Below, in pieces: positions 1-64,000 of a DNA stretch of 64,000 bases. The stretch lies in contig DASXVV010000011.1 of NCBI GenBank assembly GCA_036504035.1, positions 9,611-73,610 on the forward strand, given 5' to 3'. The DNA is from Candidatus Deferrimicrobiaceae bacterium. GTDB taxonomy: Bacteria > Desulfobacterota > Deferrimicrobia > Deferrimicrobiales > Deferrimicrobiaceae. Within the stretch, counting starts at the first letter, position 1. Each line of letters begins with the position of its first letter. The notes under the pieces are model-generated. The model was not told the DNA's origin. It ran no database searches and saw nothing but the letters and a program-made list of their open reading frames with translations. The position numbers and the translations under genes are program-made.

Positions 1-463
1 GGGACGACAGGGAAAAGCCGTCTCTCAGGAACAGGACCGCCAGGAGCACGCCGCCCGTAAGGCCCGCGAGGCCCGTCAAACCGGCCACCCCCCCGCTCGC
101 CGTGCGAAGCAACGCCTTGATCGGGCAGCCGATGAAGACCTCGCAGCCCAGCAGGATGAAGGCGCCGCCGACGAAATGGAGCAGCGTCGACGAGCCGCCG
201 CCGACCCGGAATTCCTTCGTGGAGAATGCCGCGAAGAAGGCGCCCAGCACGATGCCGAGCAGCTCTGGACGCAGGTAGCTTTGCGCAGCGCGCGCGTGAA
301 GCCCGATGCTTCCGGCGACGTTGACGAGGAAGCAGGAGGCGCACAGCCCGCTGGATGCGGGGTTCCCGAGAAGCGTCAGCGTCGCGGCCGCCAGCCCGAA
401 CAGGGCGCCCACGACCGCCAGCGACCACGCCTCCTCCGGATAGACCAGCAGCCGCCGGATCAT
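1..463 (-). CDS. Partial polytopic membrane protein, YeeE/YedE-like (putative sulfur-compound transporter). Only the N-terminal part is in the window; the gene continues past position 1.
   Basis: Reverse-complement translation from ATG at 463..461 gives MIRRLLVYPEEAWSLAVVGALFGLAAATLTLLGNPASSGLCASCFLVNVAGSIGLHARAAQSYLRPELLGIVLGAFFAAFS..., hydrophobic throughout with a conserved Cys-containing loop. Its ATG overlaps the stop of the upstream gene (ATGA). The ORF track does not list it because it runs off the window edge. Confidence 0.35.
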   Translation of the reverse strand, partial: MIRRLLVYPEEAWSLAVVGALFGLAAATLTLLGNPASSGLCASCFLVNVAGSIGLHARAAQSYLRPELLGIVLGAFFAAFSTKEFRVGGGSSTLLHFVGGAFILLGCEVFIGCPIKALLRTASGGVAGLTGLAGLTGGVLLAVLFLRDGFSLSS

Positions 464-861
464 CCGCAGCCCCCGTAGATGCGCCGGAACAGGAAGGAGG
501 CATCGGAGAGCGCCGCCGGCCCGGCATGGAGGCGTCCCGCCTTGAGATCCTTGACCCAGGCGTCGAGCCGGCGCTCGAACGCGCTGCCCAGGTAGCGGGT
601 GTCGGTCCGGTCGGCCAGCCGCGTGTCGGCCACGACGGCCGCCCGATATTGCGACAGCGCCGCGCCGACGTCCCCCCGCGCTTCCGCTTCCCGCGCCTTC
701 GACAGAAGCGATTGCGAAAACCCGGCATCCTGCGTCCTGCAGGCAGAGTCGCCGTCGACGGAAAGCGAAAAACGGCCGATCGCGGCCACGCGCCCCGCCC
801 CGGCCAGCGACAGGACGGCCAGCACCGCCGTCAGTCCCGTCAATTTACGCCCGTGCAACAC
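460..861 (-). CDS. Small secreted hypothetical protein
   Basis: 133-aa ORF with an N-terminal signal-like hydrophobic stretch (MLHGRKLTGLTAVLAVLSLAGAG). It is translationally coupled to the genes on both sides. Confidence 0.4.
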   Translation of the reverse strand: MLHGRKLTGLTAVLAVLSLAGAGRVAAIGRFSLSVDGDSACRTQDAGFSQSLLSKAREAEARGDVGAALSQYRAAVVADTRLADRTDTRYLGSAFERRLDAWVKDLKAGRLHAGPAALSDASFLFRRIYGGCG

Positions 862-881
862 GTCTATCGCCTCGCCGTCTT

Positions 882-1826
882 TCAGAATTTTTCGTAGGGG
901 GGCAGGTTGGCGCGACGGGCCATCCGCCTGAGAACGTCGAATTCTTCGTCGCGCGTGGGGGAATAACCGCGAACCCCATCCCTCTTTAATACGTTGAGAC
1001 GCTCGCCTTTTACTTCAGCGAAATCGCCGGGCGACAGCCGGAGCAACGCTTCCCGGAGCCGGTTGGCCTCTTTGGGGTCGAGCTGCGGCAGGGCGAAGAA
1101 GGTGCAGTTGGGAACGGGCGGGGATTTCGCGAGCACGCGGAAATCGGACATCCGCACCTTGCCCTCGGCCGACATCCGTTCGAGGTCGCCCACCTTGACC
1201 GCGCCGGCGTCGACCGCCCCGTAGAGGATCGAATAGACCACTTTCTCGTGCTGCCAGGCGCCGGGCAGGAAGGTGTAGCTGCCGAACAGTTTCTCGGGAT
1301 CGAGCCCCGCGGAGAGCAGCGTGTCGTACTGCGTCAGGTATCCGCCGGGCGAAAGGACGGGCCCGAAGACGATCTTCTTGCCGGCCAGGTCGGCCAGCGT
1401 GCGGGCGGGGGAATCGGAGCGGACCACGATGAGCCCGCCGGTATCGCGCCCCGTGTCGAGCTTTTCCTCGCGCGCGAGCAGCGTGCAGCCGACCTTCTCC
1501 TTGACGTTGACATAGATGTAGCCGTTGGCCTGGACGGCATCGAACCGCTTCTGCCTGGCCATCTCGACGAAATCGGTGGTGTTGACGTGGGATACGACGA
1601 CCTTGCGGCCGAGCTCCTTCTCGAGCCAGGCCCCGAGCACCTCGAAGCGCGCCTGGTTCTCCTCGAGCGAGTTGCACACCTGGAAGCCGATCCGCAAGGG
1701 GGGCTGCGGAGGGCGAAGAAGGGCCTTTGCCGAGACCAGCACGGTTCCCAGCAGAAGCAACGCGAATACGGCTTTGGATACTCTACTCAACCCGGACGAT
1801 TCCCAGACCCGGCACGACCTTGCCAT
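882..1826 (-). CDS. Periplasmic substrate-binding protein, PhnD/SsuA/transferrin-like family (ABC-type, phosphonate/sulfonate class)
   Basis: 314-aa ORF with a signal peptide. The overall sequence pattern fits PhnD-type binding proteins (LRIGF...TDF....G..D). A TTG at 1790..1788 would also give a clean signal peptide (SRVSKAVFALLLLGTV) and would remove the 44-nt overlap with the upstream gene. Confidence 0.55.
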   Translation of the reverse strand: MARSCRVWESSGLSRVSKAVFALLLLGTVLVSAKALLRPPQPPLRIGFQVCNSLEENQARFEVLGAWLEKELGRKVVVSHVNTTDFVEMARQKRFDAVQANGYIYVNVKEKVGCTLLAREEKLDTGRDTGGLIVVRSDSPARTLADLAGKKIVFGPVLSPGGYLTQYDTLLSAGLDPEKLFGSYTFLPGAWQHEKVVYSILYGAVDAGAVKVGDLERMSAEGKVRMSDFRVLAKSPPVPNCTFFALPQLDPKEANRLREALLRLSPGDFAEVKGERLNVLKRDGVRGYSPTRDEEFDVLRRMARRANLPPYEKF

Positions 1827-3459
1827 CGTGAACCGGAATATTTGTTGTCCCCTTGGGGGACCCGATCTTCGTGCCCTTCAGGACGACCGCTGCCGGACCG
1901 GACAGGTGGACCGCGTTGCGCCCGTAGCCGGCGATCTCGCCGCCAGAAAGGACCACGCTCCCCTTCGAGGCGCTGATCCCGTCGACCCGGCTTCCCGACG
2001 AACGGAATGACTCCATTGTAACATCGCCTTCGAGCAGCGAGAACGCGGCGAGCCCGGAATCGTCGACCGACACCCCGGTGATCCGCGCGGTCCCTTCCTG
2101 GACCGACAGCGGGACGTACATCCGCGAGAAGCGTCCCGGCCCGAAGCTCGCGCGGCTGTCGCGGAGCCGGATGCCGTACCACCCGGTGTCGCGCATCTCG
2201 ACCTTCGCCAGCGACACGGCGCTCCGGAACAGGTTGACGCCGGAGACCGCGTCGCGGACCGACAGCCCGTCGATGCGGACCGTGGCGTCGCGCCCGCGCA
2301 TGGCGCTTTGGACCTCATCGACCGAGATCCGGGCCAGCGACACCTCGGATTCCTGGAACTGCAAGCCCCGGCAGCAGCGGAAGATGCGGATGTCGGTGGC
2401 CGATAACCTGCTGAAGTGGGCGTGCAGCCCCCGATAGCTCCCGGCCACATCGACGTGTTCGAGCACGTTCTCGCCCTGGTCGCTCGCCATGAAGCTGATC
2501 GAATCCCACAGCCCCCGGGTGTCGCCCTCGGACGGGAAAAAGCCGATCGGCTTCTCTTTCGTGCCGCGCGCAGCCAGGTTGCCCTGGAGAAACAGGCCGT
2601 TCTCGCCGATGCCGTCGCCGTCCGTGTCGCGGAAAGTGAAGAAAAGGCGGGTGCCGGGCAAAAGCGTCAGCGTCGTTCCCGGCGCAACCCGGATGACCCC
2701 GTCGACGACGATGTCGCCCGAGAGCGTCCGGTCGTGGTCGATGAACGTGTCGCTCATCCGGGCGGCAGTCGACGGCGGCCGGGGGACGGCAAAGGAAACC
2801 GGGGGCGGCGGCGCGACGTCGGGATCCCACGCGACGGCGTCGGCCTCCTCGTTTCCCTCGGACACGAAGGATGCGGGGGCCGGGCCGGCGCCCGCAAAGC
2901 GGACGAATCCCACGCCGTTGCCGGCGGCCCGGAGCATTCCGGCCGGTTCGGTCCGGAGCCGCCCGCCGGGGAAGAGCGCGACGCCGGTGCGGCAGTCGCC
3001 CACGGACAGACGGCCGGAGACGGCGGCCTCTCCGCCAGCCAGCACCGTCAACCCCGCTTCGGCGCCGGTGATCGCACCGCCGGAAAACAGGGCGCGGCCG
3101 CCGTCGACCACGATCCCGCCGGTGCGCCCCGGAAAGCGGAAAGCGGCGTTGTCGGCCGCGAGCGTGCCCCGAACGACGATCTCGACGCCCCCGTAGAAAT
3201 ATTCGGGATCGACCTTGGTGGAATCGCTCCGGTCGAACAGGAAGACCGTTCCGGGCGCCGCGGACAGCGTCGCACCGGGAAGCACCATCACGTCGTCGGT
3301 GACATGGACCTCTCCCGAGACGCGCGTCTCCCCCGACAATTTTCCGGAAAGGGTTCGCCCCGCCGGGCCGACGCCGGGCGCCTCTGCCGCGCGGGATGCC
3401 GCGGAGACGAAGAGCAGTGCCGGCAACGCCAGCGACGCGGCGACGACGCGGAAGCGCAT
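1783..3459 (-). CDS. Secreted right-handed parallel beta-helix repeat protein
   Basis: 558-aa ORF with a signal peptide (MRFRVVAASLALPALLFVSAASRA). Gly/Ser/Thr/Val/Asp-rich beta-strand repeats (repeated LSGG.., VVDG.., ITG.. segments) typical of pectate-lyase/NosD-like beta-helices. It overlaps the upstream gene by 1 nt (TGATG). Confidence 0.5.
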   Translation of the reverse strand: MRFRVVAASLALPALLFVSAASRAAEAPGVGPAGRTLSGKLSGETRVSGEVHVTDDVMVLPGATLSAAPGTVFLFDRSDSTKVDPEYFYGGVEIVVRGTLAADNAAFRFPGRTGGIVVDGGRALFSGGAITGAEAGLTVLAGGEAAVSGRLSVGDCRTGVALFPGGRLRTEPAGMLRAAGNGVGFVRFAGAGPAPASFVSEGNEEADAVAWDPDVAPPPPVSFAVPRPPSTAARMSDTFIDHDRTLSGDIVVDGVIRVAPGTTLTLLPGTRLFFTFRDTDGDGIGENGLFLQGNLAARGTKEKPIGFFPSEGDTRGLWDSISFMASDQGENVLEHVDVAGSYRGLHAHFSRLSATDIRIFRCCRGLQFQESEVSLARISVDEVQSAMRGRDATVRIDGLSVRDAVSGVNLFRSAVSLAKVEMRDTGWYGIRLRDSRASFGPGRFSRMYVPLSVQEGTARITGVSVDDSGLAAFSLLEGDVTMESFRSSGSRVDGISASKGSVVLSGGEIAGYGRNAVHLSGPAAVVLKGTKIGSPKGTTNIPVHDGKVVPGLGIVRVE

Positions 3460-5289
3460 CAGTTCACGGCGGGGGCGAACCGGAGCACGGCCGGCGTGAG
3501 GCGGCCTCCCCGGGCCTGGACCACGACGGGGCCGATGCGTTCTTCCCCTACGCCGCCGGGGACGCCGGGGACGGACTTGCGCAGGAACGCCGCGAACTCG
3601 CCCTCCCCCGCCTGCGACACGGAAAACGCGCCCTGCGCGGAAACGACCGACGAACGCGCCAGCGGACGTCCGATCGTCTCTCCGGGACGATAGAAATAGA
3701 CGATGTACCCCTCGGCCGGAGAACCGCCGAGGGAGGCGGTCCCGGAGAGGAGGTTTCCCTCGGCGGAAGCCTCGGGATTTCCGGATGCCTCCTCCTGGCC
3801 GAGGTAACCGCGCTTCTCGAAAAGCGGAATCTCGAGATCGGTCACGGTCGATGCCACGACCTCGACCGGAGCATCGGGCCAGACGCCGAACAGCCCTCCC
3901 TCCTCGACCACGCCGATGACGGCGCCGCCGGGACGCTTCCGGGCGGCGGGCAGGTATTTCCCCGGGCGGAGGACCAGCAGCGCCGCACCCGTGGCGCCGG
4001 TCAGCGCCGACGCCTCCCCGGGCCCCCGGAAGTCGGGGGAATCGGGACGGAAGGCCTGGACGGTGGCTCCGGCGACGGGAATGCCGTCGAGCGTGACGCG
4101 CACGAGAAACCCGGACCGATTCGCGGCGGCAGCGCGCACAGTCTTGCCGGCCGGCGCCAGGATGGCGGGCAAGGCAAGGACGGCGCGCTCCCCCGCCTCG
4201 ACCGTGACCGGGTTGCGTCCCGGAAAAGCGAACAGCGACCCGGGACCTGTCCCCTTGCGGCCCGACACGAACCAGCGTCCGGGCGGTACGGGGAGGCGAT
4301 AGAGGCCGTCCGCGTCGGTGACGGCGCTCGCGGCGAAATCGTCGGGGAAAAGCCCGTCGGCGGGCGACGCCAGCGCACGGACTTCGGCGCCGGGAACCGG
4401 CGACTGCCCCCGGACGAAGACGCCGCGAATCTCTGCGCCGGTTGCGGGCGGAAGCGCGAGCATCGGCGCAAGCTTCGCCCGGCCGATCCCCGGAAGGCTG
4501 CCCCCGTCGTAGATTTTCGTGCGGGCGGATTCTTCATTGCGGGTGCCCCACCAGTTGCCGCCGGCATCGATGTCCTCGGCGTGGAGGTCGCCCAGCCGCA
4601 GGTTGAAGCGGCGGTTGGCGTAGATCGCGTTTTCGCGGATGAGGGATGCACTGTCCTTCGAGTGCAGGAAGATCCCGTCGCCGTTCCCGTAGACCAGGTT
4701 GCGCCGGATCTCGTTGCGGCAATCGCGGAAGTTGATGCCTCGGATCTCGTTGCACGTGAAGACCGAGTCTTCGATGCGCACTTTCGAGTTGCCCATCCGC
4801 ATCCCTTCCTCGTTGTCCCGGAACGTGCAGTGCGAGACGGAGAGCTCCGAGAAATGGGTGTGGAAGGCGTAGCGGGCGCCCTCGAAGATGCACCATTCGA
4901 ACCGACTGCCCGTGCTGAACGTGAACAGCAGCTTGTCCCATCCCCCGGCGAAGGCCTTGCCGCCGGACGGGGAAAACAGGATGGGCGCGTCTTCGGTCCC
5001 GGCGGCGACCACGCGACCTTCGATCTTGAATCCGCCCCCGACGAACCCTTCGTGCTCCTCGCCCGCCGCGTACGTGCGCGGCTCGAACAAAACCCGCGTC
5101 CCGGGGGCAAGCGTCAGCGTCGCCCCCTTGCGGACGTGGACGATGCCGTCGACGCGGACGTCGCCGTGCCATTCGGTGTCTTTCTCGATGACGACGACGG
5201 AGGGAACCGACGGCCCGCCTTTCGGGACATGCGCACAGGCAGCGAAAGTAAGCGCCAGCGCGAGAACCGTCAGGACACGCAGCTTCATC
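3459..5289 (-). CDS. Lipoprotein made of a parallel beta-helix domain followed by carboxypeptidase-regulatory-like (CarbReg) domains
   Basis: The true start is MKLRVLTVLALALTFAACAH (lipobox), not the R-rich N-terminal extension of the 750-aa ORF. The N-terminal half (KDTEWHGDVRVDG...GNWWGT) is paralogous to the 16904-17773 protein. The C-terminal half carries CarbReg-type repeats (LPVPPGRWFVSGRK...). Its ATG overlaps the DUF362 gene stop. Confidence 0.55.
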
Positions 5290-6235
5290 CCTCGGCGATC
5301 CGCCAGGCGGAGGGGGACGAAAACCAGAGGCCGGAATCGAGCGCCTTCTTGAGGTGGGCCACGTCGGCCGCCTTGAAGCCGAAGATCCGGTCGGCGGCGG
5401 CGAGATCGGCCGCCAGCGCGTTCCCCGAGGCGAACACGGTGTTGAACGCCTTGACGTCGGCCAGGTTGCCCCCGGACGGACCGTTCCGGAGCAGCACGCG
5501 CGTGGCGTCGATCACGGTCAGGCGGGCGGGGATGCGCCGCTGGAGATCGACCAGGCAGTCGGCCAGGTTGAAGTGAAGCTGCCCGCGGTTGCCGCCCATG
5601 ATGCCCATCATGTTTTTCAGCCCGAGCGTGATGCCCGCCAGCGAGTGGTGCTTGGCGACGGGGAGGTTGATGATCTTGTCGGCCTCGAGCGCGTCCCGGT
5701 AGAGTTCCCATTCCTTCATCGCCGTCGCTCCGGGGATGACGGTGCGGACGAACTTGCGATCCTCGACGTGGTAGATCTGCACGCTCCGCCCGGCGCCCGA
5801 CTTGGCGGCAAATCTCTCGACGGCATCCTGGATGCCGCTGTTGACGTAGCAGCGTCGCGGCTCGTTGCAGGTGCGGTCAAAGACGCGCACCGACTTTGCC
5901 CCTGCGGAAAGACACAGCTCGGCGACGGCGACGACCAGCTCCGGGTCGGTGTCGGCGGCCTGCTCGGGCTTGCGGTCCCAGCCGATGTTGGGCTTGAGTA
6001 CGACGACGTCGCCGCGCGAGACGAAGGCGCCGATGCCGCCGACGGCCGCGATCGCGCGACGCACATTGGCGGCGACGCCCGGCCCCGACGCGGCCCCCAC
6101 GACGGCGCCGCCCTTCGGATGCGGCGCGGGTGCGGCCTTGGCAAACGCCGGGATCGACCCCGAGGCGGCGGCCAGCCCCGCGGCCCCTCCGGCCAGCTTG
6201 AGAAAATCGCGTCGATTCATTCCGCCACGGTCCAT
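5285..6235 (-). CDS. Tat-exported DUF362 domain protein
   Basis: 316-aa ORF with a twin-arginine motif (NRRDFLKLAGGAAGLAAA). The DUF362-type core (VVLKPNIGW...NPELVVAVAELCL.AGA) is shared with the paralog at 15942-16877. Confidence 0.6.
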   Translation of the reverse strand: MDRGGMNRRDFLKLAGGAAGLAAASGSIPAFAKAAPAPHPKGGAVVGAASGPGVAANVRRAIAAVGGIGAFVSRGDVVVLKPNIGWDRKPEQAADTDPELVVAVAELCLSAGAKSVRVFDRTCNEPRRCYVNSGIQDAVERFAAKSGAGRSVQIYHVEDRKFVRTVIPGATAMKEWELYRDALEADKIINLPVAKHHSLAGITLGLKNMMGIMGGNRGQLHFNLADCLVDLQRRIPARLTVIDATRVLLRNGPSGGNLADVKAFNTVFASGNALAADLAAADRIFGFKAADVAHLKKALDSGLWFSSPSAWRIAEG

Positions 6236-6266
6236 GCGTACCCTTTCGTGTCCGGCGCGCCGCGCC

Positions 6267-8009
6267 TCAATCGGCGCCCGCGACCGGACGACGCTTCAAG
6301 ACGGGGGAGACGGGGATCTTTTCCTTGGTTCCGGGGTTGCGGAAGTCGCGCAGCTTCGGTTTGCGGCCGCCCCAGTAGTTACCCGACAGATCGAGACCGC
6401 CCTTGGCCCAGTCGCCGATCTTGGCGTCGACCTCCAGGTTCTCGATCCGGCACCCGTTGATTTTACCACCCCCGGCGCCGTCCCTGTAGAAGAGCCCGGT
6501 CCGGTTCCCGGAGATGACCGAGGCCGTGATGCGCGGACCGCCATCCCAAAAGCGAAGACCGATCTCGTTGCCGACGATGCTGCAGCGGTCGAAACGGGCC
6601 CCGGTGCCCTTGAGCCGCGCCCCGCCGCCGTTGCCCCGGAGCGTCGTCCGCGCGATCGTCACGTCGCCGTCGTGGATGTGCAGCCCCCAGAGCGCCCCCT
6701 CGAACAGCGCGTATCGGATCACGACGTCGGCCTCCTTCATGAAGACCTCGTTCCAGGGGCGAGCGGGGTCTAACCGGGCGAAGCGGACGGGCCTTCCGCG
6801 CTCGCCCTCGACGCGAAGCTTGCCGAACACCTTGAGGCCGCCGTCGGGAACACCCGCCTCCCCGTGCTCGTCGCCCGAGAGCAGCACCACGGTGCCGGGG
6901 CGGATCGTCAACGTCGCCCCCTTCTCGACCGTGACCGGCTCGGTGATCTTTACGGTGCCTTCCCAGCTCTCTTCGGCGGAGATCGAGCGCCCGAAGGCCG
7001 CGGCGTCGCCGGGACACGCGAAGGACAGGACGGCCGGAATGAGGAGCACGGCCGCCCCGAGTGGGGCGGCGCGCCTGGCCTTGCGAAACAGGTCGATCGA
7101 TAGGGAAACGCCGAACAGGAGCGCCCCGGCCCAGAACCATGGAGCGCCCGGCTCGCGCGTCATCTGCAGCCCGATGACCCGGCTGCCCGTCTCGTCGGGC
7201 CTGGCGACGGTCAGGCAGAAGGTGAAGCCGCCGAACGCGCCCGGGTGGTTGATCCGGATCTCTTCGACCTCGGGAGCGATTCCCGGCCGCACGAATCGGA
7301 CGCGAGCGACGTATTCGGCGATTTCGGGATCGGCCCACGCGACGGGAACGACCGTGAATCCGCCGGGCGCCGACGCTCCCGACGACCCGGTCCGAATCCC
7401 CGTTACGCGGAGGTCGCCGAGCGAGGCGTCGAACGTCAGCGCCTTCCGCGAGATATCGAAGCGGCGCGGAACGACCGTCAGGCCGGTGCCCGGGACGTCG
7501 AACGGAACGCCTTCCCGGACGTGAAACGGCCCGTGCTTGCCTCCGGATGCATCCCGGATGCCGATCTGGAGGTCCATGGGATGGTATCTCTCGGTGTATC
7601 CGAGCGCCTCGACCGTGAATGGAAAGGATTTGTCGACATTGTCGCGCCAGTCGAAGTACGCCGCGGAGCGCTCCCCGACCCGATAAAGCTGCGTCCCGAC
7701 GAATGCGAAGCGGGCATCGACGACGAGGCCCGCCATCAGCATGACCAGGCCGGCATGCAGCCCCAGGAAGACGGCGGCCCGGAAGCCCCGGAACTGACCG
7801 GTTCGCAGACGGGTGAAGGCGCAACAGGCGACGTTGAGTGCGAGGAGCAGCGCGGGTGCGAGAAACAGGGGGGAACGATAAAGGTTGATCGAGCCCTGGC
7901 TCGCGAACGAGGTGGCGCCGGTGTAAAGGAATGCCCCGACCGCGCCAAGCGCCGCCAGAACCAGGCACAGGGCGATGGTCAGCCGCGTCGACGAGAGGAA
8001 CCGGAGCAA
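6267..8009 (-). CDS. Fusion protein: ResB/CcsB-like N-terminal membrane domain plus C-terminal parallel beta-helix domain
   Basis: 580-aa ORF. The N-terminus (MLRFLSSTRLTIALCLVLAALGAVGAFLY...INLYRSPLFLAPALLLALNVACCAFTRL) resembles ResB family N-termini. The C-terminal 250 aa carry beta-helix repeats with a GNYWGG motif like the other beta-helix paralogs. Confidence 0.5.
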   Translation of the reverse strand: MLRFLSSTRLTIALCLVLAALGAVGAFLYTGATSFASQGSINLYRSPLFLAPALLLALNVACCAFTRLRTGQFRGFRAAVFLGLHAGLVMLMAGLVVDARFAFVGTQLYRVGERSAAYFDWRDNVDKSFPFTVEALGYTERYHPMDLQIGIRDASGGKHGPFHVREGVPFDVPGTGLTVVPRRFDISRKALTFDASLGDLRVTGIRTGSSGASAPGGFTVVPVAWADPEIAEYVARVRFVRPGIAPEVEEIRINHPGAFGGFTFCLTVARPDETGSRVIGLQMTREPGAPWFWAGALLFGVSLSIDLFRKARRAAPLGAAVLLIPAVLSFACPGDAAAFGRSISAEESWEGTVKITEPVTVEKGATLTIRPGTVVLLSGDEHGEAGVPDGGLKVFGKLRVEGERGRPVRFARLDPARPWNEVFMKEADVVIRYALFEGALWGLHIHDGDVTIARTTLRGNGGGARLKGTGARFDRCSIVGNEIGLRFWDGGPRITASVISGNRTGLFYRDGAGGGKINGCRIENLEVDAKIGDWAKGGLDLSGNYWGGRKPKLRDFRNPGTKEKIPVSPVLKRRPVAGAD

Positions 8010-8028
8010 CGGGGCTGCCGCCGCCGGG

Positions 8029-8673
8029 TCAGATCAGCTTGCGAGACTTGAGGAACTTCCGGGCGACCGTCTTCGGGTCGGAAGCGCCTGCTTCCCGCAC
8101 GAGCGTCGCCATCGTCTCGTTGTCGAGGACGCCGCGCAGCTTCCCGAGAAGCTTGGGGAGCGCCGGAAACTTGGAGAGCGCATCCTTGCAGAGCATCAGG
8201 CCGGCCGGTCCCGGCTTTTCGCCCGCCCGACCCTTCTCGGTGAAGTAGCGGTCGTATCCGAACGGCTCGAGCCAGACGACATTGAACTTGCGGTTGAGGA
8301 TCTCCTTGATGCGGGCGAAATTTTTCTCTTCGTCCTGGGACGGCGCCTCGCCGCCCCACTTGCGGAGGACGACGCCGGAGTAGTCGCTGTAGATGCTGAT
8401 CTTGTCGGTGCGCATCGCCTCGAACGCCTCGTCGCGGGTGGCGAAGCGGGTCAGCTTGACGGTCGTGCCGGTGCGCTCGTCGATGAACACGGCCAGCAGG
8501 TTGGCGACCATCACCTGGTCGGGGCTGTCGTAATGCCCGATGAACAGGGTGCGGCCGACGCAGGCCGACGCGCGGCCGGGGACCGAGGCCGAGATCGCGC
8601 ACGCGAGGGCGACGGTCAGCGCAACCGCCGAAAACCAATAGGCAAGTCTTTTCAACGTCTCCTCCGAAGTCAC
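8029..8673 (-). CDS. Secreted hypothetical protein, possibly an OpuAC-like (glycine-betaine-type) substrate-binding fold
   Basis: 214-aa ORF with a signal/anchor sequence. The motif KISIYSDYSG resembles the OpuAC signature e-ID-iYpEYTG. This is a weak assignment. Confidence 0.3.
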   Translation of the reverse strand: MTSEETLKRLAYWFSAVALTVALACAISASVPGRASACVGRTLFIGHYDSPDQVMVANLLAVFIDERTGTTVKLTRFATRDEAFEAMRTDKISIYSDYSGVVLRKWGGEAPSQDEEKNFARIKEILNRKFNVVWLEPFGYDRYFTEKGRAGEKPGPAGLMLCKDALSKFPALPKLLGKLRGVLDNETMATLVREAGASDPKTVARKFLKSRKLI

Positions 8674-8676
8674 GGT

Positions 8677-9555
8677 TCAGAACGAATAGTGGTGCGGGCA
8701 GTCTTCGTCGAATATGCGATGGTAGCCCGACTCCATGTCGGGGGTGAGCCACGGAGTGATCCCCCCGAGCGCATCGATCAGGTGGCGCTGGCCGACCCGG
8801 ACGTTTCCCCCTTCGACCGCAAGGATCGCCGCCTTGCGGCAGATGTTTTCGATATCCCAGCCGGTGCAGCCGATGGCCAGCCGGGCGACCTCGCCGAAAT
8901 CGACCGCGGGGTCGATCGGCATCTTTTTCGTGTAGATGCGGAAAACCTCCTCGCGATCCTGCGCGGACGGCGGGGCGACGAAAATCTTCCGGTTGAACCG
9001 CTTCTTCTCCTTGATGGCGGCCTGGTCGACCACGTCGATGCGGTAGCAGGAACCGACGAGACGGACGGCGGGCACCTCGAGCAGCCCGTCGATCAGCCGG
9101 AGGAACTTTTCGGTGAACGCCATGTCGGCGAAGGTGGGCGGCTTGGCGCGCAGGTTGCCCGGGGACCAGGAATAGTCGGCGCCGGCCCGGGGGCAAAGCC
9201 AGTCGATGTCGGAGATGAAGAAGACGCACGGGGCTTCCCGGACGGCGATCTCGAACGCTTCCTCCATCCGGTCGATCTTGCCCAGCATCTCCTGGCCCGA
9301 GACGTAGGCGTAGGTGACGCCCGCCTCGGTGGCCGCCGCCTCGGCCAGCATCGTGATGCCCTGCCCCAGCGGCCCCCAGACCATGACGCCGGAGGGCAGC
9401 TCGACGCCCATGCGGGCCAGCTCGTCGCGGCGGGTCAGCGGAAGGCAGACCATTTCCTTCATCTTTTCCTTGGGCCCCGCGAGGCCGCCGATGTCGGCCC
9501 AGGACAGGCGCGGGTCGCGCACCTCGTAGAAAACGTTTTCAAGCCGTCTATGCAC
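8677..9555 (-). CDS. AAA-family protein with degenerate nucleotide-binding motifs (pseudo-ATPase)
   Basis: 292-aa ORF that aligns to the AAA module of FtsH/VCP-type proteins. Walker A is GPLGQGIT where GPPGTGKT is expected, so the Lys is lost. Walker B is FFISDID where hhhhDEID is expected. Confidence 0.55.
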   Translation of the reverse strand: MHRRLENVFYEVRDPRLSWADIGGLAGPKEKMKEMVCLPLTRRDELARMGVELPSGVMVWGPLGQGITMLAEAAATEAGVTYAYVSGQEMLGKIDRMEEAFEIAVREAPCVFFISDIDWLCPRAGADYSWSPGNLRAKPPTFADMAFTEKFLRLIDGLLEVPAVRLVGSCYRIDVVDQAAIKEKKRFNRKIFVAPPSAQDREEVFRIYTKKMPIDPAVDFGEVARLAIGCTGWDIENICRKAAILAVEGGNVRVGQRHLIDALGGITPWLTPDMESGYHRIFDEDCPHHYSF

Positions 9556-9617
9556 GGGAGTCTCCGTCTGATGACAATCTTTATATGATACGTCCGGGGC
9601 GGGCGGAATTCTACATC

Positions 9618-10412
9618 TCAGGGGCAGCCGTCGTATCGGACCCGGATGGTCCGGACGCCGGAATCGGCCTGCGGCGCCTCGTCCTTCCGCTCGGCGAATC
9701 GCGCCTTCCCGCGCGCGATGAGATCATCCCCCATCGACGGCTCGCGCAGCCGCACCCGGCCTTCGCGGCAATGCCTCGGGCAGGCGGACACGGATGCGGA
9801 GGAGGCCCCGCCGAGCCACGGGCAGCGGTCGGACACGGTCACGATGGGCCACCCCTCGTGCACGAAGAGCAGCGGCGTCTCCCCTTCCCCGTCCGCCATG
9901 GGCATTGCCCGCGGGATACCCCACGGAAGCGCATCGACGTGAAAGCCCCGGATTCCCATCTTCCCGGTCAGGAATCGCGACGCGACGGGCGACGAATGGA
10001 GCCCCTCGCCGTGCCACGCGCGTTCTTCGTCCGTCAGCCGATCGGACACCCCGATGCGGGGGCAGCTTTTCTGGCCCGACAACAGCCGGCCGAGCGTCAG
10101 CGGGAGTTCGGGGAACAGCGTTCGCCACGCGTAGAGCGCGCCCCAGTCGTTGACCGAGAGCGTCACGTCGGCGCCGGCCGGGATCGATCGCAGCAACGCG
10201 GTGACGCGCTTGAGCTCGGCGTCGCGCAGGTATGGCGTCAGCAGCAGCAGCGGGATGTCGCGCGCCGACGTCTCTTCGATCGCCTGCGTGAGCGCTATTC
10301 GGCCCGGCAGAAGGTGGATGCAGTAGTCGCTGCCGATCGCGGCTCCCACGCCGGCCGGGAGGCGCGGGATCAGGACGCCGTCGGGGTCCGCGTAGCGGAT
10401 CTCGGAGATCAC
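9618..10412 (-). CDS. U32-family 'peptidase'-like protein, UbiV-like small subunit
   Basis: A GTG start overlaps the stop of the upstream U32 gene (GTGA). The sequence VISEIRYADPDGVLIPRLPAG... is U32-like. The Cys pattern C-x12/13-C-x3-C (CPWLGGASSASVSACPRHC) matches the Fe-S ligands of UbiV-type proteins. The longer 545-aa ORF in this frame is an R-rich artefact upstream. Confidence 0.45.
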   Translation of the reverse strand: MISEIRYADPDGVLIPRLPAGVGAAIGSDYCIHLLPGRIALTQAIEETSARDIPLLLLTPYLRDAELKRVTALLRSIPAGADVTLSVNDWGALYAWRTLFPELPLTLGRLLSGQKSCPRIGVSDRLTDEERAWHGEGLHSSPVASRFLTGKMGIRGFHVDALPWGIPRAMPMADGEGETPLLFVHEGWPIVTVSDRCPWLGGASSASVSACPRHCREGRVRLREPSMGDDLIARGKARFAERKDEAPQADSGVRTIRVRYDGCP

Positions 10413-11380
10413 GGGCGATCCTCCTCGCCGGGACGGAATTCGGGGAAATAGCAGTTGGCGGGGCTGCAGGGCCGGCCGAATATCTCCCGGTAGAGCGCCT
10501 TCCCCCGGCGTGCGCACGACGAAGCGCTCCCCGCGTCGGGCACACCCTCGTCGCGCATCCGGCGCACGGCTTCGACCGCCGCGACCTTCCGGGCGGTCTC
10601 GGACCCGCGCCCGACGATCTTGAACGCGTGGATGCCCGCGGCCGCCAGCATCGGCACCGCGCACAGCCCGCACGAATAGTAGCGGTCTGCGCCCTCGTTT
10701 CGGTCGAGCGCCTTGCGCACCATCGGCGGCATCTCGGGGGCGATCCCCTCCCATTGCTTTTCGTAATGCAGCTCGCACGGCCACGTCCGGTTCGGATCGT
10801 CGTGCAGGTGGCCGCAGAAGCCCTCGATGTTGGGGCAGCGCCCGCGCATCCCGATCACCTCGACCGGAGTCTTGCACGAGGCGGCCACCCGGGAGGCCTC
10901 GGCCACCGAGAGCTCGCGCGCCAGGACGACGCGTGCCGCGCCCAGCCGGGCCAGGAAGGAGACCGCGGCGCCGTTGAAGGCGGAGAACAGGGTGCTCGCG
11001 TGGAGCTCGAACCGCCGGAACCGCCGGTCGCGCAGTGCGAGCAGAAGCGCCAGGTCGGAGACGATCGCGCCGCGCACTTCCCGCGCCGCGAGCTCGACGA
11101 CGAAGTCGACGAGCCTGGGGAGCATGGCGTCGGGGATCGGCGTGGCATTCAGGACGACGTAGACGGGCAGGCCGCGCAGGTTGGCGGCGTAGACCAGCGC
11201 GTCGAGCTCCTTCAGGGAGGGCAGGTTGGCCGCGTCGAAGGTCCGGCGGTTGCACGAGACGAGCGGCCCGAACGCCTCGGCCCAGAACGGCGGGACGATG
11301 CCCGCGTAGAATTCCTCGGCGCCGGCATCAGCCAAAAGGGGCAGTTCGTCGGCGCGATCGACGGGGGACAGGATGCGCAT
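10409..11380 (-). CDS. U32-family 'peptidase'-like protein, UbiU-like large subunit
   Basis: The true start is MRILSPVDRADELPLLADAGAEEFYAGIV, the classic U32 N-terminus. Conserved Cys are present (CPNIEGFCGH...CELH...CGLC). Confidence 0.55.
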   Translation of the reverse strand: MRILSPVDRADELPLLADAGAEEFYAGIVPPFWAEAFGPLVSCNRRTFDAANLPSLKELDALVYAANLRGLPVYVVLNATPIPDAMLPRLVDFVVELAAREVRGAIVSDLALLLALRDRRFRRFELHASTLFSAFNGAAVSFLARLGAARVVLARELSVAEASRVAASCKTPVEVIGMRGRCPNIEGFCGHLHDDPNRTWPCELHYEKQWEGIAPEMPPMVRKALDRNEGADRYYSCGLCAVPMLAAAGIHAFKIVGRGSETARKVAAVEAVRRMRDEGVPDAGSASSCARRGKALYREIFGRPCSPANCYFPEFRPGEEDRP

Positions 11381-11385
11381 GGCCG

Positions 11386-11850
11386 CTATTTTCCCCCCTG
11401 GACGGTCACGCCGCGCCGCGTCACCCCGGCCTGGTCGCCCGAGATCCCCTTGGCCGCGCAGTGGACGACCGCGTTCTCGAGGATGCCCACCGAGCCGCGC
11501 TCGAAAACGATGCCGCCCCAGGGGCCCGCCGCGCAGCCCCCCGCCGTGTCGAAGCGCACCGGCTTCGAAGGAACGCCGCGCACCAGCAGACGCCCGCGCA
11601 CCACGATGTCGGCCCCGACCTTGGGCTGGACCAGCACCTCGGTGCCCGGCTCGATAGAGACCGTCACCCCTTCGGCGATGACGACCGTGCCCGTCAGCCG
11701 GATGATCCCTTCCCACGACCCGGAGGCCTTGATGTCGCCCCGGTAGAAGCGGGCATTCGCGTGCGGAAACGCCACCCCCGCCAGGCCGCAGGCAAGGAGC
11801 AGCGCAGCCAGGACGCCCGCACGGACTCGCGACACGTTCCGCCCTCCCAT
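11386..11850 (-). CDS. Small secreted parallel beta-helix protein
   Basis: Start at MGGRNVSRVRAGVLAALLLACGLAG, a signal peptide. It has beta-helix-like Gly/Val repeats. ATGA overlap with the upstream CarbReg gene. Confidence 0.4.
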   Translation of the reverse strand: MGGRNVSRVRAGVLAALLLACGLAGVAFPHANARFYRGDIKASGSWEGIIRLTGTVVIAEGVTVSIEPGTEVLVQPKVGADIVVRGRLLVRGVPSKPVRFDTAGGCAAGPWGGIVFERGSVGILENAVVHCAAKGISGDQAGVTRRGVTVQGGK

Positions 11851-12920
11851 CACCGTTTCTCCACCACGACGACCAGCGGCTCCGCGGGCGCGTCGGCCAT
11901 TGCTTCGGCCGAATGATCGGGCGTGCCGCCGTACCGGCCGTACCACTCGCCGTCGGCCGGCCCCCCGAGCCGCTCGCGCGCCAGCAGGTGATAGCGGCCC
12001 GGATCGGCGACGAGCAGGTCGACCCGCCCGTCGGCGCCCGACTTCCCGGAGACGTACGCGGGGTATCCGCTCATCGAGGCGTCCTTGTAGGCCAGCAGGC
12101 GGACACCCGGAACCGGATGCCCCTCCCCGTCGACCATGCGGGCCCGGATCGAGATCTCGTGCACGGGCTCCTTAGCCTCGCCCATCCGCTCCTGCTGCGA
12201 CAGCCGCGGCATCGCGTCGATCCGCAGGCCTCGCGGCACGCCTTCGACGAGCGTCACCGGATTGCCCGGGTAGAATCCGAAGTAGTCGCCCGGCGCCGTG
12301 GGACCGAACAGCTCCCCCGACTTCCGCTTGCGGGCGATCACGAAGAAGGTGCCCTTCTTCACGCGCACGCGGAACGCGCCGTCCTCCTTCGTGCGGACGA
12401 ACGTCCCGGGCATCCCCTTGAAACCGTCGGCGGCGCTCTTGTAGAGGTAGACCGTGGCGCCGGCCAGCGGCTTCCCCTTCTCGTCGTACACCAAGCCGGA
12501 GAGGCCCGCCTGCGCGTCGGGGGCGGGATCGGCGTCGAGCCGAGACAGGTTGAGCCCGACCAGCGCCGCCCTCCCCGTCTCGACGCGTACGGGGTTGCCG
12601 CCGAAGAAGCAGAACAGGTCGCCCGGCTTCGGCGCGGCGGGCGCGCCCGGGGCGCGCTGCCCGACGAGGAACCAGTTGCCGGGCGGCAGCGCGAGGGAAA
12701 ACATCCCGTCGGCCCCCGTCGCCCGGCTTTGCGCCTCGGGCTCCTGCGCGGCGCCCCGGTCGTAGTCGCGGTAAGCGAGGACGACCACGCCGGCGACGCC
12801 CTCGTTGTCGAGCGCCGCCTTGCCGCGGACCCCGGTGAACGGGGCGTCGGGCGTCGCCGCGAGGGCTACGGCCGCGGCAGCGAGCGTCAGGAGCAGGCAG
12901 GCGACGGCCCGGCGAATCAC
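11850..12920 (-). CDS. Secreted protein with three tandem carboxypeptidase-regulatory-like domains
   Basis: 356-aa ORF with a signal peptide. Three repeats each end in ...LPPGNWFLVGQRAPG / GTFFVIARKRKSG / ...GEWYGRYGG, the CarbReg signature shared by five other genes in the array. Confidence 0.55.
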   Translation of the reverse strand: MIRRAVACLLLTLAAAAVALAATPDAPFTGVRGKAALDNEGVAGVVVLAYRDYDRGAAQEPEAQSRATGADGMFSLALPPGNWFLVGQRAPGAPAAPKPGDLFCFFGGNPVRVETGRAALVGLNLSRLDADPAPDAQAGLSGLVYDEKGKPLAGATVYLYKSAADGFKGMPGTFVRTKEDGAFRVRVKKGTFFVIARKRKSGELFGPTAPGDYFGFYPGNPVTLVEGVPRGLRIDAMPRLSQQERMGEAKEPVHEISIRARMVDGEGHPVPGVRLLAYKDASMSGYPAYVSGKSGADGRVDLLVADPGRYHLLARERLGGPADGEWYGRYGGTPDHSAEAMADAPAEPLVVVVEKR

Positions 12921-14497
12921 GGGTATCCCCCGGCGTCCCCTCGGGTGGCGGTGTAGGACACCCCGGCGCGCGTCTCACCGCGGGAGGTGACCACGATGGC
13001 CGCCCGGTCGGGCAGGGGGCACTTGGTCTCGCAGATGCCGCACCCGATGCATTCGCGCTCGTCGATGTAGGGCCGCTTGAACGTCTTGACCTCGCCCCCC
13101 ATCGTGACGACCTTCTCTTCCTGGAGCACGATGGCCTTCTTCCCGGTGGGGCAATGTTCCTCGCAGACGATGCAGTCGGATTCGCCCTTCCAAGGCAGGC
13201 AATGGCTCCGGTCGACCTCGGCCAGCCCGAGCTTGACCTTGCGCTTCTCGGCGACCGGCATCCGGCGGATCGCACCCGTCGGGCAGACCTGGCCGCAGAG
13301 CGAGCAGTTGAACTCGCAGTAGCCGATGCGCGGGACGAGCACCGGGCTCCACAGTCCCTCGATCCCCGCCTCGAGCCAGGCCGGCTGCAGGCCGTTGGCG
13401 ATGCAGACGCGCATGCACTCACCGCAACGGGTGCAGCGGGCGAGGAATTCGGGTTCGGCCAGCGCACCCGGCGGGCGGATCAGCCACTGGGACGGAGCCT
13501 TCCCATGCGCCTGCGACCCGAAGAAGGGGACCGAAACGGCGCCGGCCGCCGCCGCCAGCATCACGCCCCGGCGCGACAGGTCGACCGGGTCGCCCTGACG
13601 CCCTTCCTTGCCCGTGAAGAAGATGACCTTTTCGGGGCAGACGACCTGGCAGTCCATGCACTCGATGCACTCGCCATGATCGGTCGCGAGATGGTCGCGG
13701 ATGGCGCCGGTGCGGCAGTCGCCGTCGCACAGGCCGCATTTGATGCAGCCGGCGGCCTCGACGCGCCGCCGGAACAGGCCGAAGCGGCCCAGGAGCGCCA
13801 GCAGCGCGCCGAGCGGGCACAGGTTCCGGCACCAGAAGCGGCGCTGATAGCGCTCGGCGGCGAGGATGCCGACGAACAGCCCGCCGACGACGATCGCGCT
13901 CCGGTAGACCGGCTGCTCGAAGGCGAGGAAGTGCCCCTTGAGGAAGCCGTAGGCAGGTTCGGTCACCCAGGTGACGGGCGGTCCGACCTTGTAGGCGGCG
14001 CCGAAGAGCGCGTTGAGCGCGGCATTGAGCGCGGGGTAGACGGAAAACGTCAGGGTGCGGATCAGCAGGCTGATCGGGTCGAACAGGAACACCCACTGCA
14101 GCGTAAAGAGCGAGGACGCCGCCAGCGCGACGAGCAGCAGGTACTTCCAGCGGCGCCAGGAGGAAGGGACCGTCGAGGGCTTCCGCCGACGCCGACGGAA
14201 CAGCGTCGCGGATGCCGCGTCGAGGACCGCCCCCATCGGGCAGAACCACCCGCAGAAAAAGCGGCCCAGGAGCAGCGTCAGGGCGACCGTGACCAGCGCG
14301 GGCCACACGAGCCCGATCAGGGCGCGGCCCGCGGCCACGGCCGCGCCGGCCACGAGCGGATCGAGCCGGAGGAACACGTTGACCGCGTAGCGGAGGACGT
14401 CGTTGTCCTTGTATTCGGTGTTGAGGAACAGGAAGCCGAACACGAGGAACACGGCCCATTGGGAAACACGCCGCAGCGTGCGCATCGACATCTTCAT
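12917..14497 (-). CDS. NapH/MauN-family integral-membrane polyferredoxin (quinol-dehydrogenase-like)
   Basis: Start at MKMSMRTLRRV with Shine-Dalgarno GGAAGGAGAG. The N-terminal membrane region carries CGWFCPMGA, the NapH/NosR/MauN-type CGWxCP motif. There are six CxxCxxCxxxCP-type ferredoxin clusters. ATGA overlap with the upstream gene. Confidence 0.7.
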   Translation of the reverse strand: MKMSMRTLRRVSQWAVFLVFGFLFLNTEYKDNDVLRYAVNVFLRLDPLVAGAAVAAGRALIGLVWPALVTVALTLLLGRFFCGWFCPMGAVLDAASATLFRRRRRKPSTVPSSWRRWKYLLLVALAASSLFTLQWVFLFDPISLLIRTLTFSVYPALNAALNALFGAAYKVGPPVTWVTEPAYGFLKGHFLAFEQPVYRSAIVVGGLFVGILAAERYQRRFWCRNLCPLGALLALLGRFGLFRRRVEAAGCIKCGLCDGDCRTGAIRDHLATDHGECIECMDCQVVCPEKVIFFTGKEGRQGDPVDLSRRGVMLAAAAGAVSVPFFGSQAHGKAPSQWLIRPPGALAEPEFLARCTRCGECMRVCIANGLQPAWLEAGIEGLWSPVLVPRIGYCEFNCSLCGQVCPTGAIRRMPVAEKRKVKLGLAEVDRSHCLPWKGESDCIVCEEHCPTGKKAIVLQEEKVVTMGGEVKTFKRPYIDERECIGCGICETKCPLPDRAAIVVTSRGETRAGVSYTATRGDAGGYP

Positions 14498-15936
14498 CTC
14501 TCCTTCCCGGGACGGATGGTCACCCGCCCCGGCCCGACGTTTCTTCTCTCGGCGACCGCGCCGCCGGGGAAGGTGACGCGCAGGTCGCACGGGCGGCCGC
14601 CCGGCAGCCGGAACAGCCATTCGGCGGGCGGTTGCGCGCAGTATCCGCTCCCGGCCTGCAATTCCATCGTCGAGAGCAGCGCGCGGGGATCGCCGAGCCT
14701 CCCGGCCTCATAAAGTCGCGCGACCGAGCCTACCGCGGTCCGCCCCGGCACCGACGGCCGGACCGCGAGCGCGGGAACACGCCCCGCCGTGTTTCGGTAA
14801 AGCCGGTTGTGGCCGTCGTAGTTGCTCGCGTAAAGATCGAGGGCGCCGTCGCCGTCGACGTCGGCGAACACGATTCCCTCGTTCCGCTTCCGGCTTCCGA
14901 CGCCCGCCCGCGCGCCCAGCTCCTCGAACCGCATCCCGCCCAGGTTGCGGAACAGCCGGACGGGCCCGGAAAAGCCGGCGCTCGCGATCTCGGGGAGCAG
15001 GTCGCCATCGAGGTCGCCCGCGGCCCCCCCGACGCTGTGGCCCGACCGGATCCCGGAGGACGCCGTCACGTCGGTGAAGCGTCCGTGCCCGTCGTTCCGG
15101 AACAACCGGTCGGGACCGTCGTACCCTCCGACGAACAGATCGAAGCTGCCGTCGCCGTCGAGGTCGGCCGCGACGACCGACATCGACCAGCGCAAGCCTC
15201 CGAGCCCCGCCGCCGCGGTGCAGTCTTCGAACGTGCCGGCGCCCCGGTTGCGGTAATACTTCAGCCCGTCGCTCTTGCCGTCGCCGCCGCGCGCGACGAC
15301 CAGGTCGGGGTGCCCGTCGCCATCGAGGTCGGAGAAGGTCGCCGACCAGCTTCGCCCTTCCTCGCCGAGCCCTGCGGCATCGGTGGCGTCGACGAAACGC
15401 AACCGCTCCGGCTCGGAGCGGTTGAGATAGAGCGTGTTGCGCCCCCAGTTGGCGACGAAAATATCCAGCCGCCCGTCGCCGTCGACATCGGCCATCGCGG
15501 TCGAGATGCCGTTGCGGCGCGCGGCGAGCCCGGCTTCGGCGGAGACTTCGCGCCACTTCCCGTCGGCGTCGGCCGCATAGAGCAGGTTGGTCCCGTACGG
15601 GTAAGCCCCGCGGACGACGAACAGCTCGTCCCGCCCGTCCCCGTCGAGGTCGGCGAAGAGCGCTCCGATGCCGCCCGTGCCGAAGGCCCCCGCATCGCCG
15701 GCGATTTCCGCGAAACGACCATCCCCCCGGTTGCGCAGCATCCGGTTGCGTCCCTTGACGACGGGGAGGAACAGGTCGGCGCGTCCGTTTTCCCCGTTGA
15801 ACGTGAAACAGGCGCCCTCGCCGTACTTGATCGACGGGATGCCCGAGGACGCGGTCGCGTCGGAGAGCCAGGCCGCCGGCATGTCGGATGCGGCGGCCGA
15901 GGCCAACAGCGAAGCGCAGGCCGAGGCCGCGAGCAA
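14494..15936 (-). CDS. FG-GAP/VCBS repeat protein with ASPIC/UnbV-like C-terminal domain (CRTAC1 family)
   Basis: 480-aa ORF with repeated DLDGDG.DL / FV.N...NRLYRN motifs. It is paralogous to 26545-28065. A TTG start with a signal-like N-terminus. Confidence 0.6.
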   Translation of the reverse strand: MLAASACASLLASAAASDMPAAWLSDATASSGIPSIKYGEGACFTFNGENGRADLFLPVVKGRNRMLRNRGDGRFAEIAGDAGAFGTGGIGALFADLDGDGRDELFVVRGAYPYGTNLLYAADADGKWREVSAEAGLAARRNGISTAMADVDGDGRLDIFVANWGRNTLYLNRSEPERLRFVDATDAAGLGEEGRSWSATFSDLDGDGHPDLVVARGGDGKSDGLKYYRNRGAGTFEDCTAAAGLGGLRWSMSVVAADLDGDGSFDLFVGGYDGPDRLFRNDGHGRFTDVTASSGIRSGHSVGGAAGDLDGDLLPEIASAGFSGPVRLFRNLGGMRFEELGARAGVGSRKRNEGIVFADVDGDGALDLYASNYDGHNRLYRNTAGRVPALAVRPSVPGRTAVGSVARLYEAGRLGDPRALLSTMELQAGSGYCAQPPAEWLFRLPGGRPCDLRVTFPGGAVAERRNVGPGRVTIRPGKER

Positions 15937-15941
15937 ACCCT

Positions 15942-16877
15942 TCAGGCCTTTAATATCCTCACCTTGGCGAGATCGATTTCCCCGAGCCCCTTCTGGGCGG
16001 CATAGAGCACGTGCGGGACGTCGCGTCCCGCGATCCCGAACAGCGTCGCGCCGTAGGCGTCGACGGCGACCGGATCGGTGCCCGCCACGACCGTGTCGAT
16101 CTTACGGACATCCTGCAGGCGGCCGCCCTGCGGGCCGTTGGCGGTCAGGATGCGCACCGCGTCGAGGACGATCAGGTCGAACTTGACGACCGTATTGAGC
16201 TCGACGATGTTCTGGTCGAGGTCGTGGTGGATGTTGCCGCGGTTGCCGCCGAGAACGCCCATGACGTTCTTGAGGCTCATCGTCAGGCGCGCCGCGTTGT
16301 GGTGCTTGGCGATCGGGATGTTGATGAGCCGGTCGGCCTCGAGGACATCTTTGTAGAAGCTCCAGCCCGGCAATGTCTTGCTGCCGCGGAACGCGCGGTC
16401 GACGAACTTGCGCGCATCCATGTGCTCGATGGTGACCGCGGGATCGCCGATCGACTCGATCGCGTCCTTGATGCCGCTGTTCTTGTAGCAGCGGCGCGGG
16501 TCGTTGCACGGCCGATCCATCACCCGGACCCTTTTCGCGCCCGCCTCGATGCACATGCGCGCGACGGCCTTCACGACCTCGGGGTTGGTGTTGGCCGCCT
16601 GCTCGACGGTGCGGTCCCATCCGATGTTGGGCTTGAGCAGGACGACGTCGCCCTTGCGGACAAACCGCTGCATGCCGCCCAGCGCCCGGACCGCGTTGCG
16701 CACCAGCGTCTCGGGCGGTGCCCCCTTGGCCACCGCGAGCGAGGTCGTCGCCCCGGACGCCGCCCCCGCCTCGCGCCCGAGCCCGATCCCGCGCCCGGCG
16801 CCGTCGATCATCCCGAATCCCGCGGCCAGCGAGCCCGCCGCGACTCCTTTCAGAAACGTTCGCCTGTCGATCGCCAT
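15942..16877 (-). CDS. Tat-exported DUF362 domain protein (paralog 2)
   Basis: The true start is MAIDRRTFLKGVAAGSLAAG, a Tat motif. The core VVLLKPNIGWDRTVEQAANTNPEVVKAVARMCIEAGA is paralogous to 5285-6235. The N-terminal 280 aa of the 596-aa ORF are R-rich artefact. Confidence 0.6.
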   Translation of the reverse strand: MAIDRRTFLKGVAAGSLAAGFGMIDGAGRGIGLGREAGAASGATTSLAVAKGAPPETLVRNAVRALGGMQRFVRKGDVVLLKPNIGWDRTVEQAANTNPEVVKAVARMCIEAGAKRVRVMDRPCNDPRRCYKNSGIKDAIESIGDPAVTIEHMDARKFVDRAFRGSKTLPGWSFYKDVLEADRLINIPIAKHHNAARLTMSLKNVMGVLGGNRGNIHHDLDQNIVELNTVVKFDLIVLDAVRILTANGPQGGRLQDVRKIDTVVAGTDPVAVDAYGATLFGIAGRDVPHVLYAAQKGLGEIDLAKVRILKA

Positions 16878-16903
16878 CCCGTACCCCTTCCGTCCTGATT
16901 CCG

Positions 16904-17773
16904 TCACGGCTGGATGCCGCATCCCTCCGGCGCCTTGTCGAGGAACGGGCGCCAGGTCACCCGGCCGAGCCCCGCCTCCCGGTCGCCGTCCCAGATCGTC
17001 TCGGCGATCTCGGCCGGATCGGCGGTTCCCCACCAGTTGTTCGCGAAGTCCATGTCCTGCTTCTGGTTCATGCCGAACTTGATGTTGTAGTGGATGCTCT
17101 CGGCGATGTCGTTCCCGAACGTCTTGACCGTTTCCCCGTTCTTCTGGACCGGGAAAAAGGCGAAATCGTTGCCCCGAAAACGGTTTTTGGTCACGATCGC
17201 GCGCGAGCCGTGCGCCTCGCTCCGGATGGCGTAGTAGTTCTCGACGAAGTCGTTGTTCTCGATGCGGACGTCGGTGGTCGAGAACCGGACGCCTTCGAAG
17301 TTGTAGCGGAAGAGGCAGTTGCGGATCACCGCGTCGGAGTAGTGGACCTGCAGTCCCGAGAATGCGTATTCGAACACGCAGTGCTCGACAAGCGCCTCCT
17401 TGTTGACCGAGATCTGCACGAACGTCCAGTCTTTCATCTTGGGGTTCGGCCGGGCCGACGTGAAGGTGATGACGTTGTCCTTCGTGCCGCGCGCGATCAG
17501 CTTCCCTTCGACGGTCAGCTCGCCGTCGCCGATCTCGTCGCCGTCCTCGTCGATCCACTCGAACTTCACTACGGTGCCCGGGAGGATGGTGAGCGTGACG
17601 CCGCGGCGCACCACGGTCTGCCCCACGATGGTCACGGTCCCGCTCCAGGTCGTGTCTTTCGTGATGTAGCCCTTCTCGTACCGCAACCAGTCCGCAGCCC
17701 CCGCCGGCTGGACGGCCACCACGACGGCGCACAGCGCCAGCGAGGCCAGGATGACGCTTCGAAGGATGCCCAT
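16904..17773 (-). CDS. Secreted parallel beta-helix protein (paralog of the N-terminus of 3459-5289)
   Basis: Start at MGILRSVILASLALCAVVVAVQPAGA. ITKDTTWSGTVTIVGQTVVRRGVTLTILPGT matches VIEKDTEWHGDVRVDGIVHVRKGATLTLAPGT in 3459-5289. It also has NNWWGT. Confidence 0.55.
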   Translation of the reverse strand: MGILRSVILASLALCAVVVAVQPAGAADWLRYEKGYITKDTTWSGTVTIVGQTVVRRGVTLTILPGTVVKFEWIDEDGDEIGDGELTVEGKLIARGTKDNVITFTSARPNPKMKDWTFVQISVNKEALVEHCVFEYAFSGLQVHYSDAVIRNCLFRYNFEGVRFSTTDVRIENNDFVENYYAIRSEAHGSRAIVTKNRFRGNDFAFFPVQKNGETVKTFGNDIAESIHYNIKFGMNQKQDMDFANNWWGTADPAEIAETIWDGDREAGLGRVTWRPFLDKAPEGCGIQP

Positions 17774-17790
17774 CGTGCCCCCCGGAATTC

Positions 17791-18963
17791 TCACTTGAGG
17801 ATCTGCTCGACCGCCATGTCGACCTTGTCGCGCACCTTGCCGGTCTCGACCTTGACCGAGTGGTCGCCGGTGCCCTCGTAGCGGCCGTACCATTCGCCGT
17901 AGCCCGGCGTGTCGCCGTAGTCGGACCGGGCGCCGATGTAGTAGGTGCCGCCCTGCGGCAGGTAGATCACGAACCGCCCCTCGGCGTCGACCGGCTTCGA
18001 GATGTGGTCGGGCCGCTGGTGCGCCATCGCCCGCTCGGTATAGGCGAAGGCGTAGACGCCCTTGACCGGCTTGCCGTCCTTGTCGAGGATGTGCCCCGAG
18101 ATATAGGTGCCCGTGTCGCGGAAAAGGCTGTCTTCCTTGCCGATCTCGCCCGCCTTGGCGATGACGCCCAGCTTGATGGTCGCCGACTGCCCCGCCTTCA
18201 CGTGGACCGGATTGACGATGTAGTAGCCGAACGCGTCGCCGTCGGTCAGCGGCCCCGCGGATTTGCCGGTGGCGCGCTTGCGCGCGATCACGAAATAGTC
18301 GGCCTCGGGAAGCATGTCGATGCGGAACTGGCCGTCCTTGCGGGTCGGGGGCGTGGACGAGTAGCCGACGCCGCGGAAATCGTTCTTGCCGTCGAGGTAG
18401 AGGATGACGCTGACGCCCTCGGCCGGCTTGCCGCCCAGCGAGACGACGCCCTTGAGCGTGCCCGTGCCCGAATCGGCCCCTTTTTCGTAAGTGACGCCCT
18501 CGTCGAGGGCGACGACTGAAAAGCCGACGTGGGTGTACTTCCCGGGCGCGACCGTGATCGGGTTCGACCCCTGGAAGGCGAAGAAGTCGCCGGGCGACAG
18601 CGGGCCGTCTTCCTTGCCCGCCTTCCGCTTCTTGACCGCAAGGTAGTATTTCCCGCGCGGGAGGTCGATCTTCCAGGAGCCGTCGTCGGCCGTCGGCCCC
18701 GACACGGCGGCCGGCTTGCAGGCGACCAGGTCGTCGAACGATTTGTAGGCGTAGACGCGCGCATCCTGGACGATCTCGCCGTCGCGGACGACGCGCCCCT
18801 CGAAGCCGGTGCCCGGGGGCGTCTCCCCCGCGATCTTCGCGGCGAGCGCTTCAGCCTGCTTCGCCTCTTTCTCATGGGCTGCGCCGGTCTCCGCCGCCGC
18901 CGGCAATGCCGCGCAGCAAAGGAGGAGGGCAAGCCCCGCCGCGATCCATCCCGCGCGCATCAT
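17791..18963 (-). CDS. Lipoprotein/secreted protein with tandem carboxypeptidase-regulatory-like domains
   Basis: The true start is MMRAGWIAAGLALLLCCAALPAAA. CarbReg repeats include LPRGKYYLAVKKRKAG and ADYFVIARKRATGK. ATGA overlap with the upstream gene. Confidence 0.55.
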   Translation of the reverse strand: MMRAGWIAAGLALLLCCAALPAAAETGAAHEKEAKQAEALAAKIAGETPPGTGFEGRVVRDGEIVQDARVYAYKSFDDLVACKPAAVSGPTADDGSWKIDLPRGKYYLAVKKRKAGKEDGPLSPGDFFAFQGSNPITVAPGKYTHVGFSVVALDEGVTYEKGADSGTGTLKGVVSLGGKPAEGVSVILYLDGKNDFRGVGYSSTPPTRKDGQFRIDMLPEADYFVIARKRATGKSAGPLTDGDAFGYYIVNPVHVKAGQSATIKLGVIAKAGEIGKEDSLFRDTGTYISGHILDKDGKPVKGVYAFAYTERAMAHQRPDHISKPVDAEGRFVIYLPQGGTYYIGARSDYGDTPGYGEWYGRYEGTGDHSVKVETGKVRDKVDMAVEQILK

Positions 18964-20048
18964 TCGACCACCTCCACGACGATGTCGATCGACTTCACCT
19001 TGTCGCCTTCCTTCAGCCGGACCGCGTGATCTTCGTTGCCGTCGTACTTCCCGAGAAGGTCGCCTTTTTCGGCCGGCCCGCCGATGGTGTTGCGCGCCCC
19101 GACGAAATACTCGCCGCCGCCCGAGAGCTGGATCGCGTAAGCGCCGTCGGCACCTGTGCGAGGGGAAATGAAATCGGGCTTCTGGGTCATCATCGCGTCG
19201 CGGTAGGCCGCCGCGTAGACGCCCTTGACCGGCTTGCCGTCCTTGTCGCGCACGACGCCCGAGATCATCGTCTCGCCCGCCTTGACGGTGCCGCCCAGCG
19301 TGACGCCCTCGCCGCCCTCCTTGACCTTGACGAGCTTGTTGACGGCGCTGATCGAGATCACGGTATAGCCGTCCTTGTCGACGCCGACCGGGTTGTCGTG
19401 CGCGTAGCCGAAGAAATCGCCGCCCCCGAGCGGCCCCATCTTGTCGTCGCCCGCCCGCTTGCGCGCCACGACGTAGTAGCTGCCCGGCTCGAGATTGAAC
19501 GAGAACTCGCCTTTGCCGTTGGTCAGCCCCGAGGCGTAGCCGATGCCACGGAAGATGGTCTCGCCATCCTGGTAGAGCGTCACGCGCGCGCGGTCGAGCG
19601 GCTTGCCGTCGGCCAGCACCTTGCCCCGGATGCCCGTGCCGCCCGCCTGCTTCCGCGCGCCGACGTCGATGACCTCGCTGCAGTTGATGCCGATGGCGAT
19701 CGACTCGCCATCGCCCACGACGACCGGGTTTCCGCCGTAATAGGCGAAGTGGTCGCCGGGCTTGACGGCCGCCGCCGTCCCGTTGACCAGCTTTCGGGCG
19801 AGGACGTAGTAGCGCCCCTTGGGCAGGTTGACTTCGAACAGGCCGTCGTCCCCGGTGGGCTTCGACTCGAAAGCGGGCTTTCCGTGGAAGCCGCCCTCGT
19901 ATCCCGAATAGAAGGAGACGACCGCGCCCGCGAGCGCCTTCCCCTGCGCATTGACCTTGCCCTTGACCGTCCCGCCGCCCGCCGCCCCGGCGCATAGCGG
20001 TAATGCCAACAACAAGAGCGCCAGCGCCCAGCCAGTAAAATGCTTCAT
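18960..20048 (-). CDS. Lipoprotein/secreted protein with three carboxypeptidase-regulatory-like domains
   Basis: Start at MKHFTGWALALLLLALPLCAGAAGG. Repeats include LPKGRYYVLARK and LEPGSYYVVARKRAG. ATGA overlap at 20045-20048. Confidence 0.55.
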   Translation of the reverse strand: MKHFTGWALALLLLALPLCAGAAGGGTVKGKVNAQGKALAGAVVSFYSGYEGGFHGKPAFESKPTGDDGLFEVNLPKGRYYVLARKLVNGTAAAVKPGDHFAYYGGNPVVVGDGESIAIGINCSEVIDVGARKQAGGTGIRGKVLADGKPLDRARVTLYQDGETIFRGIGYASGLTNGKGEFSFNLEPGSYYVVARKRAGDDKMGPLGGGDFFGYAHDNPVGVDKDGYTVISISAVNKLVKVKEGGEGVTLGGTVKAGETMISGVVRDKDGKPVKGVYAAAYRDAMMTQKPDFISPRTGADGAYAIQLSGGGEYFVGARNTIGGPAEKGDLLGKYDGNEDHAVRLKEGDKVKSIDIVVEVVE

Positions 20049-21490
20049 TTCGCCCGATCCTCTCTTTGTGCATCCGGGACGCCCGTGCCTGGAATCCGGG
20101 ACGTTTTCCAATCTTTATAGTTTATCCGATCCTGGAGATATTCTCCGGGATACCCCTCGTAGGTCCGGGTCGGCACATCGTAGCCGTCGACCAGCGAACC
20201 GATGTTTGCCGCAGGCCCCTTGGCCGCCATCTCGGCGGTGTCTTTCTCCCCCCACCAGTTGCCGGTCGCTTCGATGGTCCCCTCCCCCACCGGGACGTCG
20301 TTCTCCTCCTGCGTGGCCTTCGTTCCCGCAACCATTCCCTTCCCTTGCCCGGCCTGGGTCCTGGAGCGGGCAAACGCTCCCCTTCCCGGTTTCCGGCCGA
20401 CCCGCACTTCCCAGTCGTGCGACATGTTGTCCAGCTTGACCTGGATGTCATTTTTGTCGAAGTTGTTGCCATTGATGCGGGCATAGGACGACAGCGTCAG
20501 GTAGACGCCGGTCTCGTTCCGGGAGAAGTCGTTCGAGGCGATCCTCGGCGCGGACATCTGGGAGCACGCGATCCCGTTCTGGTTGCCGACAAGGCGGTTC
20601 TGGACGATGTCGGGGCTGGACGACCTGAAGCAGAAGATGCCGGCCCCGTTATTGTCGAACACGTTGCCCTCGATCTTGGGCGAGGAAAAATTCTCGATCC
20701 ACAAGCCGGTCGCATTGCGGAACAAATGATTACCCCGGACCGCCATCCCGTTTCCCACGTTGTTCAGCGCGATCCCGACGGTGCAGTTGTCGATCCGGTT
20801 CCCCTCGGGCGCGGGTGCGGGAGACCCGAAACTGATGCCGCTGTTGCATTCGCCGATGGCATTGCCCGAAATGACGGGGGCCGAGTTCCGTTGCGCGATG
20901 ATGCCGGACTTGTCGCACTTCCGGATGGTGTTGCCGACGATCGAAGGGGTGGAGCCTATCTGGCAATCGATCCCGTGCGTCGACATGTCGGTGATCGTGT
21001 TCTTCGAGATGTTCCCCGACATGTCCTTCCCGATGAAGACGCCGGTGATCATCCTCCGGATCGTGCACTCCGATATTTCGGGAGCACCGCCGTGGACCTG
21101 GACCGTCTCTGCATCGGTCACGACCGCCCGGTGCAGCACGCTGTTGTCGCCGGGCCCCGCGAGCAACAGGCCTTTCCAGTCGCCCCGCGCGGGGGCCGGT
21201 TCGGCGGATCCGAAGCGGATCGGCCGGTCGGAAGTGCCGACGGCCGACAGGATCCCCGACACTTCGAGCCCGGTCCCCTTGACGAAAAGGATCTCGGCGC
21301 CCGGGCGGATGGTCAGCCGGACGCCCGCCCTGACGGCCACGGTTTGCTCTACGAGCACGCGACCTTCCCATACGGCATCGTTGTCGATCGGGCCGGATAT
21401 CTTTCGGACTGGCCGATCATCGGCGGCGGCCGCCAACATCGCAACCGCCATCGCCAAAAAGGCCGCTCCCCATGCCAACCAATGCCTCAT
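20045..21490 (-). CDS. Periplasmic NosD-like parallel beta-helix (PbH1) repeat protein
   Basis: Start at MRHWLAWGAAFLAMAVAMLAAAA. More than ten consecutive ~22-aa PbH1 repeats (..IS.N.I....GI..), plus GNWWG. Confidence 0.65.
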   Translation of the reverse strand: MRHWLAWGAAFLAMAVAMLAAAADDRPVRKISGPIDNDAVWEGRVLVEQTVAVRAGVRLTIRPGAEILFVKGTGLEVSGILSAVGTSDRPIRFGSAEPAPARGDWKGLLLAGPGDNSVLHRAVVTDAETVQVHGGAPEISECTIRRMITGVFIGKDMSGNISKNTITDMSTHGIDCQIGSTPSIVGNTIRKCDKSGIIAQRNSAPVISGNAIGECNSGISFGSPAPAPEGNRIDNCTVGIALNNVGNGMAVRGNHLFRNATGLWIENFSSPKIEGNVFDNNGAGIFCFRSSSPDIVQNRLVGNQNGIACSQMSAPRIASNDFSRNETGVYLTLSSYARINGNNFDKNDIQVKLDNMSHDWEVRVGRKPGRGAFARSRTQAGQGKGMVAGTKATQEENDVPVGEGTIEATGNWWGEKDTAEMAAKGPAANIGSLVDGYDVPTRTYEGYPGEYLQDRINYKDWKTSRIPGTGVPDAQREDRAK

Positions 21491-22551
21491 CGATCGCCTC
21501 CCGAGCGTGTGAGCATATAGACATGCCCGTCGCGCGACCCGCACAAGACAGACCCGGACGGCCCCGGCGCTACCGCCTGAACGGCGCCCCCGGCCGCGAA
21601 CCGCGCGCGCTCGCGTCCGGTCGCGGGGTCGAGAAAATACACGCCGCCCCCGTTGTCCCCGAACACGACCGACCCGCCCGCGAGCACCGGCGACGAATAG
21701 ATCGGCCCGGCGGCCCGGAAGGTCCATGCGGACGACCCGTCGGCCGGGCGCAGGGCGTGAAGCATCCCGTCGCAGTCGCCGATGAACAGCAACCCTTCGA
21801 CGAGGAGCGGCGCGGAATATTCGATCCGGCTCCCGGTGTCCCGGATCCAGGCGACGCGCCCGCTCCCGGCGTCGACGCAGAAGATCTTTCCGTTCCGGCA
21901 ACCGAAATAGACGCGACCGCCGTACGCGACCGGCCCGCTGTTGACCGCATCGCCCGCGCCGAACCGCCAGCGCATCGCGCCCGTGGCGGGATCGAACGCG
22001 TAGAGGAATCCGTCGCCGGAGCCCGCGAAGCCCGCGGGATCGGGCCGGCATCGGATCGGGCCGCCCGTCGGCAGTTCCCACGCCTTCCGGCCCGAAGCGC
22101 TGTCGAGCGCGTACACGATCCCGTCGAACCCGCCGACCAGCACGTTATTCCCGGCAAGGACGGGGCTGGATTGGCGATGGTCGTCGAACGCCGAGGGGGG
22201 CATCTCGAAGGACCAGGAAAGTCGGCCGGAAAGGCCGTCAAGGCAGAACAAGCGCCGGTTCCAGGCGCAGGCGTAGACCATCCCGCGCGCAGCCAGCGGC
22301 GCCGAATCGATGAAATCTCCCGCATCGAAGGACCATCGCATGCGTCCCGTTTCCGTGTCCAGCGCGTAGAGGGAATGGTCCCACGACCCGGCGTAGACGA
22401 GATCGCCGGCCAAGGCCGGTGCCGAGTCGACGAAGCCGCCGGTCCCGAATCTCCAGAGTTCCTTCACCGTGCAGGAGGCCGGGGACGACGCCTTGAGCGT
22501 ACAGGCCGCCAAGAAAAGGATCGCAATGAGTGAGGGAAGACGATGCGTCAA
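21487..22551 (-). CDS. PQQ-like beta-propeller repeat lipoprotein (BamB-like fold)
   Basis: A TTG start gives M-THRLPSLIAILFLAACT with lipobox LAAC. Repeated G.VYAGS.D..LYALD..TG..RW motifs. ATGA overlap with the downstream gene. Confidence 0.6.
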   Translation of the reverse strand: MTHRLPSLIAILFLAACTLKASSPASCTVKELWRFGTGGFVDSAPALAGDLVYAGSWDHSLYALDTETGRMRWSFDAGDFIDSAPLAARGMVYACAWNRRLFCLDGLSGRLSWSFEMPPSAFDDHRQSSPVLAGNNVLVGGFDGIVYALDSASGRKAWELPTGGPIRCRPDPAGFAGSGDGFLYAFDPATGAMRWRFGAGDAVNSGPVAYGGRVYFGCRNGKIFCVDAGSGRVAWIRDTGSRIEYSAPLLVEGLLFIGDCDGMLHALRPADGSSAWTFRAAGPIYSSPVLAGGSVVFGDNGGGVYFLDPATGRERARFAAGGAVQAVAPGPSGSVLCGSRDGHVYMLTRSGGDR

Positions 22552-22628
22552 GGAAGAGAACCTACCCGGCTCAGGGACTAGGTGCGTTTCTAACAAGATA
22601 CCACTTCCCGGGCCGTTGCGTCGGGGCC

Positions 22629-23735
22629 TCACCGGACCTCGGAGACCTCGACATCGAAACCGGTAAGCCGGTCGCCGCCGCGGATCTTGACCGAATGCGC
22701 GGCATTCCCCTCGTACCGGCCGTAGAAGTCGCCCGGCACCGGGGAGCCGCCGTAGCCGCTGCGGGCGCCGAGGTAATAGTTCCCGGGGATCGGCACCGGC
22801 AGCCGGTAACGGCCGTCGTCACCCGTGACCTCGGAGATGAAGATCGGCCGGTTGAGCAGGTCGGGGTTGTCGTAGAGCGCCGCATAGATCCCGCGCCGGG
22901 GCCTGCCGTCCAAACCGAGGATGCGCCCCTCGATGAAGGACGGGGCGGCGGCGGACGCGGAATAGGTGGGCGTGTTCCTCAGCCGGAGCGTCGTCGCAGG
23001 GAGCGTGACCCGAAGCGGGTCGCCCGGGACGACGTCGACCGGGTTCCCCGGGTAATAGCCGAACGCGTCACCCTTGCGCAGCGGCCCGGCGATTCCGCCG
23101 GAGGCGCGCTTGCGCGCGACCAGGTAATAACGCCCCGGCGGAAGGTCGAGGAAGAAGGCGCCGTCGACCCCGGTCGGCGCCGAAGCGGCGAAGCCCATGT
23201 CGCGGAAGGCGGTGTCGGTCCGGAGGTAGGCGAAAACATGCGCATCGGCCAGCGGGGCGCCGTCGGCCAGCACCACGCCCGACACGCCGGCTGCCGTCGT
23301 CTCCTCTCCTGCCGCGGCAGGGGGCGGCCCGACGGCCTCGACCAGGCCGAGGAAGATCTCGCGGGGAGGCCCCGCGGAAAGGTAGACGGGGTTGCCGCCG
23401 AAGAAGGAGAAGCGGTCGCCCGGCTGGACGGGCCTGGCGTAGTTGCCGTCCTTGCGCCAGTGGGCCATCAAAAAATACCGGCCGGGCGGGATCGCGGAAC
23501 GGGCGATGCCGTCGGGCCCGGTCGATGCCGACCGGACGGCGCCGGGATCGTCGGGCGAGATGCCGGCACGCCATTCGACACGGGCGCCGGCGATCGGCGC
23601 CTCTTGCCAGGCGACCCGGACCGCGACCTCGACCGGCAGGTCGCCGTGCGCGGCGCGAAGCGTGGATCGGCCGGCGCAACCGGCGAGAGAGAGCGCCAGG
23701 ACGATCAGGATCCCGGTGCTGAGGCCCTTGCGCAA
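22629..23735 (-). CDS. Lipoprotein with three carboxypeptidase-regulatory-like domains
   Basis: MRKGLSTGILIVLALSLAGCAG (lipobox). Repeats include IPPGRYFLMAHWRKDG and LPPGRYYLVARKRASGG. Confidence 0.55.
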   Translation of the reverse strand: MRKGLSTGILIVLALSLAGCAGRSTLRAAHGDLPVEVAVRVAWQEAPIAGARVEWRAGISPDDPGAVRSASTGPDGIARSAIPPGRYFLMAHWRKDGNYARPVQPGDRFSFFGGNPVYLSAGPPREIFLGLVEAVGPPPAAAGEETTAAGVSGVVLADGAPLADAHVFAYLRTDTAFRDMGFAASAPTGVDGAFFLDLPPGRYYLVARKRASGGIAGPLRKGDAFGYYPGNPVDVVPGDPLRVTLPATTLRLRNTPTYSASAAAPSFIEGRILGLDGRPRRGIYAALYDNPDLLNRPIFISEVTGDDGRYRLPVPIPGNYYLGARSGYGGSPVPGDFYGRYEGNAAHSVKIRGGDRLTGFDVEVSEVR

Positions 23736-23742
23736 GCGACGT

Positions 23743-24492
23743 CTACCAGACCCGGAACACCATGATGTCGATGCCTTCCTTGCGCTCGCCGTCCTTGAGG
23801 ACGACGCCGGTCGGATTGATCGAGCCCTCGTCGTAGCGCCCGTAGAGATCGCCGATGCGGGGCGGGCCGCCGAAGCGGTCGCGCGCGGCCAGGTAATAGG
23901 TGCCGCCTTTCGGCAGGAAGATGACGAACTTCCCGTCGGGGCCGGTCCGCTCGCTCACGTACTTGGGACGCTCGGACATCTGCACGTAAGTGTATGCATG
24001 GACCCGGGTCCCCTGCACCGGGTTGCCCTCGGAGTCGCGGACCGTTCCGGCTACCGCGGTGGTCCATTCCTTCGGGGGGATGAAGGAGGACTTGTACTCG
24101 GCATCTTCCTTGACGTTCATCACGAGGTTGAGGACGATCTTGCCGTCGGTGCCGACCTTGATGTCGACCGGCTCGCTGCGGCGGTCGCCGGCGACCAGCG
24201 GCCCGCCGTTCTCGTTGGTGGCGCGGCGGCGGGCGACGACCGTGTACTCGCCGGGCGGCAGCTCGACCGAGAAGGCGCCGTCCGCCAGCGTCGAGAGCGG
24301 AGTGATCACCTCGGCCGGGCCATGGGGCGTGACGCCCTTCTTGTAGACATAGAGATACGCATTGTCGGCGGGGGCGAAGATGGTGCCGGTTAAGCCGGGC
24401 CTGCCGGCGACCTTGGGGGTCGCGCACCCCTCGATCATGAACGCGGCCATCAGGACCATGGCGGCGGTGAACAGCGTCGAGCGAACCTTCAT
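23743..24492 (-). CDS. Lipoprotein with carboxypeptidase-regulatory-like domains
   Basis: The true start is MKVRSTLFTAAMVLMAAFMIEGCAT. Repeats include LPPGEYTVVARRRAT and LPKGGTYYLAARDRFGG. The upstream part of the 542-aa ORF is artefact. Confidence 0.5.
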   Translation of the reverse strand: MKVRSTLFTAAMVLMAAFMIEGCATPKVAGRPGLTGTIFAPADNAYLYVYKKGVTPHGPAEVITPLSTLADGAFSVELPPGEYTVVARRRATNENGGPLVAGDRRSEPVDIKVGTDGKIVLNLVMNVKEDAEYKSSFIPPKEWTTAVAGTVRDSEGNPVQGTRVHAYTYVQMSERPKYVSERTGPDGKFVIFLPKGGTYYLAARDRFGGPPRIGDLYGRYDEGSINPTGVVLKDGERKEGIDIMVFRVW

Positions 24493-24512
24493 CCGGGGAA
24501 CCTCCTTATGGA

Positions 24513-25481
24513 TCAACCGTAGAACGCCTGGAACAGGTAGCCGCTGGCCAACGCCGCCGTCATGCCGACGGCCAGGTAGAGAACGAATGCCCGCCGCTCG
24601 TAGACGCCCGCCAGCGTCGCCAGCGCCGGGATGCTGGTGACGGGGCCGCCGACCAGCATGGCCATCCCCGCCCCCGGGCTCATGCCGGTGGCCAGCAACC
24701 CCTTGATGATGGCCGGTGCGGCCATCTGGTGAACCGGCAAGGGCACGGACAGGAGCGTCGCGAACAGGATCGACAGCGCCGACCGGCGCCCAAGAACGGG
24801 TTCGACCAGATTCAGCGGCAGGTAAAAGGTGATCAGCGCCTGGATGACCAGCGCGGCGAGCAGGAACTTGCCCACCTCGAACGCCATGTCGCGGAACCGT
24901 TCGAGGAAGAAGACGAACCGGTTCCCCCGGTCGTGCACATGCCCCTCGTGGCCGTCGGCGCTCTTGAAGCAACCGGCGTTCACGATGTCTTCGAAGCCGG
25001 GGCGGACCTTGCCGTCGCGGGCATACATTTTCTCGACCATGAAGCTGGTACTTGAAAGGACGCCGCGGGATGACAGCCACCGCGCCGTGAATCCTGCGGA
25101 AAGGCCGACCATGGCCGCGATCGCGAGTTTCCACAACGCCCACACCCAGCCGAGCTGCCCGACGGTCAGGATGAAAGCATCGGGCGCCATGAGGGGCGAG
25201 GTGATGAGGAGCGCCAGCACCGGTGCAATTGGGACGCCCGCCGCCGACAGCGCGATCACGACGGGCATGATGCCGCAGGAGCACAGTGGGGAAACGAGCC
25301 CGGCGCCGACGGCCACGAAGATGGCGGCCCGGTCGTACCGGATGAGCGAGGCCCTGATTCGCCGGTCCCATTTGAAGGTTTTTATGAGGGCTGCGAAGAC
25401 GACGCCGCCGAGATAATAAGGCCAGAGCGTCCGGGCCTGGGCCAGGAAAAGGTCTTTGATGATCGGAAGGTCGTTAAGCAC
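24513..25481 (-). CDS. DUF318/ArsP-like permease
   Basis: 322-aa polytopic membrane protein with the conserved CSCG motif (VSPLCSCGIMPV) typical of DUF318/ArsP permeases. Confidence 0.55.
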   Translation of the reverse strand: MLNDLPIIKDLFLAQARTLWPYYLGGVVFAALIKTFKWDRRIRASLIRYDRAAIFVAVGAGLVSPLCSCGIMPVVIALSAAGVPIAPVLALLITSPLMAPDAFILTVGQLGWVWALWKLAIAAMVGLSAGFTARWLSSRGVLSSTSFMVEKMYARDGKVRPGFEDIVNAGCFKSADGHEGHVHDRGNRFVFFLERFRDMAFEVGKFLLAALVIQALITFYLPLNLVEPVLGRRSALSILFATLLSVPLPVHQMAAPAIIKGLLATGMSPGAGMAMLVGGPVTSIPALATLAGVYERRAFVLYLAVGMTAALASGYLFQAFYG

Positions 25482-25487
25482 GGCCGG

Positions 25488-26450
25488 CTACCTGTAAAGA
25501 TTGTAGGGGAGCACTTTCTTCCCCTTGGCGTCGCGGTACAGCACCCGCTCGCCGGTGATGTTCTCGAGCGCCCGCGCCGACCACTCGCGCACGTTGGGGT
25601 CGGCGTCTTCGAGCGTCTTGCGCAAGGCGCCCTCGGAGGGCTTCGCGATGAGGATGCCCAGCGACCAGGCGCACTCGACGCGCACGCCAGTCTCGCCCTC
25701 GAGCAACCAACGCTCGAGCGGCGCATAGCACTTGACGGTGCCGCATTTGGACAGCGCCCGCGCCGCCGCCGCCTGGATCACAGGATCTTTTTCGGTGTCG
25801 AGGACGGCAAGCAGCGCGTCTTCGGCCCCCGTGTCCTCGATGTCCTCGAGCGCACGAAGCATCGCCTTCCGGGCCCGGCCCGACGATCCGGGGAGCGCCG
25901 AAACGATGGCCGGCGTCGACTTCTTGCCGATGTTGATGAGCGCGCGCGTGGAGGCCTTGACCACGCTCTCGGTGCGATCGGAAAGCGCCCCCACCAGCAC
26001 GGGAATGGAGCCCGGATCGCGGATCTCGCCCAATGCCCACGCCGCGATATACCGCCGCGACCGGTCGGACTTGAGCATCTCCGTCAGCCGGGGAACCGCT
26101 TCTTTGGCCCGGATCTCGCCCAACAGCCCCGCGGCCAGCTCGACCTTGGCCGGATCCGGGTCATCGAGCGCCGCCATCATCGGGGATTCGAGCTTGGGCC
26201 CCATCGCCGTCATGACGCGGATCAGCCGCTCGTTGTCTTCGGTCGCGAAATATCCCAACAATGCCCGGATCTTGCCCGGATCGCCCGCCTTTGCCTCTTC
26301 GACCGCCCGTTCGGCCTCGGGAGAGAGGGGGGTCCCCGGCATCGCTGTGTGGAGGACGCGACGCTCGCCGCCGGCCGTACCGCACGCCGCGAAGAGGAGG
26401 CAGAAGAACCCGATGCCGATCCACCGCACCCTTGACCGCGTCGACTTCAT
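25488..26450 (-). CDS. HEAT-repeat (PBS-lyase-type) lipoprotein
   Basis: MKSTRSRVRWIGIGFFCLLFAACG (lipobox). Repeated A.ALGEI.D...IP.L..AL.D motifs. Shine-Dalgarno GGAGGG. Confidence 0.55.
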   Translation of the reverse strand: MKSTRSRVRWIGIGFFCLLFAACGTAGGERRVLHTAMPGTPLSPEAERAVEEAKAGDPGKIRALLGYFATEDNERLIRVMTAMGPKLESPMMAALDDPDPAKVELAAGLLGEIRAKEAVPRLTEMLKSDRSRRYIAAWALGEIRDPGSIPVLVGALSDRTESVVKASTRALINIGKKSTPAIVSALPGSSGRARKAMLRALEDIEDTGAEDALLAVLDTEKDPVIQAAAARALSKCGTVKCYAPLERWLLEGETGVRVECAWSLGILIAKPSEGALRKTLEDADPNVREWSARALENITGERVLYRDAKGKKVLPYNLYR

Positions 26451-26460
26451 TCACCCTCCG

Positions 26461-26504
26461 CCAGAAAATGAAAAGCCCCGCCGCACGTGAACCGGCAGCG
26501 GGGC
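26461..26504 (-). terminator. Putative intrinsic terminator (minus-strand sense) downstream of the CRTAC1-like gene
   Basis: GC stem GCCCCGC...GCGGGGC at 26475-26504, followed on the minus strand by UUUUCAUUUU at 26474-26461. It lies between the stop of 26545-28065 and the start of the HEAT gene. Confidence 0.4.
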
Positions 26505-26544
26505 TAGGATCTTTCGCAGGAACCGCGTCTTGAAGGCCTTGGCG

Positions 26545-28065
26545 CTATTCGGTTTCCCGAACTTCGTAGGCCGCGCCGGCCGTGACATTTTTCGTGACCT
26601 TGATCCCGCTGGGGAACGTGACCTCGACCGTGTAGCTGCCACCCGCGGGGGCGCCGAAGTGAACTTCGAGCGGCGGGCAACTGCAGAATCCGTTGGAGGT
26701 CATCACCTGGCGGAAGCCGAGCAACTTGCCGGAGGCGTCGAACAGCTTGACGGTCGCGCCCACCGCATCGTGGCTGGACTTGGGCCGGTCGGACGGATCG
26801 GCCCAGGTCGTGCCGACGGCCTTGACCTTGATCCAGTTGCCGTCGTTCTGGTCGTTGCGGTAGAGGCGGGGGCCGACTTCCCAGTTCATCACGACCAGGT
26901 CCTGGTCGCCGTCGCCGTCGACGTCGAAGAACGCCACGCCCTTGGTGCGGATGGTCTCGAGCTTCATGGACGGGAACTTGTCGACGATATCGGTGAAGGT
27001 CAGGTTTCCGTTGTTGTGATAGAGCTGGTTCGAGAACTTGCAGTCGCCCTCGTACATGCTGAGGTAGCCGCTATGGTCGGTGTCGGCGAAGCCGGTGCCC
27101 TTGCCCCACCCGTTGTGGGCGGTGCCGGACTCTTTCGTGATGTCCTTGAACTTGCCGTTGCCCAGGTTGAGCATCATCTTGTTGCCGCCGACGTAGTTCG
27201 AGATATACATGGAGAGCCGGCCGCTGTTGTTGATGTCGCCCACGCCCGTGCCCAGCGTCCAGGCGCCGTTGGTGACGCCCGCGGTCTCGGCCACGTCGGT
27301 GAAGGTGCCGTCGTGGTTGTTGTGGTAGAGCAGGTTGCGGCCCACGCCGGGGTACCGGCCGGTGGAGACGTAGAGATCGTCCCACCCGTCGCCGTCGTAA
27401 TCGAACGCCACGGCGCTCCAGGACCAGGTGCCGGTGCCCACGCCGGCCTTGTCGGTGACGTCGACGAACTTGACGTCTTCGGGCCGTGGGCCGTTGGTCT
27501 CGTTGCGGAACAGCACGTTGTGCTGGCCCACGCCGTAGTTGGAACAGTAGATGTCGAGGCGACCGTCGTGATCATAATCGAACATCGTGGAACCGTAGGT
27601 GAACGCCTTGATGCCGGTTCCCGACGTTTCGGTGATGTCGATGAACTTCACGTGCCCGGGGGTGCTGGCGTTGAAATAGAGCCGGTTGGACTCGATCTCG
27701 TAGCGGCCGCCCTTGGCGACGTAGAGCTCGGGCTTGCCGTCGTTGTTGACGTCGCCGAAGGAAGACCCCATGGCATAGCCCGTTTCGGACAAGCCGGCCT
27801 CTTCGGTGACGTCCTTGAACTTGCCATTGCCCAGGTTAAGGTAAAGGTGGCTCGGGCCCCCTTTATTGGAAATGAAGATGTCCTGGAGGCCGTCTCCGTC
27901 GACGTCGGCGATTGCGACACCCTTGTTGCGCCCGTTTAGGGCCATGCCCGAGTCGGACGTGATGTCGACAAACGGCTCTGCCATCGAGATCGTGGCAAAC
28001 CCGGCGACAACCATGGCCGAGGCAAACGCGTACTTCCAGATTTGTGTCTGGAGTCCCATCCTCAT
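26545..28065 (-). CDS. FG-GAP/VCBS repeat protein with ASPIC/UnbV-like domain (CRTAC1 family, paralog 2)
   Basis: 506-aa ORF with a signal peptide and DVDGDG/FG-GAP repeats. Shine-Dalgarno AAGGAG; the second ATG (28059) may be the true start. Third-position GC is clearly lower than in neighbouring genes. Confidence 0.6.
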   Translation of the reverse strand: MRMGLQTQIWKYAFASAMVVAGFATISMAEPFVDITSDSGMALNGRNKGVAIADVDGDGLQDIFISNKGGPSHLYLNLGNGKFKDVTEEAGLSETGYAMGSSFGDVNNDGKPELYVAKGGRYEIESNRLYFNASTPGHVKFIDITETSGTGIKAFTYGSTMFDYDHDGRLDIYCSNYGVGQHNVLFRNETNGPRPEDVKFVDVTDKAGVGTGTWSWSAVAFDYDGDGWDDLYVSTGRYPGVGRNLLYHNNHDGTFTDVAETAGVTNGAWTLGTGVGDINNSGRLSMYISNYVGGNKMMLNLGNGKFKDITKESGTAHNGWGKGTGFADTDHSGYLSMYEGDCKFSNQLYHNNGNLTFTDIVDKFPSMKLETIRTKGVAFFDVDGDGDQDLVVMNWEVGPRLYRNDQNDGNWIKVKAVGTTWADPSDRPKSSHDAVGATVKLFDASGKLLGFRQVMTSNGFCSCPPLEVHFGAPAGGSYTVEVTFPSGIKVTKNVTAGAAYEVRETE

Positions 28066-28117
28066 CTCCTTGAAGGGGCTATGGCGTACCTGTTTCGATG
28101 TTGCTTTCCTGTTGCTG

Positions 28118-28180
28118 TCAGCAGGGATGGACGGTGGACGAACCGACGACTTTCGGGGCCGCGAAGCGGATCTTCTTCAT
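28118..28180 (-). CDS. Candidate 20-codon small ORF or leader peptide upstream of the CRTAC1-like gene
   Basis: Strong Shine-Dalgarno GGAGGA 7 nt upstream of ATG 28180..28178, encoding MKKIRFAAPKVVGSSTVHPC then TGA. It sits 52 nt upstream of the CRTAC1 start. Confidence 0.25.
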   Translation of the reverse strand: MKKIRFAAPKVVGSSTVHPC

Positions 28181-28199
28181 CTTTGTTTCCTCCACTGAG

Positions 28200-28387
28200 A
28201 AGTGTGTTTTTCGGCACCCTCGCGGGGTACCACGCTAAAGATTACACGCAAACTGCCGATATGTTACATCGTCGTCGAATATTTCGTCAAGCGCCACGTC
28301 CAACCCCGTGTGCGGATGTTTCCTGTAACACATGACCGGGTTGCTGTGATATAAGTCTACAAATTATTCTCAGGAGGATGTCCGGAA
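28200..28387. promoter_or_regulatory. Divergent promoter region between the CRTAC1-like gene (minus) and the TlpA-like pair (plus)
   Basis: Plus strand: extended -10 TGaTATAAG at 28347-28355, Shine-Dalgarno AGGAGG at 28371-28376, ATG at 28388. Minus strand: -35-like TTGACG at 28291..28286 with -10-like TAACAT at 28266..28261. An inverted pair TGTTACA (28263) and TGTAACA (28324) could be a regulator site. Confidence 0.3.
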
Positions 28388-28936
28388 ATGACCCGTAGAG
28401 CCCTTCTCCTTTGCTTGACCGCCGTGCTGGCGATCCTTTTCACTGTCCAGCCGGCGACGGCCTTCTTTGGCGGAGGCGGGGGCGGCATGAAAGAAGGCGA
28501 CGAAGCGCCCGCCTTCGCGGGCACGACCATCGACGGCCACCCCCTGAGCTTCGCCCAGCTCAAGGGCAAGAAAGTCGTCGTCCTCGACTTCTGGTCCATC
28601 TACTGCGCCTCGTGCGTCGAAGAGATTCCCCGCCTGGTCGAGATCTACAACGAGTTCAAGGACAAGGGGCTGGTGATGATCGGCGTCAACCTCGACTCCT
28701 TCGGCACCCAGCGCGTCGTCAAGTTCATGCAGGGCATGCCGACCAAGATCAACTTCCCCGTCCTCATCGACAAGGACCGCAAGGTCGCCACCTCCTTCAA
28801 CGCGATGGTGCTTCCCACCACGCTGGTCATCGGGGCCGACGGCCGGATCAAGTTTTATCATGTAGGCTACAAGGCGGGCGACGAGAAGCACATCCGCACC
28901 GTCGTCGCCGACGCCCTGAAACAAATCAAGAAATAG
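28388..28936 (+). CDS. TlpA/ResA-like periplasmic thiol-disulfide oxidoreductase (thioredoxin fold), atypical CASC active site
   Basis: 182-aa ORF with a signal peptide. The redoxin pattern VVVLDFWSIYCASCVEEIP...GVNLD is present, but the motif is C-A-S-C rather than WCxPC. Confidence 0.6.
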   Translation: MTRRALLLCLTAVLAILFTVQPATAFFGGGGGGMKEGDEAPAFAGTTIDGHPLSFAQLKGKKVVVLDFWSIYCASCVEEIPRLVEIYNEFKDKGLVMIGVNLDSFGTQRVVKFMQGMPTKINFPVLIDKDRKVATSFNAMVLPTTLVIGADGRIKFYHVGYKAGDEKHIRTVVADALKQIKK

Positions 28937-28950
28937 CGAGGCAGCCATCC

Positions 28951-29520
28951 ATGTTTCGGAACCTTTCCACCTTAGTCATCGCAGCTTCGATTACGCTCGC
29001 CCTGCTATCCGGCACGGCCAAGGCCGCCGACAAGCCCGCCACTTTCACCAAGATCCCCACCGTCAAGGGGATCGAAACTTTGAAAGCCGGCGCCAAGGCC
29101 CCCGATTTCGCCGTGACCGACCTGACCGACAAGGAGTTTCGGCTGAAAGACTCGCTCGACAAGGGCCCCACGCTGCTCTTCTTCTGGTCGTTTTTCTGCG
29201 GCCCGTGCCGTGAAGAGATCCCGATGATCAACGAGATGACCCGTCAGTTCTCTCCCAAGGGCCTTTCGGTCGTCGGCGTCAATCTCGACGGACGCGACAT
29301 GAAGAAAGCGGTCGACAAGTTCTACGCGGCCGAAAAGCTGACCTTCCGGATCGTCTTCGACGAGCTGGTCGGCGACGCGTTCGCGGTGGCAGACCCTTAC
29401 GGCGTCGCCGGCACGCCTGCGCTCTTCCTGGTCGGCAAGGACGGCACCATTTCCTTCAGCGTGGTCGGCTCCGTGACGGGCGAGCAGCTCAAGAAAGAAA
29501 TCGAAAAGGTCATCAAGTAG
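28951..29520 (+). CDS. TlpA/ResA-like periplasmic thiol-disulfide oxidoreductase, CGPC active site
   Basis: 189-aa ORF with a signal peptide and LLFFWSFFCGPCREEIP...VVGVNLDG. It immediately follows the first redoxin gene. Confidence 0.6.
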   Translation: MFRNLSTLVIAASITLALLSGTAKAADKPATFTKIPTVKGIETLKAGAKAPDFAVTDLTDKEFRLKDSLDKGPTLLFFWSFFCGPCREEIPMINEMTRQFSPKGLSVVGVNLDGRDMKKAVDKFYAAEKLTFRIVFDELVGDAFAVADPYGVAGTPALFLVGKDGTISFSVVGSVTGEQLKKEIEKVIK

Positions 29521-29522
29521 CT

Positions 29523-30317
29523 TTGCATCGGGAACAGGAGCCCCGGGTCGGCCCCTTCGATCCGGCCCGGGCCGACCGGGTTCACCTTTACCGGTCCGTA
29601 TTCGACTCCCGGAACCCGACTCGCCGCCACCTTCACCACGAGCGCAACGCGAGGCTGACCGGCCTGCTCAACCGCTACGCGGCCGGCAAGCGGTGCCTCG
29701 AAGTCGGCATCGGAGGCAATCTTTACCGCGAGACGCTTCGGATTGTCCCGCGCTTCTGCGTGCGCCTCGACATCGACGCCGAATTCGTCCGGTTTTCCTC
29801 ATTCGAGGACAAGCAGTCCCCGCCCCCCCATCCGTTCTTCATGCAGGGAGACCTGCTCCGCCTCCCGTTCGCAGACGGGTCGTTCGACCTGGTCTTCTGC
29901 TCCGAGGTGTTCGAGCATCTGCCGCCCGGCCGCAGCCTCGATGCGTTCGGCGAAATCCGCAGGGTGCTGGCCCCATCCGGCAAGCTGATCCTCTCGACTC
30001 CCCAGAGCCACAGCTCGGTCGAGCTCATCATGCGGCTGGCCACCAGTCGCCTCTTTCGTGCCATCGCCTGCCGGATATACCCCGAAGCCATCATCGACAA
30101 CGAACACATCAACCTGCTGACCCGGCGGCAGCTGCTCGCCGAGGCGGCGCAATCCGGTTTCCAACCGGTCGAGTCGGGCCGCTGCGGCCTCTACATCCCG
30201 CTTCTCGCCGAATTCGGAGGCGAGTGGGGCCGTCGAATCTCCTCGTCGCTCGAGCCGATCTTCGACCGGAGCCCGGCCGGGTTCCTCTTGTGGACGCAAT
30301 ACCATGTCCTATCCTGA
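29523..30317 (+). CDS. Class I SAM-dependent methyltransferase
   Basis: Motif I LEVGIGGNLY and motif DLVFCSEVFEHL. A TTG start is proposed, so the start is uncertain. Confidence 0.5.
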   Translation: MHREQEPRVGPFDPARADRVHLYRSVFDSRNPTRRHLHHERNARLTGLLNRYAAGKRCLEVGIGGNLYRETLRIVPRFCVRLDIDAEFVRFSSFEDKQSPPPHPFFMQGDLLRLPFADGSFDLVFCSEVFEHLPPGRSLDAFGEIRRVLAPSGKLILSTPQSHSSVELIMRLATSRLFRAIACRIYPEAIIDNEHINLLTRRQLLAEAAQSGFQPVESGRCGLYIPLLAEFGGEWGRRISSSLEPIFDRSPAGFLLWTQYHVLS

Positions 30318-31305
30318 TGCCGCGGTCGCGTCGGAGGCACCCTCCTTGACGCCGTTGCCCGAAACCATTTCCGTCGTCGTCCCGGCCTTCAACGAAGAGC
30401 CGAACGTGCGGGTGCTCTACGAAAAGCTGGTTCCGATCCTGTCCGCCTGCGCCTCGACCTTCGAGCTCATCTTCGTCGACGACGGAAGCACCGACCGCAC
30501 GCTGCCGATCATCCAGGCCATGAGCGAGGCCGACCCGCGCGTCCGGTTCGTCTCCTTCTCGAGGAACTTCGGCCACGAGGCCGCTTCCACCGCGGGCCTC
30601 GACATCGCCTCGGGCGAGGTCACGATCCTGATGGACGCCGACCTCCAGCATCCTCCCGAGGTGATTCCCGACATGGTCGCGCGCTGGCGCGAAGGGTACG
30701 AGATCGTCTACGCGACCCGCCGGCTGCGCGAAGACCGGGGATGGCTGAAACGCAGCACCTCCTCCCTGTTCTACCGCCTGTTCAACCAGCTTTCCGAGGT
30801 TCCCCTGCCGGCCGATACCGGCGACTTCCGGCTGATCGACCGCAAGGCGCTCCTCGCGCTCCGGCGCTGCCGCGAGACCACCCGCTTCGTCCGGGGCCTG
30901 TCGATCTGGGTGGGCTTCCGCCAGTGCGGCGTCGAATACGACCAGAAAGAACGGCACGGCGGGATCACGAAATACAACTACCTCCGCCTCTCGCTGCTTG
31001 CACTCGATGCCCTCTGCTCGTTTTCGATCGCGCCCCTGCGCTTCTGCTTGGCGCTCGGGATGCTCGGCTTCCTTTTCGGCGCGGGCTTTTCCGTCCAGAT
31101 CCTGTTCGTCTGGTTCGTCTGGGGGGTGCCGCTGCCCGGCTACACCTTCCAGACCATCTCCATCCTGTTCATCGGCTCGCTCAACTTCATCCTGCTGGGC
31201 CTCATCGCCGAATATGTCGGCAAGACCTACATCGAGACGCGCAACCGCCCTCTCTATATCGTGCGCGCCCAGAGCAGCGCGCTCGGCGATCCCGAGGACA
31301 AATGA
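30304..31305 (+). CDS. GT2 polyprenol-phosphate glycosyltransferase (GtrB/ArnC/DPM1-like) with C-terminal transmembrane helices
   Basis: VVVPAFNEE...FVDDGSTD...DADLQHPPE with two C-terminal TM helices, typical of GtrB-type enzymes. Confidence 0.7.
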   Translation: MSYPDAAVASEAPSLTPLPETISVVVPAFNEEPNVRVLYEKLVPILSACASTFELIFVDDGSTDRTLPIIQAMSEADPRVRFVSFSRNFGHEAASTAGLDIASGEVTILMDADLQHPPEVIPDMVARWREGYEIVYATRRLREDRGWLKRSTSSLFYRLFNQLSEVPLPADTGDFRLIDRKALLALRRCRETTRFVRGLSIWVGFRQCGVEYDQKERHGGITKYNYLRLSLLALDALCSFSIAPLRFCLALGMLGFLFGAGFSVQILFVWFVWGVPLPGYTFQTISILFIGSLNFILLGLIAEYVGKTYIETRNRPLYIVRAQSSALGDPEDK

Positions 31306-31308
31306 TCC

Positions 31309-33483
31309 ATGAAACCGGTTAAGCCGCCCAAAGGCCGGGCAAGCTGGTTGATCGCCGCGGGCGCCTTCGCGATCCTCTTCCTGTTCCTGGTTTCCCCTCT
31401 GCTGTTGAAATCGGCCGAGCCGAGATGGGATGCCCGCGACCAGTTCTATCCGGCGTACACCTATTTTTCGGATTCGGTGCGGGAAGGCCGCCTTCCGCTG
31501 TGGGATCCCTACTCGAACTGCGGTTACCCCTTCCTCGCAGATCCCGACCATGTCACGCTCAATCCCCTGGCGCTGCTCCTCGCCGGCATGACCGACGACA
31601 CGTGGGGCGCCTTCATCGGCTTCTGGTCGATCCACTGGCTTGCGGCCGGACTTGGCATGTTCCTCCTCGTCCGCCACCTTGCCGGAACGCCGACGGGCGC
31701 TTTCGCCGCGGCGATGGCCTACGCCTTCTCCGGATTCTTCATCAGCAACGCCGAGCACACGCCGTATATCTGCGTGGCCGCCTGGCTGCCCTTCCTCGTG
31801 CTGCTGGCCGACCGCGCCGTCGAAACGGGGCGCTGGTCGTACGCGGTGCTCGCCGGGGGTGCGATGGGGGTCTCGACCCTCGGCGGCTACCCCCCGCTCG
31901 CCATGTTCAACGGGTATGCGCTGGCGCTCTGGCTGGTGCTTCGCCACGGGTTCGCATTCGGCAAAGACGGCCCCGATGCGGAATCCGTTTCGGGCCTGAA
32001 GCGGGGCGTCCGGATCCTCGCCGTCCTCGGCATCGTCGGCGCAATCGGAATCGTCGTCTGGTCGCCCGTACTCCACGCCTTCTTCACCGAAGGGGCCAAC
32101 TATACCGACCGGACCCGCTCGCTCGGCGCCGGCATCATTCTCGGATCGCCCTTCTCGCTGCCGTCGCACGCGTCGCTGTTTTCCCCCTACGCCACGATCC
32201 TGGGACGCGAATGGATGGGCATCGACATCGCGATGACCGACGGCTACGCCGGCATCCTCGCGTTCCCCCTCGCCGCGATCTGGCTATTGTCCGCAAAAGG
32301 GCGCAAGCGCTGGTGGTGGATCCCTGTCTTTTTCCTGTTCATGTACTGGATCTCGGTCGGGGGAAAGGGCGGCCTCGGAACTGTGCTGTCTTACCTGTTT
32401 CCCCCCATCAAGTTCATGCGGTTTTCGAGCCCCTTCCGGCTCTACTGGCTGTTCGCGCTGGCCCTCGGCGCCGGCATGGGGATCTCGACGCTTTGCCGGG
32501 ACTCCGAGGCGTCGCGCTCGGCTTTCCGGCTCCTCGCGGGCTGGTCCGGAATTTCCCTGGCCGCCTTCGCCGCGATCGCCTCGTTCCTTTCCTCGCACGG
32601 CATCGATGTGGCCGGCAACGCCGTCCCCCTCTTCCTGCCCGCGGCGGTCCTCGCGGCCGCGACGCTCCTCGCCTGGCGGCTTCACACGGCGCCGACGCCT
32701 TCGGGCACCGTCCCGGCGCTCCTGGCGCTGCTCGTCGCGTTCGACCTGGGGGCGCACCTGCGCATCAACCAGGAGACCGTCTGGGTCTACCGGGACTCCA
32801 TCGCCCAGGTCGAGCAATACCACCGCCGGACGACCGACGTGGCCGGCGAGCCGGGACCGCGCCATCCTCCGCGCCAGTTTGGGTTCTTCAATGTCCAGCA
32901 GGTCATCAAGGAGCCGATCGTCCTCGCCTCCCTGTCGCTCAAGGCGAAAGCGTTCGAAGACAACCTGTGCGACAGCCGGTTCGCCGAAGTGATGGCGTCT
33001 CCCGTCCGCTTCTGGCTGTCTCCCGGGGTCGAGAAGGCCGTCTCCGACAACGCGGTCCTGGCGGCGCTGGGCTCCGTCGGCGCCGGGGCGCCGGTTCCCG
33101 TCTTCGTCGGCGATCCCGGCAAGCTTCCCCCCGGCGGCGTCGTCCCGGGCGCCTACGGAACGGCGCGGGTGGTCGGCTACGCCCCCGAGCGCGTCGAGGT
33201 CATCGTCGACGCCCCGGGGAGCGCGCCCTCGGTCCTGGCCAGCACCGAACGCTACGCCGCCGGATGGCACGCGACGATCGACGGCGCCCCTGCGGCGGTC
33301 TTCCCGGTGAATCTCTACTTCCGCGGCGTCGTCGTGCCCCCGGGCCGGCATACGGTCGTCTGGCGCTACGAACCGCGGCTCTGGACCGCCCTGTGCGCAC
33401 TGAGCGGCGTCACCCTGCTCGCCGCCTGCTGCGGCTTTGTCTTCCTCTCGCGCCGCGAGCGTCGTACGATGGTGCTGTCATGA
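31309..33483 (+). CDS. YfhO-family polytopic membrane protein (putative GT-C glycosyltransferase partner of GtrB-like enzymes)
   Basis: 724-aa protein with ~13 TM helices. The N-terminal pattern W..DPY...GYPFLADP fits YfhO. It is immediately downstream of, and coupled to, the GtrB-like gene. Confidence 0.5.
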   Translation: MKPVKPPKGRASWLIAAGAFAILFLFLVSPLLLKSAEPRWDARDQFYPAYTYFSDSVREGRLPLWDPYSNCGYPFLADPDHVTLNPLALLLAGMTDDTWGAFIGFWSIHWLAAGLGMFLLVRHLAGTPTGAFAAAMAYAFSGFFISNAEHTPYICVAAWLPFLVLLADRAVETGRWSYAVLAGGAMGVSTLGGYPPLAMFNGYALALWLVLRHGFAFGKDGPDAESVSGLKRGVRILAVLGIVGAIGIVVWSPVLHAFFTEGANYTDRTRSLGAGIILGSPFSLPSHASLFSPYATILGREWMGIDIAMTDGYAGILAFPLAAIWLLSAKGRKRWWWIPVFFLFMYWISVGGKGGLGTVLSYLFPPIKFMRFSSPFRLYWLFALALGAGMGISTLCRDSEASRSAFRLLAGWSGISLAAFAAIASFLSSHGIDVAGNAVPLFLPAAVLAAATLLAWRLHTAPTPSGTVPALLALLVAFDLGAHLRINQETVWVYRDSIAQVEQYHRRTTDVAGEPGPRHPPRQFGFFNVQQVIKEPIVLASLSLKAKAFEDNLCDSRFAEVMASPVRFWLSPGVEKAVSDNAVLAALGSVGAGAPVPVFVGDPGKLPPGGVVPGAYGTARVVGYAPERVEVIVDAPGSAPSVLASTERYAAGWHATIDGAPAAVFPVNLYFRGVVVPPGRHTVVWRYEPRLWTALCALSGVTLLAACCGFVFLSRRERRTMVLS

Positions 33484-34172
33484 AAACGATGGTCCTCATC
33501 CCCGCCTACCACGAAGATAAATCCATCGGGGCGATCGTATCCACCCTCCGCGCGACTCTTCCGTACGATGTCGTCGTCATCAACGACGGCTCGCCCGACG
33601 ACACCTCCGAGGTCGCACGCAGCGCCGGCGCCATCGTGCTCGACCTGCCGTGCAATCTCGGCATCGGCGGCGCCGTTCAGACCGGATACCTTTTCGCGAG
33701 GGAGAACGGATACGAAGCCGTCGTGCGCATCGACGCCGACGGCCAGCACGAGATCGGGGATATTCCCGCGATGCTCGAACCCATCTTCCAGGGACGCGCC
33801 GATGCCGTCATCGGATCGCGCTTCCTGGGCGAGACCGAATATCGCGGCACCTTCCTGCGACGCTTCGGCATCCGCTACTTCTGCATCCTGGTGCGACTCT
33901 TCACCGGCTACCGCGTGACCGATCCCACCTCGGGCTACTTCGCCATCAACCGCAAGCTGGTCGACTTCTACTCGCAGCACTACCCGTCCGACTACCCCGA
34001 GGTCGACGCCTACATCCTGATGCACCACATGCATGCGCGCGCGGTCGAGATCCCTACCCGGATGCACTCGCGCACCGAGGGGAAATCGTCGATCACCCCG
34101 CTCGGCTCGGTGTACTATATGGTCAAGGTAACGCTTTCCTTCTTCATCAATTGCATCCGGAGATTCGGTTGA
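33480..34172 (+). CDS. GT2 glycosyltransferase (DPM1-like, soluble catalytic type)
   Basis: MKTMVLIPAYHED...VVVINDGSPDDT...IDADGQHE. ATGA overlap with the YfhO stop. Confidence 0.65.
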   Translation: MKTMVLIPAYHEDKSIGAIVSTLRATLPYDVVVINDGSPDDTSEVARSAGAIVLDLPCNLGIGGAVQTGYLFARENGYEAVVRIDADGQHEIGDIPAMLEPIFQGRADAVIGSRFLGETEYRGTFLRRFGIRYFCILVRLFTGYRVTDPTSGYFAINRKLVDFYSQHYPSDYPEVDAYILMHHMHARAVEIPTRMHSRTEGKSSITPLGSVYYMVKVTLSFFINCIRRFG

Positions 34173-34195
34173 ACCGGGTTACGCTCCTCGCCGCC

Positions 34196-34516
34196 ATGAG
34201 CGCCTTCGCGCTCGCGGCCTACATCATCGAAATGGTCCGGCGCCGCAAACTGCGCGAGGAATATTCCATCCTGTGGCTGTTCGGCAGCATCGTCATGGTC
34301 GTCCTGTCGGTCCGGAGGGACTGGCTCGAGGCCGCCTCGCACACCGTGGGCATCTTCTATCCGCCCTCGTTCCTGTTCCTCGTCGCCATCTTCTTCGTCC
34401 TGCTCATCCTCATCCACTTCTCGATCACCGTGTCGCGGCTATACGTGATGAACAAGAAGATGGCGCAGGAGCTCGCGCTGCTCAAGGAGCGGTTGTCAGG
34501 CGAACGCCCCCGCTAG
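34196..34516 (+). CDS. DUF2304-like small membrane protein
   Basis: Two TM helices with the conserved VRRRKLREEYSILW segment. An alternative TTG start at 34169 overlaps the GT2 stop. Confidence 0.45.
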   Translation: MSAFALAAYIIEMVRRRKLREEYSILWLFGSIVMVVLSVRRDWLEAASHTVGIFYPPSFLFLVAIFFVLLILIHFSITVSRLYVMNKKMAQELALLKERLSGERPR

Positions 34517-35784
34517 ATTCCTTTCGTCCGCAGGAACGCCTCGAACCGCTCGATCAATCGACCCATCGTCTCGTCCGAGGTCATCGGCGACAGCCCGATA
34601 TAGAACCCCCGGTCGTGCACGCGGTCGGCCCCGGGATACGGCGTGCCGTCGAAGCAGTCGAACAGCTTCGCGACCGGCTGCCGCTGAAGGTTGCCCGCGA
34701 TGATCGGGCGCGTCTCGATCCCCTCCCCTTCGAGCCAGGCGGTAATCTCGTCGCGCGAGAACGGCGCATCGTCCCCCAGCATGATCGGCAACGACATCCA
34801 GATGGGCGCCGCCTTGGCGCCCACAGCCGGACGCGACAGGCACGGCACGCGGTCGACGAACGCGAAGAAGCGGGCGGCCAGCGCCAGCCGCCGTTCGGTG
34901 AAGCCGGGCAGCCGCTTGAGCTGCTCGAGGCCGAAGCCCGCCTGCAGGTCGGTCGGGCGCACATTGAAGCCCCAGTTGACGAAGGCGTAGCGCGGGTCGA
35001 TCCCGCACCCGTCGAGGTGCACGTGCGACGCCTCGACATTGCGAAGCCACCCGTGGGCGCGCAGGACGCGGAGCCGGTCGGCCGTCTCGGCGTCGTCGGT
35101 GACGACCATCCCGCCTTCCATCGTGGTCATGTGGTGCGAGAAGAAGAACGAGTAGGCGCTGCCCACCCCGAAATTGCCCACCTTCCGGCCGTCCCATTCG
35201 GATCCGAGCGACTCGCAGCAATCCTCGATGACCGGCAGCCCATGCTTTTCCGCGAGGGCGAGCACGCGGTCCATGTCGCAGGGGTTGCCCATGACGTGAA
35301 CCAAAAAGATCGCCTTCGTCTTCGGCGAGATCTTGCGCTCGAGGTCTTCGATCGAGAGGTTGAGCGTCGCGGGGTCTACGTCGACGAAGCGCACCTTGAG
35401 CCCCGCCATCAGCGGCGACCAGACCTGCGTCGGCCAGGTGACGACCGGCACGAGGATCTCGTCGCCCGGCTTCAGCCGGTTGTCGGGCGGGCTGGTCAGG
35501 AGAAACGACAGCAGCAGGTCGGCGGAGGACCCGCTGTTGACCATGACCGCCTCGCGGCAGCCCTGGTATTCGGCGAACCGCTGCTCGAACTCTCGCGTCT
35601 TCTCCCACATCGTCGTGCGGAAGTTGCACATCGAGTCGAGCGCCTGGAGGATCTCCTCGACGCCGTAGGTGGCCATGCTAAGCGGGTACCAGTATTTCTG
35701 CGGTTTGGCCTCGTTGATGCGGCTGCTGGATTCGATCAGGAACTCGACGACGCCCTTCAGCCGGCCGGTCAGGTCGATGTTCAA
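34513..35784 (-). CDS. DegT/DnrJ/EryC1 family PLP-dependent sugar 3-dehydratase (ColD/E1-like) rather than an aminotransferase
   Basis: TTG start with Shine-Dalgarno GAGGGGAGG. The PLP-lysine position in the SF.x.K....EGG motif is His here (SFFFSHHMTTMEGG), the hallmark of GDP-4-keto-6-deoxymannose 3-dehydratase ColD and CDP-sugar E1. Confidence 0.5.
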   Translation of the reverse strand: MNIDLTGRLKGVVEFLIESSSRINEAKPQKYWYPLSMATYGVEEILQALDSMCNFRTTMWEKTREFEQRFAEYQGCREAVMVNSGSSADLLLSFLLTSPPDNRLKPGDEILVPVVTWPTQVWSPLMAGLKVRFVDVDPATLNLSIEDLERKISPKTKAIFLVHVMGNPCDMDRVLALAEKHGLPVIEDCCESLGSEWDGRKVGNFGVGSAYSFFFSHHMTTMEGGMVVTDDAETADRLRVLRAHGWLRNVEASHVHLDGCGIDPRYAFVNWGFNVRPTDLQAGFGLEQLKRLPGFTERRLALAARFFAFVDRVPCLSRPAVGAKAAPIWMSLPIMLGDDAPFSRDEITAWLEGEGIETRPIIAGNLQRQPVAKLFDCFDGTPYPGADRVHDRGFYIGLSPMTSDETMGRLIERFEAFLRTKGI

Positions 35785-36749
35785 CGAACCTCCCCTCGGC
35801 GCTTGAGCTCGCGGTATTCCGCGATCGTCCGGCGGATGCCCTCGGGAAGCCCGATCTTCGGGCGGATGCCCAGCGCCAGCATCCGGGAGACCTCCATGCA
35901 CTTGCGCGGCATGCCGTCAGGCTTCGTCGGATCCCATCGGATCTCGCCCGCGTAGCCCACCGCCTCGGCGATCATCCCGGCCAGCTCCTTGATGGTGAGG
36001 TCGACGCCGGGCCCCATGTTGATGATCGCATTCTCCTCGTACCGTTCCATCAGCGCCAGCATGATCTCGGCTGCGTCGTCGACGTGCAGGAACTCGCGCC
36101 GCGCCGACCCGGTGCCCCAGAGTTCGAGCGACGGCTTCCCCTCGTCTTTCGCGTCAACGAAGCGGCGTACAAGGGACGACAAAACGTGCGAGCGCTGGAA
36201 ATCGAAATGGTCGCCGGTGCCGTAGAGGTTGCACGGCATCGGGCAAATGGTGACCATGCCGTGCTGGCGCCAGTAGTATTCGGCCATCTTGAGCCCCATG
36301 ATCTTGGCCAGCGCGTACCCCTCGTTGGTCGGCTCGAGCGGGCCGGTCATCAGGTATGACTCGCGGATCGGCTGGGGGCATTCGCGCGGGTAGATGCAGG
36401 AGCTGCCGAGGAACATGTTTTTCCGTGTCCCGTACTTCCGGCACGCCTCGAACAGGTTCATCTGCGTCTTGACGTTTTCGGACAGGAAACCGACTGGATC
36501 TGCGCTGTTTGCGGCGATGCCGCCGACTTTTGCGCCAGCCATGAACACGTAATCCGGGTGGTTACGGTCGAACCAGCGGTCGACCGAGTCGGATGACAAA
36601 AGGTCGAGCTCGGCGCGCGGCGGTGCGAGTACGTTGGTATAAGTTTCCTTCCGGAGCAACCTGACCAAAGCGCCACCAACCATGCCGGTTCCGCCGGCAA
36701 CCAGGATTTTCGCGTTTTTATCCACGTTCCCTCCTTGTTCGAATGCCAT
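35781..36749 (-). CDS. fcl: GDP-L-fucose synthase family reductase/epimerase (Fcl; possibly GDP-L-colitose synthase ColC given the coupled ColD-like gene)
   Basis: KILVAGGTGMVGGALVRLL...YxxxK pattern of Fcl/WcaG. The stop overlaps the start of the dehydratase gene (ATGA). Confidence 0.65.
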   Translation of the reverse strand: MAFEQGGNVDKNAKILVAGGTGMVGGALVRLLRKETYTNVLAPPRAELDLLSSDSVDRWFDRNHPDYVFMAGAKVGGIAANSADPVGFLSENVKTQMNLFEACRKYGTRKNMFLGSSCIYPRECPQPIRESYLMTGPLEPTNEGYALAKIMGLKMAEYYWRQHGMVTICPMPCNLYGTGDHFDFQRSHVLSSLVRRFVDAKDEGKPSLELWGTGSARREFLHVDDAAEIMLALMERYEENAIINMGPGVDLTIKELAGMIAEAVGYAGEIRWDPTKPDGMPRKCMEVSRMLALGIRPKIGLPEGIRRTIAEYRELKRRGEVR

Positions 36750-36922
36750 TGGAACAAACTCTCGATTATATCCCTAGTCGGCATCCCGGTGCGCGAGAGG
36801 CTGCACGCCATATCAGCATCCTTCAGTCGGCGGAACCCTGAGCCATTGCATCTCCCCTTGGGTTGCCTTAATATGTGGATTATAGTTCCATATATTAATA
36901 CTAATCAAAGGATCGCGCCGCC

Positions 36923-38047
36923 ATGATTCCACGAGCCCTGTCGCTCGACCGGTTGGTCCGCCCCGGGAAAGTGCTGGTCATCTACGGCCCCCGGCAGGCC
37001 GGGAAAACCACGCTTCTGAATGCGTGGCTGGATTCCTGCGGCCTGCGCTATCGCCTGGAAACCGGCGACGACATCCGCCTCCGCCACCTGCTGGGCTCCT
37101 CCGACATGGAACAGATCCTCGGCTTCGCGGAGGGATACGACCTGCTGGCGATCGACGAGGCGCAGCAAGTGCCCGAGATCGGCACGGGGCTGAAGATCCT
37201 CGTGGATCACAACCCGGGCCTGAGAATCATCGCCAACGGGTCGTCCTCCTTCGATCTGGCCCACGCGGTCGGCGAACCGCTGACGGGCCGCAAGAAAACC
37301 GTCACGCTTTTTCCGATCTGCCAGATAGAGCTGCTCAAGCAGCACAACGCCCACGACCTGCGGGAACGGCTCGCGGAGTTTCTCGTTTTCGGCAGCTATC
37401 CCGAAGTGGTGACGACCACCGGCAAAAAAGGGAAAGCGGCCCTGCTTGACGAACTTGCCGGTTCTTACCTGCTCAAGGATGTGCTCGCGCTGGAACGAAT
37501 CCGCGAATCGCGGTCGCTGGTCGACCTGCTCAAGCTGGTCGCGTTCCAGGTCGGAAGCGAAGTCTCGCTCAGCGAATTGGCAACCCAGGTTCGCTTGGAC
37601 GTCAAGACCGTCGGCCGGTACCTCGACATCCTCGAGAAGGCGTTCGTCATCGTGCGTGTCGGGGGTTTCAGCCGGAACCTGCGGACCGAGATCGTCTCGA
37701 AGGCCAAATATTATTTTCTCGACAACGGCATTCGCAACGCCGTCATCGGCCAATACAATCCGCTCGATTCACGCAACGACATCGGCGCTCTGTGGGAAAA
37801 CTTCATCGTCTCCGAACGCATGAAAAAAAGGGCCTATGCCGGAATCCATGGCACCTTCCATTTCTGGCGAACGTATGGCGGACAAGAGGTCGATTACGTG
37901 GAGGAACGCGACGGCGGCCTTTTCGGTTACGAGTGCAAGTGGTCTTCGAACAAGCGCATCAAGGCGCCTTCCGCCTGGGCGGACGCCTATCCGGATGCGA
38001 CCTTCGAGACGATCACGCCCATAAATTACCTGTCGTTCGTGGGCTAA
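36923..38047 (+). CDS. AAA+ ATPase with C-terminal DUF4143 (AAA_14/DUF4143 family), copy A
   Basis: Walker A GPRQAGKTTLL. Overall collinear with 51272-52438 and 52549-53718. An AT-rich promoter-like region (36811-36905) lies upstream. Confidence 0.65.
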   Translation: MIPRALSLDRLVRPGKVLVIYGPRQAGKTTLLNAWLDSCGLRYRLETGDDIRLRHLLGSSDMEQILGFAEGYDLLAIDEAQQVPEIGTGLKILVDHNPGLRIIANGSSSFDLAHAVGEPLTGRKKTVTLFPICQIELLKQHNAHDLRERLAEFLVFGSYPEVVTTTGKKGKAALLDELAGSYLLKDVLALERIRESRSLVDLLKLVAFQVGSEVSLSELATQVRLDVKTVGRYLDILEKAFVIVRVGGFSRNLRTEIVSKAKYYFLDNGIRNAVIGQYNPLDSRNDIGALWENFIVSERMKKRAYAGIHGTFHFWRTYGGQEVDYVEERDGGLFGYECKWSSNKRIKAPSAWADAYPDATFETITPINYLSFVG

Positions 38048-38086
38048 CCCGCGGCACAAATCTCCTATGGCAGATATTCCGTCAAG

Positions 38087-38216
38087 GCGTGAAACAAAAT
38101 ACATGGCACGGAGAATCTCCCGGAACGGTCCTGACCGGCACCCGCCAGGTCGGGAAAAGCACGCTCCTTCGGCGCGAGTTTCCCGAATTGACCTACCGGT
38201 CGCTCCATTCGGGGAA
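38087..38216 (+). pseudogene. 5' remnant of a fourth AAA/DUF4143 ATPase gene, truncated where it meets the HepT/MntA module
   Basis: VKQNTWHGESPGTVLTGTRQVGKSTLLRREFPELTYRSL matches the N-terminal P-loop region of the DUF4143 paralogs, but the frame then runs into antisense of the HepT gene. Confidence 0.45.
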
Positions 38217-38636
38217 TCAGTCCGGTAAGTGTTTCAGGATGGCCCCTCGAAATTCCCCGAAATCGCCGAGATGCTTTCTCAGGACCAGCACCACGATCTC
38301 TGCATCCACACTTTCGTACTGGTGGACGACGATGTTCCGGAATTTCGCCATCTTTTCCATCACAGAAGAAAGGTCCGGGGAAATCACCCCGTTTTCGGAA
38401 AGGACCCGGAAGGTATCTGCATAACCGGTCGGAACGCGCATGCATTCGTCGGAAATGACGTGATTGGCTATATCGGCGCAGGTTTCAATCATCATCTGCA
38501 ACGTTCTTTCGACGATGCGCTGAACTTTCCAGTCGGCTCGGTATGCGCCGACCTCGATCGTCGAATATTCGCCCATTTCGACGATGTAGCGATCTAGTTC
38601 GGCAACTTTTCTGAGAATCAGATATTTATCGACCAA
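38217..38636 (-). CDS. hepT: HepT-like (DUF86/HEPN) RNase toxin
   Basis: 139-aa ORF with the Rx4HxY motif (RNIVVHQY). It overlaps the upstream MntA-like gene by 11 nt. Confidence 0.65.
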   Translation of the reverse strand: MVDKYLILRKVAELDRYIVEMGEYSTIEVGAYRADWKVQRIVERTLQMMIETCADIANHVISDECMRVPTGYADTFRVLSENGVISPDLSSVMEKMAKFRNIVVHQYESVDAEIVVLVLRKHLGDFGEFRGAILKHLPD

Positions 38637-39018
38637 GCCCGTACCTCAGCGATAGGAGTGTTTCTTCCTTTTTCCGAAAATCGAAAAACTGCCGCAACAT
38701 GGACGATTCGAATCGATGCCGGATGAACGGATGCTTGTCCACAAGCAACCTCCGGTTTTGAAGTACCCTTCCCGTGATGCTGACCGAGGATACGTTGAGG
38801 ACGACGAGATCGATCTCGGAAGTCCCGAGAACATCGCTGATCTTCGAGAACAGGTCCAGTTTGGTCTGTGCGATGGATTCGGTATCGGACAGATAAACCG
38901 CAAGATCGATGTCGGAAACCGGCTTGACCGGTCCGGTCGCACACCCTCCGAACAGATAGGCAAAAATGACCAGCGGATCACCCTGGAACATCCCGCAAAG
39001 CGCGGGCAGGCGATCCAT
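38626..39018 (-). CDS. mntA: MntA-like minimal nucleotidyltransferase antitoxin
   Basis: Start at MDRLPALCGMF. The GSx9-10DxD nucleotidyltransferase motif is FGGCATGPVKPVSDIDLAV. The longer 158-aa ORF has an artefactual N-terminus. Confidence 0.6.
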   Translation of the reverse strand: MDRLPALCGMFQGDPLVIFAYLFGGCATGPVKPVSDIDLAVYLSDTESIAQTKLDLFSKISDVLGTSEIDLVVLNVSSVSITGRVLQNRRLLVDKHPFIRHRFESSMLRQFFDFRKKEETLLSLRYGLGR

Positions 39019-39118
39019 GATTCCCACTGGCAATTTATCGAATTTGTACAATGCCCCCCCGGAACAGGAAGTCCTGACGGGCAGTTTACACCCAATCCAC
39101 AACGGAAGGAGTGCCTCC

Positions 39119-39163
39119 AGGCAACAACCTCGCGGGCTCCGGCTGGACCGCCCTGCTGGGGCT
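39119..39163 (+). repeat. Degenerate copy 1 of the wzx 5'-end segment
   Basis: aacctcgcgggctccggctggaccgccctgctggggctg versus aacctcgcgggatcgggctggaccgccctgctcggtctg in wzx (about 90% over 39 bp). In frame it encodes NNLAGSGWTALLGL. Confidence 0.5.
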
Positions 39164-39376
39164 GATCGGGGTCACCGCCAACCTTCCCGTAGGGTCCAGG
39201 CCCCATCCCTCGCAATAATCCACCCATGGGAGCACTTTCCGAAGACAGGAGCCATGTCATGCTGCCGAAAGACATCATTCTGGCGTCTCTGGAAGAGTTC
39301 GAGTTTTATCGGAAGGAAGCCGGCTCGGCATTTGGTGGTATACTACGTTGTAGCCACAAACGTGCCGGAGGTTTAC

Positions 39377-39706
39377 ATGTCCGAATCCGTAATCCGATCC
39401 CGCATCGACTCTGCCTTAAAGCTGGAAGCCCAATCGCTCCTCTCCAAATTCGGGCTGTCCATGAGCGACGCCATCCGGCTTTTCCTGCACCAGGTCGTCA
39501 TGGAAAAAGGGCTTCCCTTTGCCGTCCGGCTTCCCGAGGAAGCGGCAAAAGAGCACGACCGCTGGTTCCGGCTGCAGGTCGAGGAGGCCTTGAAGAAAGC
39601 CGACAACCCGAAAGCAGACTTCGCACCACACGATTCCGTCCATGCCCGTTGGAACCGGAAGCGAAAGGAATTGCAATCCCGCGTCGGCAAGGCCGACAAG
39701 GGATGA
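39377..39706 (+). CDS. RelB/DinJ-family antitoxin
   Basis: MSESVIRSRIDSALKLEAQSLLSKFGLSMSDAIRLFLHQVV is a DinJ/RelB-type ribbon-helix-helix N-terminus. The stop overlaps the toxin start (ATGA). Confidence 0.6.
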   Translation: MSESVIRSRIDSALKLEAQSLLSKFGLSMSDAIRLFLHQVVMEKGLPFAVRLPEEAAKEHDRWFRLQVEEALKKADNPKADFAPHDSVHARWNRKRKELQSRVGKADKG

Positions 39707-39954
39707 TCGTCGAGTGGTTGTCCGACGCACTCCAGGATTTCGATTCGATCGTGGAATATATCGCTGCCGACAATCCGGCAGCAGCTATCGAACAAGGTGA
39801 TGCCATCGAACAACAGGTCGGGCATCTGGGTTCCTATCCCCGAAGCGGACGCGTCGGCCGAACACCTTATCTTGCCGTCTATCGCATCCGGAAGGATCGG
39901 GTCCAGATCCTGCGGATTCTCCACGGGGCACAACTGCGGCCAAAAACATTTTGA
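39703..39954 (+). CDS. RelE/ParE-family toxin
   Basis: 83-aa ORF (MIVEWLSDALQDFDSIVEYIAADNPAAA...RIRKDRVQILRILHGAQ), the ParE-like size and pattern. Confidence 0.6.
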   Translation: MIVEWLSDALQDFDSIVEYIAADNPAAAIEQGDAIEQQVGHLGSYPRSGRVGRTPYLAVYRIRKDRVQILRILHGAQLRPKTF

Positions 39955-39967
39955 CCCAGCCGAACCC

Positions 39968-40102
39968 GTCCACCCCATGAGCCGGGTCAAGAAGAACTTC
40001 ATCGCCAACCTCGCGGGATCGGGCTGGACCGCCCTGCTCGGGCCGGCCTGCACGCCGCTCTACTTTGACGATTATTTGCCGGATTTCCGGGTCTGTTCGT
40101 AA
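39968..40102 (+). pseudogene. Duplicated 5' fragment of wzx (direct-repeat copy 2 at 39968-40063, then divergent sequence)
   Basis: 39971-40063 is about 98% identical to 40456-40548. It encodes MSRVKKNFIANLAGSGWTALLGPACTPLY, identical to the Wzx N-terminus, then diverges and stops. Confidence 0.6.
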
Positions 40103-40114
40103 TAAACTATCCCC

Positions 40115-40387
40115 ATGGGGCGAATCGAAGACATTCTCGGAGACGCCGTTGCACGTATCCGTAGCGTTTGCGACCCGCAAAAGATCATCCTTTTCGGTTC
40201 CCAGTCCGCAGGGGTACCAACGGGAGACAGCGATATCGACCTGATGGTCATATTGCCGACCGACGAGTTGCCACACCGGCGTTCCCTCCCGATTCGCAAA
40301 GCCTTGCGCGGGATATCCCTACCCAAGGACATCATTGTCAAGACCCCTGCCGCCCACTTCGGCACGATTCTCTATGAACGACCTTAA
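40115..40387 (+). CDS. Orphan minimal nucleotidyltransferase (MntA-like) with no adjacent HEPN partner
   Basis: FGSQSAGVPTGDSDIDLMV is a GSx9DxD motif. 90-aa ORF between wzx repeat copies 2 and 3. Confidence 0.55.
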   Translation: MGRIEDILGDAVARIRSVCDPQKIILFGSQSAGVPTGDSDIDLMVILPTDELPHRRSLPIRKALRGISLPKDIIVKTPAAHFGTILYERP

Positions 40388-40446
40388 AAGGGATTCGATT
40401 CGACGCTGGGTTCCGGCAATAACTCCTGCAATTCCTTGATGTCTAC

Positions 40447-40548
40447 GTCCACCTCCACCCCATGAGCCGGGTCAAGAAGAACTTCATCGCCAACCTCGCG
40501 GGATCGGGCTGGACCGCCCTGCTCGGTCTGGCCTGCACGCCGCTCTAC
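40447..40548 (+). repeat. Direct-repeat copy 3, the authentic wzx 5' end
   Basis: Matches 39968-40063 with a 6-nt indel and 2 mismatches over the 93-bp core. Confidence 0.6.
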
Positions 40549-41964
40549 ATCAAGTTCCTGGGGATGGAAGCGTACGGGCTGATCGGTTTCTACCTCACGA
40601 TGAACGGGGTGATCCAGATCCTCGACCTGGGCCTCAGCCCCACCATGACGCGGGAGATGGCGCGCTACTCCGCCCTGCCCGAGAAGGCCGGCGAAGCGCG
40701 CGACTTCGTCCGAACGCTCGAGATCGGCTACTGGGCGATCGGCCTCCTGATCGGCGCGGTGGTATATTTCGCCGCCCCCCTCATCGCCACCCACTGGATC
40801 AAGCCGGGGCGGCTGACGCCCGACGAGGTCCTCCACGCCATCCGGATCATGGGCGCCCTCGCGGCGCTGCAATGGCCCTTCAGCTTCTACCAGGGGGGGT
40901 TGATCGGGCTGCAACGGCAGGTGCTCCTGAACGGCCTCTCAATCGCGATGGCAACGCTGTCCAGCGTCGGCGCCGTGCTCATCCTGTGGCGCGTCTCGCC
41001 GACCGTTTCCGCCTTCTTCACCTGGCAGATCGCGGTGTGGTGCCTCCAGGTTGTCCTGATCACCGTGGCCTTGTGGCGCTGCCTGCCCGCAACGGAACGG
41101 CCAGCACGCATCACGCCCGCCCTTGTCCGCAACGTCTGGCAGTTCGCAGCCGGAATGAGCGGTATCACTCTGTCAGCGCTCATCTTGACGCAAATCGACA
41201 AAGTCATCCTGAGCAAGCTGCTCGACCTGACGACGTTTGGCTACTACATGCTTGCGAGCGTGATCACGACCGGAATTTCCTCGGTCCTGATCACGCCGAT
41301 GTTCAACACCGTCTTCCCCCGCTTCTCGGCGCTCGTGGCCGAGAAGGACGAAAAAGGTCTGACCGACATGTACCACGGCTCGACTCAGGTCATGGCCGTC
41401 TTGATTCTGCCCGTTGCGGCGGTTCTTTGCCTCTTTTCGCACGAGGTCATGATGCTTTGGACGCAGAACACGGAAGTGGCACGCAATACGGCCCCCATCG
41501 TCACCATCCTGGTCATCGGTACTGCTCTAAATGGACTAATGAATCTTCCCTATGCGCTCCAACTCGCACACGGATGGACCAAGATAGGCCTGCAGATCAA
41601 CACGGTCTTTATTTTCACGCTGGTTCCGACTATCCTTTTCCTGGCAACCAGATACGGGGCAGTGGGTGCGGCAGCGGTCTGGGTCTTATTGAATGGCACA
41701 TATATGGCCGTCGGCGTCCCATTGACTCATCGCCGACTCCTCCAAGGTGAGGCAGGAAGGTGGTTTTTACGCGATGTCGGCCTTCCCTTGACCGGTTCCT
41801 TGCTGGTGGTCCTGATCGGGAAGCAAGTACTCGATATCCCCCCGGCGCCGATCCCTGCAATCCTTTCCCTGGGGGCTCTTCTTCTTCTCGCCTTCACCGT
41901 CGCGGCCTTGGCAACTCCGCAATTGCGATATCTGTTGATGAAGCCAAAAGTCCCTGGGGCATAG
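40462..41964 (+). CDS. wzx: Wzx-type oligosaccharide flippase (MOP superfamily)
   Basis: 500-aa protein with about 12 TM helices and a typical Wzx N-terminus (KNFIANLAGSGWTALLGLACTPLYIKFLG). Confidence 0.65.
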   Translation: MSRVKKNFIANLAGSGWTALLGLACTPLYIKFLGMEAYGLIGFYLTMNGVIQILDLGLSPTMTREMARYSALPEKAGEARDFVRTLEIGYWAIGLLIGAVVYFAAPLIATHWIKPGRLTPDEVLHAIRIMGALAALQWPFSFYQGGLIGLQRQVLLNGLSIAMATLSSVGAVLILWRVSPTVSAFFTWQIAVWCLQVVLITVALWRCLPATERPARITPALVRNVWQFAAGMSGITLSALILTQIDKVILSKLLDLTTFGYYMLASVITTGISSVLITPMFNTVFPRFSALVAEKDEKGLTDMYHGSTQVMAVLILPVAAVLCLFSHEVMMLWTQNTEVARNTAPIVTILVIGTALNGLMNLPYALQLAHGWTKIGLQINTVFIFTLVPTILFLATRYGAVGAAAVWVLLNGTYMAVGVPLTHRRLLQGEAGRWFLRDVGLPLTGSLLVVLIGKQVLDIPPAPIPAILSLGALLLLAFTVAALATPQLRYLLMKPKVPGA

Positions 41965-41985
41965 ACACACTTGTGGAGGATTTGA

Positions 41986-42933
41986 TTGAAATCGGTTTAT
42001 GCTTCCATTCCCGAAAAAGCCGCGTCTCGGCCGTTGTGGAAGCGATTGTTGTTTTCCCTGTACGGATGTGCGGCGTCACTGCCCTGCTGGCTCGCGGCGC
42101 ATGCGTTGGGCACCCCCGGACTTGCCTTCCATCGCGATTACTCCATGCTGGGGCTCTCGCTCCTGTTCAACCGGAAGGCGCCCCTCGGCTTCACGGAACT
42201 TCATACGTCGATCTTCGCCCCGGTCATCCTGACGCGCTATTTCGAGTTCGAGTTTGCCTGGCAGTCGCTGGCGGGACATCCAATGGCGAATTATCTCGAT
42301 GTCTCATCCCCCTACGCCTTCCCCCTGTTGCTGACCTGTCGAACGCCTAATTTGCGGACGGAGCTGATCAATCCAAATTCCAGCGATCTTCCTATCACCA
42401 CCCGATTCGTCGATGCGGCCGGAATCCGGAATCGTTGCGGATTACACGATTGCCTCGTCGAGGACGCCCCCTTCCCGTCTGCCTCGTTCGACGCCATCAC
42501 GAGCCTTTCGGTTGTGGAGCACATCCCCGAAGTGCGTCCCGCCATCGAGAAGATGTGGGCGCTCCTTAAGCCGGGCGGTAAACTCGTGCTGACGGTTCCG
42601 TGCGCGAGGGAGGCGTACTCCCTTCACGTCGACCAGAACGAATACGGTCTGCTCGAAACCGACGAACGAGGCTATGTCTTCCTGGAACACATCTTCGACG
42701 ACGAATTATTGAAGCGCGAAATATTTGCCGTCACGGGGGAGCCGGTCCGCAGCGCCATCTATGGCGAAAAGCGCGACGGGTTCCTTCGCCAGGTGTTGCT
42801 GGACCGCTGGTCCGGACAGCCATGGCGCTACTGGCGAGAGCCGATCATGATGGGCAAGGAATTGGGATTCTACGAGCGCATCGGCGACTTGCCTGGTGAA
42901 GGAGTCATCGGGCTGGAATTTATCAAGCGATGA
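41986..42933 (+). CDS. Methyltransferase-domain protein (class I SAM-MTase-like)
   Basis: SFDAITSLSVVEHIPEV...LLKPGGKLVLTVP. A TTG start follows an in-frame TGA. Confidence 0.4.
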   Translation: MKSVYASIPEKAASRPLWKRLLFSLYGCAASLPCWLAAHALGTPGLAFHRDYSMLGLSLLFNRKAPLGFTELHTSIFAPVILTRYFEFEFAWQSLAGHPMANYLDVSSPYAFPLLLTCRTPNLRTELINPNSSDLPITTRFVDAAGIRNRCGLHDCLVEDAPFPSASFDAITSLSVVEHIPEVRPAIEKMWALLKPGGKLVLTVPCAREAYSLHVDQNEYGLLETDERGYVFLEHIFDDELLKREIFAVTGEPVRSAIYGEKRDGFLRQVLLDRWSGQPWRYWREPIMMGKELGFYERIGDLPGEGVIGLEFIKR

Positions 42934-44384
42934 AGATTCTTTTCCTGGCCCACCGGCTGCCCTGGCCCACCAACACGGGCGGCAAGCAGCTTCTCTACAA
43001 CCAGATCAGGCAGCTTTCCGCCTCGCATGACGTCAGCTTGATCTGCTTCAGGCATCCGGATTCCAGCGGGGACGGCGGACTGTCGGACATGTGCCGGATG
43101 ATGAAGGTGCTCGAGATTCCGACCACGAGAAAGGTAGCCCTCAACGCGTTTGCCGGACTGGTCGGAGACGTTCCCTTGATCGTCTCGCTCTATGCCTCGC
43201 GATCCTCCGCAAACATAATCAGACGGCATCTCGAAGAAGACCGGTACGACGTCGTGATATCCCAGATCGAAATGGCCCAATTCATACCGGAATCGTACTC
43301 GGGGCCGAAGATCCTGCTCATGGAAGACCCCGAGCCGTTGAAATTCACTCGAGTAGACAAACGCGGCTGGACGATTCGACAGCGCCTGTGGCGGGGATTC
43401 GAAACCGGAAGGCTTAGCCGATACGAACGGCGTCAATCGCCCCGTTTCGACCGGGTGACGCTGCTTTCGGAAGAGGACGCCCGCGATAACCAGTCTTTCC
43501 TGCCGGATGCGCGGTTGGCCTGCGTCCCCTATGGCACGGACCCGGACTGGTTCAGCCCGTCGGATGCGGTCAAGCGGGTCGAGGGGATGATCGTGATCAG
43601 CGGCAACATGTACCACCCCCATAACGCTGCGGCGGCGCTCCACTTCGCGCGCGACATCTATCCGACGGTGAAGAAGGAAGTCCCCGACGCAACGCTGTGG
43701 ATCGTCGGAGCGAACCCGATCCCCGAGATTCTTAGCTTGGGGAAAACAGAGGGAATCACGGTGACCGGCGCCGTTCCCGAAATCCGGGATTACCTCAGGA
43801 TGGCGCGGGTGAGCATCTGCCCGATTGCACTGAAGATCGGCGTCCAGACCAAGGTGCTGGAGGCCATGGCATGCGGCACGCCGGTCGTGACCACGTCAGC
43901 CGGCAACAGCGGCATCGGCGCCCCTTCCGGGGAAGGGCTATACGTAGCGGACTCCGACGAGGATTTTTCGCGATGGGTCGTGGAACTTTTGAGAGGCAAA
44001 GGATGGGATGACATGTCGGCGCGTGCGCGACGGTTCGTCCTCGATCATTTTTCGTGGGAAATAAGCGCGAACAAAATGGAAAAACTGATCGCCGATATCA
44101 TGAAAGGCAAACGCATGAACATTATCCCCCCCCCCCCGGCGGTATTCCGTAACGAATATCCGCTCGTCAACCTGCTGGTCGTAAATATATACGTCCACGA
44201 AAACCGCGTTACCGAAAACAACCAGAACATCGGTCAACTCGGCGCCAAACTCTACGTCGTTCCGAAACCAAACGTCCTTCTCGGCCGCTTTGTGTCGTGG
44301 ACATCCCAGTCCATGCTCTTGAAATCCGCAGTCAAGACCAATGAAGACTTCCGCGCGTTTCTCGGACGGCCGGCAACCGTATGA
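42930..44384 (+). CDS. GT4 glycosyltransferase (GT-B fold); the 3' end is suspect after a poly-C tract
   Basis: MKILFLAHRLPWPTNTGGKQ... EAMACGTPVVTT. After ...IMKGKRMN, a C12 run (44126-44137) is followed by an 80-aa low-GC tail that does not look like a GT4 C-terminus. Confidence 0.6.
   Translation: MKILFLAHRLPWPTNTGGKQLLYNQIRQLSASHDVSLICFRHPDSSGDGGLSDMCRMMKVLEIPTTRKVALNAFAGLVGDVPLIVSLYASRSSANIIRRHLEEDRYDVVISQIEMAQFIPESYSGPKILLMEDPEPLKFTRVDKRGWTIRQRLWRGFETGRLSRYERRQSPRFDRVTLLSEEDARDNQSFLPDARLACVPYGTDPDWFSPSDAVKRVEGMIVISGNMYHPHNAAAALHFARDIYPTVKKEVPDATLWIVGANPIPEILSLGKTEGITVTGAVPEIRDYLRMARVSICPIALKIGVQTKVLEAMACGTPVVTTSAGNSGIGAPSGEGLYVADSDEDFSRWVVELLRGKGWDDMSARARRFVLDHFSWEISANKMEKLIADIMKGKRMNIIPPPPAVFRNEYPLVNLLVVNIYVHENRVTENNQNIGQLGAKLYVVPKPNVLLGRFVSWTSQSMLLKSAVKTNEDFRAFLGRPATV
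44126..44137 (+). repeat. Homopolymeric C12 tract inside the 3' end of the GT4 gene
   Basis: Twelve consecutive C. With 11 C the ORF ends about 20 codons later; with 13 C it ends after 9 codons (PPPPGGIP stop). Confidence 0.8.
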
Positions 44385-45394
44385 ATCCTCGTACACCGCC
44401 CATGCTGTCCATCTGCATCTCCACCTTCAACCGGGCCGCCTTCATCGCGGAGACGCTGGAATGCATCCTTTCCCAATCCCCCGACAACGTCGAAATATTG
44501 ATCGTTGATGGTGCGTCGACCGACAACACCGAATCGGTGATTCGCCCCTTCCTGAGCCGACATCCGCAAATCCGGTATCAGCGGCAGGAAAAGAACCAGG
44601 GAATTGACCGCGACTTCGATGCTGCGGTCGTATTGGCTCGCGGAAAATACTGTTGGCTGTTTTCGGATGACGATTTGCTAAAACCCGGCACGGTCGACCT
44701 TGTATTGCAAAAACTTTCCTCGGGCACCGACCTGCTCATCCTGAACGCCGAGATAAGAAACGCCGACTTGCGCGAAACGATCCGGGAGCGCAGCTTGCGG
44801 ATGACCAGTGACCGCTTCTACTCCCCTGAAGAAACAGATACGCTGATGGCTGAAACTGCAGACTATCTTTCGTTCATTGGCTGCGTGATCGTCCGGAGAA
44901 GTCTCTGGCTTGAACGGGAGCGGGAACGCTACTATGGGTCGTTTTTCATCCACGTTGGCGTCATCTTTCAGGAGCGTCTGGCAAATGGTGCCCTGGTCAT
45001 CGCCGCCCCTATGATCATTATTCGGTACGGAAACGCAACCTGGACATCCCGTGCTTTCGAAATCCTCCACTTCAAATGGCCCGAACTCATCTGGTCTTTC
45101 TCGGGGATATCCGAGCAAGCCAAGTCCGCCGTGTGCCCAAAATATCCGTGGAGAAGCGTACGCCGCCTCATGTTCGACCGTGCCAAAGGGATGTACTCCA
45201 TAGCGGAATATCGGAAACTTATTGCGAGCCGTTGCAACTCGATTTCAGAACGATTGCTCTTCTCCGTCATCTCGCTCTTGCCGGGAATGTTGCTGAACCT
45301 CGTGCTATTTGGCTATTTCCGAATGCGCTACACAGACCCAAGATTTGCCGTCTTCGAACTTAAAAATAGCCGTTTTTACTTCCGTAAAAGTTAA
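44381..45394 (+). CDS. GT2 glycosyltransferase (GT-A fold)
   Basis: LSICISTFNRAAFIAETLECILSQ...ILIVDGASTDNT...FSDDDD-like motifs. The ATG overlaps the GT4 stop. Confidence 0.65.
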   Translation: MNPRTPPMLSICISTFNRAAFIAETLECILSQSPDNVEILIVDGASTDNTESVIRPFLSRHPQIRYQRQEKNQGIDRDFDAAVVLARGKYCWLFSDDDLLKPGTVDLVLQKLSSGTDLLILNAEIRNADLRETIRERSLRMTSDRFYSPEETDTLMAETADYLSFIGCVIVRRSLWLERERERYYGSFFIHVGVIFQERLANGALVIAAPMIIIRYGNATWTSRAFEILHFKWPELIWSFSGISEQAKSAVCPKYPWRSVRRLMFDRAKGMYSIAEYRKLIASRCNSISERLLFSVISLLPGMLLNLVLFGYFRMRYTDPRFAVFELKNSRFYFRKS

Positions 45395-45445
45395 CTGCAG
45401 GCATTTCGCAGAAAACCAAGCGCGTTCCATTCAATTTCCGCCCCG

Positions 45446-45670
45446 TCCGAGGAAAAGTTTTACATCGCGGACACGCCCGATGATTTTGCCCGGCGGGTGG
45501 TCGATCTGCCGCGGGGCGACGGTTGGGATGACATGTCGGCGCGTGCGCGACGGTTCGTCCTCGATCATTTTTCGTGGGATAAAAGTGTCGAAAAGCTGGA
45601 GATGCTGATGACCGAGATCATGGAAGAGCACGCCACGGGAGCCCCCCTGGGGCGCCAAGCGCGGGGCTGA
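45446..45670 (+). pseudogene. 3' remnant of a GT4 glycosyltransferase gene
   Basis: ...FYIADTPDDFARRVVDLPRGDGWDDMSARARRFVLDHFSWDKSVEKLEMLMTEIMEE... is collinear with the C-terminus of the intact GT4 (..LYVADSDEDFSRWVVELLRGKGWDDMSARARRFVLDHFSWEISANKMEKLIADIMKGK). It contains the 56-bp exact repeat 45524-45579 (= 44004-44059). It lies in frame directly after the GT2 stop but has no start codon of its own. Confidence 0.55.
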
Positions 45671-45675
45671 CCTCT

Positions 45676-47049
45676 TTATGCAGCCGGAGCCAGCATCTTC
45701 TTCAGCCGGTTGATCCTCCCGCTGATGTCTAGCCGATACATGAATTCCTTGCTGATGATCCCGTGGTTGATGAGCTTGATGACGATGTTGTAGTAGATCC
45801 AGTCCTTCGGGGACGCTCCGAGCACTTTGTAGATGCACTTGTTGACGAAGCGGTAATCGACGCCCTTGATCTTGGCCCCGCTGTCGAGGTTGCGCCGGTA
45901 CCCTTCGCTTGTCGTGATCAGGTTGAGATCGTGCTCCATGCAGTAATCGTAGAGCTCGCTGCCCGGGGTCGGCGTGAAGATCGCGGGGCTGGGGATCGCC
46001 GGCTTGATCTCGCGGACCATCTTGACGGTCATTTCCATTTCGGCCTTCGTCTCGGTCGGAAGACCGAACATCAGGTTCGCGAAGATGTTGATCCCGAGTG
46101 ACCTGCAGATTTTTCCCGCCTCGATATTCTGGGCGACGGTCGTTTCTTTCTTGATGAAATCGAGAACCCGGTCGCTGCCGCTCTCGAAGCCGATCAGCAC
46201 CCAGAGCAACCCCACCGACTTGAGCTTCTCGATCAGGTCGGGACGCTTGCAGACGATGTCGGACCGCGTCTGGCAGACGAACGTCTGGGTGAGCCCCCGC
46301 TGCTTCTTCTTCTCGCAGAACTCCTCGACCCAGCCGTAATACTGCGTGAAGCAGTCGTCGTGGATCATGAACGACTTCATCCCGTAGTCGCGGGCGAGCA
46401 TCTCGAGCTCGTCGAGGATGTTGTCGACGCTCCGCCGCCGGACACGGTCGCCGAACACGTTCCGTTCGGCGGGCTGGCAGAACGTGCACTTGTAGAGGCA
46501 TCCCCGGGATGCCGTGATCGAGTAGTACGGCTTCTCGAGATAGCGCCAGGGCGTCTCGCCTTCGGGCGAGAGGCTCCGGTCGACGAACGGGATCGCGTCG
46601 AGGTTTTCGGGCACAGCGCCGCGGACGATCCGCGGCGCGTTCTTGAGATCGGCGAGGATGCCCGGCAGGGTGACCTCGGCTTCGTGGGTGAAGATGATGT
46701 CGAATTCGGGGACGGCGGCGGTTTCCTCGGTCATCAGTGTGGGGTGGGGACCGCCCACCATGACCGGCGCCTGGGGGCGCGTTTTCTTGAGGATGGCGCC
46801 CATTCGCTTCGCCGCATCGAAATCGACGGTCGCGATCGAGATCATGGCGACATCGTAGGGAACCGCTTCGACGGTCGACTCGAACTCGGCCCAGTCCTTC
46901 AACTTGCGGCAATCGATGTAATGGACCGAATGGCCCTCGCGCTTCGAGATGGCGCTCAGGATGCCGATGCCGTGATTGAACCAGTTGGCGCCACGGTCAT
47001 AGGAAGCGAAACCTTCGACGAGCCCGGGATAGATCAGGAGAATATTCAT
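45676..47049 (-). CDS. B12-binding-domain radical SAM protein (class B radical SAM, putative sugar methyltransferase/modifier)
   Basis: Start at MNILLIYPGL. An N-terminal B12-binding-like domain and CxxxCxxC (CLYKCTFC). The upstream part of the 489-aa ORF is artefact. Confidence 0.6.
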   Translation of the reverse strand: MNILLIYPGLVEGFASYDRGANWFNHGIGILSAISKREGHSVHYIDCRKLKDWAEFESTVEAVPYDVAMISIATVDFDAAKRMGAILKKTRPQAPVMVGGPHPTLMTEETAAVPEFDIIFTHEAEVTLPGILADLKNAPRIVRGAVPENLDAIPFVDRSLSPEGETPWRYLEKPYYSITASRGCLYKCTFCQPAERNVFGDRVRRRSVDNILDELEMLARDYGMKSFMIHDDCFTQYYGWVEEFCEKKKQRGLTQTFVCQTRSDIVCKRPDLIEKLKSVGLLWVLIGFESGSDRVLDFIKKETTVAQNIEAGKICRSLGINIFANLMFGLPTETKAEMEMTVKMVREIKPAIPSPAIFTPTPGSELYDYCMEHDLNLITTSEGYRRNLDSGAKIKGVDYRFVNKCIYKVLGASPKDWIYYNIVIKLINHGIISKEFMYRLDISGRINRLKKMLAPAA

Positions 47050-47092
47050 CCGTGAATTGTACCATCCGGCATCCCCGCCGGCCAGATTCGCG

Positions 47093-48061
47093 CTAGCATG
47101 ACCGCAGCAAATACCGCACTGCCCCCGCCACCATTCCGCCGACACCTCCTTGCGCCCGCCAGGCCGCCGAGCGCGTGCATGCGTATTCCTCGCCGGTCAT
47201 GCCGTTCAAACATGCCTTTTTCCGGACGAGCAGCAGCATCAGGGTGGTCCAGGCGAAACGGGAATGCGACGCACTGTCGAGGATCCCCTTGAGCCGGTCC
47301 GCGTGCTTCATGAACAGGAGGCACAGCTCCGGGATCACCCGCCCCTCCGCTGCGTTGACCTGTGACGTTTGCCCTTCATGGACCCGCCACTGGCTCAAGA
47401 ACCTGGGAACGAACACGGCATCGGAATCGAGCAGCAGCCGGATCCAGCCGTCGATGTCGATCAGTTGCCGGAAGCGGACGTCGAATCCGCCGATCCGCCC
47501 GAGCGCGCTTTTCCGGATCAGCGTGTTGGTGGGTTCGCCGACGACGTTTTCGAGGCCCGGGAACAGCGTGTTCAGCACCTTGCTGCCGGTGTTCAGCCCC
47601 GGGGCCAGTTCCTTCTGCCGCGCATGGACGCCCAGCAGGAAGCGAAGGTTCGCGACGTTGGCCTCGCCGGGGAGAAGGTCGTGCAGCAGGAAATCCCGGG
47701 CCGAAAAGACCAGCCCCGCCTCCGGATGCGCCATGGCCGCGGCAACCAGGGTCGAGACGCAATCCGTGTAACAGAGGTCGTCGCAATGCACGAACTTGAT
47801 GTATTCGCCTTCGGCAAGCTCGACGCACCGGTTCCAGTTGCCGCCGATCCCGAGGTTGTCGGGGTTCCGGTAGAGCCGGACGCCGGGCGCTCCCGCATAT
47901 TTCTGCAGCCGGTCCCAGGAATCGTCCTTCGAAGCGTCGTCGACCACGACGATTTCCCGGTTCGGATAATCCTGGTACAGGACGGTGGCCATCGCCTGGT
48001 CGATATGCGCCGACGCGTTGTAGACCGGGATGCAGATGGAGACCTTGGGACCTAGGTTCAT
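47093..48061 (-). CDS. GT2 glycosyltransferase
   Basis: Start at MNLGPKVSICIPVYNASAHIDQ, then VVVDDASKDDS...CDDL. Confidence 0.6.
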   Translation of the reverse strand: MNLGPKVSICIPVYNASAHIDQAMATVLYQDYPNREIVVVDDASKDDSWDRLQKYAGAPGVRLYRNPDNLGIGGNWNRCVELAEGEYIKFVHCDDLCYTDCVSTLVAAAMAHPEAGLVFSARDFLLHDLLPGEANVANLRFLLGVHARQKELAPGLNTGSKVLNTLFPGLENVVGEPTNTLIRKSALGRIGGFDVRFRQLIDIDGWIRLLLDSDAVFVPRFLSQWRVHEGQTSQVNAAEGRVIPELCLLFMKHADRLKGILDSASHSRFAWTTLMLLLVRKKACLNGMTGEEYACTRSAAWRAQGGVGGMVAGAVRYLLRSC

Positions 48062-48143
48062 GGGTGGATATCCCTCCGCAAGCCATGGTAGCAGAACGGA
48101 AACGAACTCGGCACTCTTGGGGACGGAATCCCCGCGCCGAAGA

Positions 48144-48815
48144 TCAAATGACCAGCGAAGCCCCCGTTTTTTCCGATGGAGGGAGCGGTTTGTCCCATGC
48201 GGCCCTGACGGAAGCTTGCAACGATTGCCTGCACCGATCCGGCAGAGAAACCAGTTCGGGTTCATTGAACCAGCAGAGGATGCGAAGACATTCGGCGGGC
48301 GAGAAGGATTTCCCGAAAAGGGTGATCGCGTCGGAAAGACCTTGGAGGAGGCTCCCGCCATTTCCCAGGATTTCCGCGACATCGAGATAATCCTTCGGCT
48401 CGACACGATCGAATAGCGCTTTCAGCTTGGTGGCCAGCAGATCCCTGATCGAAGCGGCCAGGATCACCCCGTCACTTGAACGCTCCGGTACCCCCACTCT
48501 CCCGATTTTCAACCCTCCGAAGAAAGAGACCTTCACGCCAGCCCGCGACTTCGGTGGAACGGCGAGAACGACATAGGTCCCAGGTTCGTCCTGGAGAACC
48601 GTTGCATCCCCGATCCACGGGAGGGATTCAAGAAGAGTCCGGTCGAGAAGGCGGTCGCTGAAAAAGTCGAAATCAATCGATTGCCTGTGCCCGAACCGCA
48701 ATGCCAGCGCCGTTCCTCCGTAGAGGCAATACCCCATCCCCGACAGAGGCGCGAGCAGCGGCCACAGTTTTTTCTGGGCAGCGGGAAGGATGTCAGGCCG
48801 GGTCTGGAAGACCAT
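48144..48815 (-). CDS. AbiEii/AbiGii-family nucleotidyltransferase toxin (type IV TA)
   Basis: Start at MVFQTRPDILPAAQKKLWPLL. CLYGGTALALRFGHRQSIDFDFFS matches the GG[TS]A...R.S.D.D motif of AbiEii/DUF1814 proteins. It overlaps the upstream HTH gene by 23 nt. Confidence 0.55.
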   Translation of the reverse strand: MVFQTRPDILPAAQKKLWPLLAPLSGMGYCLYGGTALALRFGHRQSIDFDFFSDRLLDRTLLESLPWIGDATVLQDEPGTYVVLAVPPKSRAGVKVSFFGGLKIGRVGVPERSSDGVILAASIRDLLATKLKALFDRVEPKDYLDVAEILGNGGSLLQGLSDAITLFGKSFSPAECLRILCWFNEPELVSLPDRCRQSLQASVRAAWDKPLPPSEKTGASLVI

Positions 48816-49314
48816 CGCGCCTCCTCGTCGGCATCGGGGGAATCTCCACAGGTGGATCGAAACCCAGAACGGTGTGCCAGAGCGCCCATGATCTCGGGCG
48901 GAACCAACCGGGGCGCGCCTGCCTGAGGACGTCGATGAACGCTCTTTTCCCGAGCACCCCGGCGAGTTCCTGGATGTCTTCGAGTGTCCCGACATCCATT
49001 ACCTGTGCGATCACCCGAAGCGGGGTCTTGACTGATTCGACTGGCGGCTGCCACCAGATGTAACGCCCGGCCATCCGGCGAAGGATTCCCCCCACTCGGC
49101 TGGCGTTCCGTGGCGACCGGACGGGAGCAAGGTCATATCCGACTATGCCCAGAATCTTGTCGAGTTTTGCGAACCCCAGTTCGTTTTTGGTCCCTTTTTC
49201 GAGACTGTTCAGCGTCGCCCGGGAGACGCCGGCAAGTTCCGCAAGACGCGCCTGCGTGAGGTGCTCCTTCAGGCGTTCCTCCCGAACGATTTTCCCGATC
49301 GCGTAAAGTTCCAC
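48793..49314 (-). CDS. XRE-family HTH protein, putative antitoxin/regulator partner of the AbiEii-like toxin
   Basis: The N-terminal helix-turn-helix (LTQARLAELAGVSRATLNSLEKG) is XRE-type. An additional C-terminal domain follows. Operonic with the AbiEii-like gene. Confidence 0.5.
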   Translation of the reverse strand: MELYAIGKIVREERLKEHLTQARLAELAGVSRATLNSLEKGTKNELGFAKLDKILGIVGYDLAPVRSPRNASRVGGILRRMAGRYIWWQPPVESVKTPLRVIAQVMDVGTLEDIQELAGVLGKRAFIDVLRQARPGWFRPRSWALWHTVLGFDPPVEIPPMPTRRRDGLPDPA

Positions 49315-49519
49315 GAACGCCTCTTTCCCGACCAGACCTTGATGTCAATTATATTATACATTCGCGTGCCGGTGACCGGCAACGTCAACTTGTTACGGCG
49401 GCGTGCTGATCAGACGCACCAGTGCGAGAACATGCGATAACCCTGCCCCTTTTTTGAATCGCTGGCATCCCGCCCCAATTAGTCTTATAATTACCCTTAT
49501 GTCGTTTAAGGGGTCATGT

Positions 49520-49867
49520 ATGACTCATTTGCTGCTAGGAAGTCAAGCACTTCTGCCGGATGTCTCTCGGGTGGTCACCCTTCTCGGCGAACGGATCCGG
49601 ATTGCCCGGAAGCGGCGTGCAATGACCATCCAGGAGCTTGCATCGCGAATGTTCGTTACCCGAAAAACGGTTTCCCGGCTCGAAAAAGGTGATCCCGGCG
49701 TCTCTCTTGGCGTATTCGCGTCGGCGCTCTGGGTCCTGGGCCTCGACAAATCCCTTCTGGAGGTCGCCGTTCCCGAACGAGACGAAGTCGGGCTTTTCCG
49801 CGAGCGGCAGCGCCTCCCGCTCCGCATCCGGCCTTCCGCTAACCCGGACGACGATCCGGATTTTTGA
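49520..49867 (+). CDS. hipB: HipB-like XRE-family HTH antitoxin
   Basis: MTHLLLGSQALLPDVSRVVTLLGERIRIARKRRAMTIQELASRMFVTRKTVSRLEKG. Shine-Dalgarno AAGGGG. A TATAAT at 49486-49491 lies upstream. The stop overlaps the hipA start (ATGA). Confidence 0.6.
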   Translation: MTHLLLGSQALLPDVSRVVTLLGERIRIARKRRAMTIQELASRMFVTRKTVSRLEKGDPGVSLGVFASALWVLGLDKSLLEVAVPERDEVGLFRERQRLPLRIRPSANPDDDPDF

Positions 49868-51114
49868 CGATGCCCGTGCGTCGCCTAACGGTTTTCATCT
49901 ACTTGCCGGGGGAAACGACAGCGGTCCCGGCCGGAATTTTCACCCATGACGATGACGCCGGCATCGGCGCCTTCGCTTATGGGCGGCGATATCTCGATCG
50001 CGGAAATGCGCTTCCGGTCGACCCGATCGCACTGCCGCTTGGCTTGCGGCCGCGTGAGATTACAACCAACGGCGGGTTGTACGGCGCCTTTCGCGATGCG
50101 TCGCCCGATTACTGGGGGCGGATTGTCATCGCCGCCGAAGCCGGGACTGCCCCCGAGGCGCTATCGGAAATCGACTTTCTGGTCGCCGCAAACGCCACCC
50201 GGGTCGGCAATATCGATTTTCGCCTGTCTTCGGAAGATCCGGAACCGGCCTTGGGTCCGCCTCATTTCGATCAACTCGCAAACATCATCGACGTTGCCGG
50301 AAAAATCGAAGCGCACGAACCGGTCGAGACGCACCTGCTCCAAATTCTCCGCCAAGGAACCAGCATGGGGGGGGCCCGGCCGAAATGCGTCGTCGAATGG
50401 AATGACGCCCTGTGGATCGCGAAATTTCCCGCGAAAGACGACTCGCTCGACATACCCCGAATCGAATACGCCACGATGACGCTCGCCCGCCGATGCGGGA
50501 TCCAGATCCCCGACACACACCTCATGACGATCGGAAACAGGAACGTGTTCCTGATCCGGCGTTTCGACCGGGAAAAAGGCGATGGAGGGTGGCTGCGGAC
50601 CGGCTTCCTGAGCGCACTTTCGCTGATGCAGTGGGACGAGCGCGATCGGCAGAAGTGGGACTACACCGCAATCGCCGACACGATGCGCCGACACACACCG
50701 CCCTCGGATCTCCGTGAGTTGTATCGACGGATGATTTTCAATATTTTCGTCAGGAACACGGACGATCATCCCCGCAATCACGCCTTTCTCGTCGAGAAGG
50801 ACGGTTTGTTGCGGCTCTCTCCGGCCTACGACATCGTTCCCTCGCTGACGCAACCCGGCGTGGGGACGCAATTCCGGCTCGCCATGTCGGTCGGAGCACA
50901 TGGGCGGGAAGCCACGCCCGAAAACGCGCTGAGCCGCGCCGCGCGATTCGGCTTATCGGGTGAGGAGGCCGGCGGGGTGATCGCGTCGATGGCCGAAACC
51001 GTCTCGGGTTGGCAAGATCATTTTCGGGGATGCGGGATACCGAAAAAGGAATGCGACATCCTGCGGGCATCGTTTCGTGGAACGTCAAGCCGTACGTCCC
51101 GAGGCAAGGCCTGA
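49864..51114 (+). CDS. hipA: HipA-family serine/threonine kinase toxin
   Basis: 416-aa protein with a HipA N-terminal coupling region and a kinase-like core (...GGARPKCVVEW...DDHPRNHAFL...). Confidence 0.65.
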   Translation: MTMPVRRLTVFIYLPGETTAVPAGIFTHDDDAGIGAFAYGRRYLDRGNALPVDPIALPLGLRPREITTNGGLYGAFRDASPDYWGRIVIAAEAGTAPEALSEIDFLVAANATRVGNIDFRLSSEDPEPALGPPHFDQLANIIDVAGKIEAHEPVETHLLQILRQGTSMGGARPKCVVEWNDALWIAKFPAKDDSLDIPRIEYATMTLARRCGIQIPDTHLMTIGNRNVFLIRRFDREKGDGGWLRTGFLSALSLMQWDERDRQKWDYTAIADTMRRHTPPSDLRELYRRMIFNIFVRNTDDHPRNHAFLVEKDGLLRLSPAYDIVPSLTQPGVGTQFRLAMSVGAHGREATPENALSRAARFGLSGEEAGGVIASMAETVSGWQDHFRGCGIPKKECDILRASFRGTSSRTSRGKA

Positions 51115-51271
51115 GCGGGATCCGCCTCTCCTTCTGCATCACCACGCGTAACCGGTGCGACGTGCTCGGAGAAACGGTCCGGAACCTGCTCGATGGGGCC
51201 CGGACTTTAGCAGGGGTGATCTCTTCGCACTTATCCTTGCATTCATGGACTATTAGTCCATAATTGCAAGC

Positions 51272-52438
51272 ATGATTGCCCGTCGATCTGCCAAGCGTCT
51301 TCAGGATCTGATCCGCCAGTTCCCGGCCGTCGCCCTGCTGGGGCCAAGGCAGGTCGGAAAGACGACGCTGGCCCGGACGCTCGCCGGCATCGCCGAAACG
51401 GTCTATCTCGATCTCGAAAATCCCCACGATCTCGAAAAGCTCGGCGACGCCCGTGGCTACCTGGAAGGTCAGTCGGGCAAGCTCGTCATCCTCGACGAGG
51501 TCCAGCGCGCCCCGGGCCTTTTCCGGACGTTGCGGGGCCTGATCGACGATGGCATCCTGGCCGGGCGGACTTCGGGACGGTTCCTGTTGCTGGGATCCGC
51601 TTCGATCGACCTCCTTCGACAGTCCGGCGAAAGCCTGGCGGGGCGGATCGCCTATGCCGAACTGGCGCCTCTCGATGTGCTGGAAATCGATCCAGGACAT
51701 GCGTCGCCGCTCTGGATCCGGGGCGGGTTCCCGCGCAGTTTCCTGGCTGCCAACGATCGCCAGAGCGCCGCCTGGCGGGAAAATTTCATCCGGACTAACC
51801 TTGAGCGGGATATCCCGCAACTGGGACCGCGCATCCCGGCGGAAACCTTGCGCCGTTTCTGGACCATGCTGGCGCATTCGCAAGGCGCGCTGCTGAATGC
51901 CGCCCAACTCGCCCGGAGTCTGGCCGTCGACGGCAAGACGGTCGCGAAGTATCTCGATCTCATGGTGGACCTGCTGCTGGTTCGCCGACTCCCCCCCTTC
52001 CATGCCAACGCCGGCAAGCGGCTCGTCAAATCGCCGAAGACCTATGTCCGGGACAGCGGGATCCTGCACGCGCTTCTGCGCCTGGATACCGAGGATGCCG
52101 TCCTGGGCCATCCGGTCTGCGGGGCGAGCTGGGAAGGGTTCGTCATCGAAAATCTGCTTCGCGTCGCGCCGGATCGAACCGAGGCAAGTTTCTACAGGAC
52201 TTCCTCCGGCGCCGAGATCGACCTGCTGCTGGAATTGCCCGACAACCGGACTTGGGCGATCAAGATCAAGCGGGGCGGAGTGCCGAAGATCGAAAAAGGC
52301 TTTCACGTCGCGCTGGAGGACATCCGGCCCGACAAGGCGTTTGTCGTGTATTCGGGGGATGATCGCTACACGAAGGGGAAAGGCATCGAGGCGATCGGCG
52401 TCCGCGAAATGGCCGAAGCGCTGGCCGGTCTGTCGTAG
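51272..52438 (+). CDS. AAA+ ATPase with DUF4143 domain, copy B
   Basis: LLGPRQVGKTTLAR as Walker A. Paralog of copies A and C. A perfect 8+8 inverted repeat (ATGGACTA/TAGTCCAT) lies 5-25 nt upstream. Confidence 0.65.
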   Translation: MIARRSAKRLQDLIRQFPAVALLGPRQVGKTTLARTLAGIAETVYLDLENPHDLEKLGDARGYLEGQSGKLVILDEVQRAPGLFRTLRGLIDDGILAGRTSGRFLLLGSASIDLLRQSGESLAGRIAYAELAPLDVLEIDPGHASPLWIRGGFPRSFLAANDRQSAAWRENFIRTNLERDIPQLGPRIPAETLRRFWTMLAHSQGALLNAAQLARSLAVDGKTVAKYLDLMVDLLLVRRLPPFHANAGKRLVKSPKTYVRDSGILHALLRLDTEDAVLGHPVCGASWEGFVIENLLRVAPDRTEASFYRTSSGAEIDLLLELPDNRTWAIKIKRGGVPKIEKGFHVALEDIRPDKAFVVYSGDDRYTKGKGIEAIGVREMAEALAGLS

Positions 52439-52548
52439 AGGCGCCCCGGCATATCCGGTCGGCTTCCTGCCCCGGGCCTCGCAAAGTCGCCGCTAAAGAT
52501 TGAAATCACGCCACCAGGCCTACATGATTTCATGGTAATATGTGTCCC

Positions 52549-53718
52549 ATGATCGCACGTGAAAAGGCATTGAAAATGGTCAAAACCGCCCTCGCTCACT
52601 CGCCCGTCGTGGGGTTGCTGGGCGCGCGACAGGTGGGGAAAAGCACCCTGGCCCGCCAGCTCGCCGCCGGGTGGCGGGGGTCGAAAACCACATTTTTCGA
52701 CCTCGAAGATCCTGCGGATCAAAGCCGTCTCTCCGAGCCGTCGCTTACCTTGCGAGCGCTTCGCGGTCTCGTGGTGCTTGACGAAATCCAGCTTCGGCCA
52801 GACCTCTTCCCGCTGCTGCGGGTACTGGCCGACCGACCCGGCACGCCTGCCCGCTTCCTCCTTCTCGGCAGCGCCTCGCCCGAGCTGATCCGGAATTCTT
52901 CCGAAAGTCTCGCCGGCCGCATCCAGTTCGTTCATCTTGCCGGTTTCAACCTGTCGGAAGTCGGCGGCGAAGCTTATGACCGGTTGTGGCTTCGAGGCGG
53001 TTTTCCGAAGTCGTTCCTTGCGCCCGGCAACCCGGCCAGCGCAGAATGGCGCCGCGGTTTCGTTCGCACCTTTCTCGAACGCGACATCCCGCAACTCGGT
53101 ATCCGGATTCCCGCCGCAACGCTTCGCCGCTTCTGGTCCATGCTGGCGCACTGCCACGGACAACTCTGGAACGGGGCGGAATTTGCCCGCTCATTCGGCG
53201 TCGGCGAACATACCGTCCGTCGCTATCTCGATCTGTTGACAGCCACATATGTCATTCGACAGCTCCCCCCATGGCACGCGAATCTCGGAAAACGCCAGGT
53301 GAAATCTCCGAAAATCTACTTCACGGACAGCGGACTTCTGCACACCCTGCTGCAACTCGAGACGAAAGACGCGCTCCTCGGCCATCCGCGCCTCGGGGCC
53401 TCGTGGGAAGGATTCGCCCTTCAGGAAGTTATCGCGCATACCGGCGCTCGTCCCGAAGAATGCCACTTCTGGGGGACACACGGAGGCGCCGAACTCGACC
53501 TGCTGTTGGTCCGCGGCAATGCCCGAATCGGATTCGAATTCAAGCGGACCGATGCCCCGCGCGTCACACCGTCCATGCGCTCGGCGCTTGCCGATCTTGA
53601 ACTCGATGCACTTTTCGTCGTTCACGCCGGAGAACATGAATTTTTCCTCGCGGAAAGGATCACCGCCGTGCCGATCGCCCGGCTGCTCGAATCGGTGCCC
53701 AGGCTCGGGCCGGGGTAA
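52549..53718 (+). CDS. AAA+ ATPase with DUF4143 domain, copy C
   Basis: MIAREKALKMVKTALAHSPVVGLLGARQVGKSTLARQLA. It is collinear with copy B (for example, LAVDGKTVAKYLDLMVDLLLVRRLPPFHAN in B versus FGVGEHTVRRYLDLLTATYVIRQLPPWHAN in C). Confidence 0.65.
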   Translation: MIAREKALKMVKTALAHSPVVGLLGARQVGKSTLARQLAAGWRGSKTTFFDLEDPADQSRLSEPSLTLRALRGLVVLDEIQLRPDLFPLLRVLADRPGTPARFLLLGSASPELIRNSSESLAGRIQFVHLAGFNLSEVGGEAYDRLWLRGGFPKSFLAPGNPASAEWRRGFVRTFLERDIPQLGIRIPAATLRRFWSMLAHCHGQLWNGAEFARSFGVGEHTVRRYLDLLTATYVIRQLPPWHANLGKRQVKSPKIYFTDSGLLHTLLQLETKDALLGHPRLGASWEGFALQEVIAHTGARPEECHFWGTHGGAELDLLLVRGNARIGFEFKRTDAPRVTPSMRSALADLELDALFVVHAGEHEFFLAERITAVPIARLLESVPRLGPG

Positions 53719-53767
53719 TCGCCCTGTCCGGGATAGGCCAAAAGGCAATGGCTCCAGGAGGCATCTA

Positions 53768-54733
53768 TTGAAAACCGCATTGATCACGGGCATCGCCGGG
53801 CAGGACGGCTCCTACCTGGCCGAACGACTCATCGAAACCGGCTACCGGGTAGCGGGGACCGTACACGATCCCGTCGTTGCCGATTACGAACATCTCCGGA
53901 AGTTCCGCGACCGCGTCGAAATCCACCAGGCCGACCTGCTCGATCAAGGGCAGCTCGAAACCCTCCTGCGCAACGTGCGGCCCGACGAAGTCTATAACTT
54001 GGCCGCACACTCGTCGCTGGCGGCCGCATTCGACCAACCGGTCTGGACGGGCGAATCGCTCGGCATCGGCGTCGCCCGGCTTCTCGAGGCCATCCGCGTG
54101 ACCGACCCTTTGATCCGCTTCTTCCAGGCCGGAAGTCGGGAGATGTTCGGCTACGCGGCCGAATCGCCCCAGGACGAGTCGACGCCGTTCCGGCCCAACA
54201 ACCCTTACGGCTACGCCAAGGCCTACGCGCACTGGATCACGGGCTACTACCGCGAGCGGCACGGGCTGTTCGCCTGCGCCGGCATCCTCTACAACCACGA
54301 AAGCCCCCGGCGGAAAGCCGAATTCGTGTTCCGGAAAATTACCCGGGCCGCGGCCATGATCCGGCTGGGGCGCCAGAAAGAGCTGCGGCTGGGCAATCTC
54401 GATGCCCGGCGCGACTGGGCGTATGCGGGCGATTTCGTCCGGGGGATGTGGCTGATGCTGCAGGCCGAACAGGCCGGCGATTACGTCCTCGCGACAGGGC
54501 AGACGCACTCGGTCCGCGAGCTTTGTGCGGAGGCGTTCGCCTGCGTGGGGCTGCATTATGAGGACCACGTCGTGCAGGAGGCGGAAACCACCCCCCGGCT
54601 GCCCGAGGCGACGCTGCCGGTCGGGAACGCAGACAAAGCGCGGCGACTGCTCGGCTGGTCACCCCAGGTGACGTTCCGGGAGCTGGTGAGGATGATGGTC
54701 GAGGCCGATCTGGAGTCCCCAAACAACGGCTGA
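53768..54733 (+). CDS. gmd: GDP-mannose 4,6-dehydratase
   Basis: A TTG start 11 nt after AGGAGG. ALITGIAGQDGSYLAERLIETGY...YGYAKAYAHWITGYYRERHGLFACAGILYNHESPRR is the Gmd signature. Confidence 0.75.
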   Translation: MKTALITGIAGQDGSYLAERLIETGYRVAGTVHDPVVADYEHLRKFRDRVEIHQADLLDQGQLETLLRNVRPDEVYNLAAHSSLAAAFDQPVWTGESLGIGVARLLEAIRVTDPLIRFFQAGSREMFGYAAESPQDESTPFRPNNPYGYAKAYAHWITGYYRERHGLFACAGILYNHESPRRKAEFVFRKITRAAAMIRLGRQKELRLGNLDARRDWAYAGDFVRGMWLMLQAEQAGDYVLATGQTHSVRELCAEAFACVGLHYEDHVVQEAETTPRLPEATLPVGNADKARRLLGWSPQVTFRELVRMMVEADLESPNNG

Positions 54734-54782
54734 TGGTTTATCATAAATCACACATTTTTCGTTCAAGGGAGAAATTGACCAG

Positions 54783-56036
54783 ATGATCACCCGGACCACC
54801 TGCCGCGTTTGCGAAGGCGCGCTCGAACCGATCCTGTCGCTGGGCGACACTTACGTCTCCGACTTCCCCGCTCCCGGCGATCCCGACGGCACGAAGGCCC
54901 CGCTCGAGCTGGTGCTGTGCCGCCGTTGCCGTCTGCTTCAGCTCAAGCACACCGTGCCCGGCGAGGCGATGTACCAGAACTACTGGTACCGGTCGGGCAC
55001 GAACCAGACCATGCGCACCGCCCTGGCCGACATCGCCAACACGGCCGAGCATCTCGTCCACCTGAAGGCGGGCGACTCGGTGCTCGACATCGGCTGCAAC
55101 GACGGCACGCTTCTGGGCTCCTACAAGACCGGCGACATCTTCAAGATCGGCTTCGATCCGGCCGAAAACCTGGCGCAGTACTCGCGGAAGATCGCCGATT
55201 ACCACAAGCTCGGCTACTTCGAGGCCGAGCCGTTCCTGGCCGCCCCCGAGCTCGCAAATCACCGCCCCAAGGTCGTCACCAGCATCGCCATGTTCTACGA
55301 CCTCGAAGACCCCAACAAGTTCGTGGGCGACATCAAGAAGGTCATGCACCAAGACGGCCTGTGGATCGTGCAGATGAGCTACCTGCCGCTCATGCTCAAG
55401 ACCAACGAGCTGGGCAACGTCTGCCACGAGCATCTCGAATATTATTCGCTCCACTCGTTCGAATACCTGCTGCAGCGCCACGACTTCGAGGTCGTCGACC
55501 TCGAGATGAACGACGTCAACGGCGGCAGCATGCGCGCCTACATCCGCAACCGCGCCGCCGACCCGCATTCCTTCGCCGACGAGACCTACCGCGAGCTGGC
55601 GGCCGACCGCGTGGCTGCGTTCCGCGAAGAGGAAGCCCGGCTCGGACTCGACACAAACGTTCCCTACCTCGAGTTCGCCACCTGGGTCGACCGCATCAAG
55701 GGCGACCTCGTCGACTTCATCTCGGCCGAAGTCGCCAAGGGGAAGAAGGTCTACGTCTACGGCGCCTCGACGAAGGGCAACACGCTGCTCCAGTACTACG
55801 GCCTCGACCACAAGCTCATCGCGGGCGCGGCCGAGCGCAACAAAGACAAGTTCGGGCGGGTGACCGTGGGCACGCGCATTCCCATCGTGTCGGAAGAAGC
55901 AGCGCGCGCGGCGAAGCCCGATTATTTCCTCGTGCTGCCGTGGCACTTTCTCGAAGAGTTTCAAGCGAGGGAGAAGGAATTCCTGTTGGGCGGCGGCCGC
56001 TTCATCGTGCCGATGCCGCATTTCACGCTGATCTGA
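54783..56036 (+). CDS. SAM-dependent sugar C-methyltransferase (TylCIII/NovU-like; zinc-ribbon, MTase and C-terminal domain)
   Basis: N-terminal CRVCEG...CRRC zinc ribbon, motif I VLDIGCNDGTLL, and a C-terminal domain typical of NDP-hexose C-methyltransferases. Confidence 0.5.
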   Translation: MITRTTCRVCEGALEPILSLGDTYVSDFPAPGDPDGTKAPLELVLCRRCRLLQLKHTVPGEAMYQNYWYRSGTNQTMRTALADIANTAEHLVHLKAGDSVLDIGCNDGTLLGSYKTGDIFKIGFDPAENLAQYSRKIADYHKLGYFEAEPFLAAPELANHRPKVVTSIAMFYDLEDPNKFVGDIKKVMHQDGLWIVQMSYLPLMLKTNELGNVCHEHLEYYSLHSFEYLLQRHDFEVVDLEMNDVNGGSMRAYIRNRAADPHSFADETYRELAADRVAAFREEEARLGLDTNVPYLEFATWVDRIKGDLVDFISAEVAKGKKVYVYGASTKGNTLLQYYGLDHKLIAGAAERNKDKFGRVTVGTRIPIVSEEAARAAKPDYFLVLPWHFLEEFQAREKEFLLGGGRFIVPMPHFTLI

Positions 56037-56061
56037 CCGGGGCCGGGCGCGGCCTTCACCG

Positions 56062-56958
56062 CTACCGGATTTGCCAGGACCGGGAATATCTTGCCTTGAG
56101 TCGGAAGTAGGCCGATTTCAGCCGATCGGAAGCCGTCTTTCCGGCGACCCGCTCGATCAGGGCGGAAAAGCGCTTCATCAGGTCGTACCGCGCCCTGAAA
56201 AGACGGAAGGCGGCATAAGTCCGGATGGGCATGTGCCGCCGCATGGTCTCGGTCGCCTCCCGGAGGCTCTCCCGATAATAACGGTCGCTGGCCCCCGACG
56301 TCCGGAAGTTGGCCAGCACCCTGTCGGACAGGACAAAGGGCACCCCGCCGGTATACAACCGCAACACCATGTCGAGGTCGGCCGCATACCGGTATTTCAG
56401 GTCGTGGAGCCCGACCGAATCGTAAGCCGCCTTCGGGATGAACATCGCCTGGTGGCTGAACGGCATCCCCTTGCTGAAATCGAACGAGGGGCTCGACTCG
56501 ATGGTGAAATCCATGTCCTCGATGACGATTCGCCATCGCCCGGCGATCACCCGCCCCGCCCCTTCTTCGCTATTCCAGATGGCCGCCACGTCGGCAAGGG
56601 TATCCTCGGCGTACCAGTCGTCGCTGTTGAGGAACCCGATGAGGTCGCCGGTCGAGAGCCCGATGCCCTTGTTCATCGCATCGTAGATCCCCTGATCGGG
56701 CTCGCTGGCCCAATAGGCGATCCGGTCCTCGTAGCGCCGGATGATTTCGGGCGTCCGGTCGGTCGATCCGCCGTCAAGGACGATGTACTCGACGTTTCCG
56801 TAGGCCTGCGAAAGGACGCTGCGGATGGCCTGCTCGATATGGGCCTCGCCGTCCCGGACGACGGTCACGACGGTGATCAACGGGCCATTCGGCGTGCGGC
56901 GCGGGGAGACCCCCTTCAGCCGGAGACCGCCGGACATCGGTTCGGCCGGAATCGTCAT
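56062..56958 (-). CDS. GT2 glycosyltransferase
   Basis: ITVVTVVRDGEAHIEQAIRSVLSQ...IVLDGGSTDRT...NSDDWY. The start may be an internal Met. Confidence 0.6.
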   Translation of the reverse strand: MTIPAEPMSGGLRLKGVSPRRTPNGPLITVVTVVRDGEAHIEQAIRSVLSQAYGNVEYIVLDGGSTDRTPEIIRRYEDRIAYWASEPDQGIYDAMNKGIGLSTGDLIGFLNSDDWYAEDTLADVAAIWNSEEGAGRVIAGRWRIVIEDMDFTIESSPSFDFSKGMPFSHQAMFIPKAAYDSVGLHDLKYRYAADLDMVLRLYTGGVPFVLSDRVLANFRTSGASDRYYRESLREATETMRRHMPIRTYAAFRLFRARYDLMKRFSALIERVAGKTASDRLKSAYFRLKARYSRSWQIR

Positions 56959-56977
56959 GTCGTCTCCTCGACGGGGA

Positions 56978-58144
56978 TCACTTCCCGCCCGCCTCGGCCA
57001 GGGCGCCTTCGACCGTCCTCAAGAACCCGTCGTGAGAGAAGCGGGACCGCGCGAAGGCGAGGCCGTTCCCGCCGATGCGCTGCCGGAGCGGCGCGTCGTC
57101 CAGGAGCGCGCACACTTTCGCTGCGAACGCCTCCGGATCGTCGGCGACCAGCAGCTCGTCGCCGTCCGCCGCGTCGATGCCCTCGTTGCCATACGTCGTG
57201 GTGACTACGGGAAGCCCCATGGAAAGCGCATCGAGGATCTTGACGATCACCCCCCCGCCCAACAGGATCGGCGCCACGAACACGGATGCGGTCGCGTAGA
57301 CCGCCTCTAGGCTGTCGACGTACCCGGTCAGCCGGACGCCCGGCGTCCGGGTCAATTCGGATCGAAGCGCCTCGGGACAACCGCCGCCTGCGACGAGGAA
57401 CTCGGCGGCGGGGTGAGAAGCGGAAATCGCCGGCCAGACTTTTTCGACGAAGTACCGGACGGCATCGATGTTCTGGGGCCGGTTGAGCGCACCCGCAAAC
57501 AGGACGCGGCCCGGCGCCTCTCGGCGCGCAAGCCCCGTGAAATCGACCCCGCCCGGATAGCGGAGGACTTCGATCCGGGGCAAGCCGTAGAGGCGTTCCG
57601 CCCAACGGCGGTCTTCTTCCGACAGCACGAGGATCTTCCCGAAACGGGCAACGGCGCGCCGCTCGGCCATGCTTTTGATCCGGTACGCCATCCAGGCCCT
57701 CGACTTTGCCAGGGGCCCCCGTGCGGACTCGAATACCCGGAACGCGGGCTTTGCGATGACGTCGTGCAGCGTGAGGACAGCGGGCAGCCCCGCGGGGGGG
57801 CGCCAGAAGATCGCCGTCTCGGTATGCTCGACCTGGCAGGCGTCGAACCGGCCGGACCGCGCGACTTCGGATGCGCGCCGCGCCAGCCGCAGATAGGACC
57901 CGATCGTCCTGAGGACGGAAATCGTGGAGCCGGCCTGCAAGGGCGCGTCGGCCGGCACGGCGTCGAAACCGGCCAGCATGTTCCGCAGGGCGGGAAAATG
58001 CCGTTCCTCCCCCGGGTAATATCGGGTGACGAGGTGGATCGCGTGCCTTTCGGCCAAGGACTTGAGGAGGAAATGGACCAGTTTCCCGCCGGCGTGCGAA
58101 ACGCCCTCGAACGGAAGAAACGGCGTGACGATCAACAAGTTCAC
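56978..58144 (-). CDS. GT4 glycosyltransferase
   Basis: MNLLIVTPFLPFEGVSHAGGK...ILVLSEEDRRWAERLYGL...ALSMGLPVVTT. Confidence 0.65.
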   Translation of the reverse strand: MNLLIVTPFLPFEGVSHAGGKLVHFLLKSLAERHAIHLVTRYYPGEERHFPALRNMLAGFDAVPADAPLQAGSTISVLRTIGSYLRLARRASEVARSGRFDACQVEHTETAIFWRPPAGLPAVLTLHDVIAKPAFRVFESARGPLAKSRAWMAYRIKSMAERRAVARFGKILVLSEEDRRWAERLYGLPRIEVLRYPGGVDFTGLARREAPGRVLFAGALNRPQNIDAVRYFVEKVWPAISASHPAAEFLVAGGGCPEALRSELTRTPGVRLTGYVDSLEAVYATASVFVAPILLGGGVIVKILDALSMGLPVVTTTYGNEGIDAADGDELLVADDPEAFAAKVCALLDDAPLRQRIGGNGLAFARSRFSHDGFLRTVEGALAEAGGK

Positions 58145-58199
58145 GACGTCGGAACCCCGGCTCGGGACGACGGCGTCACGATCGCGATTTTCGGCAGTA

Positions 58200-59066
58200 T
58201 CATCGACCTTCGATGTAACGGGCGAGCGATTGCTCCCAGGATGGAAGCAGATCGTGCGGCAGGAAGCGTCGGATGGAATCCTTCGACAGGACCGAGTAGG
58301 CCGGGCGTTGCGTTTTCTCTCCGAAGAACCCGGTTTTCACGGCGGTCATGGTGGCGGGAATGCCGGCAAGCTCGATGACCTTCGCCGCGAATTCGAACCA
58401 GGAACACGCGCCCTCGTCGGTGAAGTGATAAAGGCCGTAAGGCACCCGGTTGAGCAGCCCGGGTATCCGCAGGGCGATGCTCAAGGTGGCGGTCGGGGTC
58501 AAGACCTGGTCGTCGACGACCTTGAGTTCGCCACGCTCGCGCGCCAGCCTGATCATCAGGTCGGGGAAGTTGAACCCCTTGCCGCGCGGCCCGGTTTTCC
58601 CGTAGAGTCCGGACACGCGAAGGACGTAATGCTTTTCGGAATACGCCGCGACCGCGAGTTCGCCCGCCAGTTTTGAAATGCCGTAGACGTTCAAGGGGCA
58701 CGGCATATCGGACTCGTGCCACGGCGTGCTTCGCGCCCCCCCGAACACGTAATCGGTGCTGAAATGGACCAGCGTCGCCCCGGAATCGGCGCAAACCTGC
58801 GCCAGCCCCTTGACCGCAACCGCGTTCACGTCGAACGCCAACGCCGCTTCCTCTTCGCACCGGTCGAGGTTATGGAAGGCCGCAGTGTTGATGACGATGT
58901 CGGGCCTGTATTCCCGGACGGCCTCGACCACGGCGTCTTTCCGGCCGATTTCGAGCCGGTCGTGCGTCAGGCCGACGCAATCGAACCCGGGATCGGCAGC
59001 CAGGACCGCCGCGATGTCGGAACCCAGCTGCCCGTTGGCGCCGATCAGGAGGACGCGAGCGGCCAT
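58200..59066 (-). CDS. rfbD: dTDP-4-dehydrorhamnose reductase
   Basis: MAARVLLIGANGQLGSDI... with the YxxxK SDR motif and RmlD-type length and organisation. Confidence 0.65.
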   Translation of the reverse strand: MAARVLLIGANGQLGSDIAAVLAADPGFDCVGLTHDRLEIGRKDAVVEAVREYRPDIVINTAAFHNLDRCEEEAALAFDVNAVAVKGLAQVCADSGATLVHFSTDYVFGGARSTPWHESDMPCPLNVYGISKLAGELAVAAYSEKHYVLRVSGLYGKTGPRGKGFNFPDLMIRLARERGELKVVDDQVLTPTATLSIALRIPGLLNRVPYGLYHFTDEGACSWFEFAAKVIELAGIPATMTAVKTGFFGEKTQRPAYSVLSKDSIRRFLPHDLLPSWEQSLARYIEGR

Positions 59067-59069
59067 CGA

Positions 59070-60110
59070 TCAGAAGACCTTTCCGTTGACCGCGATGATC
59101 CGCTCGGATTCCTCGAGCAGTTTCATCCACGAAATATTGTAGTAGAGCGGATTGTCGTAGTCGGTCATCCCGTTGGCCCGGATCTGCGTCAGGATGTTGA
59201 CCACCGATTCCTCGACCGTGACGGCCGGCTCGAACCCCAGGACCCGACGGATCTTGTCGGTGTCGACCCGGTAGGAGCGAACCCCCTTGTACTGGAAATC
59301 GGGATAAAGATCGACCGTGACCCCCTGTGCGCGAAGCGCCTCGCGCGTGCGGAGCGCCAGCTCGGAGATGCGGAAGTTCCGGTAGGCGACGTTGAAGATC
59401 TGGGCGCGCACCGCCGACGAATCGGCCTGGAGCGCGGCGATGTAGGCCCGGGCCGCGTCGCGCACCTCGACCAGGGGGCGCCACATCTCCCCGCCAAGAT
59501 GGAGGTTGATGCGGCCGGACCGGAGCGCATCCTTGATGAACGTGTTGACGACGAGGTCATAGCGCATCCGATGGGAAAAACCGAACACGGTTCCCTTGCG
59601 CAGCATGACGGGGCAGAATGTCGGATGCTTCTCGGCCAGCGCCAGCAATTCGCGCTCGCCTTCGAACTTCGATCGGGAATAGGCCGCCTTCGGGTCGATC
59701 TTCGACTCTTCGTTCAGCAGGTTGTCTTCCTTCTCGAGGCCGGCCGCGCTGTAGTAGACCGAGCAGGAGGAGGCGAACACATAGCGGTCGATCCCCATCC
59801 GGATGGCCGCCTCGGCGCTCTTGCGGGTTGCCACCGTATTCATTTCCGTGTTGGCCTTGGGATTGTATTCGGCCGTCGGGTCGTTGGATAATCCGCCCAG
59901 GTTGACCACCGCTTCGACATCTTCGTAGGCCGAATCGGGGATATCGCGCACATCCCCGACCATGAGATCGATCCGGTCCTCGATGTCGGCAATGCCCCGC
60001 TTTCCGAAGAACAACCGGTCGAATACGCGCACAGTGTATCCGCGTTCCAGCAATTCGTGCGTGAGCACGGACCCGACATAGCCGGCCCCGCCGATGATCA
60101 ATATTCGCAT
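59070..60110 (-). CDS. NAD-dependent sugar epimerase/dehydratase (extended SDR)
   Basis: Start at MRILIIGGAGYVGSVLTHELLERGY, with YSRSK. The 23-aa N-terminal extension of the ORF was rejected. Confidence 0.6.
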   Translation of the reverse strand: MRILIIGGAGYVGSVLTHELLERGYTVRVFDRLFFGKRGIADIEDRIDLMVGDVRDIPDSAYEDVEAVVNLGGLSNDPTAEYNPKANTEMNTVATRKSAEAAIRMGIDRYVFASSCSVYYSAAGLEKEDNLLNEESKIDPKAAYSRSKFEGERELLALAEKHPTFCPVMLRKGTVFGFSHRMRYDLVVNTFIKDALRSGRINLHLGGEMWRPLVEVRDAARAYIAALQADSSAVRAQIFNVAYRNFRISELALRTREALRAQGVTVDLYPDFQYKGVRSYRVDTDKIRRVLGFEPAVTVEESVVNILTQIRANGMTDYDNPLYYNISWMKLLEESERIIAVNGKVF

Positions 60111-60129
60111 GATGGCGTCCCGTGACGGT

Positions 60130-60588
60130 TTATTTGAATTGCACCGACCAGTCGTACCCGAAGGAATCGAATGGGACACGGACTTCGTCGGTTTTATCGC
60201 GATTATAGACCTCGCTGCCCGTGCTGATCAGCTGCGTGTCGTCCTGGAGCGACATCCAGCCGTGGTATACGCCGGGCGGAACGACCAGCAGTCCCGGCTG
60301 GCGGTCTCCGATGATGAACGTGTTGGTTTCCTTGTAGGTGGGACTCTCGGGGCGATCGTCGACCAGCGCAAACTTGGCGCAACCGTGCGAGATGAAGAAC
60401 CAGTCCCAAAGTTCATCGTGCTTGTGAAATGCGCGGATCGTGCCCCGGGTCAGGTTGCCGACCAGGTAGACCTGCCCGAATTTCGTGAAATGCGGATCGG
60501 TGGCGCGCAGGATCTCGATCAGATAACCGCGATCGTCGCTGCGCACGACCAGGTTTTCGAGCTTGACGTCCTTGATCATCGTTCTCAC
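60130..60588 (-). CDS. RmlC-like cupin (dTDP-4-dehydrorhamnose 3,5-epimerase-like or sugar ketoisomerase)
   Basis: 152-aa ORF with an RmlC-fold pattern (...RGYLIEILR...GQVYLVGNLTRGTIRAFHKH...DDTQLISTGSEVY). Confidence 0.5.
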   Translation of the reverse strand: MRTMIKDVKLENLVVRSDDRGYLIEILRATDPHFTKFGQVYLVGNLTRGTIRAFHKHDELWDWFFISHGCAKFALVDDRPESPTYKETNTFIIGDRQPGLLVVPPGVYHGWMSLQDDTQLISTGSEVYNRDKTDEVRVPFDSFGYDWSVQFK

Positions 60589-60630
60589 TCCCGAAGAGAT
60601 TTGTGATGACGCGTTTCGTCGCGTTTGCGG

Positions 60631-61686
60631 CTAGTCTTTAAGCGCGACTTCCTCGGCCGTCATGGCGAACCGGCGAAGTTGATCCCGGAATGCCGCCCCT
60701 GACAGGACCCGGGTCTTCCGGAACCGGTAGCGGTCGGACAGGATGTGCGGCAACCCGGCCAGGGCGCTGAACTCGGCCTTGAGAACCGTGAAGAACAGCT
60801 TCCAGCTGGATGTGCTTTCGGTGAATCGGTAGGTGGCGCCCTGCTTTTTCAGGATCCCGCGAAAATGGGCGATGTATCGCCACATCGTAAAGGCGGGGGA
60901 AAGCAGTATTTCCCTGACGGGGAAATATTTGAGCAGTATCCAGAACCGGTTGCGCTCGACGAAGAATACCTTGCCCGGGGAGTATTTGCCCCAGGTCGCC
61001 GAATATTTGTGGTAAAGCTTGGCTTTCGCGACGAACCAGCATGGGTAGCCGGCCACGCGACCGCGTAGCCCGAGATCGGTGTCTTCGCCGAACGCGAAGA
61101 AGCGCTCGTCGAACAGGCCGATCCGTTCGAGCATCTTCCGGTTGTAGACTCCCGCGCATCCGCTCGGGTAGAAAACCTCTTCGTCGGCGTCAAACCTGCC
61201 ATCGTCTTTTTCGAGACGCGATCGCCCGCGAGACATGCCATCGGCATACATCACGTGCCCCGTGTTGTCGATGACGTCCGGGTGGTCGTATTCGAGAATC
61301 TTGGGGGTGAACATCCCCGCCTCGGGATGGTTGCGAACCGCCTCGGCGCACGCCTCGAGCCAGTCGGTCTCGACGCGGGTGTCGTTGTTGAGCAGAATGA
61401 CCCATTCGCCGCGGGTCTGGGGGATGGCGACGTTGTAGGCGCCGACGTAACCGCGGTTGTCGGGAAGGGCGATGATCCGGACCCGGTCGCCGTACCGCTC
61501 GCGGACATAGTCGACCGACCCGTCGGTCGAGCCGTTGTCGGCGATGACCGTTTCGTAGTCGTCGATGGTCTGGCCCAGCACGGAATCGATACATTCTTCG
61601 AGCAGCGCACGGCCGTTCCAGTTCAGGATGATCACGGAAAAGAGCGGAACGCGTGGTGACTTGCCGATGTCCGGTTGTGAGATCAC
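60631..61686 (-). CDS. GT2 glycosyltransferase (rhamnosyltransferase-like)
   Basis: A GTG start overlaps the upstream stop (GTGA). LFSVIILNWNGRALLEECIDSVLGQ...IADNGSTDGS...GEDTDL. Confidence 0.6.
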   Translation of the reverse strand: MISQPDIGKSPRVPLFSVIILNWNGRALLEECIDSVLGQTIDDYETVIADNGSTDGSVDYVRERYGDRVRIIALPDNRGYVGAYNVAIPQTRGEWVILLNNDTRVETDWLEACAEAVRNHPEAGMFTPKILEYDHPDVIDNTGHVMYADGMSRGRSRLEKDDGRFDADEEVFYPSGCAGVYNRKMLERIGLFDERFFAFGEDTDLGLRGRVAGYPCWFVAKAKLYHKYSATWGKYSPGKVFFVERNRFWILLKYFPVREILLSPAFTMWRYIAHFRGILKKQGATYRFTESTSSWKLFFTVLKAEFSALAGLPHILSDRYRFRKTRVLSGAAFRDQLRRFAMTAEEVALKD

Positions 61687-63584
61687 CGAAACGCGCCGCC
61701 CCCCTGGATCTGGAGCAGCCGGCCGTTGAGCATATTGGCCTCTTCGCCGCCCACTTCGCCGGCGCCCTTGCGGAGCGCGGCGATGGCGCCCTGCCGGTCG
61801 CCGACGAGCTGGTACATGTCGGAAATGGTCATGTAGGCCACGACGGGCGAGATGCCGAGGTACATGTAATGGTAGGCCTCTTGAATGATCTGGTTCGGAA
61901 GCGTCGTGTTCTTGGGAAGCGCGTATTTCCGGATCAAATCGTGATTCTCGGGAATGTCGCGCGCAAAGACCACGAACAACCCGTCGGCGAAGATGAGCTG
62001 CCACTCGGGAGCGTTGGCGAGGGTGGAGATGATCGGAAGCACCATCCCCGAGGAATCCATCGTCTTGAGGACGACATAGGTGATGCCGTGCTCGTTGAAC
62101 ATCGCGTCCCAGCCCGGCAGGCTGCCGGTGCCCATCTGGTGATCCATGAATATCTTGGAGTTGTAAGTGCGGCCGTCGATGAAGGTGAGCTTGCCGGGAT
62201 AGAGCTGCCAGTCGAGGAATCCGCCGATATCGAAGAAGTTGAACATGTTCCCCTTGATCGGGAGCTGCCGAAGGAACTGGCCCGCCTTGAGGGAGAACTT
62301 GTGCTCGGTGAGCCCAACGCCGTATTCGAGTTGTGAAAAGGAGAACGAAAGCGTCAGCACGCCGAAGCCGAGCAGGCATGCGGCGATGACGCCCATGGCG
62401 GCGCTGCGCCCGAGCGAGCGGCGTGTGTCAGCGGGGGCGGGTTCGGCGACCGGGGCGGCCTTGGAAGCAGAAGGAGGCGACGGCTTGTCTTTCGCCTTGA
62501 GGTTTTTAGGTTTGAGCGGGGAGGCGGGTGCGACCCAGCGTCCGACCGCTTCGAGGAATCCGGTGATCTGGAGCGAGGCCCCCGGAGAAAGGAACAGCCC
62601 CATCATCGACACGGCGCGCGCCGAATCCCAGGAATATTTGAAGGCGATGCCGAACAGAACGACGTCGAGCAGGTAGAGCCGGCGGCCGACGAGCCCCATG
62701 AAGATCGTGGCCACGGCAAACCAGGCGGCGGCCTTGTAGTAGATGAGGAAACCGGTCTCGCGCACCGGGGTAAGCTCGGAAATCGACATGAGCACCGGGT
62801 TGCTCCCGCCGCCTCCGGTCGCGCTGTTGCTGCGTGATATGAGGTTCAAAGGAACCAGCAGGGCGTCCCACCCATGCGGATTGATCCCGCAAAGCAGACC
62901 CGCCAGGATCGTGAGGATGGCGGGGATCAGCAATTTTTCCTTGGCAAACCGGACATCGAGCTCGCCCTTGAACAAGGCGTGCAGGAACCGCTCTCCGGCG
63001 AAGGCGCAGGCGAGCCCGAACGCCATGAGGTAGGTGGGGTGCATGTTGGCCCAGACCAGCACCATGACGGGAAACGCGTAGATCAGCTTCTTGCGCGCGC
63101 CGAAGTAATACTCGCTGAAGAGATAGATGGTGGCCGCCGTGAACAGGTAGGTGAAGATTTCGGGGCGCGGCTGGATTCGGATGCGCAGGAAGCCCGAGAA
63201 GGCGAAGATGGCAGCGACGGCGATGTAGGGATTGGCGCCCCGCAGCACGGTCGCGCGGTGCAGGAGCAGGAAGATTCCGAAGACGACCGCCCAGCACAGG
63301 AACGACACCGTGTAGTGCCCGTATTGGCCGCCAAGGGAAAAGACGATCCAAAGGAGCGCCTCGAACCCCCACTCGCCGTTCGGATTTTCCATGCCGAGCG
63401 ACGGGTAGTTGAGGAATTCCTTGTCGGGAATCGAAAGCGCCTGGACGATTTGACGCCCGATCGCGAGATGGGTGCCGTAGTCGCTGGTGAACGTCTTGGT
63501 GAGCATCGGAAGCGTGATGAGGAGCAACAGCGCGTAGACGATCACGCGCTGCCGCTGCCCGGTGAGCAGGGAATCGGTCTTCAT
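61683..63584 (-). CDS. Large polytopic membrane protein, putative polysaccharide polymerase or GT-C-type glycosyltransferase
   Basis: 633-aa protein with more than ten N-terminal TM helices and a soluble C-terminal region. It is coupled to the GT2 gene. No recognisable motif was found. Confidence 0.35.
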   Translation of the reverse strand: MKTDSLLTGQRQRVIVYALLLLITLPMLTKTFTSDYGTHLAIGRQIVQALSIPDKEFLNYPSLGMENPNGEWGFEALLWIVFSLGGQYGHYTVSFLCWAVVFGIFLLLHRATVLRGANPYIAVAAIFAFSGFLRIRIQPRPEIFTYLFTAATIYLFSEYYFGARKKLIYAFPVMVLVWANMHPTYLMAFGLACAFAGERFLHALFKGELDVRFAKEKLLIPAILTILAGLLCGINPHGWDALLVPLNLISRSNSATGGGGSNPVLMSISELTPVRETGFLIYYKAAAWFAVATIFMGLVGRRLYLLDVVLFGIAFKYSWDSARAVSMMGLFLSPGASLQITGFLEAVGRWVAPASPLKPKNLKAKDKPSPPSASKAAPVAEPAPADTRRSLGRSAAMGVIAACLLGFGVLTLSFSFSQLEYGVGLTEHKFSLKAGQFLRQLPIKGNMFNFFDIGGFLDWQLYPGKLTFIDGRTYNSKIFMDHQMGTGSLPGWDAMFNEHGITYVVLKTMDSSGMVLPIISTLANAPEWQLIFADGLFVVFARDIPENHDLIRKYALPKNTTLPNQIIQEAYHYMYLGISPVVAYMTISDMYQLVGDRQGAIAALRKGAGEVGGEEANMLNGRLLQIQGGGAFR

Positions 63585-63591
63585 GGGCTCC

Positions 63592-64000
63592 TCAGCGTCC
63601 GGCAGGAGCCGAAGCGTTTTTCCAGTCGGAGAGAGTCTGGGCCGCGTCCTTGTCGGGATGGCACTTCTTGCATGCGTCTTCCATCGACATCGGCTCGCCG
63701 TACTTGAGTCGGGTGAAGTGGAACTCGTGCTTGTACCCCGGCTTGCGGTAGTAGCGGTCGGTCTTGTCGGACAGGTCGTGGCACTCGGAGCATTCGAGCT
63801 CGGGGCCCGAGAAGTCGAACTTGTGATCGTGGATGCTGTACCGCTTGCCGTCCTTGGTGGGCGAAGCCGGATGGCAGTCGATGCACTCGGCCTCGGACGG
63901 GTCGTGGCGCGAATGGAGCTTTGAGATCTTGAGAATCTTCTGGTGACACGTGCCGCAGTATTCGTCGCGGCTCATGTAACGCTCGGCCTTGGCCGGACCG
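63592..64000 (-). CDS. Multihaem c-type cytochrome (partial; the gene continues beyond the window end)
   Basis: Four CxxCH motifs within 127 aa (CGTCH, CIDCH, CSECH, CKKCH). This is the 3' part of a gene running off the window. Confidence 0.6.
   Translation of the reverse strand, partial: GPAKAERYMSRDEYCGTCHQKILKISKLHSRHDPSEAECIDCHPASPTKDGKRYSIHDHKFDFSGPELECSECHDLSDKTDRYYRKPGYKHEFHFTRLKYGEPMSMEDACKKCHPDKDAAQTLSDWKNASAPAGR

Follow-up and report, generated by a model that had tools for sequence, protein, structure and literature searches.

The window, that is the whole 64-kb stretch of DNA analysed here, contains a GT4 glycosyltransferase gene with a run of 12 C near its 3' end. This tract lies in an inserted segment, directly behind the sequence for the complete GT4 fold, and its length determines whether the reading frame continues to the start of an acquired GT2 gene. 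The reading favoured here, tentatively, is that the tract may act as a gate, sensitive to slippage, for the acquired GT2 and a C-terminal extension of GT4, and not as an on/off switch of the GT4 enzyme. The coordinates of all features are given in Table 1.

The GT4 gene and the inserted segment

Assignment of the locus to a surface-polysaccharide glycosyltransferase operon is supported. Its genes encode a Wzx-like flippase, a methyltransferase (MT), a radical SAM/B12 enzyme and GT2 enzymes, and toxin-antitoxin genes are also found in the neighbourhood. The MT gene holds the sole strong ribosome-binding site of the MT-GT4-GT2 run, and its stop codon overlaps the GT4 ATG as ATGA.

The GT4 protein passes the threshold of Pfam Glyco_trans_1_4 (PF13692, 83.3 bits vs a cut-off of 27). 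Positions 1-395 of the 397 in the NCBIfam profile TIGR03087 (stp1, PEP-CTERM/XrtA-system) align to aa 3-388, with a score of 224.5 bits that remains below the curated cut-off of 316.65 despite the full-length alignment, and the protein is best described as stp1-like. Among its 120 best homologues, lengths are 266-432 aa, and none covers more than 84% of the query. AlphaFold, applied to the 484-aa protein, gives a pLDDT above 90 for aa 1-396, with the last helix at aa 376-396, and below 50 from residue 399.

The gene itself is a mosaic. Up to position 44003 it is resident sequence, 98% identical to the related locus L002, and from 44060 it continues as a foreign GT4 3' end. The GT4 proteins of the relatives are 96% (L002), 76% (L012), 74% (L013/L014), 71% (L015 and L016) and 64% (L017/L018) identical, and in all of them a convergent gene stands directly after GT4. 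The inserted segment is missing in seven related loci, which represent six distinct GT4 orthologues, and so is the C tract. The empty site can be read from L002, whose positions 1-2813 correspond to 41298-44109 of the window and whose positions 2698-6605 correspond to 45515-49420. Two exact direct repeats of 56 nt are spaced 1,520 bp apart, and the GC content of the insert is 0.533 vs 0.60-0.61 in the flanks. An empty site in relatives, direct repeats and compositional contrast are the marks of a recombinational cassette insertion. The pattern fits a single crossover, in which a circular intermediate would have entered via the 56-nt identical core.

In order, the insert carries the 3' end of the foreign GT4, then the C tract, an orphan stretch of 81 codons, the GT2 gene and, last, a short foreign GT4 fragment. 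This last fragment (45438-45523) forms, together with the core and the resident GT4 C-terminus (ending in DKSVEKLEMLMTEIMEEHATGAPLGRQARG before the stop codon), the displaced GT4 3' remnant, part of which was called by JGI as a 57-aa ORF. The location of the tract inside a 1,520-bp insertion is its main context, and it had been missed in the original prediction.

Table 1. Features of the GT4-GT2 region, in window coordinates.
Feature	Position	Strand	Remarks
Methyltransferase (MT) gene	41986..42933	+	Pfam Methyltransf_11/23; Shine-Dalgarno GGAGGA, duplex -9.3 kcal/mol
GT4 coding part (GT-B fold, stp1-like), aa 1-398	42930..44125	+	Pfam Glyco_trans_1_4, E = 2.5e-23
Left 56-nt exact direct repeat (recombination core), inside GT4	44004..44059	+	
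Strain-specific segment, one repeat copy included	44060..45579	+	1,520 bp; absent from all relatives
C12 homopolymer	44126..44137	+	Codes last base of Ile399 and Pro-Pro-Pro-Pro in the present register
Orphan 81-codon tail	44138..44384	+	Open only in the 3n register (9, 12, 15 C); TGA overlaps GT2 ATG
TAA stop for 10 or 13 C	44150..44152	+	GT4 of 406 or 407 aa; with 13 C ends in PPPPGGIP
TAA stop for 11 or 14 C	44182..44184	+	GT4 of 417 or 418 aa
Acquired GT2 (abequosyltransferase-like)	44381..45394	+	PF00535, 91 bits vs cut-off 23.3
Displaced GT4 3' remnant	45438..45670	+	TIGR03087 positions 335-395; alignment to L002 GT4 end
Right 56-nt exact direct repeat	45524..45579	+	

The C tract and its reading frames

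The tract consists of exactly 12 C. It is the longest homopolymer of the window and the sole run above 8, the next being a G8 at position 50367, followed by several C7. For C/G runs of at least 12, a first-order Markov model predicts 0.044 in the window and an iid model 0.07-0.11, vs one found. Such a run is unusual for a single 64-kb window, as had been predicted; in a genome of several Mb, a few are expected by chance. The same 12 C were recovered in an independent assembly, the Logan contig SRR11794808_187266 (1,524 nt), which is 100% identical to positions 44030-45553. At the tract itself, a search for an RNA element gave no Rfam match and a fold z-score of -0.4. Its length lies above the minimum of about 7-9 nt for G/C homopolymers in SSR-mediated phase-variable loci, and the view that it is long enough to be slippage-prone is supported. 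In the bacteria studied, the switching rate of G/C tracts 10-12 nt long is approximately 1e-5 to 4e-3 per division (PMC3401435).

With 12 C, the ORF extends from 42930 to 44384 (484 aa) and reads IMKGKRMNII-PPPP-AVFRNEY across the tract, and its TGA overlaps the GT2 ATG as ATGA (44381-44384). All 3n lengths (9, 12 or 15 C) join GT4 to the 81-codon frame, and the other registers stop 4-15 codons past the tract. The early termination announced for 11 or 13 C was exact, and the position of the tract where the conserved GT4 C-terminus ends agrees with the TIGR03087 alignment, the lengths of the homologues and the AlphaFold model. As the tract directly follows the sequence for the complete GT4 fold (aa 1-398), the enzyme is intact in all three registers. 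GT4 is therefore not switched on or off, and the classic on/off switching that had been proposed does not apply to it. Being located at the 3' end, the tract changes with ±1 C only the C-terminal extension of GT4 and the predicted coupling of GT2.

No variation in tract length was seen between the JGI and Logan assemblies, which represent one strain and one sample. The products expected for 9, 10, 11, 13, 14 and 15 C were searched by exact look-up and none was found among ~15 billion proteins, a search of little power since the segment is carried by one strain in one sample. The seven related loci do not maintain a tract at this site; they lack the whole segment, and hence provide no evolutionary evidence of tract maintenance. 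The glycosyltransferase genes of relatives contain a G10 (GT4 of L013) and a G9 (GT2 of L016), and no variant products of these turned up. G/C tracts are not significantly enriched in these genes (three observed, one of them an artefact, vs 0.9 expected). An obvious poly-G artefact stands at the end of the contig of L012.

The orphan tail and the probable coupling of GT2

In the 12C register, the tail between the tract and GT2 carries a coding signature like that of native genes. The LLR of its codon usage in this register is 21.7-22.8 bits vs 23-25 for GT4 and MT, a score that only 0.04% (0.0004) of simulated sequences match in any frame. Its GC content is 53.5%, distributed over the codon positions as 0.59/0.33/0.68, with a 3-periodicity of p = 4.7e-5. 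Of the implausible low-GC tail described in the original prediction, the low GC stands, and the implausibility is countered by the codon score and the periodicity.

The tail belongs to no family in Pfam or NCBIfam, and no homologue was found by a word-indexed search of 5.8 billion proteins or by tblastn and blastn comparison with the window and every locus retrieved. Searched exhaustively with HMMER, 1.8 billion representatives yielded only three weak matches (E = 4e-5 to 2e-4), which were judged spurious: they concern proteins with Big_2 repeats and a junk repeat, and their score is inflated by multiple stretches. The pLDDT of the tail (below 50) is uninformative about its folding, since there is no alignment depth. 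A minus-strand ORF (43938-44396) is also open across the tail. As a coding frame it was rejected, if not strictly, with a codon score of 8.8 vs 22.8 bits, DUF6037 (E = 0.04) as its sole family match and no likeness to the C-termini of the convergent genes of relatives.

GT2 has hundreds of homologues annotated as abequosyltransferase, 50-55% identical, and its start is placed by JGI at 44402. Its closest relative (L011) is 79% identical, and the homology reaches ~35 nt beyond the GT2 stop. Upstream of that gene the DNA is AT-rich and unrelated, which places the tail outside the GT2 module.

The Shine-Dalgarno duplex of GT4 has a predicted energy of -4.3 kcal/mol and that of GT2 -5.7 or +0.4 kcal/mol, vs -9 to -12 kcal/mol for the strongest sites in the locus, such as that of MT. 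The site of GT2 is weak or absent, and comparable to those of the coupled genes ParE (-3.8) and HipA (-3.3). The tail/GT2 junction has the same ATGA overlap as MT/GT4, and no promoter or terminator was found between the alternative stops and GT2. Because its ribosome-binding site is poor, GT2 is probably translated by termination-reinitiation; 12 C would then couple its translation and ±1 C would probably uncouple it, a dependence judged from few genes only. The predicted effect of tract length on GT2 coupling thus gains support from the weak Shine-Dalgarno site and the ATGA overlaps, with the dependence on coupling as its conditional part.

A sequence of events can be proposed on this basis. 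The foreign segment would have recombined into the resident GT4 through the 56-nt identical core. With 12 C, or any 3n length, ribosomes leaving GT4 would read the orphan stretch, terminate at the ATGA overlapping the GT2 start and reinitiate there, as for GT4 after the methyltransferase. A slip of ±1 would end GT4 at 44152 or 44184, with a normal 407 or 417 aa, strip it of its 86-residue C-terminal extension and free the ribosomes ~200-230 nt upstream of GT2, so that less GT2 would be made. As a slip would have both effects, on the ribosomes before GT2 and on the GT4 extension, the tract is a candidate gate. This reading starts from the anatomy of the locus, the insertion, the outcome of each register, the coding signature of the tail and the weak Shine-Dalgarno site, and adds to them a presumed dependence on coupling, presumed slippage and a presumed effect on the polysaccharide.

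A stronger form of the same idea, which we consider rather unlikely, is a contingency switch with two states, operating in a bacterium that is uncultured and free-living. The recombination seam would carry a slippage-gated translational-coupling bridge, with 13 C giving canonical GT4 and little GT2, and 12 C turning GT2 on via the orphan relic that leads to the ATGA, and the exopolysaccharide would be decorated stochastically. To our knowledge, SSR phase variation is known in host-adapted pathogens, and such a bridge would fall outside these.

Alternative explanations and known systems

A different account, possible although somewhat doubtful, takes the tract as incidental to recombination or as a CCC-rich Pro4 linker. 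It would have no regulatory role, the 484-aa fusion would be fixed and slips would be deleterious or neutral. The location on a recently acquired mosaic segment missing in all relatives, the single length in both assemblies, the lack of variant products in the look-ups and the few runs of at least 12 that chance gives per genome agree with this, and the organism is a free-living, uncultured bacterium (Candidatus Deferrimicrobiaceae, MBNT15) for which no phase variation is described. Of the Pro codons, 41% are CCC, and a PPPP motif is expected to be homopolymeric ~3-7% of the time. However, the other PPP/PPPP and GGG/GGGG motifs of the window use mixed codons with runs of at most 7, the outcomes of 12 C and of 13 C are each meaningful, and what the tract gates by its position is an ATGA-coupled gene whose Shine-Dalgarno site is weak. 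Moreover, a 12-nt G/C run is hypermutable wherever this was measured (PMC3401435). The fusion of GT4 with the tail may itself be an accident, the orphan tail being without homologue among 1.8 billion representatives; if it descends from a donor gene as a relic, chance would place it in frame with GT4 in 1/3 of cases.

The same chance bears on the view that the count of 12 C is an error of sequencing or assembly. There would truly be 13 (or 10) C, with a GT4 of 407 aa ending at 44152 and the tail an untranslated relic. Homopolymers are error-prone, as the poly-G artefact of L012 illustrates. All homologues are at most 432 aa long, and beyond the FSW anchor the 12C form counts 108 residues, vs a family maximum of 49. 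The C-terminus with 13 C also aligns ungapped to the end of P0010 (TPTTGGGIASGRA before the stop), with GGI matching, which is weak evidence and counts for the gate as well. An error is nevertheless improbable, given that two different assemblers produced exactly 12 C in contig interiors and that the 81 codons are open and codon-optimal in precisely this register, ending in an ATGA with GT2. Even less credit can be given to a classical contingency locus, in which the tract would turn GT4 activity on and off by truncating the enzyme. The presence of a homopolymer in a glycosyltransferase ORF, within a surface-polysaccharide cluster, does recall such loci, but truncation is contradicted by the anatomy: the tract comes after the last GT-B helix, aa 1-398 are kept, and the ±1 products have a length typical of the family.

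The gate on GT2 is thus retained as a candidate, a plausible rather than a demonstrated slippage-gated coupling switch, of a familiar kind. General statements in the literature hold that poly-G/C tracts in surface-glycan transferase genes create population heterogeneity (PMC2651432). If slippage were shown, homopolymer-driven variation of surface glycans would extend to an uncultured environmental anaerobe, and a new glycosyltransferase cassette would be stochastically expressed via a seam tract that gates its coupling. Without slippage, the locus is a clean example of EPS-locus mosaicism, with its hybrid GT4, displaced 3' remnant and 56-nt crossover repeats. In either case caution is due in annotation, as the 484-aa 'GT4' HEY3490306.1 bears an orphan read-through extension.

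O-antigen, capsule and EPS loci gain and lose cassettes by homologous recombination. The present insert resembles such cassettes as a lower-GC glycosyltransferase module between conserved genes, with homologous flanks and an empty site in relatives. It differs from them in that the crossover lies inside GT4, via the 56-nt core, and leaves a hybrid GT4 and a displaced 3' remnant. Homopolymer-controlled glycosyltransferases include Neisseria lgtA/C/D and siaD, the Helicobacter fut genes and C. jejuni wlaN/cgtA. Their tracts are 5' or central and truncate the enzyme, whereas here the enzyme is intact in all registers. In Haemophilus influenzae, the repeat tract of lex2A reportedly governs the downstream glycosyltransferase lex2B; lex2A carries a tetranucleotide SSR. 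The likeness is that a tract in an upstream ORF controls expression of a downstream glycosyltransferase. The lex2A tract, however, has tetranucleotide units and lies 5' in a small leader-like ORF, and the present one repeats a single nucleotide at the 3' end of a GT4 that is full-length and functions independently.

In Campylobacter jejuni, cj0031 is fused with cj0032 through a G9 tract at its 3' end (PMC3401435). Unlike that pair and similar poly-G fusion loci, the downstream frame here is an orphan of 81 codons with no start of its own and no second known domain, as neither family nor homologue was found for it, and the predicted effect is on coupling to a third gene, GT2. The host also differs, being an uncultured environmental bacterium in which a single tract length was seen. 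What both share is a 3' G/C homopolymer, of a length in the hypermutable range, that sets a stop or a continuation and so connects the upstream ORF with a coding frame further downstream.

The C12 tract and the three reading registers

The run of 12 C pointed out in the original prediction is confirmed and is the sole homopolymer longer than 8 nt within the 64 kb, the runners-up being one G8 and several C7. The G8 run lies within a HipA-like ORF, ~165 codons past its start. C/G runs of at least 12 are expected 0.044 times in the window under a first-order Markov model and 0.07-0.11 times under an iid model. C12 is locally unusual, and a genome of several Mb would be expected to hold a few such runs by chance. 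CCC makes up 41% of the proline codons here, and a few in every hundred Pro4 motifs would be expected to be homopolymeric; every other PPP(P) or GGG(G) motif of the window is mixed-codon, with runs of at most 7.

The window is part of the 290-kb JGI metagenome contig 3300035523 Ga0376481_000072, and the GT4-tail protein is deposited as HEY3490306.1, from a MAG of Candidatus Deferrimicrobiaceae, a family of the uncultured MBNT15 lineage (PMC9386147). An independent Logan assembly of SRR11794808 yielded a 1,524-nt contig (L010) with 100% identity to window 44030-45553, C12 included. The tract is thus seen with more than one assembler, although the reads behind the two assemblies may be the same or related.

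The tract lies in the 3' part of an stp1-like glycosyltransferase ORF (GT4), in which Pfam detects GT4/GT-B domains. Residues 3-388 match positions 1-395 of the 397 of the TIGR03087 (stp1) profile, at 224.5 bits vs a curated cut-off of 316.65. The best 120 homologues range from 266 to 432 aa, and none covers more than 84% of the query. An AlphaFold model built with 40 homologues has a pLDDT >90 through the last helix (aa 376-396) and <50 from residue 399. From the profile, the homologue lengths and the model, the tract therefore starts directly after a complete GT4 enzyme. The outcomes originally predicted for 11, 12 and 13 C match the computed stops and product lengths (see table), and GT4 is truncated in none of the three registers.

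Beyond the conserved FSW anchor, the chain runs for a median of 21 residues in homologues (49 at most) and for 31 (13 C), 41 (11 C) or 108 (12 C) in the window protein. The 13 C ending, PPPPGGIP followed by the stop, aligns ungapped to the C-terminus of the homologue P0010, TPTTGGGIASGRA and stop, with CCGGCGG common to both DNAs. This likeness, one match among ~30 comparisons, weakly suggests that GT4 ancestrally ended in the 13C-type frame.

Features of the tract region (window coordinates)
Feature	Position	Strand	Remarks
Methyltransferase gene (MT)	41986..42933	+	
GT4 ORF	42930-44384	+	484 aa at 12 C
Antisense ORF	43938-44396	-	152 aa
Core repeat, left copy	44004-44059		56 nt, exact direct repeat
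C12 tract	44126-44137		
Tail	44138..44384	+	81 codons
Stop at 13 C (or 10)	44150-44152	+	TAA; GT4 of 407 (406) aa
Stop at 11 C (or 14)	44182-44184	+	TAA; GT4 of 417 (418) aa
Stop at 12 C (or 9, 15)	44382-44384	+	TGA; GT4 of 484 aa, frame runs on 81 codons; overlaps GT2 ATG as ATGA 44381-44384
Glycosyltransferase gene GT2	44381..45394	+	
Displaced resident GT4 3' remnant	45438-45670		matches TIGR03087 positions 335-395
Hypothetical gene called by JGI	45497-45670		57 aa, on the GT4 remnant
Core repeat, right copy	45524-45579		56 nt, exact direct repeat
B12-binding radical SAM gene	45676-47145	-	
G8 run	50367-50374		second-longest homopolymer

A 1,520-bp insertion and the mosaic GT4 gene

The closest relative of GT4 is P0001 (96% identity, 406 aa), encoded on the Logan locus L002 (SRR30728738). 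It ends in NKSAEKLEKLMTEIMEEHARGTSPGRQARG and stop, with a convergent radical-SAM/B12 gene directly after. At the DNA level, L002 1-2813 is 98.0% identical to window 41298-44109, and L002 2698-6605 is 98.7% identical to 45515-49420. Compared with L002, the window contains 1,520 extra bases, bounded by the two copies of the core. Left of the core, L002 agrees with the left copy (98%), not the right one (66%); right of it, L002 agrees with the right copy (90%), not the left one (71%, dropping to 38%). In all six further loci compared (L012, L013/L014, L015, L016, L017/L018; GT4 identity 76-64%), GT4 is directly convergent with the next gene, and the plus-strand GT2, the tail and the tract are absent. 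The extra segment, missing from L002 and from these six loci, is therefore derived. The GC content of its unique part is 53.3%, vs 59.6% and 61.1% in the resident flanks.

From 5' to 3', the order is resident 5' GT4, core, foreign GT4 3' end (EISANKMEKLIADIMKGKRMNII), C12, tail, GT2, a 30-nt spacer, a foreign GT4 fragment (SAPSEEKFYIADTPDDFARRVVDLPRGD), core and resident GT4 3' remnant. A single crossover between the resident GT4 and a circular molecule with one core copy would produce this order and is the inferred history. The foreign fragment has at most 65% identity to any sampled homologue. Past the core, the displaced remnant has diverged further from L002 (90% identity) than the remaining right flank (98.7%), suggesting that constraint on it has relaxed. 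That insertion of a 1,520-bp cassette made the hybrid GT4, the displaced 3' remnant and the tract-bearing seam is the most solid finding of this analysis.

The surrounding genes form a small EPS cluster (flippase, MT, GT4, GT2, radical SAM/B12, GT2) with a GC content of 59% vs 64% for the window. Its flanks (~37400-40400 and 48100-51100) carry HepT/MNT, RelB/ParE, AbiEii with an HTH gene, and an HTH gene with HipA, which are of toxin-antitoxin and abortive-infection types, and the cluster looks like a variable island. Synteny with the 98%-identical L002 stops at about window 49420; in L002 6605-10853, a DUF4143 fragment, a PKD-domain protein and an ISL3 transposase replace the HTH/HipA genes. 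The B12-binding radical SAM gene adjoins GT4 in most relatives (L002, L012, L013/L014, L017/L018) and may encode a methyltransferase that acts on sugars in this EPS pathway.

The tail and the translation of GT2

The tail had been called implausible, which is not borne out: its codon score, GC pattern and three-periodicity are native-like in the 12 C frame. From first to third codon position, its GC content is 0.59/0.33/0.68, a pattern shared with the adjoining genes. With a codon-usage log-likelihood trained on the other long ORFs of the window, the tail (243 nt) scores 21.7-22.8 bits, next to means for in-frame 243-nt windows of 23.2 in GT4, 24.7 in MT and 13.9 in GT2. The other plus-strand frames give -43 and -64. 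In Markov simulations, a score this high in any of six frames came up in only 0.04% of sequences, and the three-periodicity is significant (chi-square p = 4.7e-5). On the opposite strand, an ORF spans the tail, the tract (as GGGG) and the 3' end of GT4 without a stop; it has no homologues, its codon score is mildly positive (8.8 bits), and it is probably the shadow that coding frames usually cast on the antisense strand.

No family match to the tail was found in Pfam or NCBIfam, no homologue in a word-indexed search of 5.8 billion proteins, and no similarity within the window or any fetched locus. An exhaustive HMMER search of 1.8 billion representatives gave only three weak, repeat-inflated matches, judged spurious. 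An orphan coding stretch is the best description of the tail, which could be a lineage-specific extension or what is left of the 3' end of a donor gene outside the sampled ones; a relic would be in frame with GT4 at 12 C with a chance of 1/3. The closest GT2 relative (L011, 79% aa identity) shows DNA homology from the GT2 start to ~35 nt past the stop; its upstream DNA is AT-rich and unrelated to the window, which places the tail outside that GT2 module.

MT has a strong Shine-Dalgarno sequence (GGAGGA, -9.3 kcal/mol) and is, with RelB, GT2b and AbiEii, among the strongest sites of the locus (-9 to -12 kcal/mol). The GT4 start codon overlaps the MT stop as ATGA and has a weak site (-4.3 kcal/mol). 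For GT2, ATG 44381 gives -5.7 kcal/mol, and ATG 44402, its alternative start, +0.4. Comparably weak sites precede other overlapping or abutting genes of the locus, ParE (-3.8) and HipA (-3.3). No promoter-like or terminator-like site was found between the alternative stops and GT2.

A candidate slippage-gated coupling and known phase-variable systems

In the simplest reading, MT, GT4 and GT2 would be translated as a coupled chain. Only in a 3n register would GT4 ribosomes cross the tail to the ATGA and supply GT2; at 11 or 13 C, they would let go 197-229 nt upstream of its start. In C. jejuni, switching rates climb from 1e-4 (G7) to 4e-3 per division (G11), a G9 tract at the cj0031 3' end fuses cj0031 to cj0032, and the switching frequencies of G10-G12 tracts of wild-type meningococci are 1-3e-5 (PMC3401435). 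Wherever measured, G/C runs as long as C12 are hypermutable. The phase switch originally proposed is partly supported: the tract and its registers stand, and GT4 is intact in all of them.

Against a dedicated switch, no tract-length heterogeneity was seen, both assemblies having 12 C, and none of the predicted alternative-length products occurs among ~15 billion proteins. The identical GT2 protein is on two contigs only (JGI and Logan L010), so this test has little power. The CCC share of proline codons given above also speaks against one. The tract has the length of phase-variable contingency loci and is not conserved in relatives, because the whole segment is missing there. The locus is accordingly a candidate phase-variable contingency locus.

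Other G tracts were observed in related clusters. In L013, a G10 (930-939) lies in frame in another GT4 gene (48-1217) and encodes the conserved GGG of PILAGGGVIVKILDAMA; a change of +/-1 would truncate that protein at 312-319 of 389 aa, and two members of its 90% cluster are also full-length. In L016, a G9 (2865-2873) lies 48 nt into a GT2 ORF (2817-3704), the classical 5' phase-variation position, where +/-1 would leave 21-38 aa. No variant products of these two tracts were found. In L012, 20 nt from where an NCBI MAG contig ends, a G15 (20-34) comes after GGGGG-TTTT-GGGGG and is translated in the called gene; an artefact of two-colour Illumina chemistry (poly-G) is almost certainly the cause. 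These three runs of at least 9, the artefact included, compare with 0.9 expected, which is not significant.

Mechanistically, the locus resembles cj0031/cj0032 in 3'-tract ORF-fusion phase variation. In lex2A/lex2B, an upstream ORF controls a downstream glycosyltransferase, which is the likeness to that pair; of this, a literature check confirmed the SSR and GT roles. Unlike in both systems, the upstream enzyme is intact here in every register, the bridged frame is an orphan, and the tract lies at a recent recombination seam of an uncultured bacterium from the environment.
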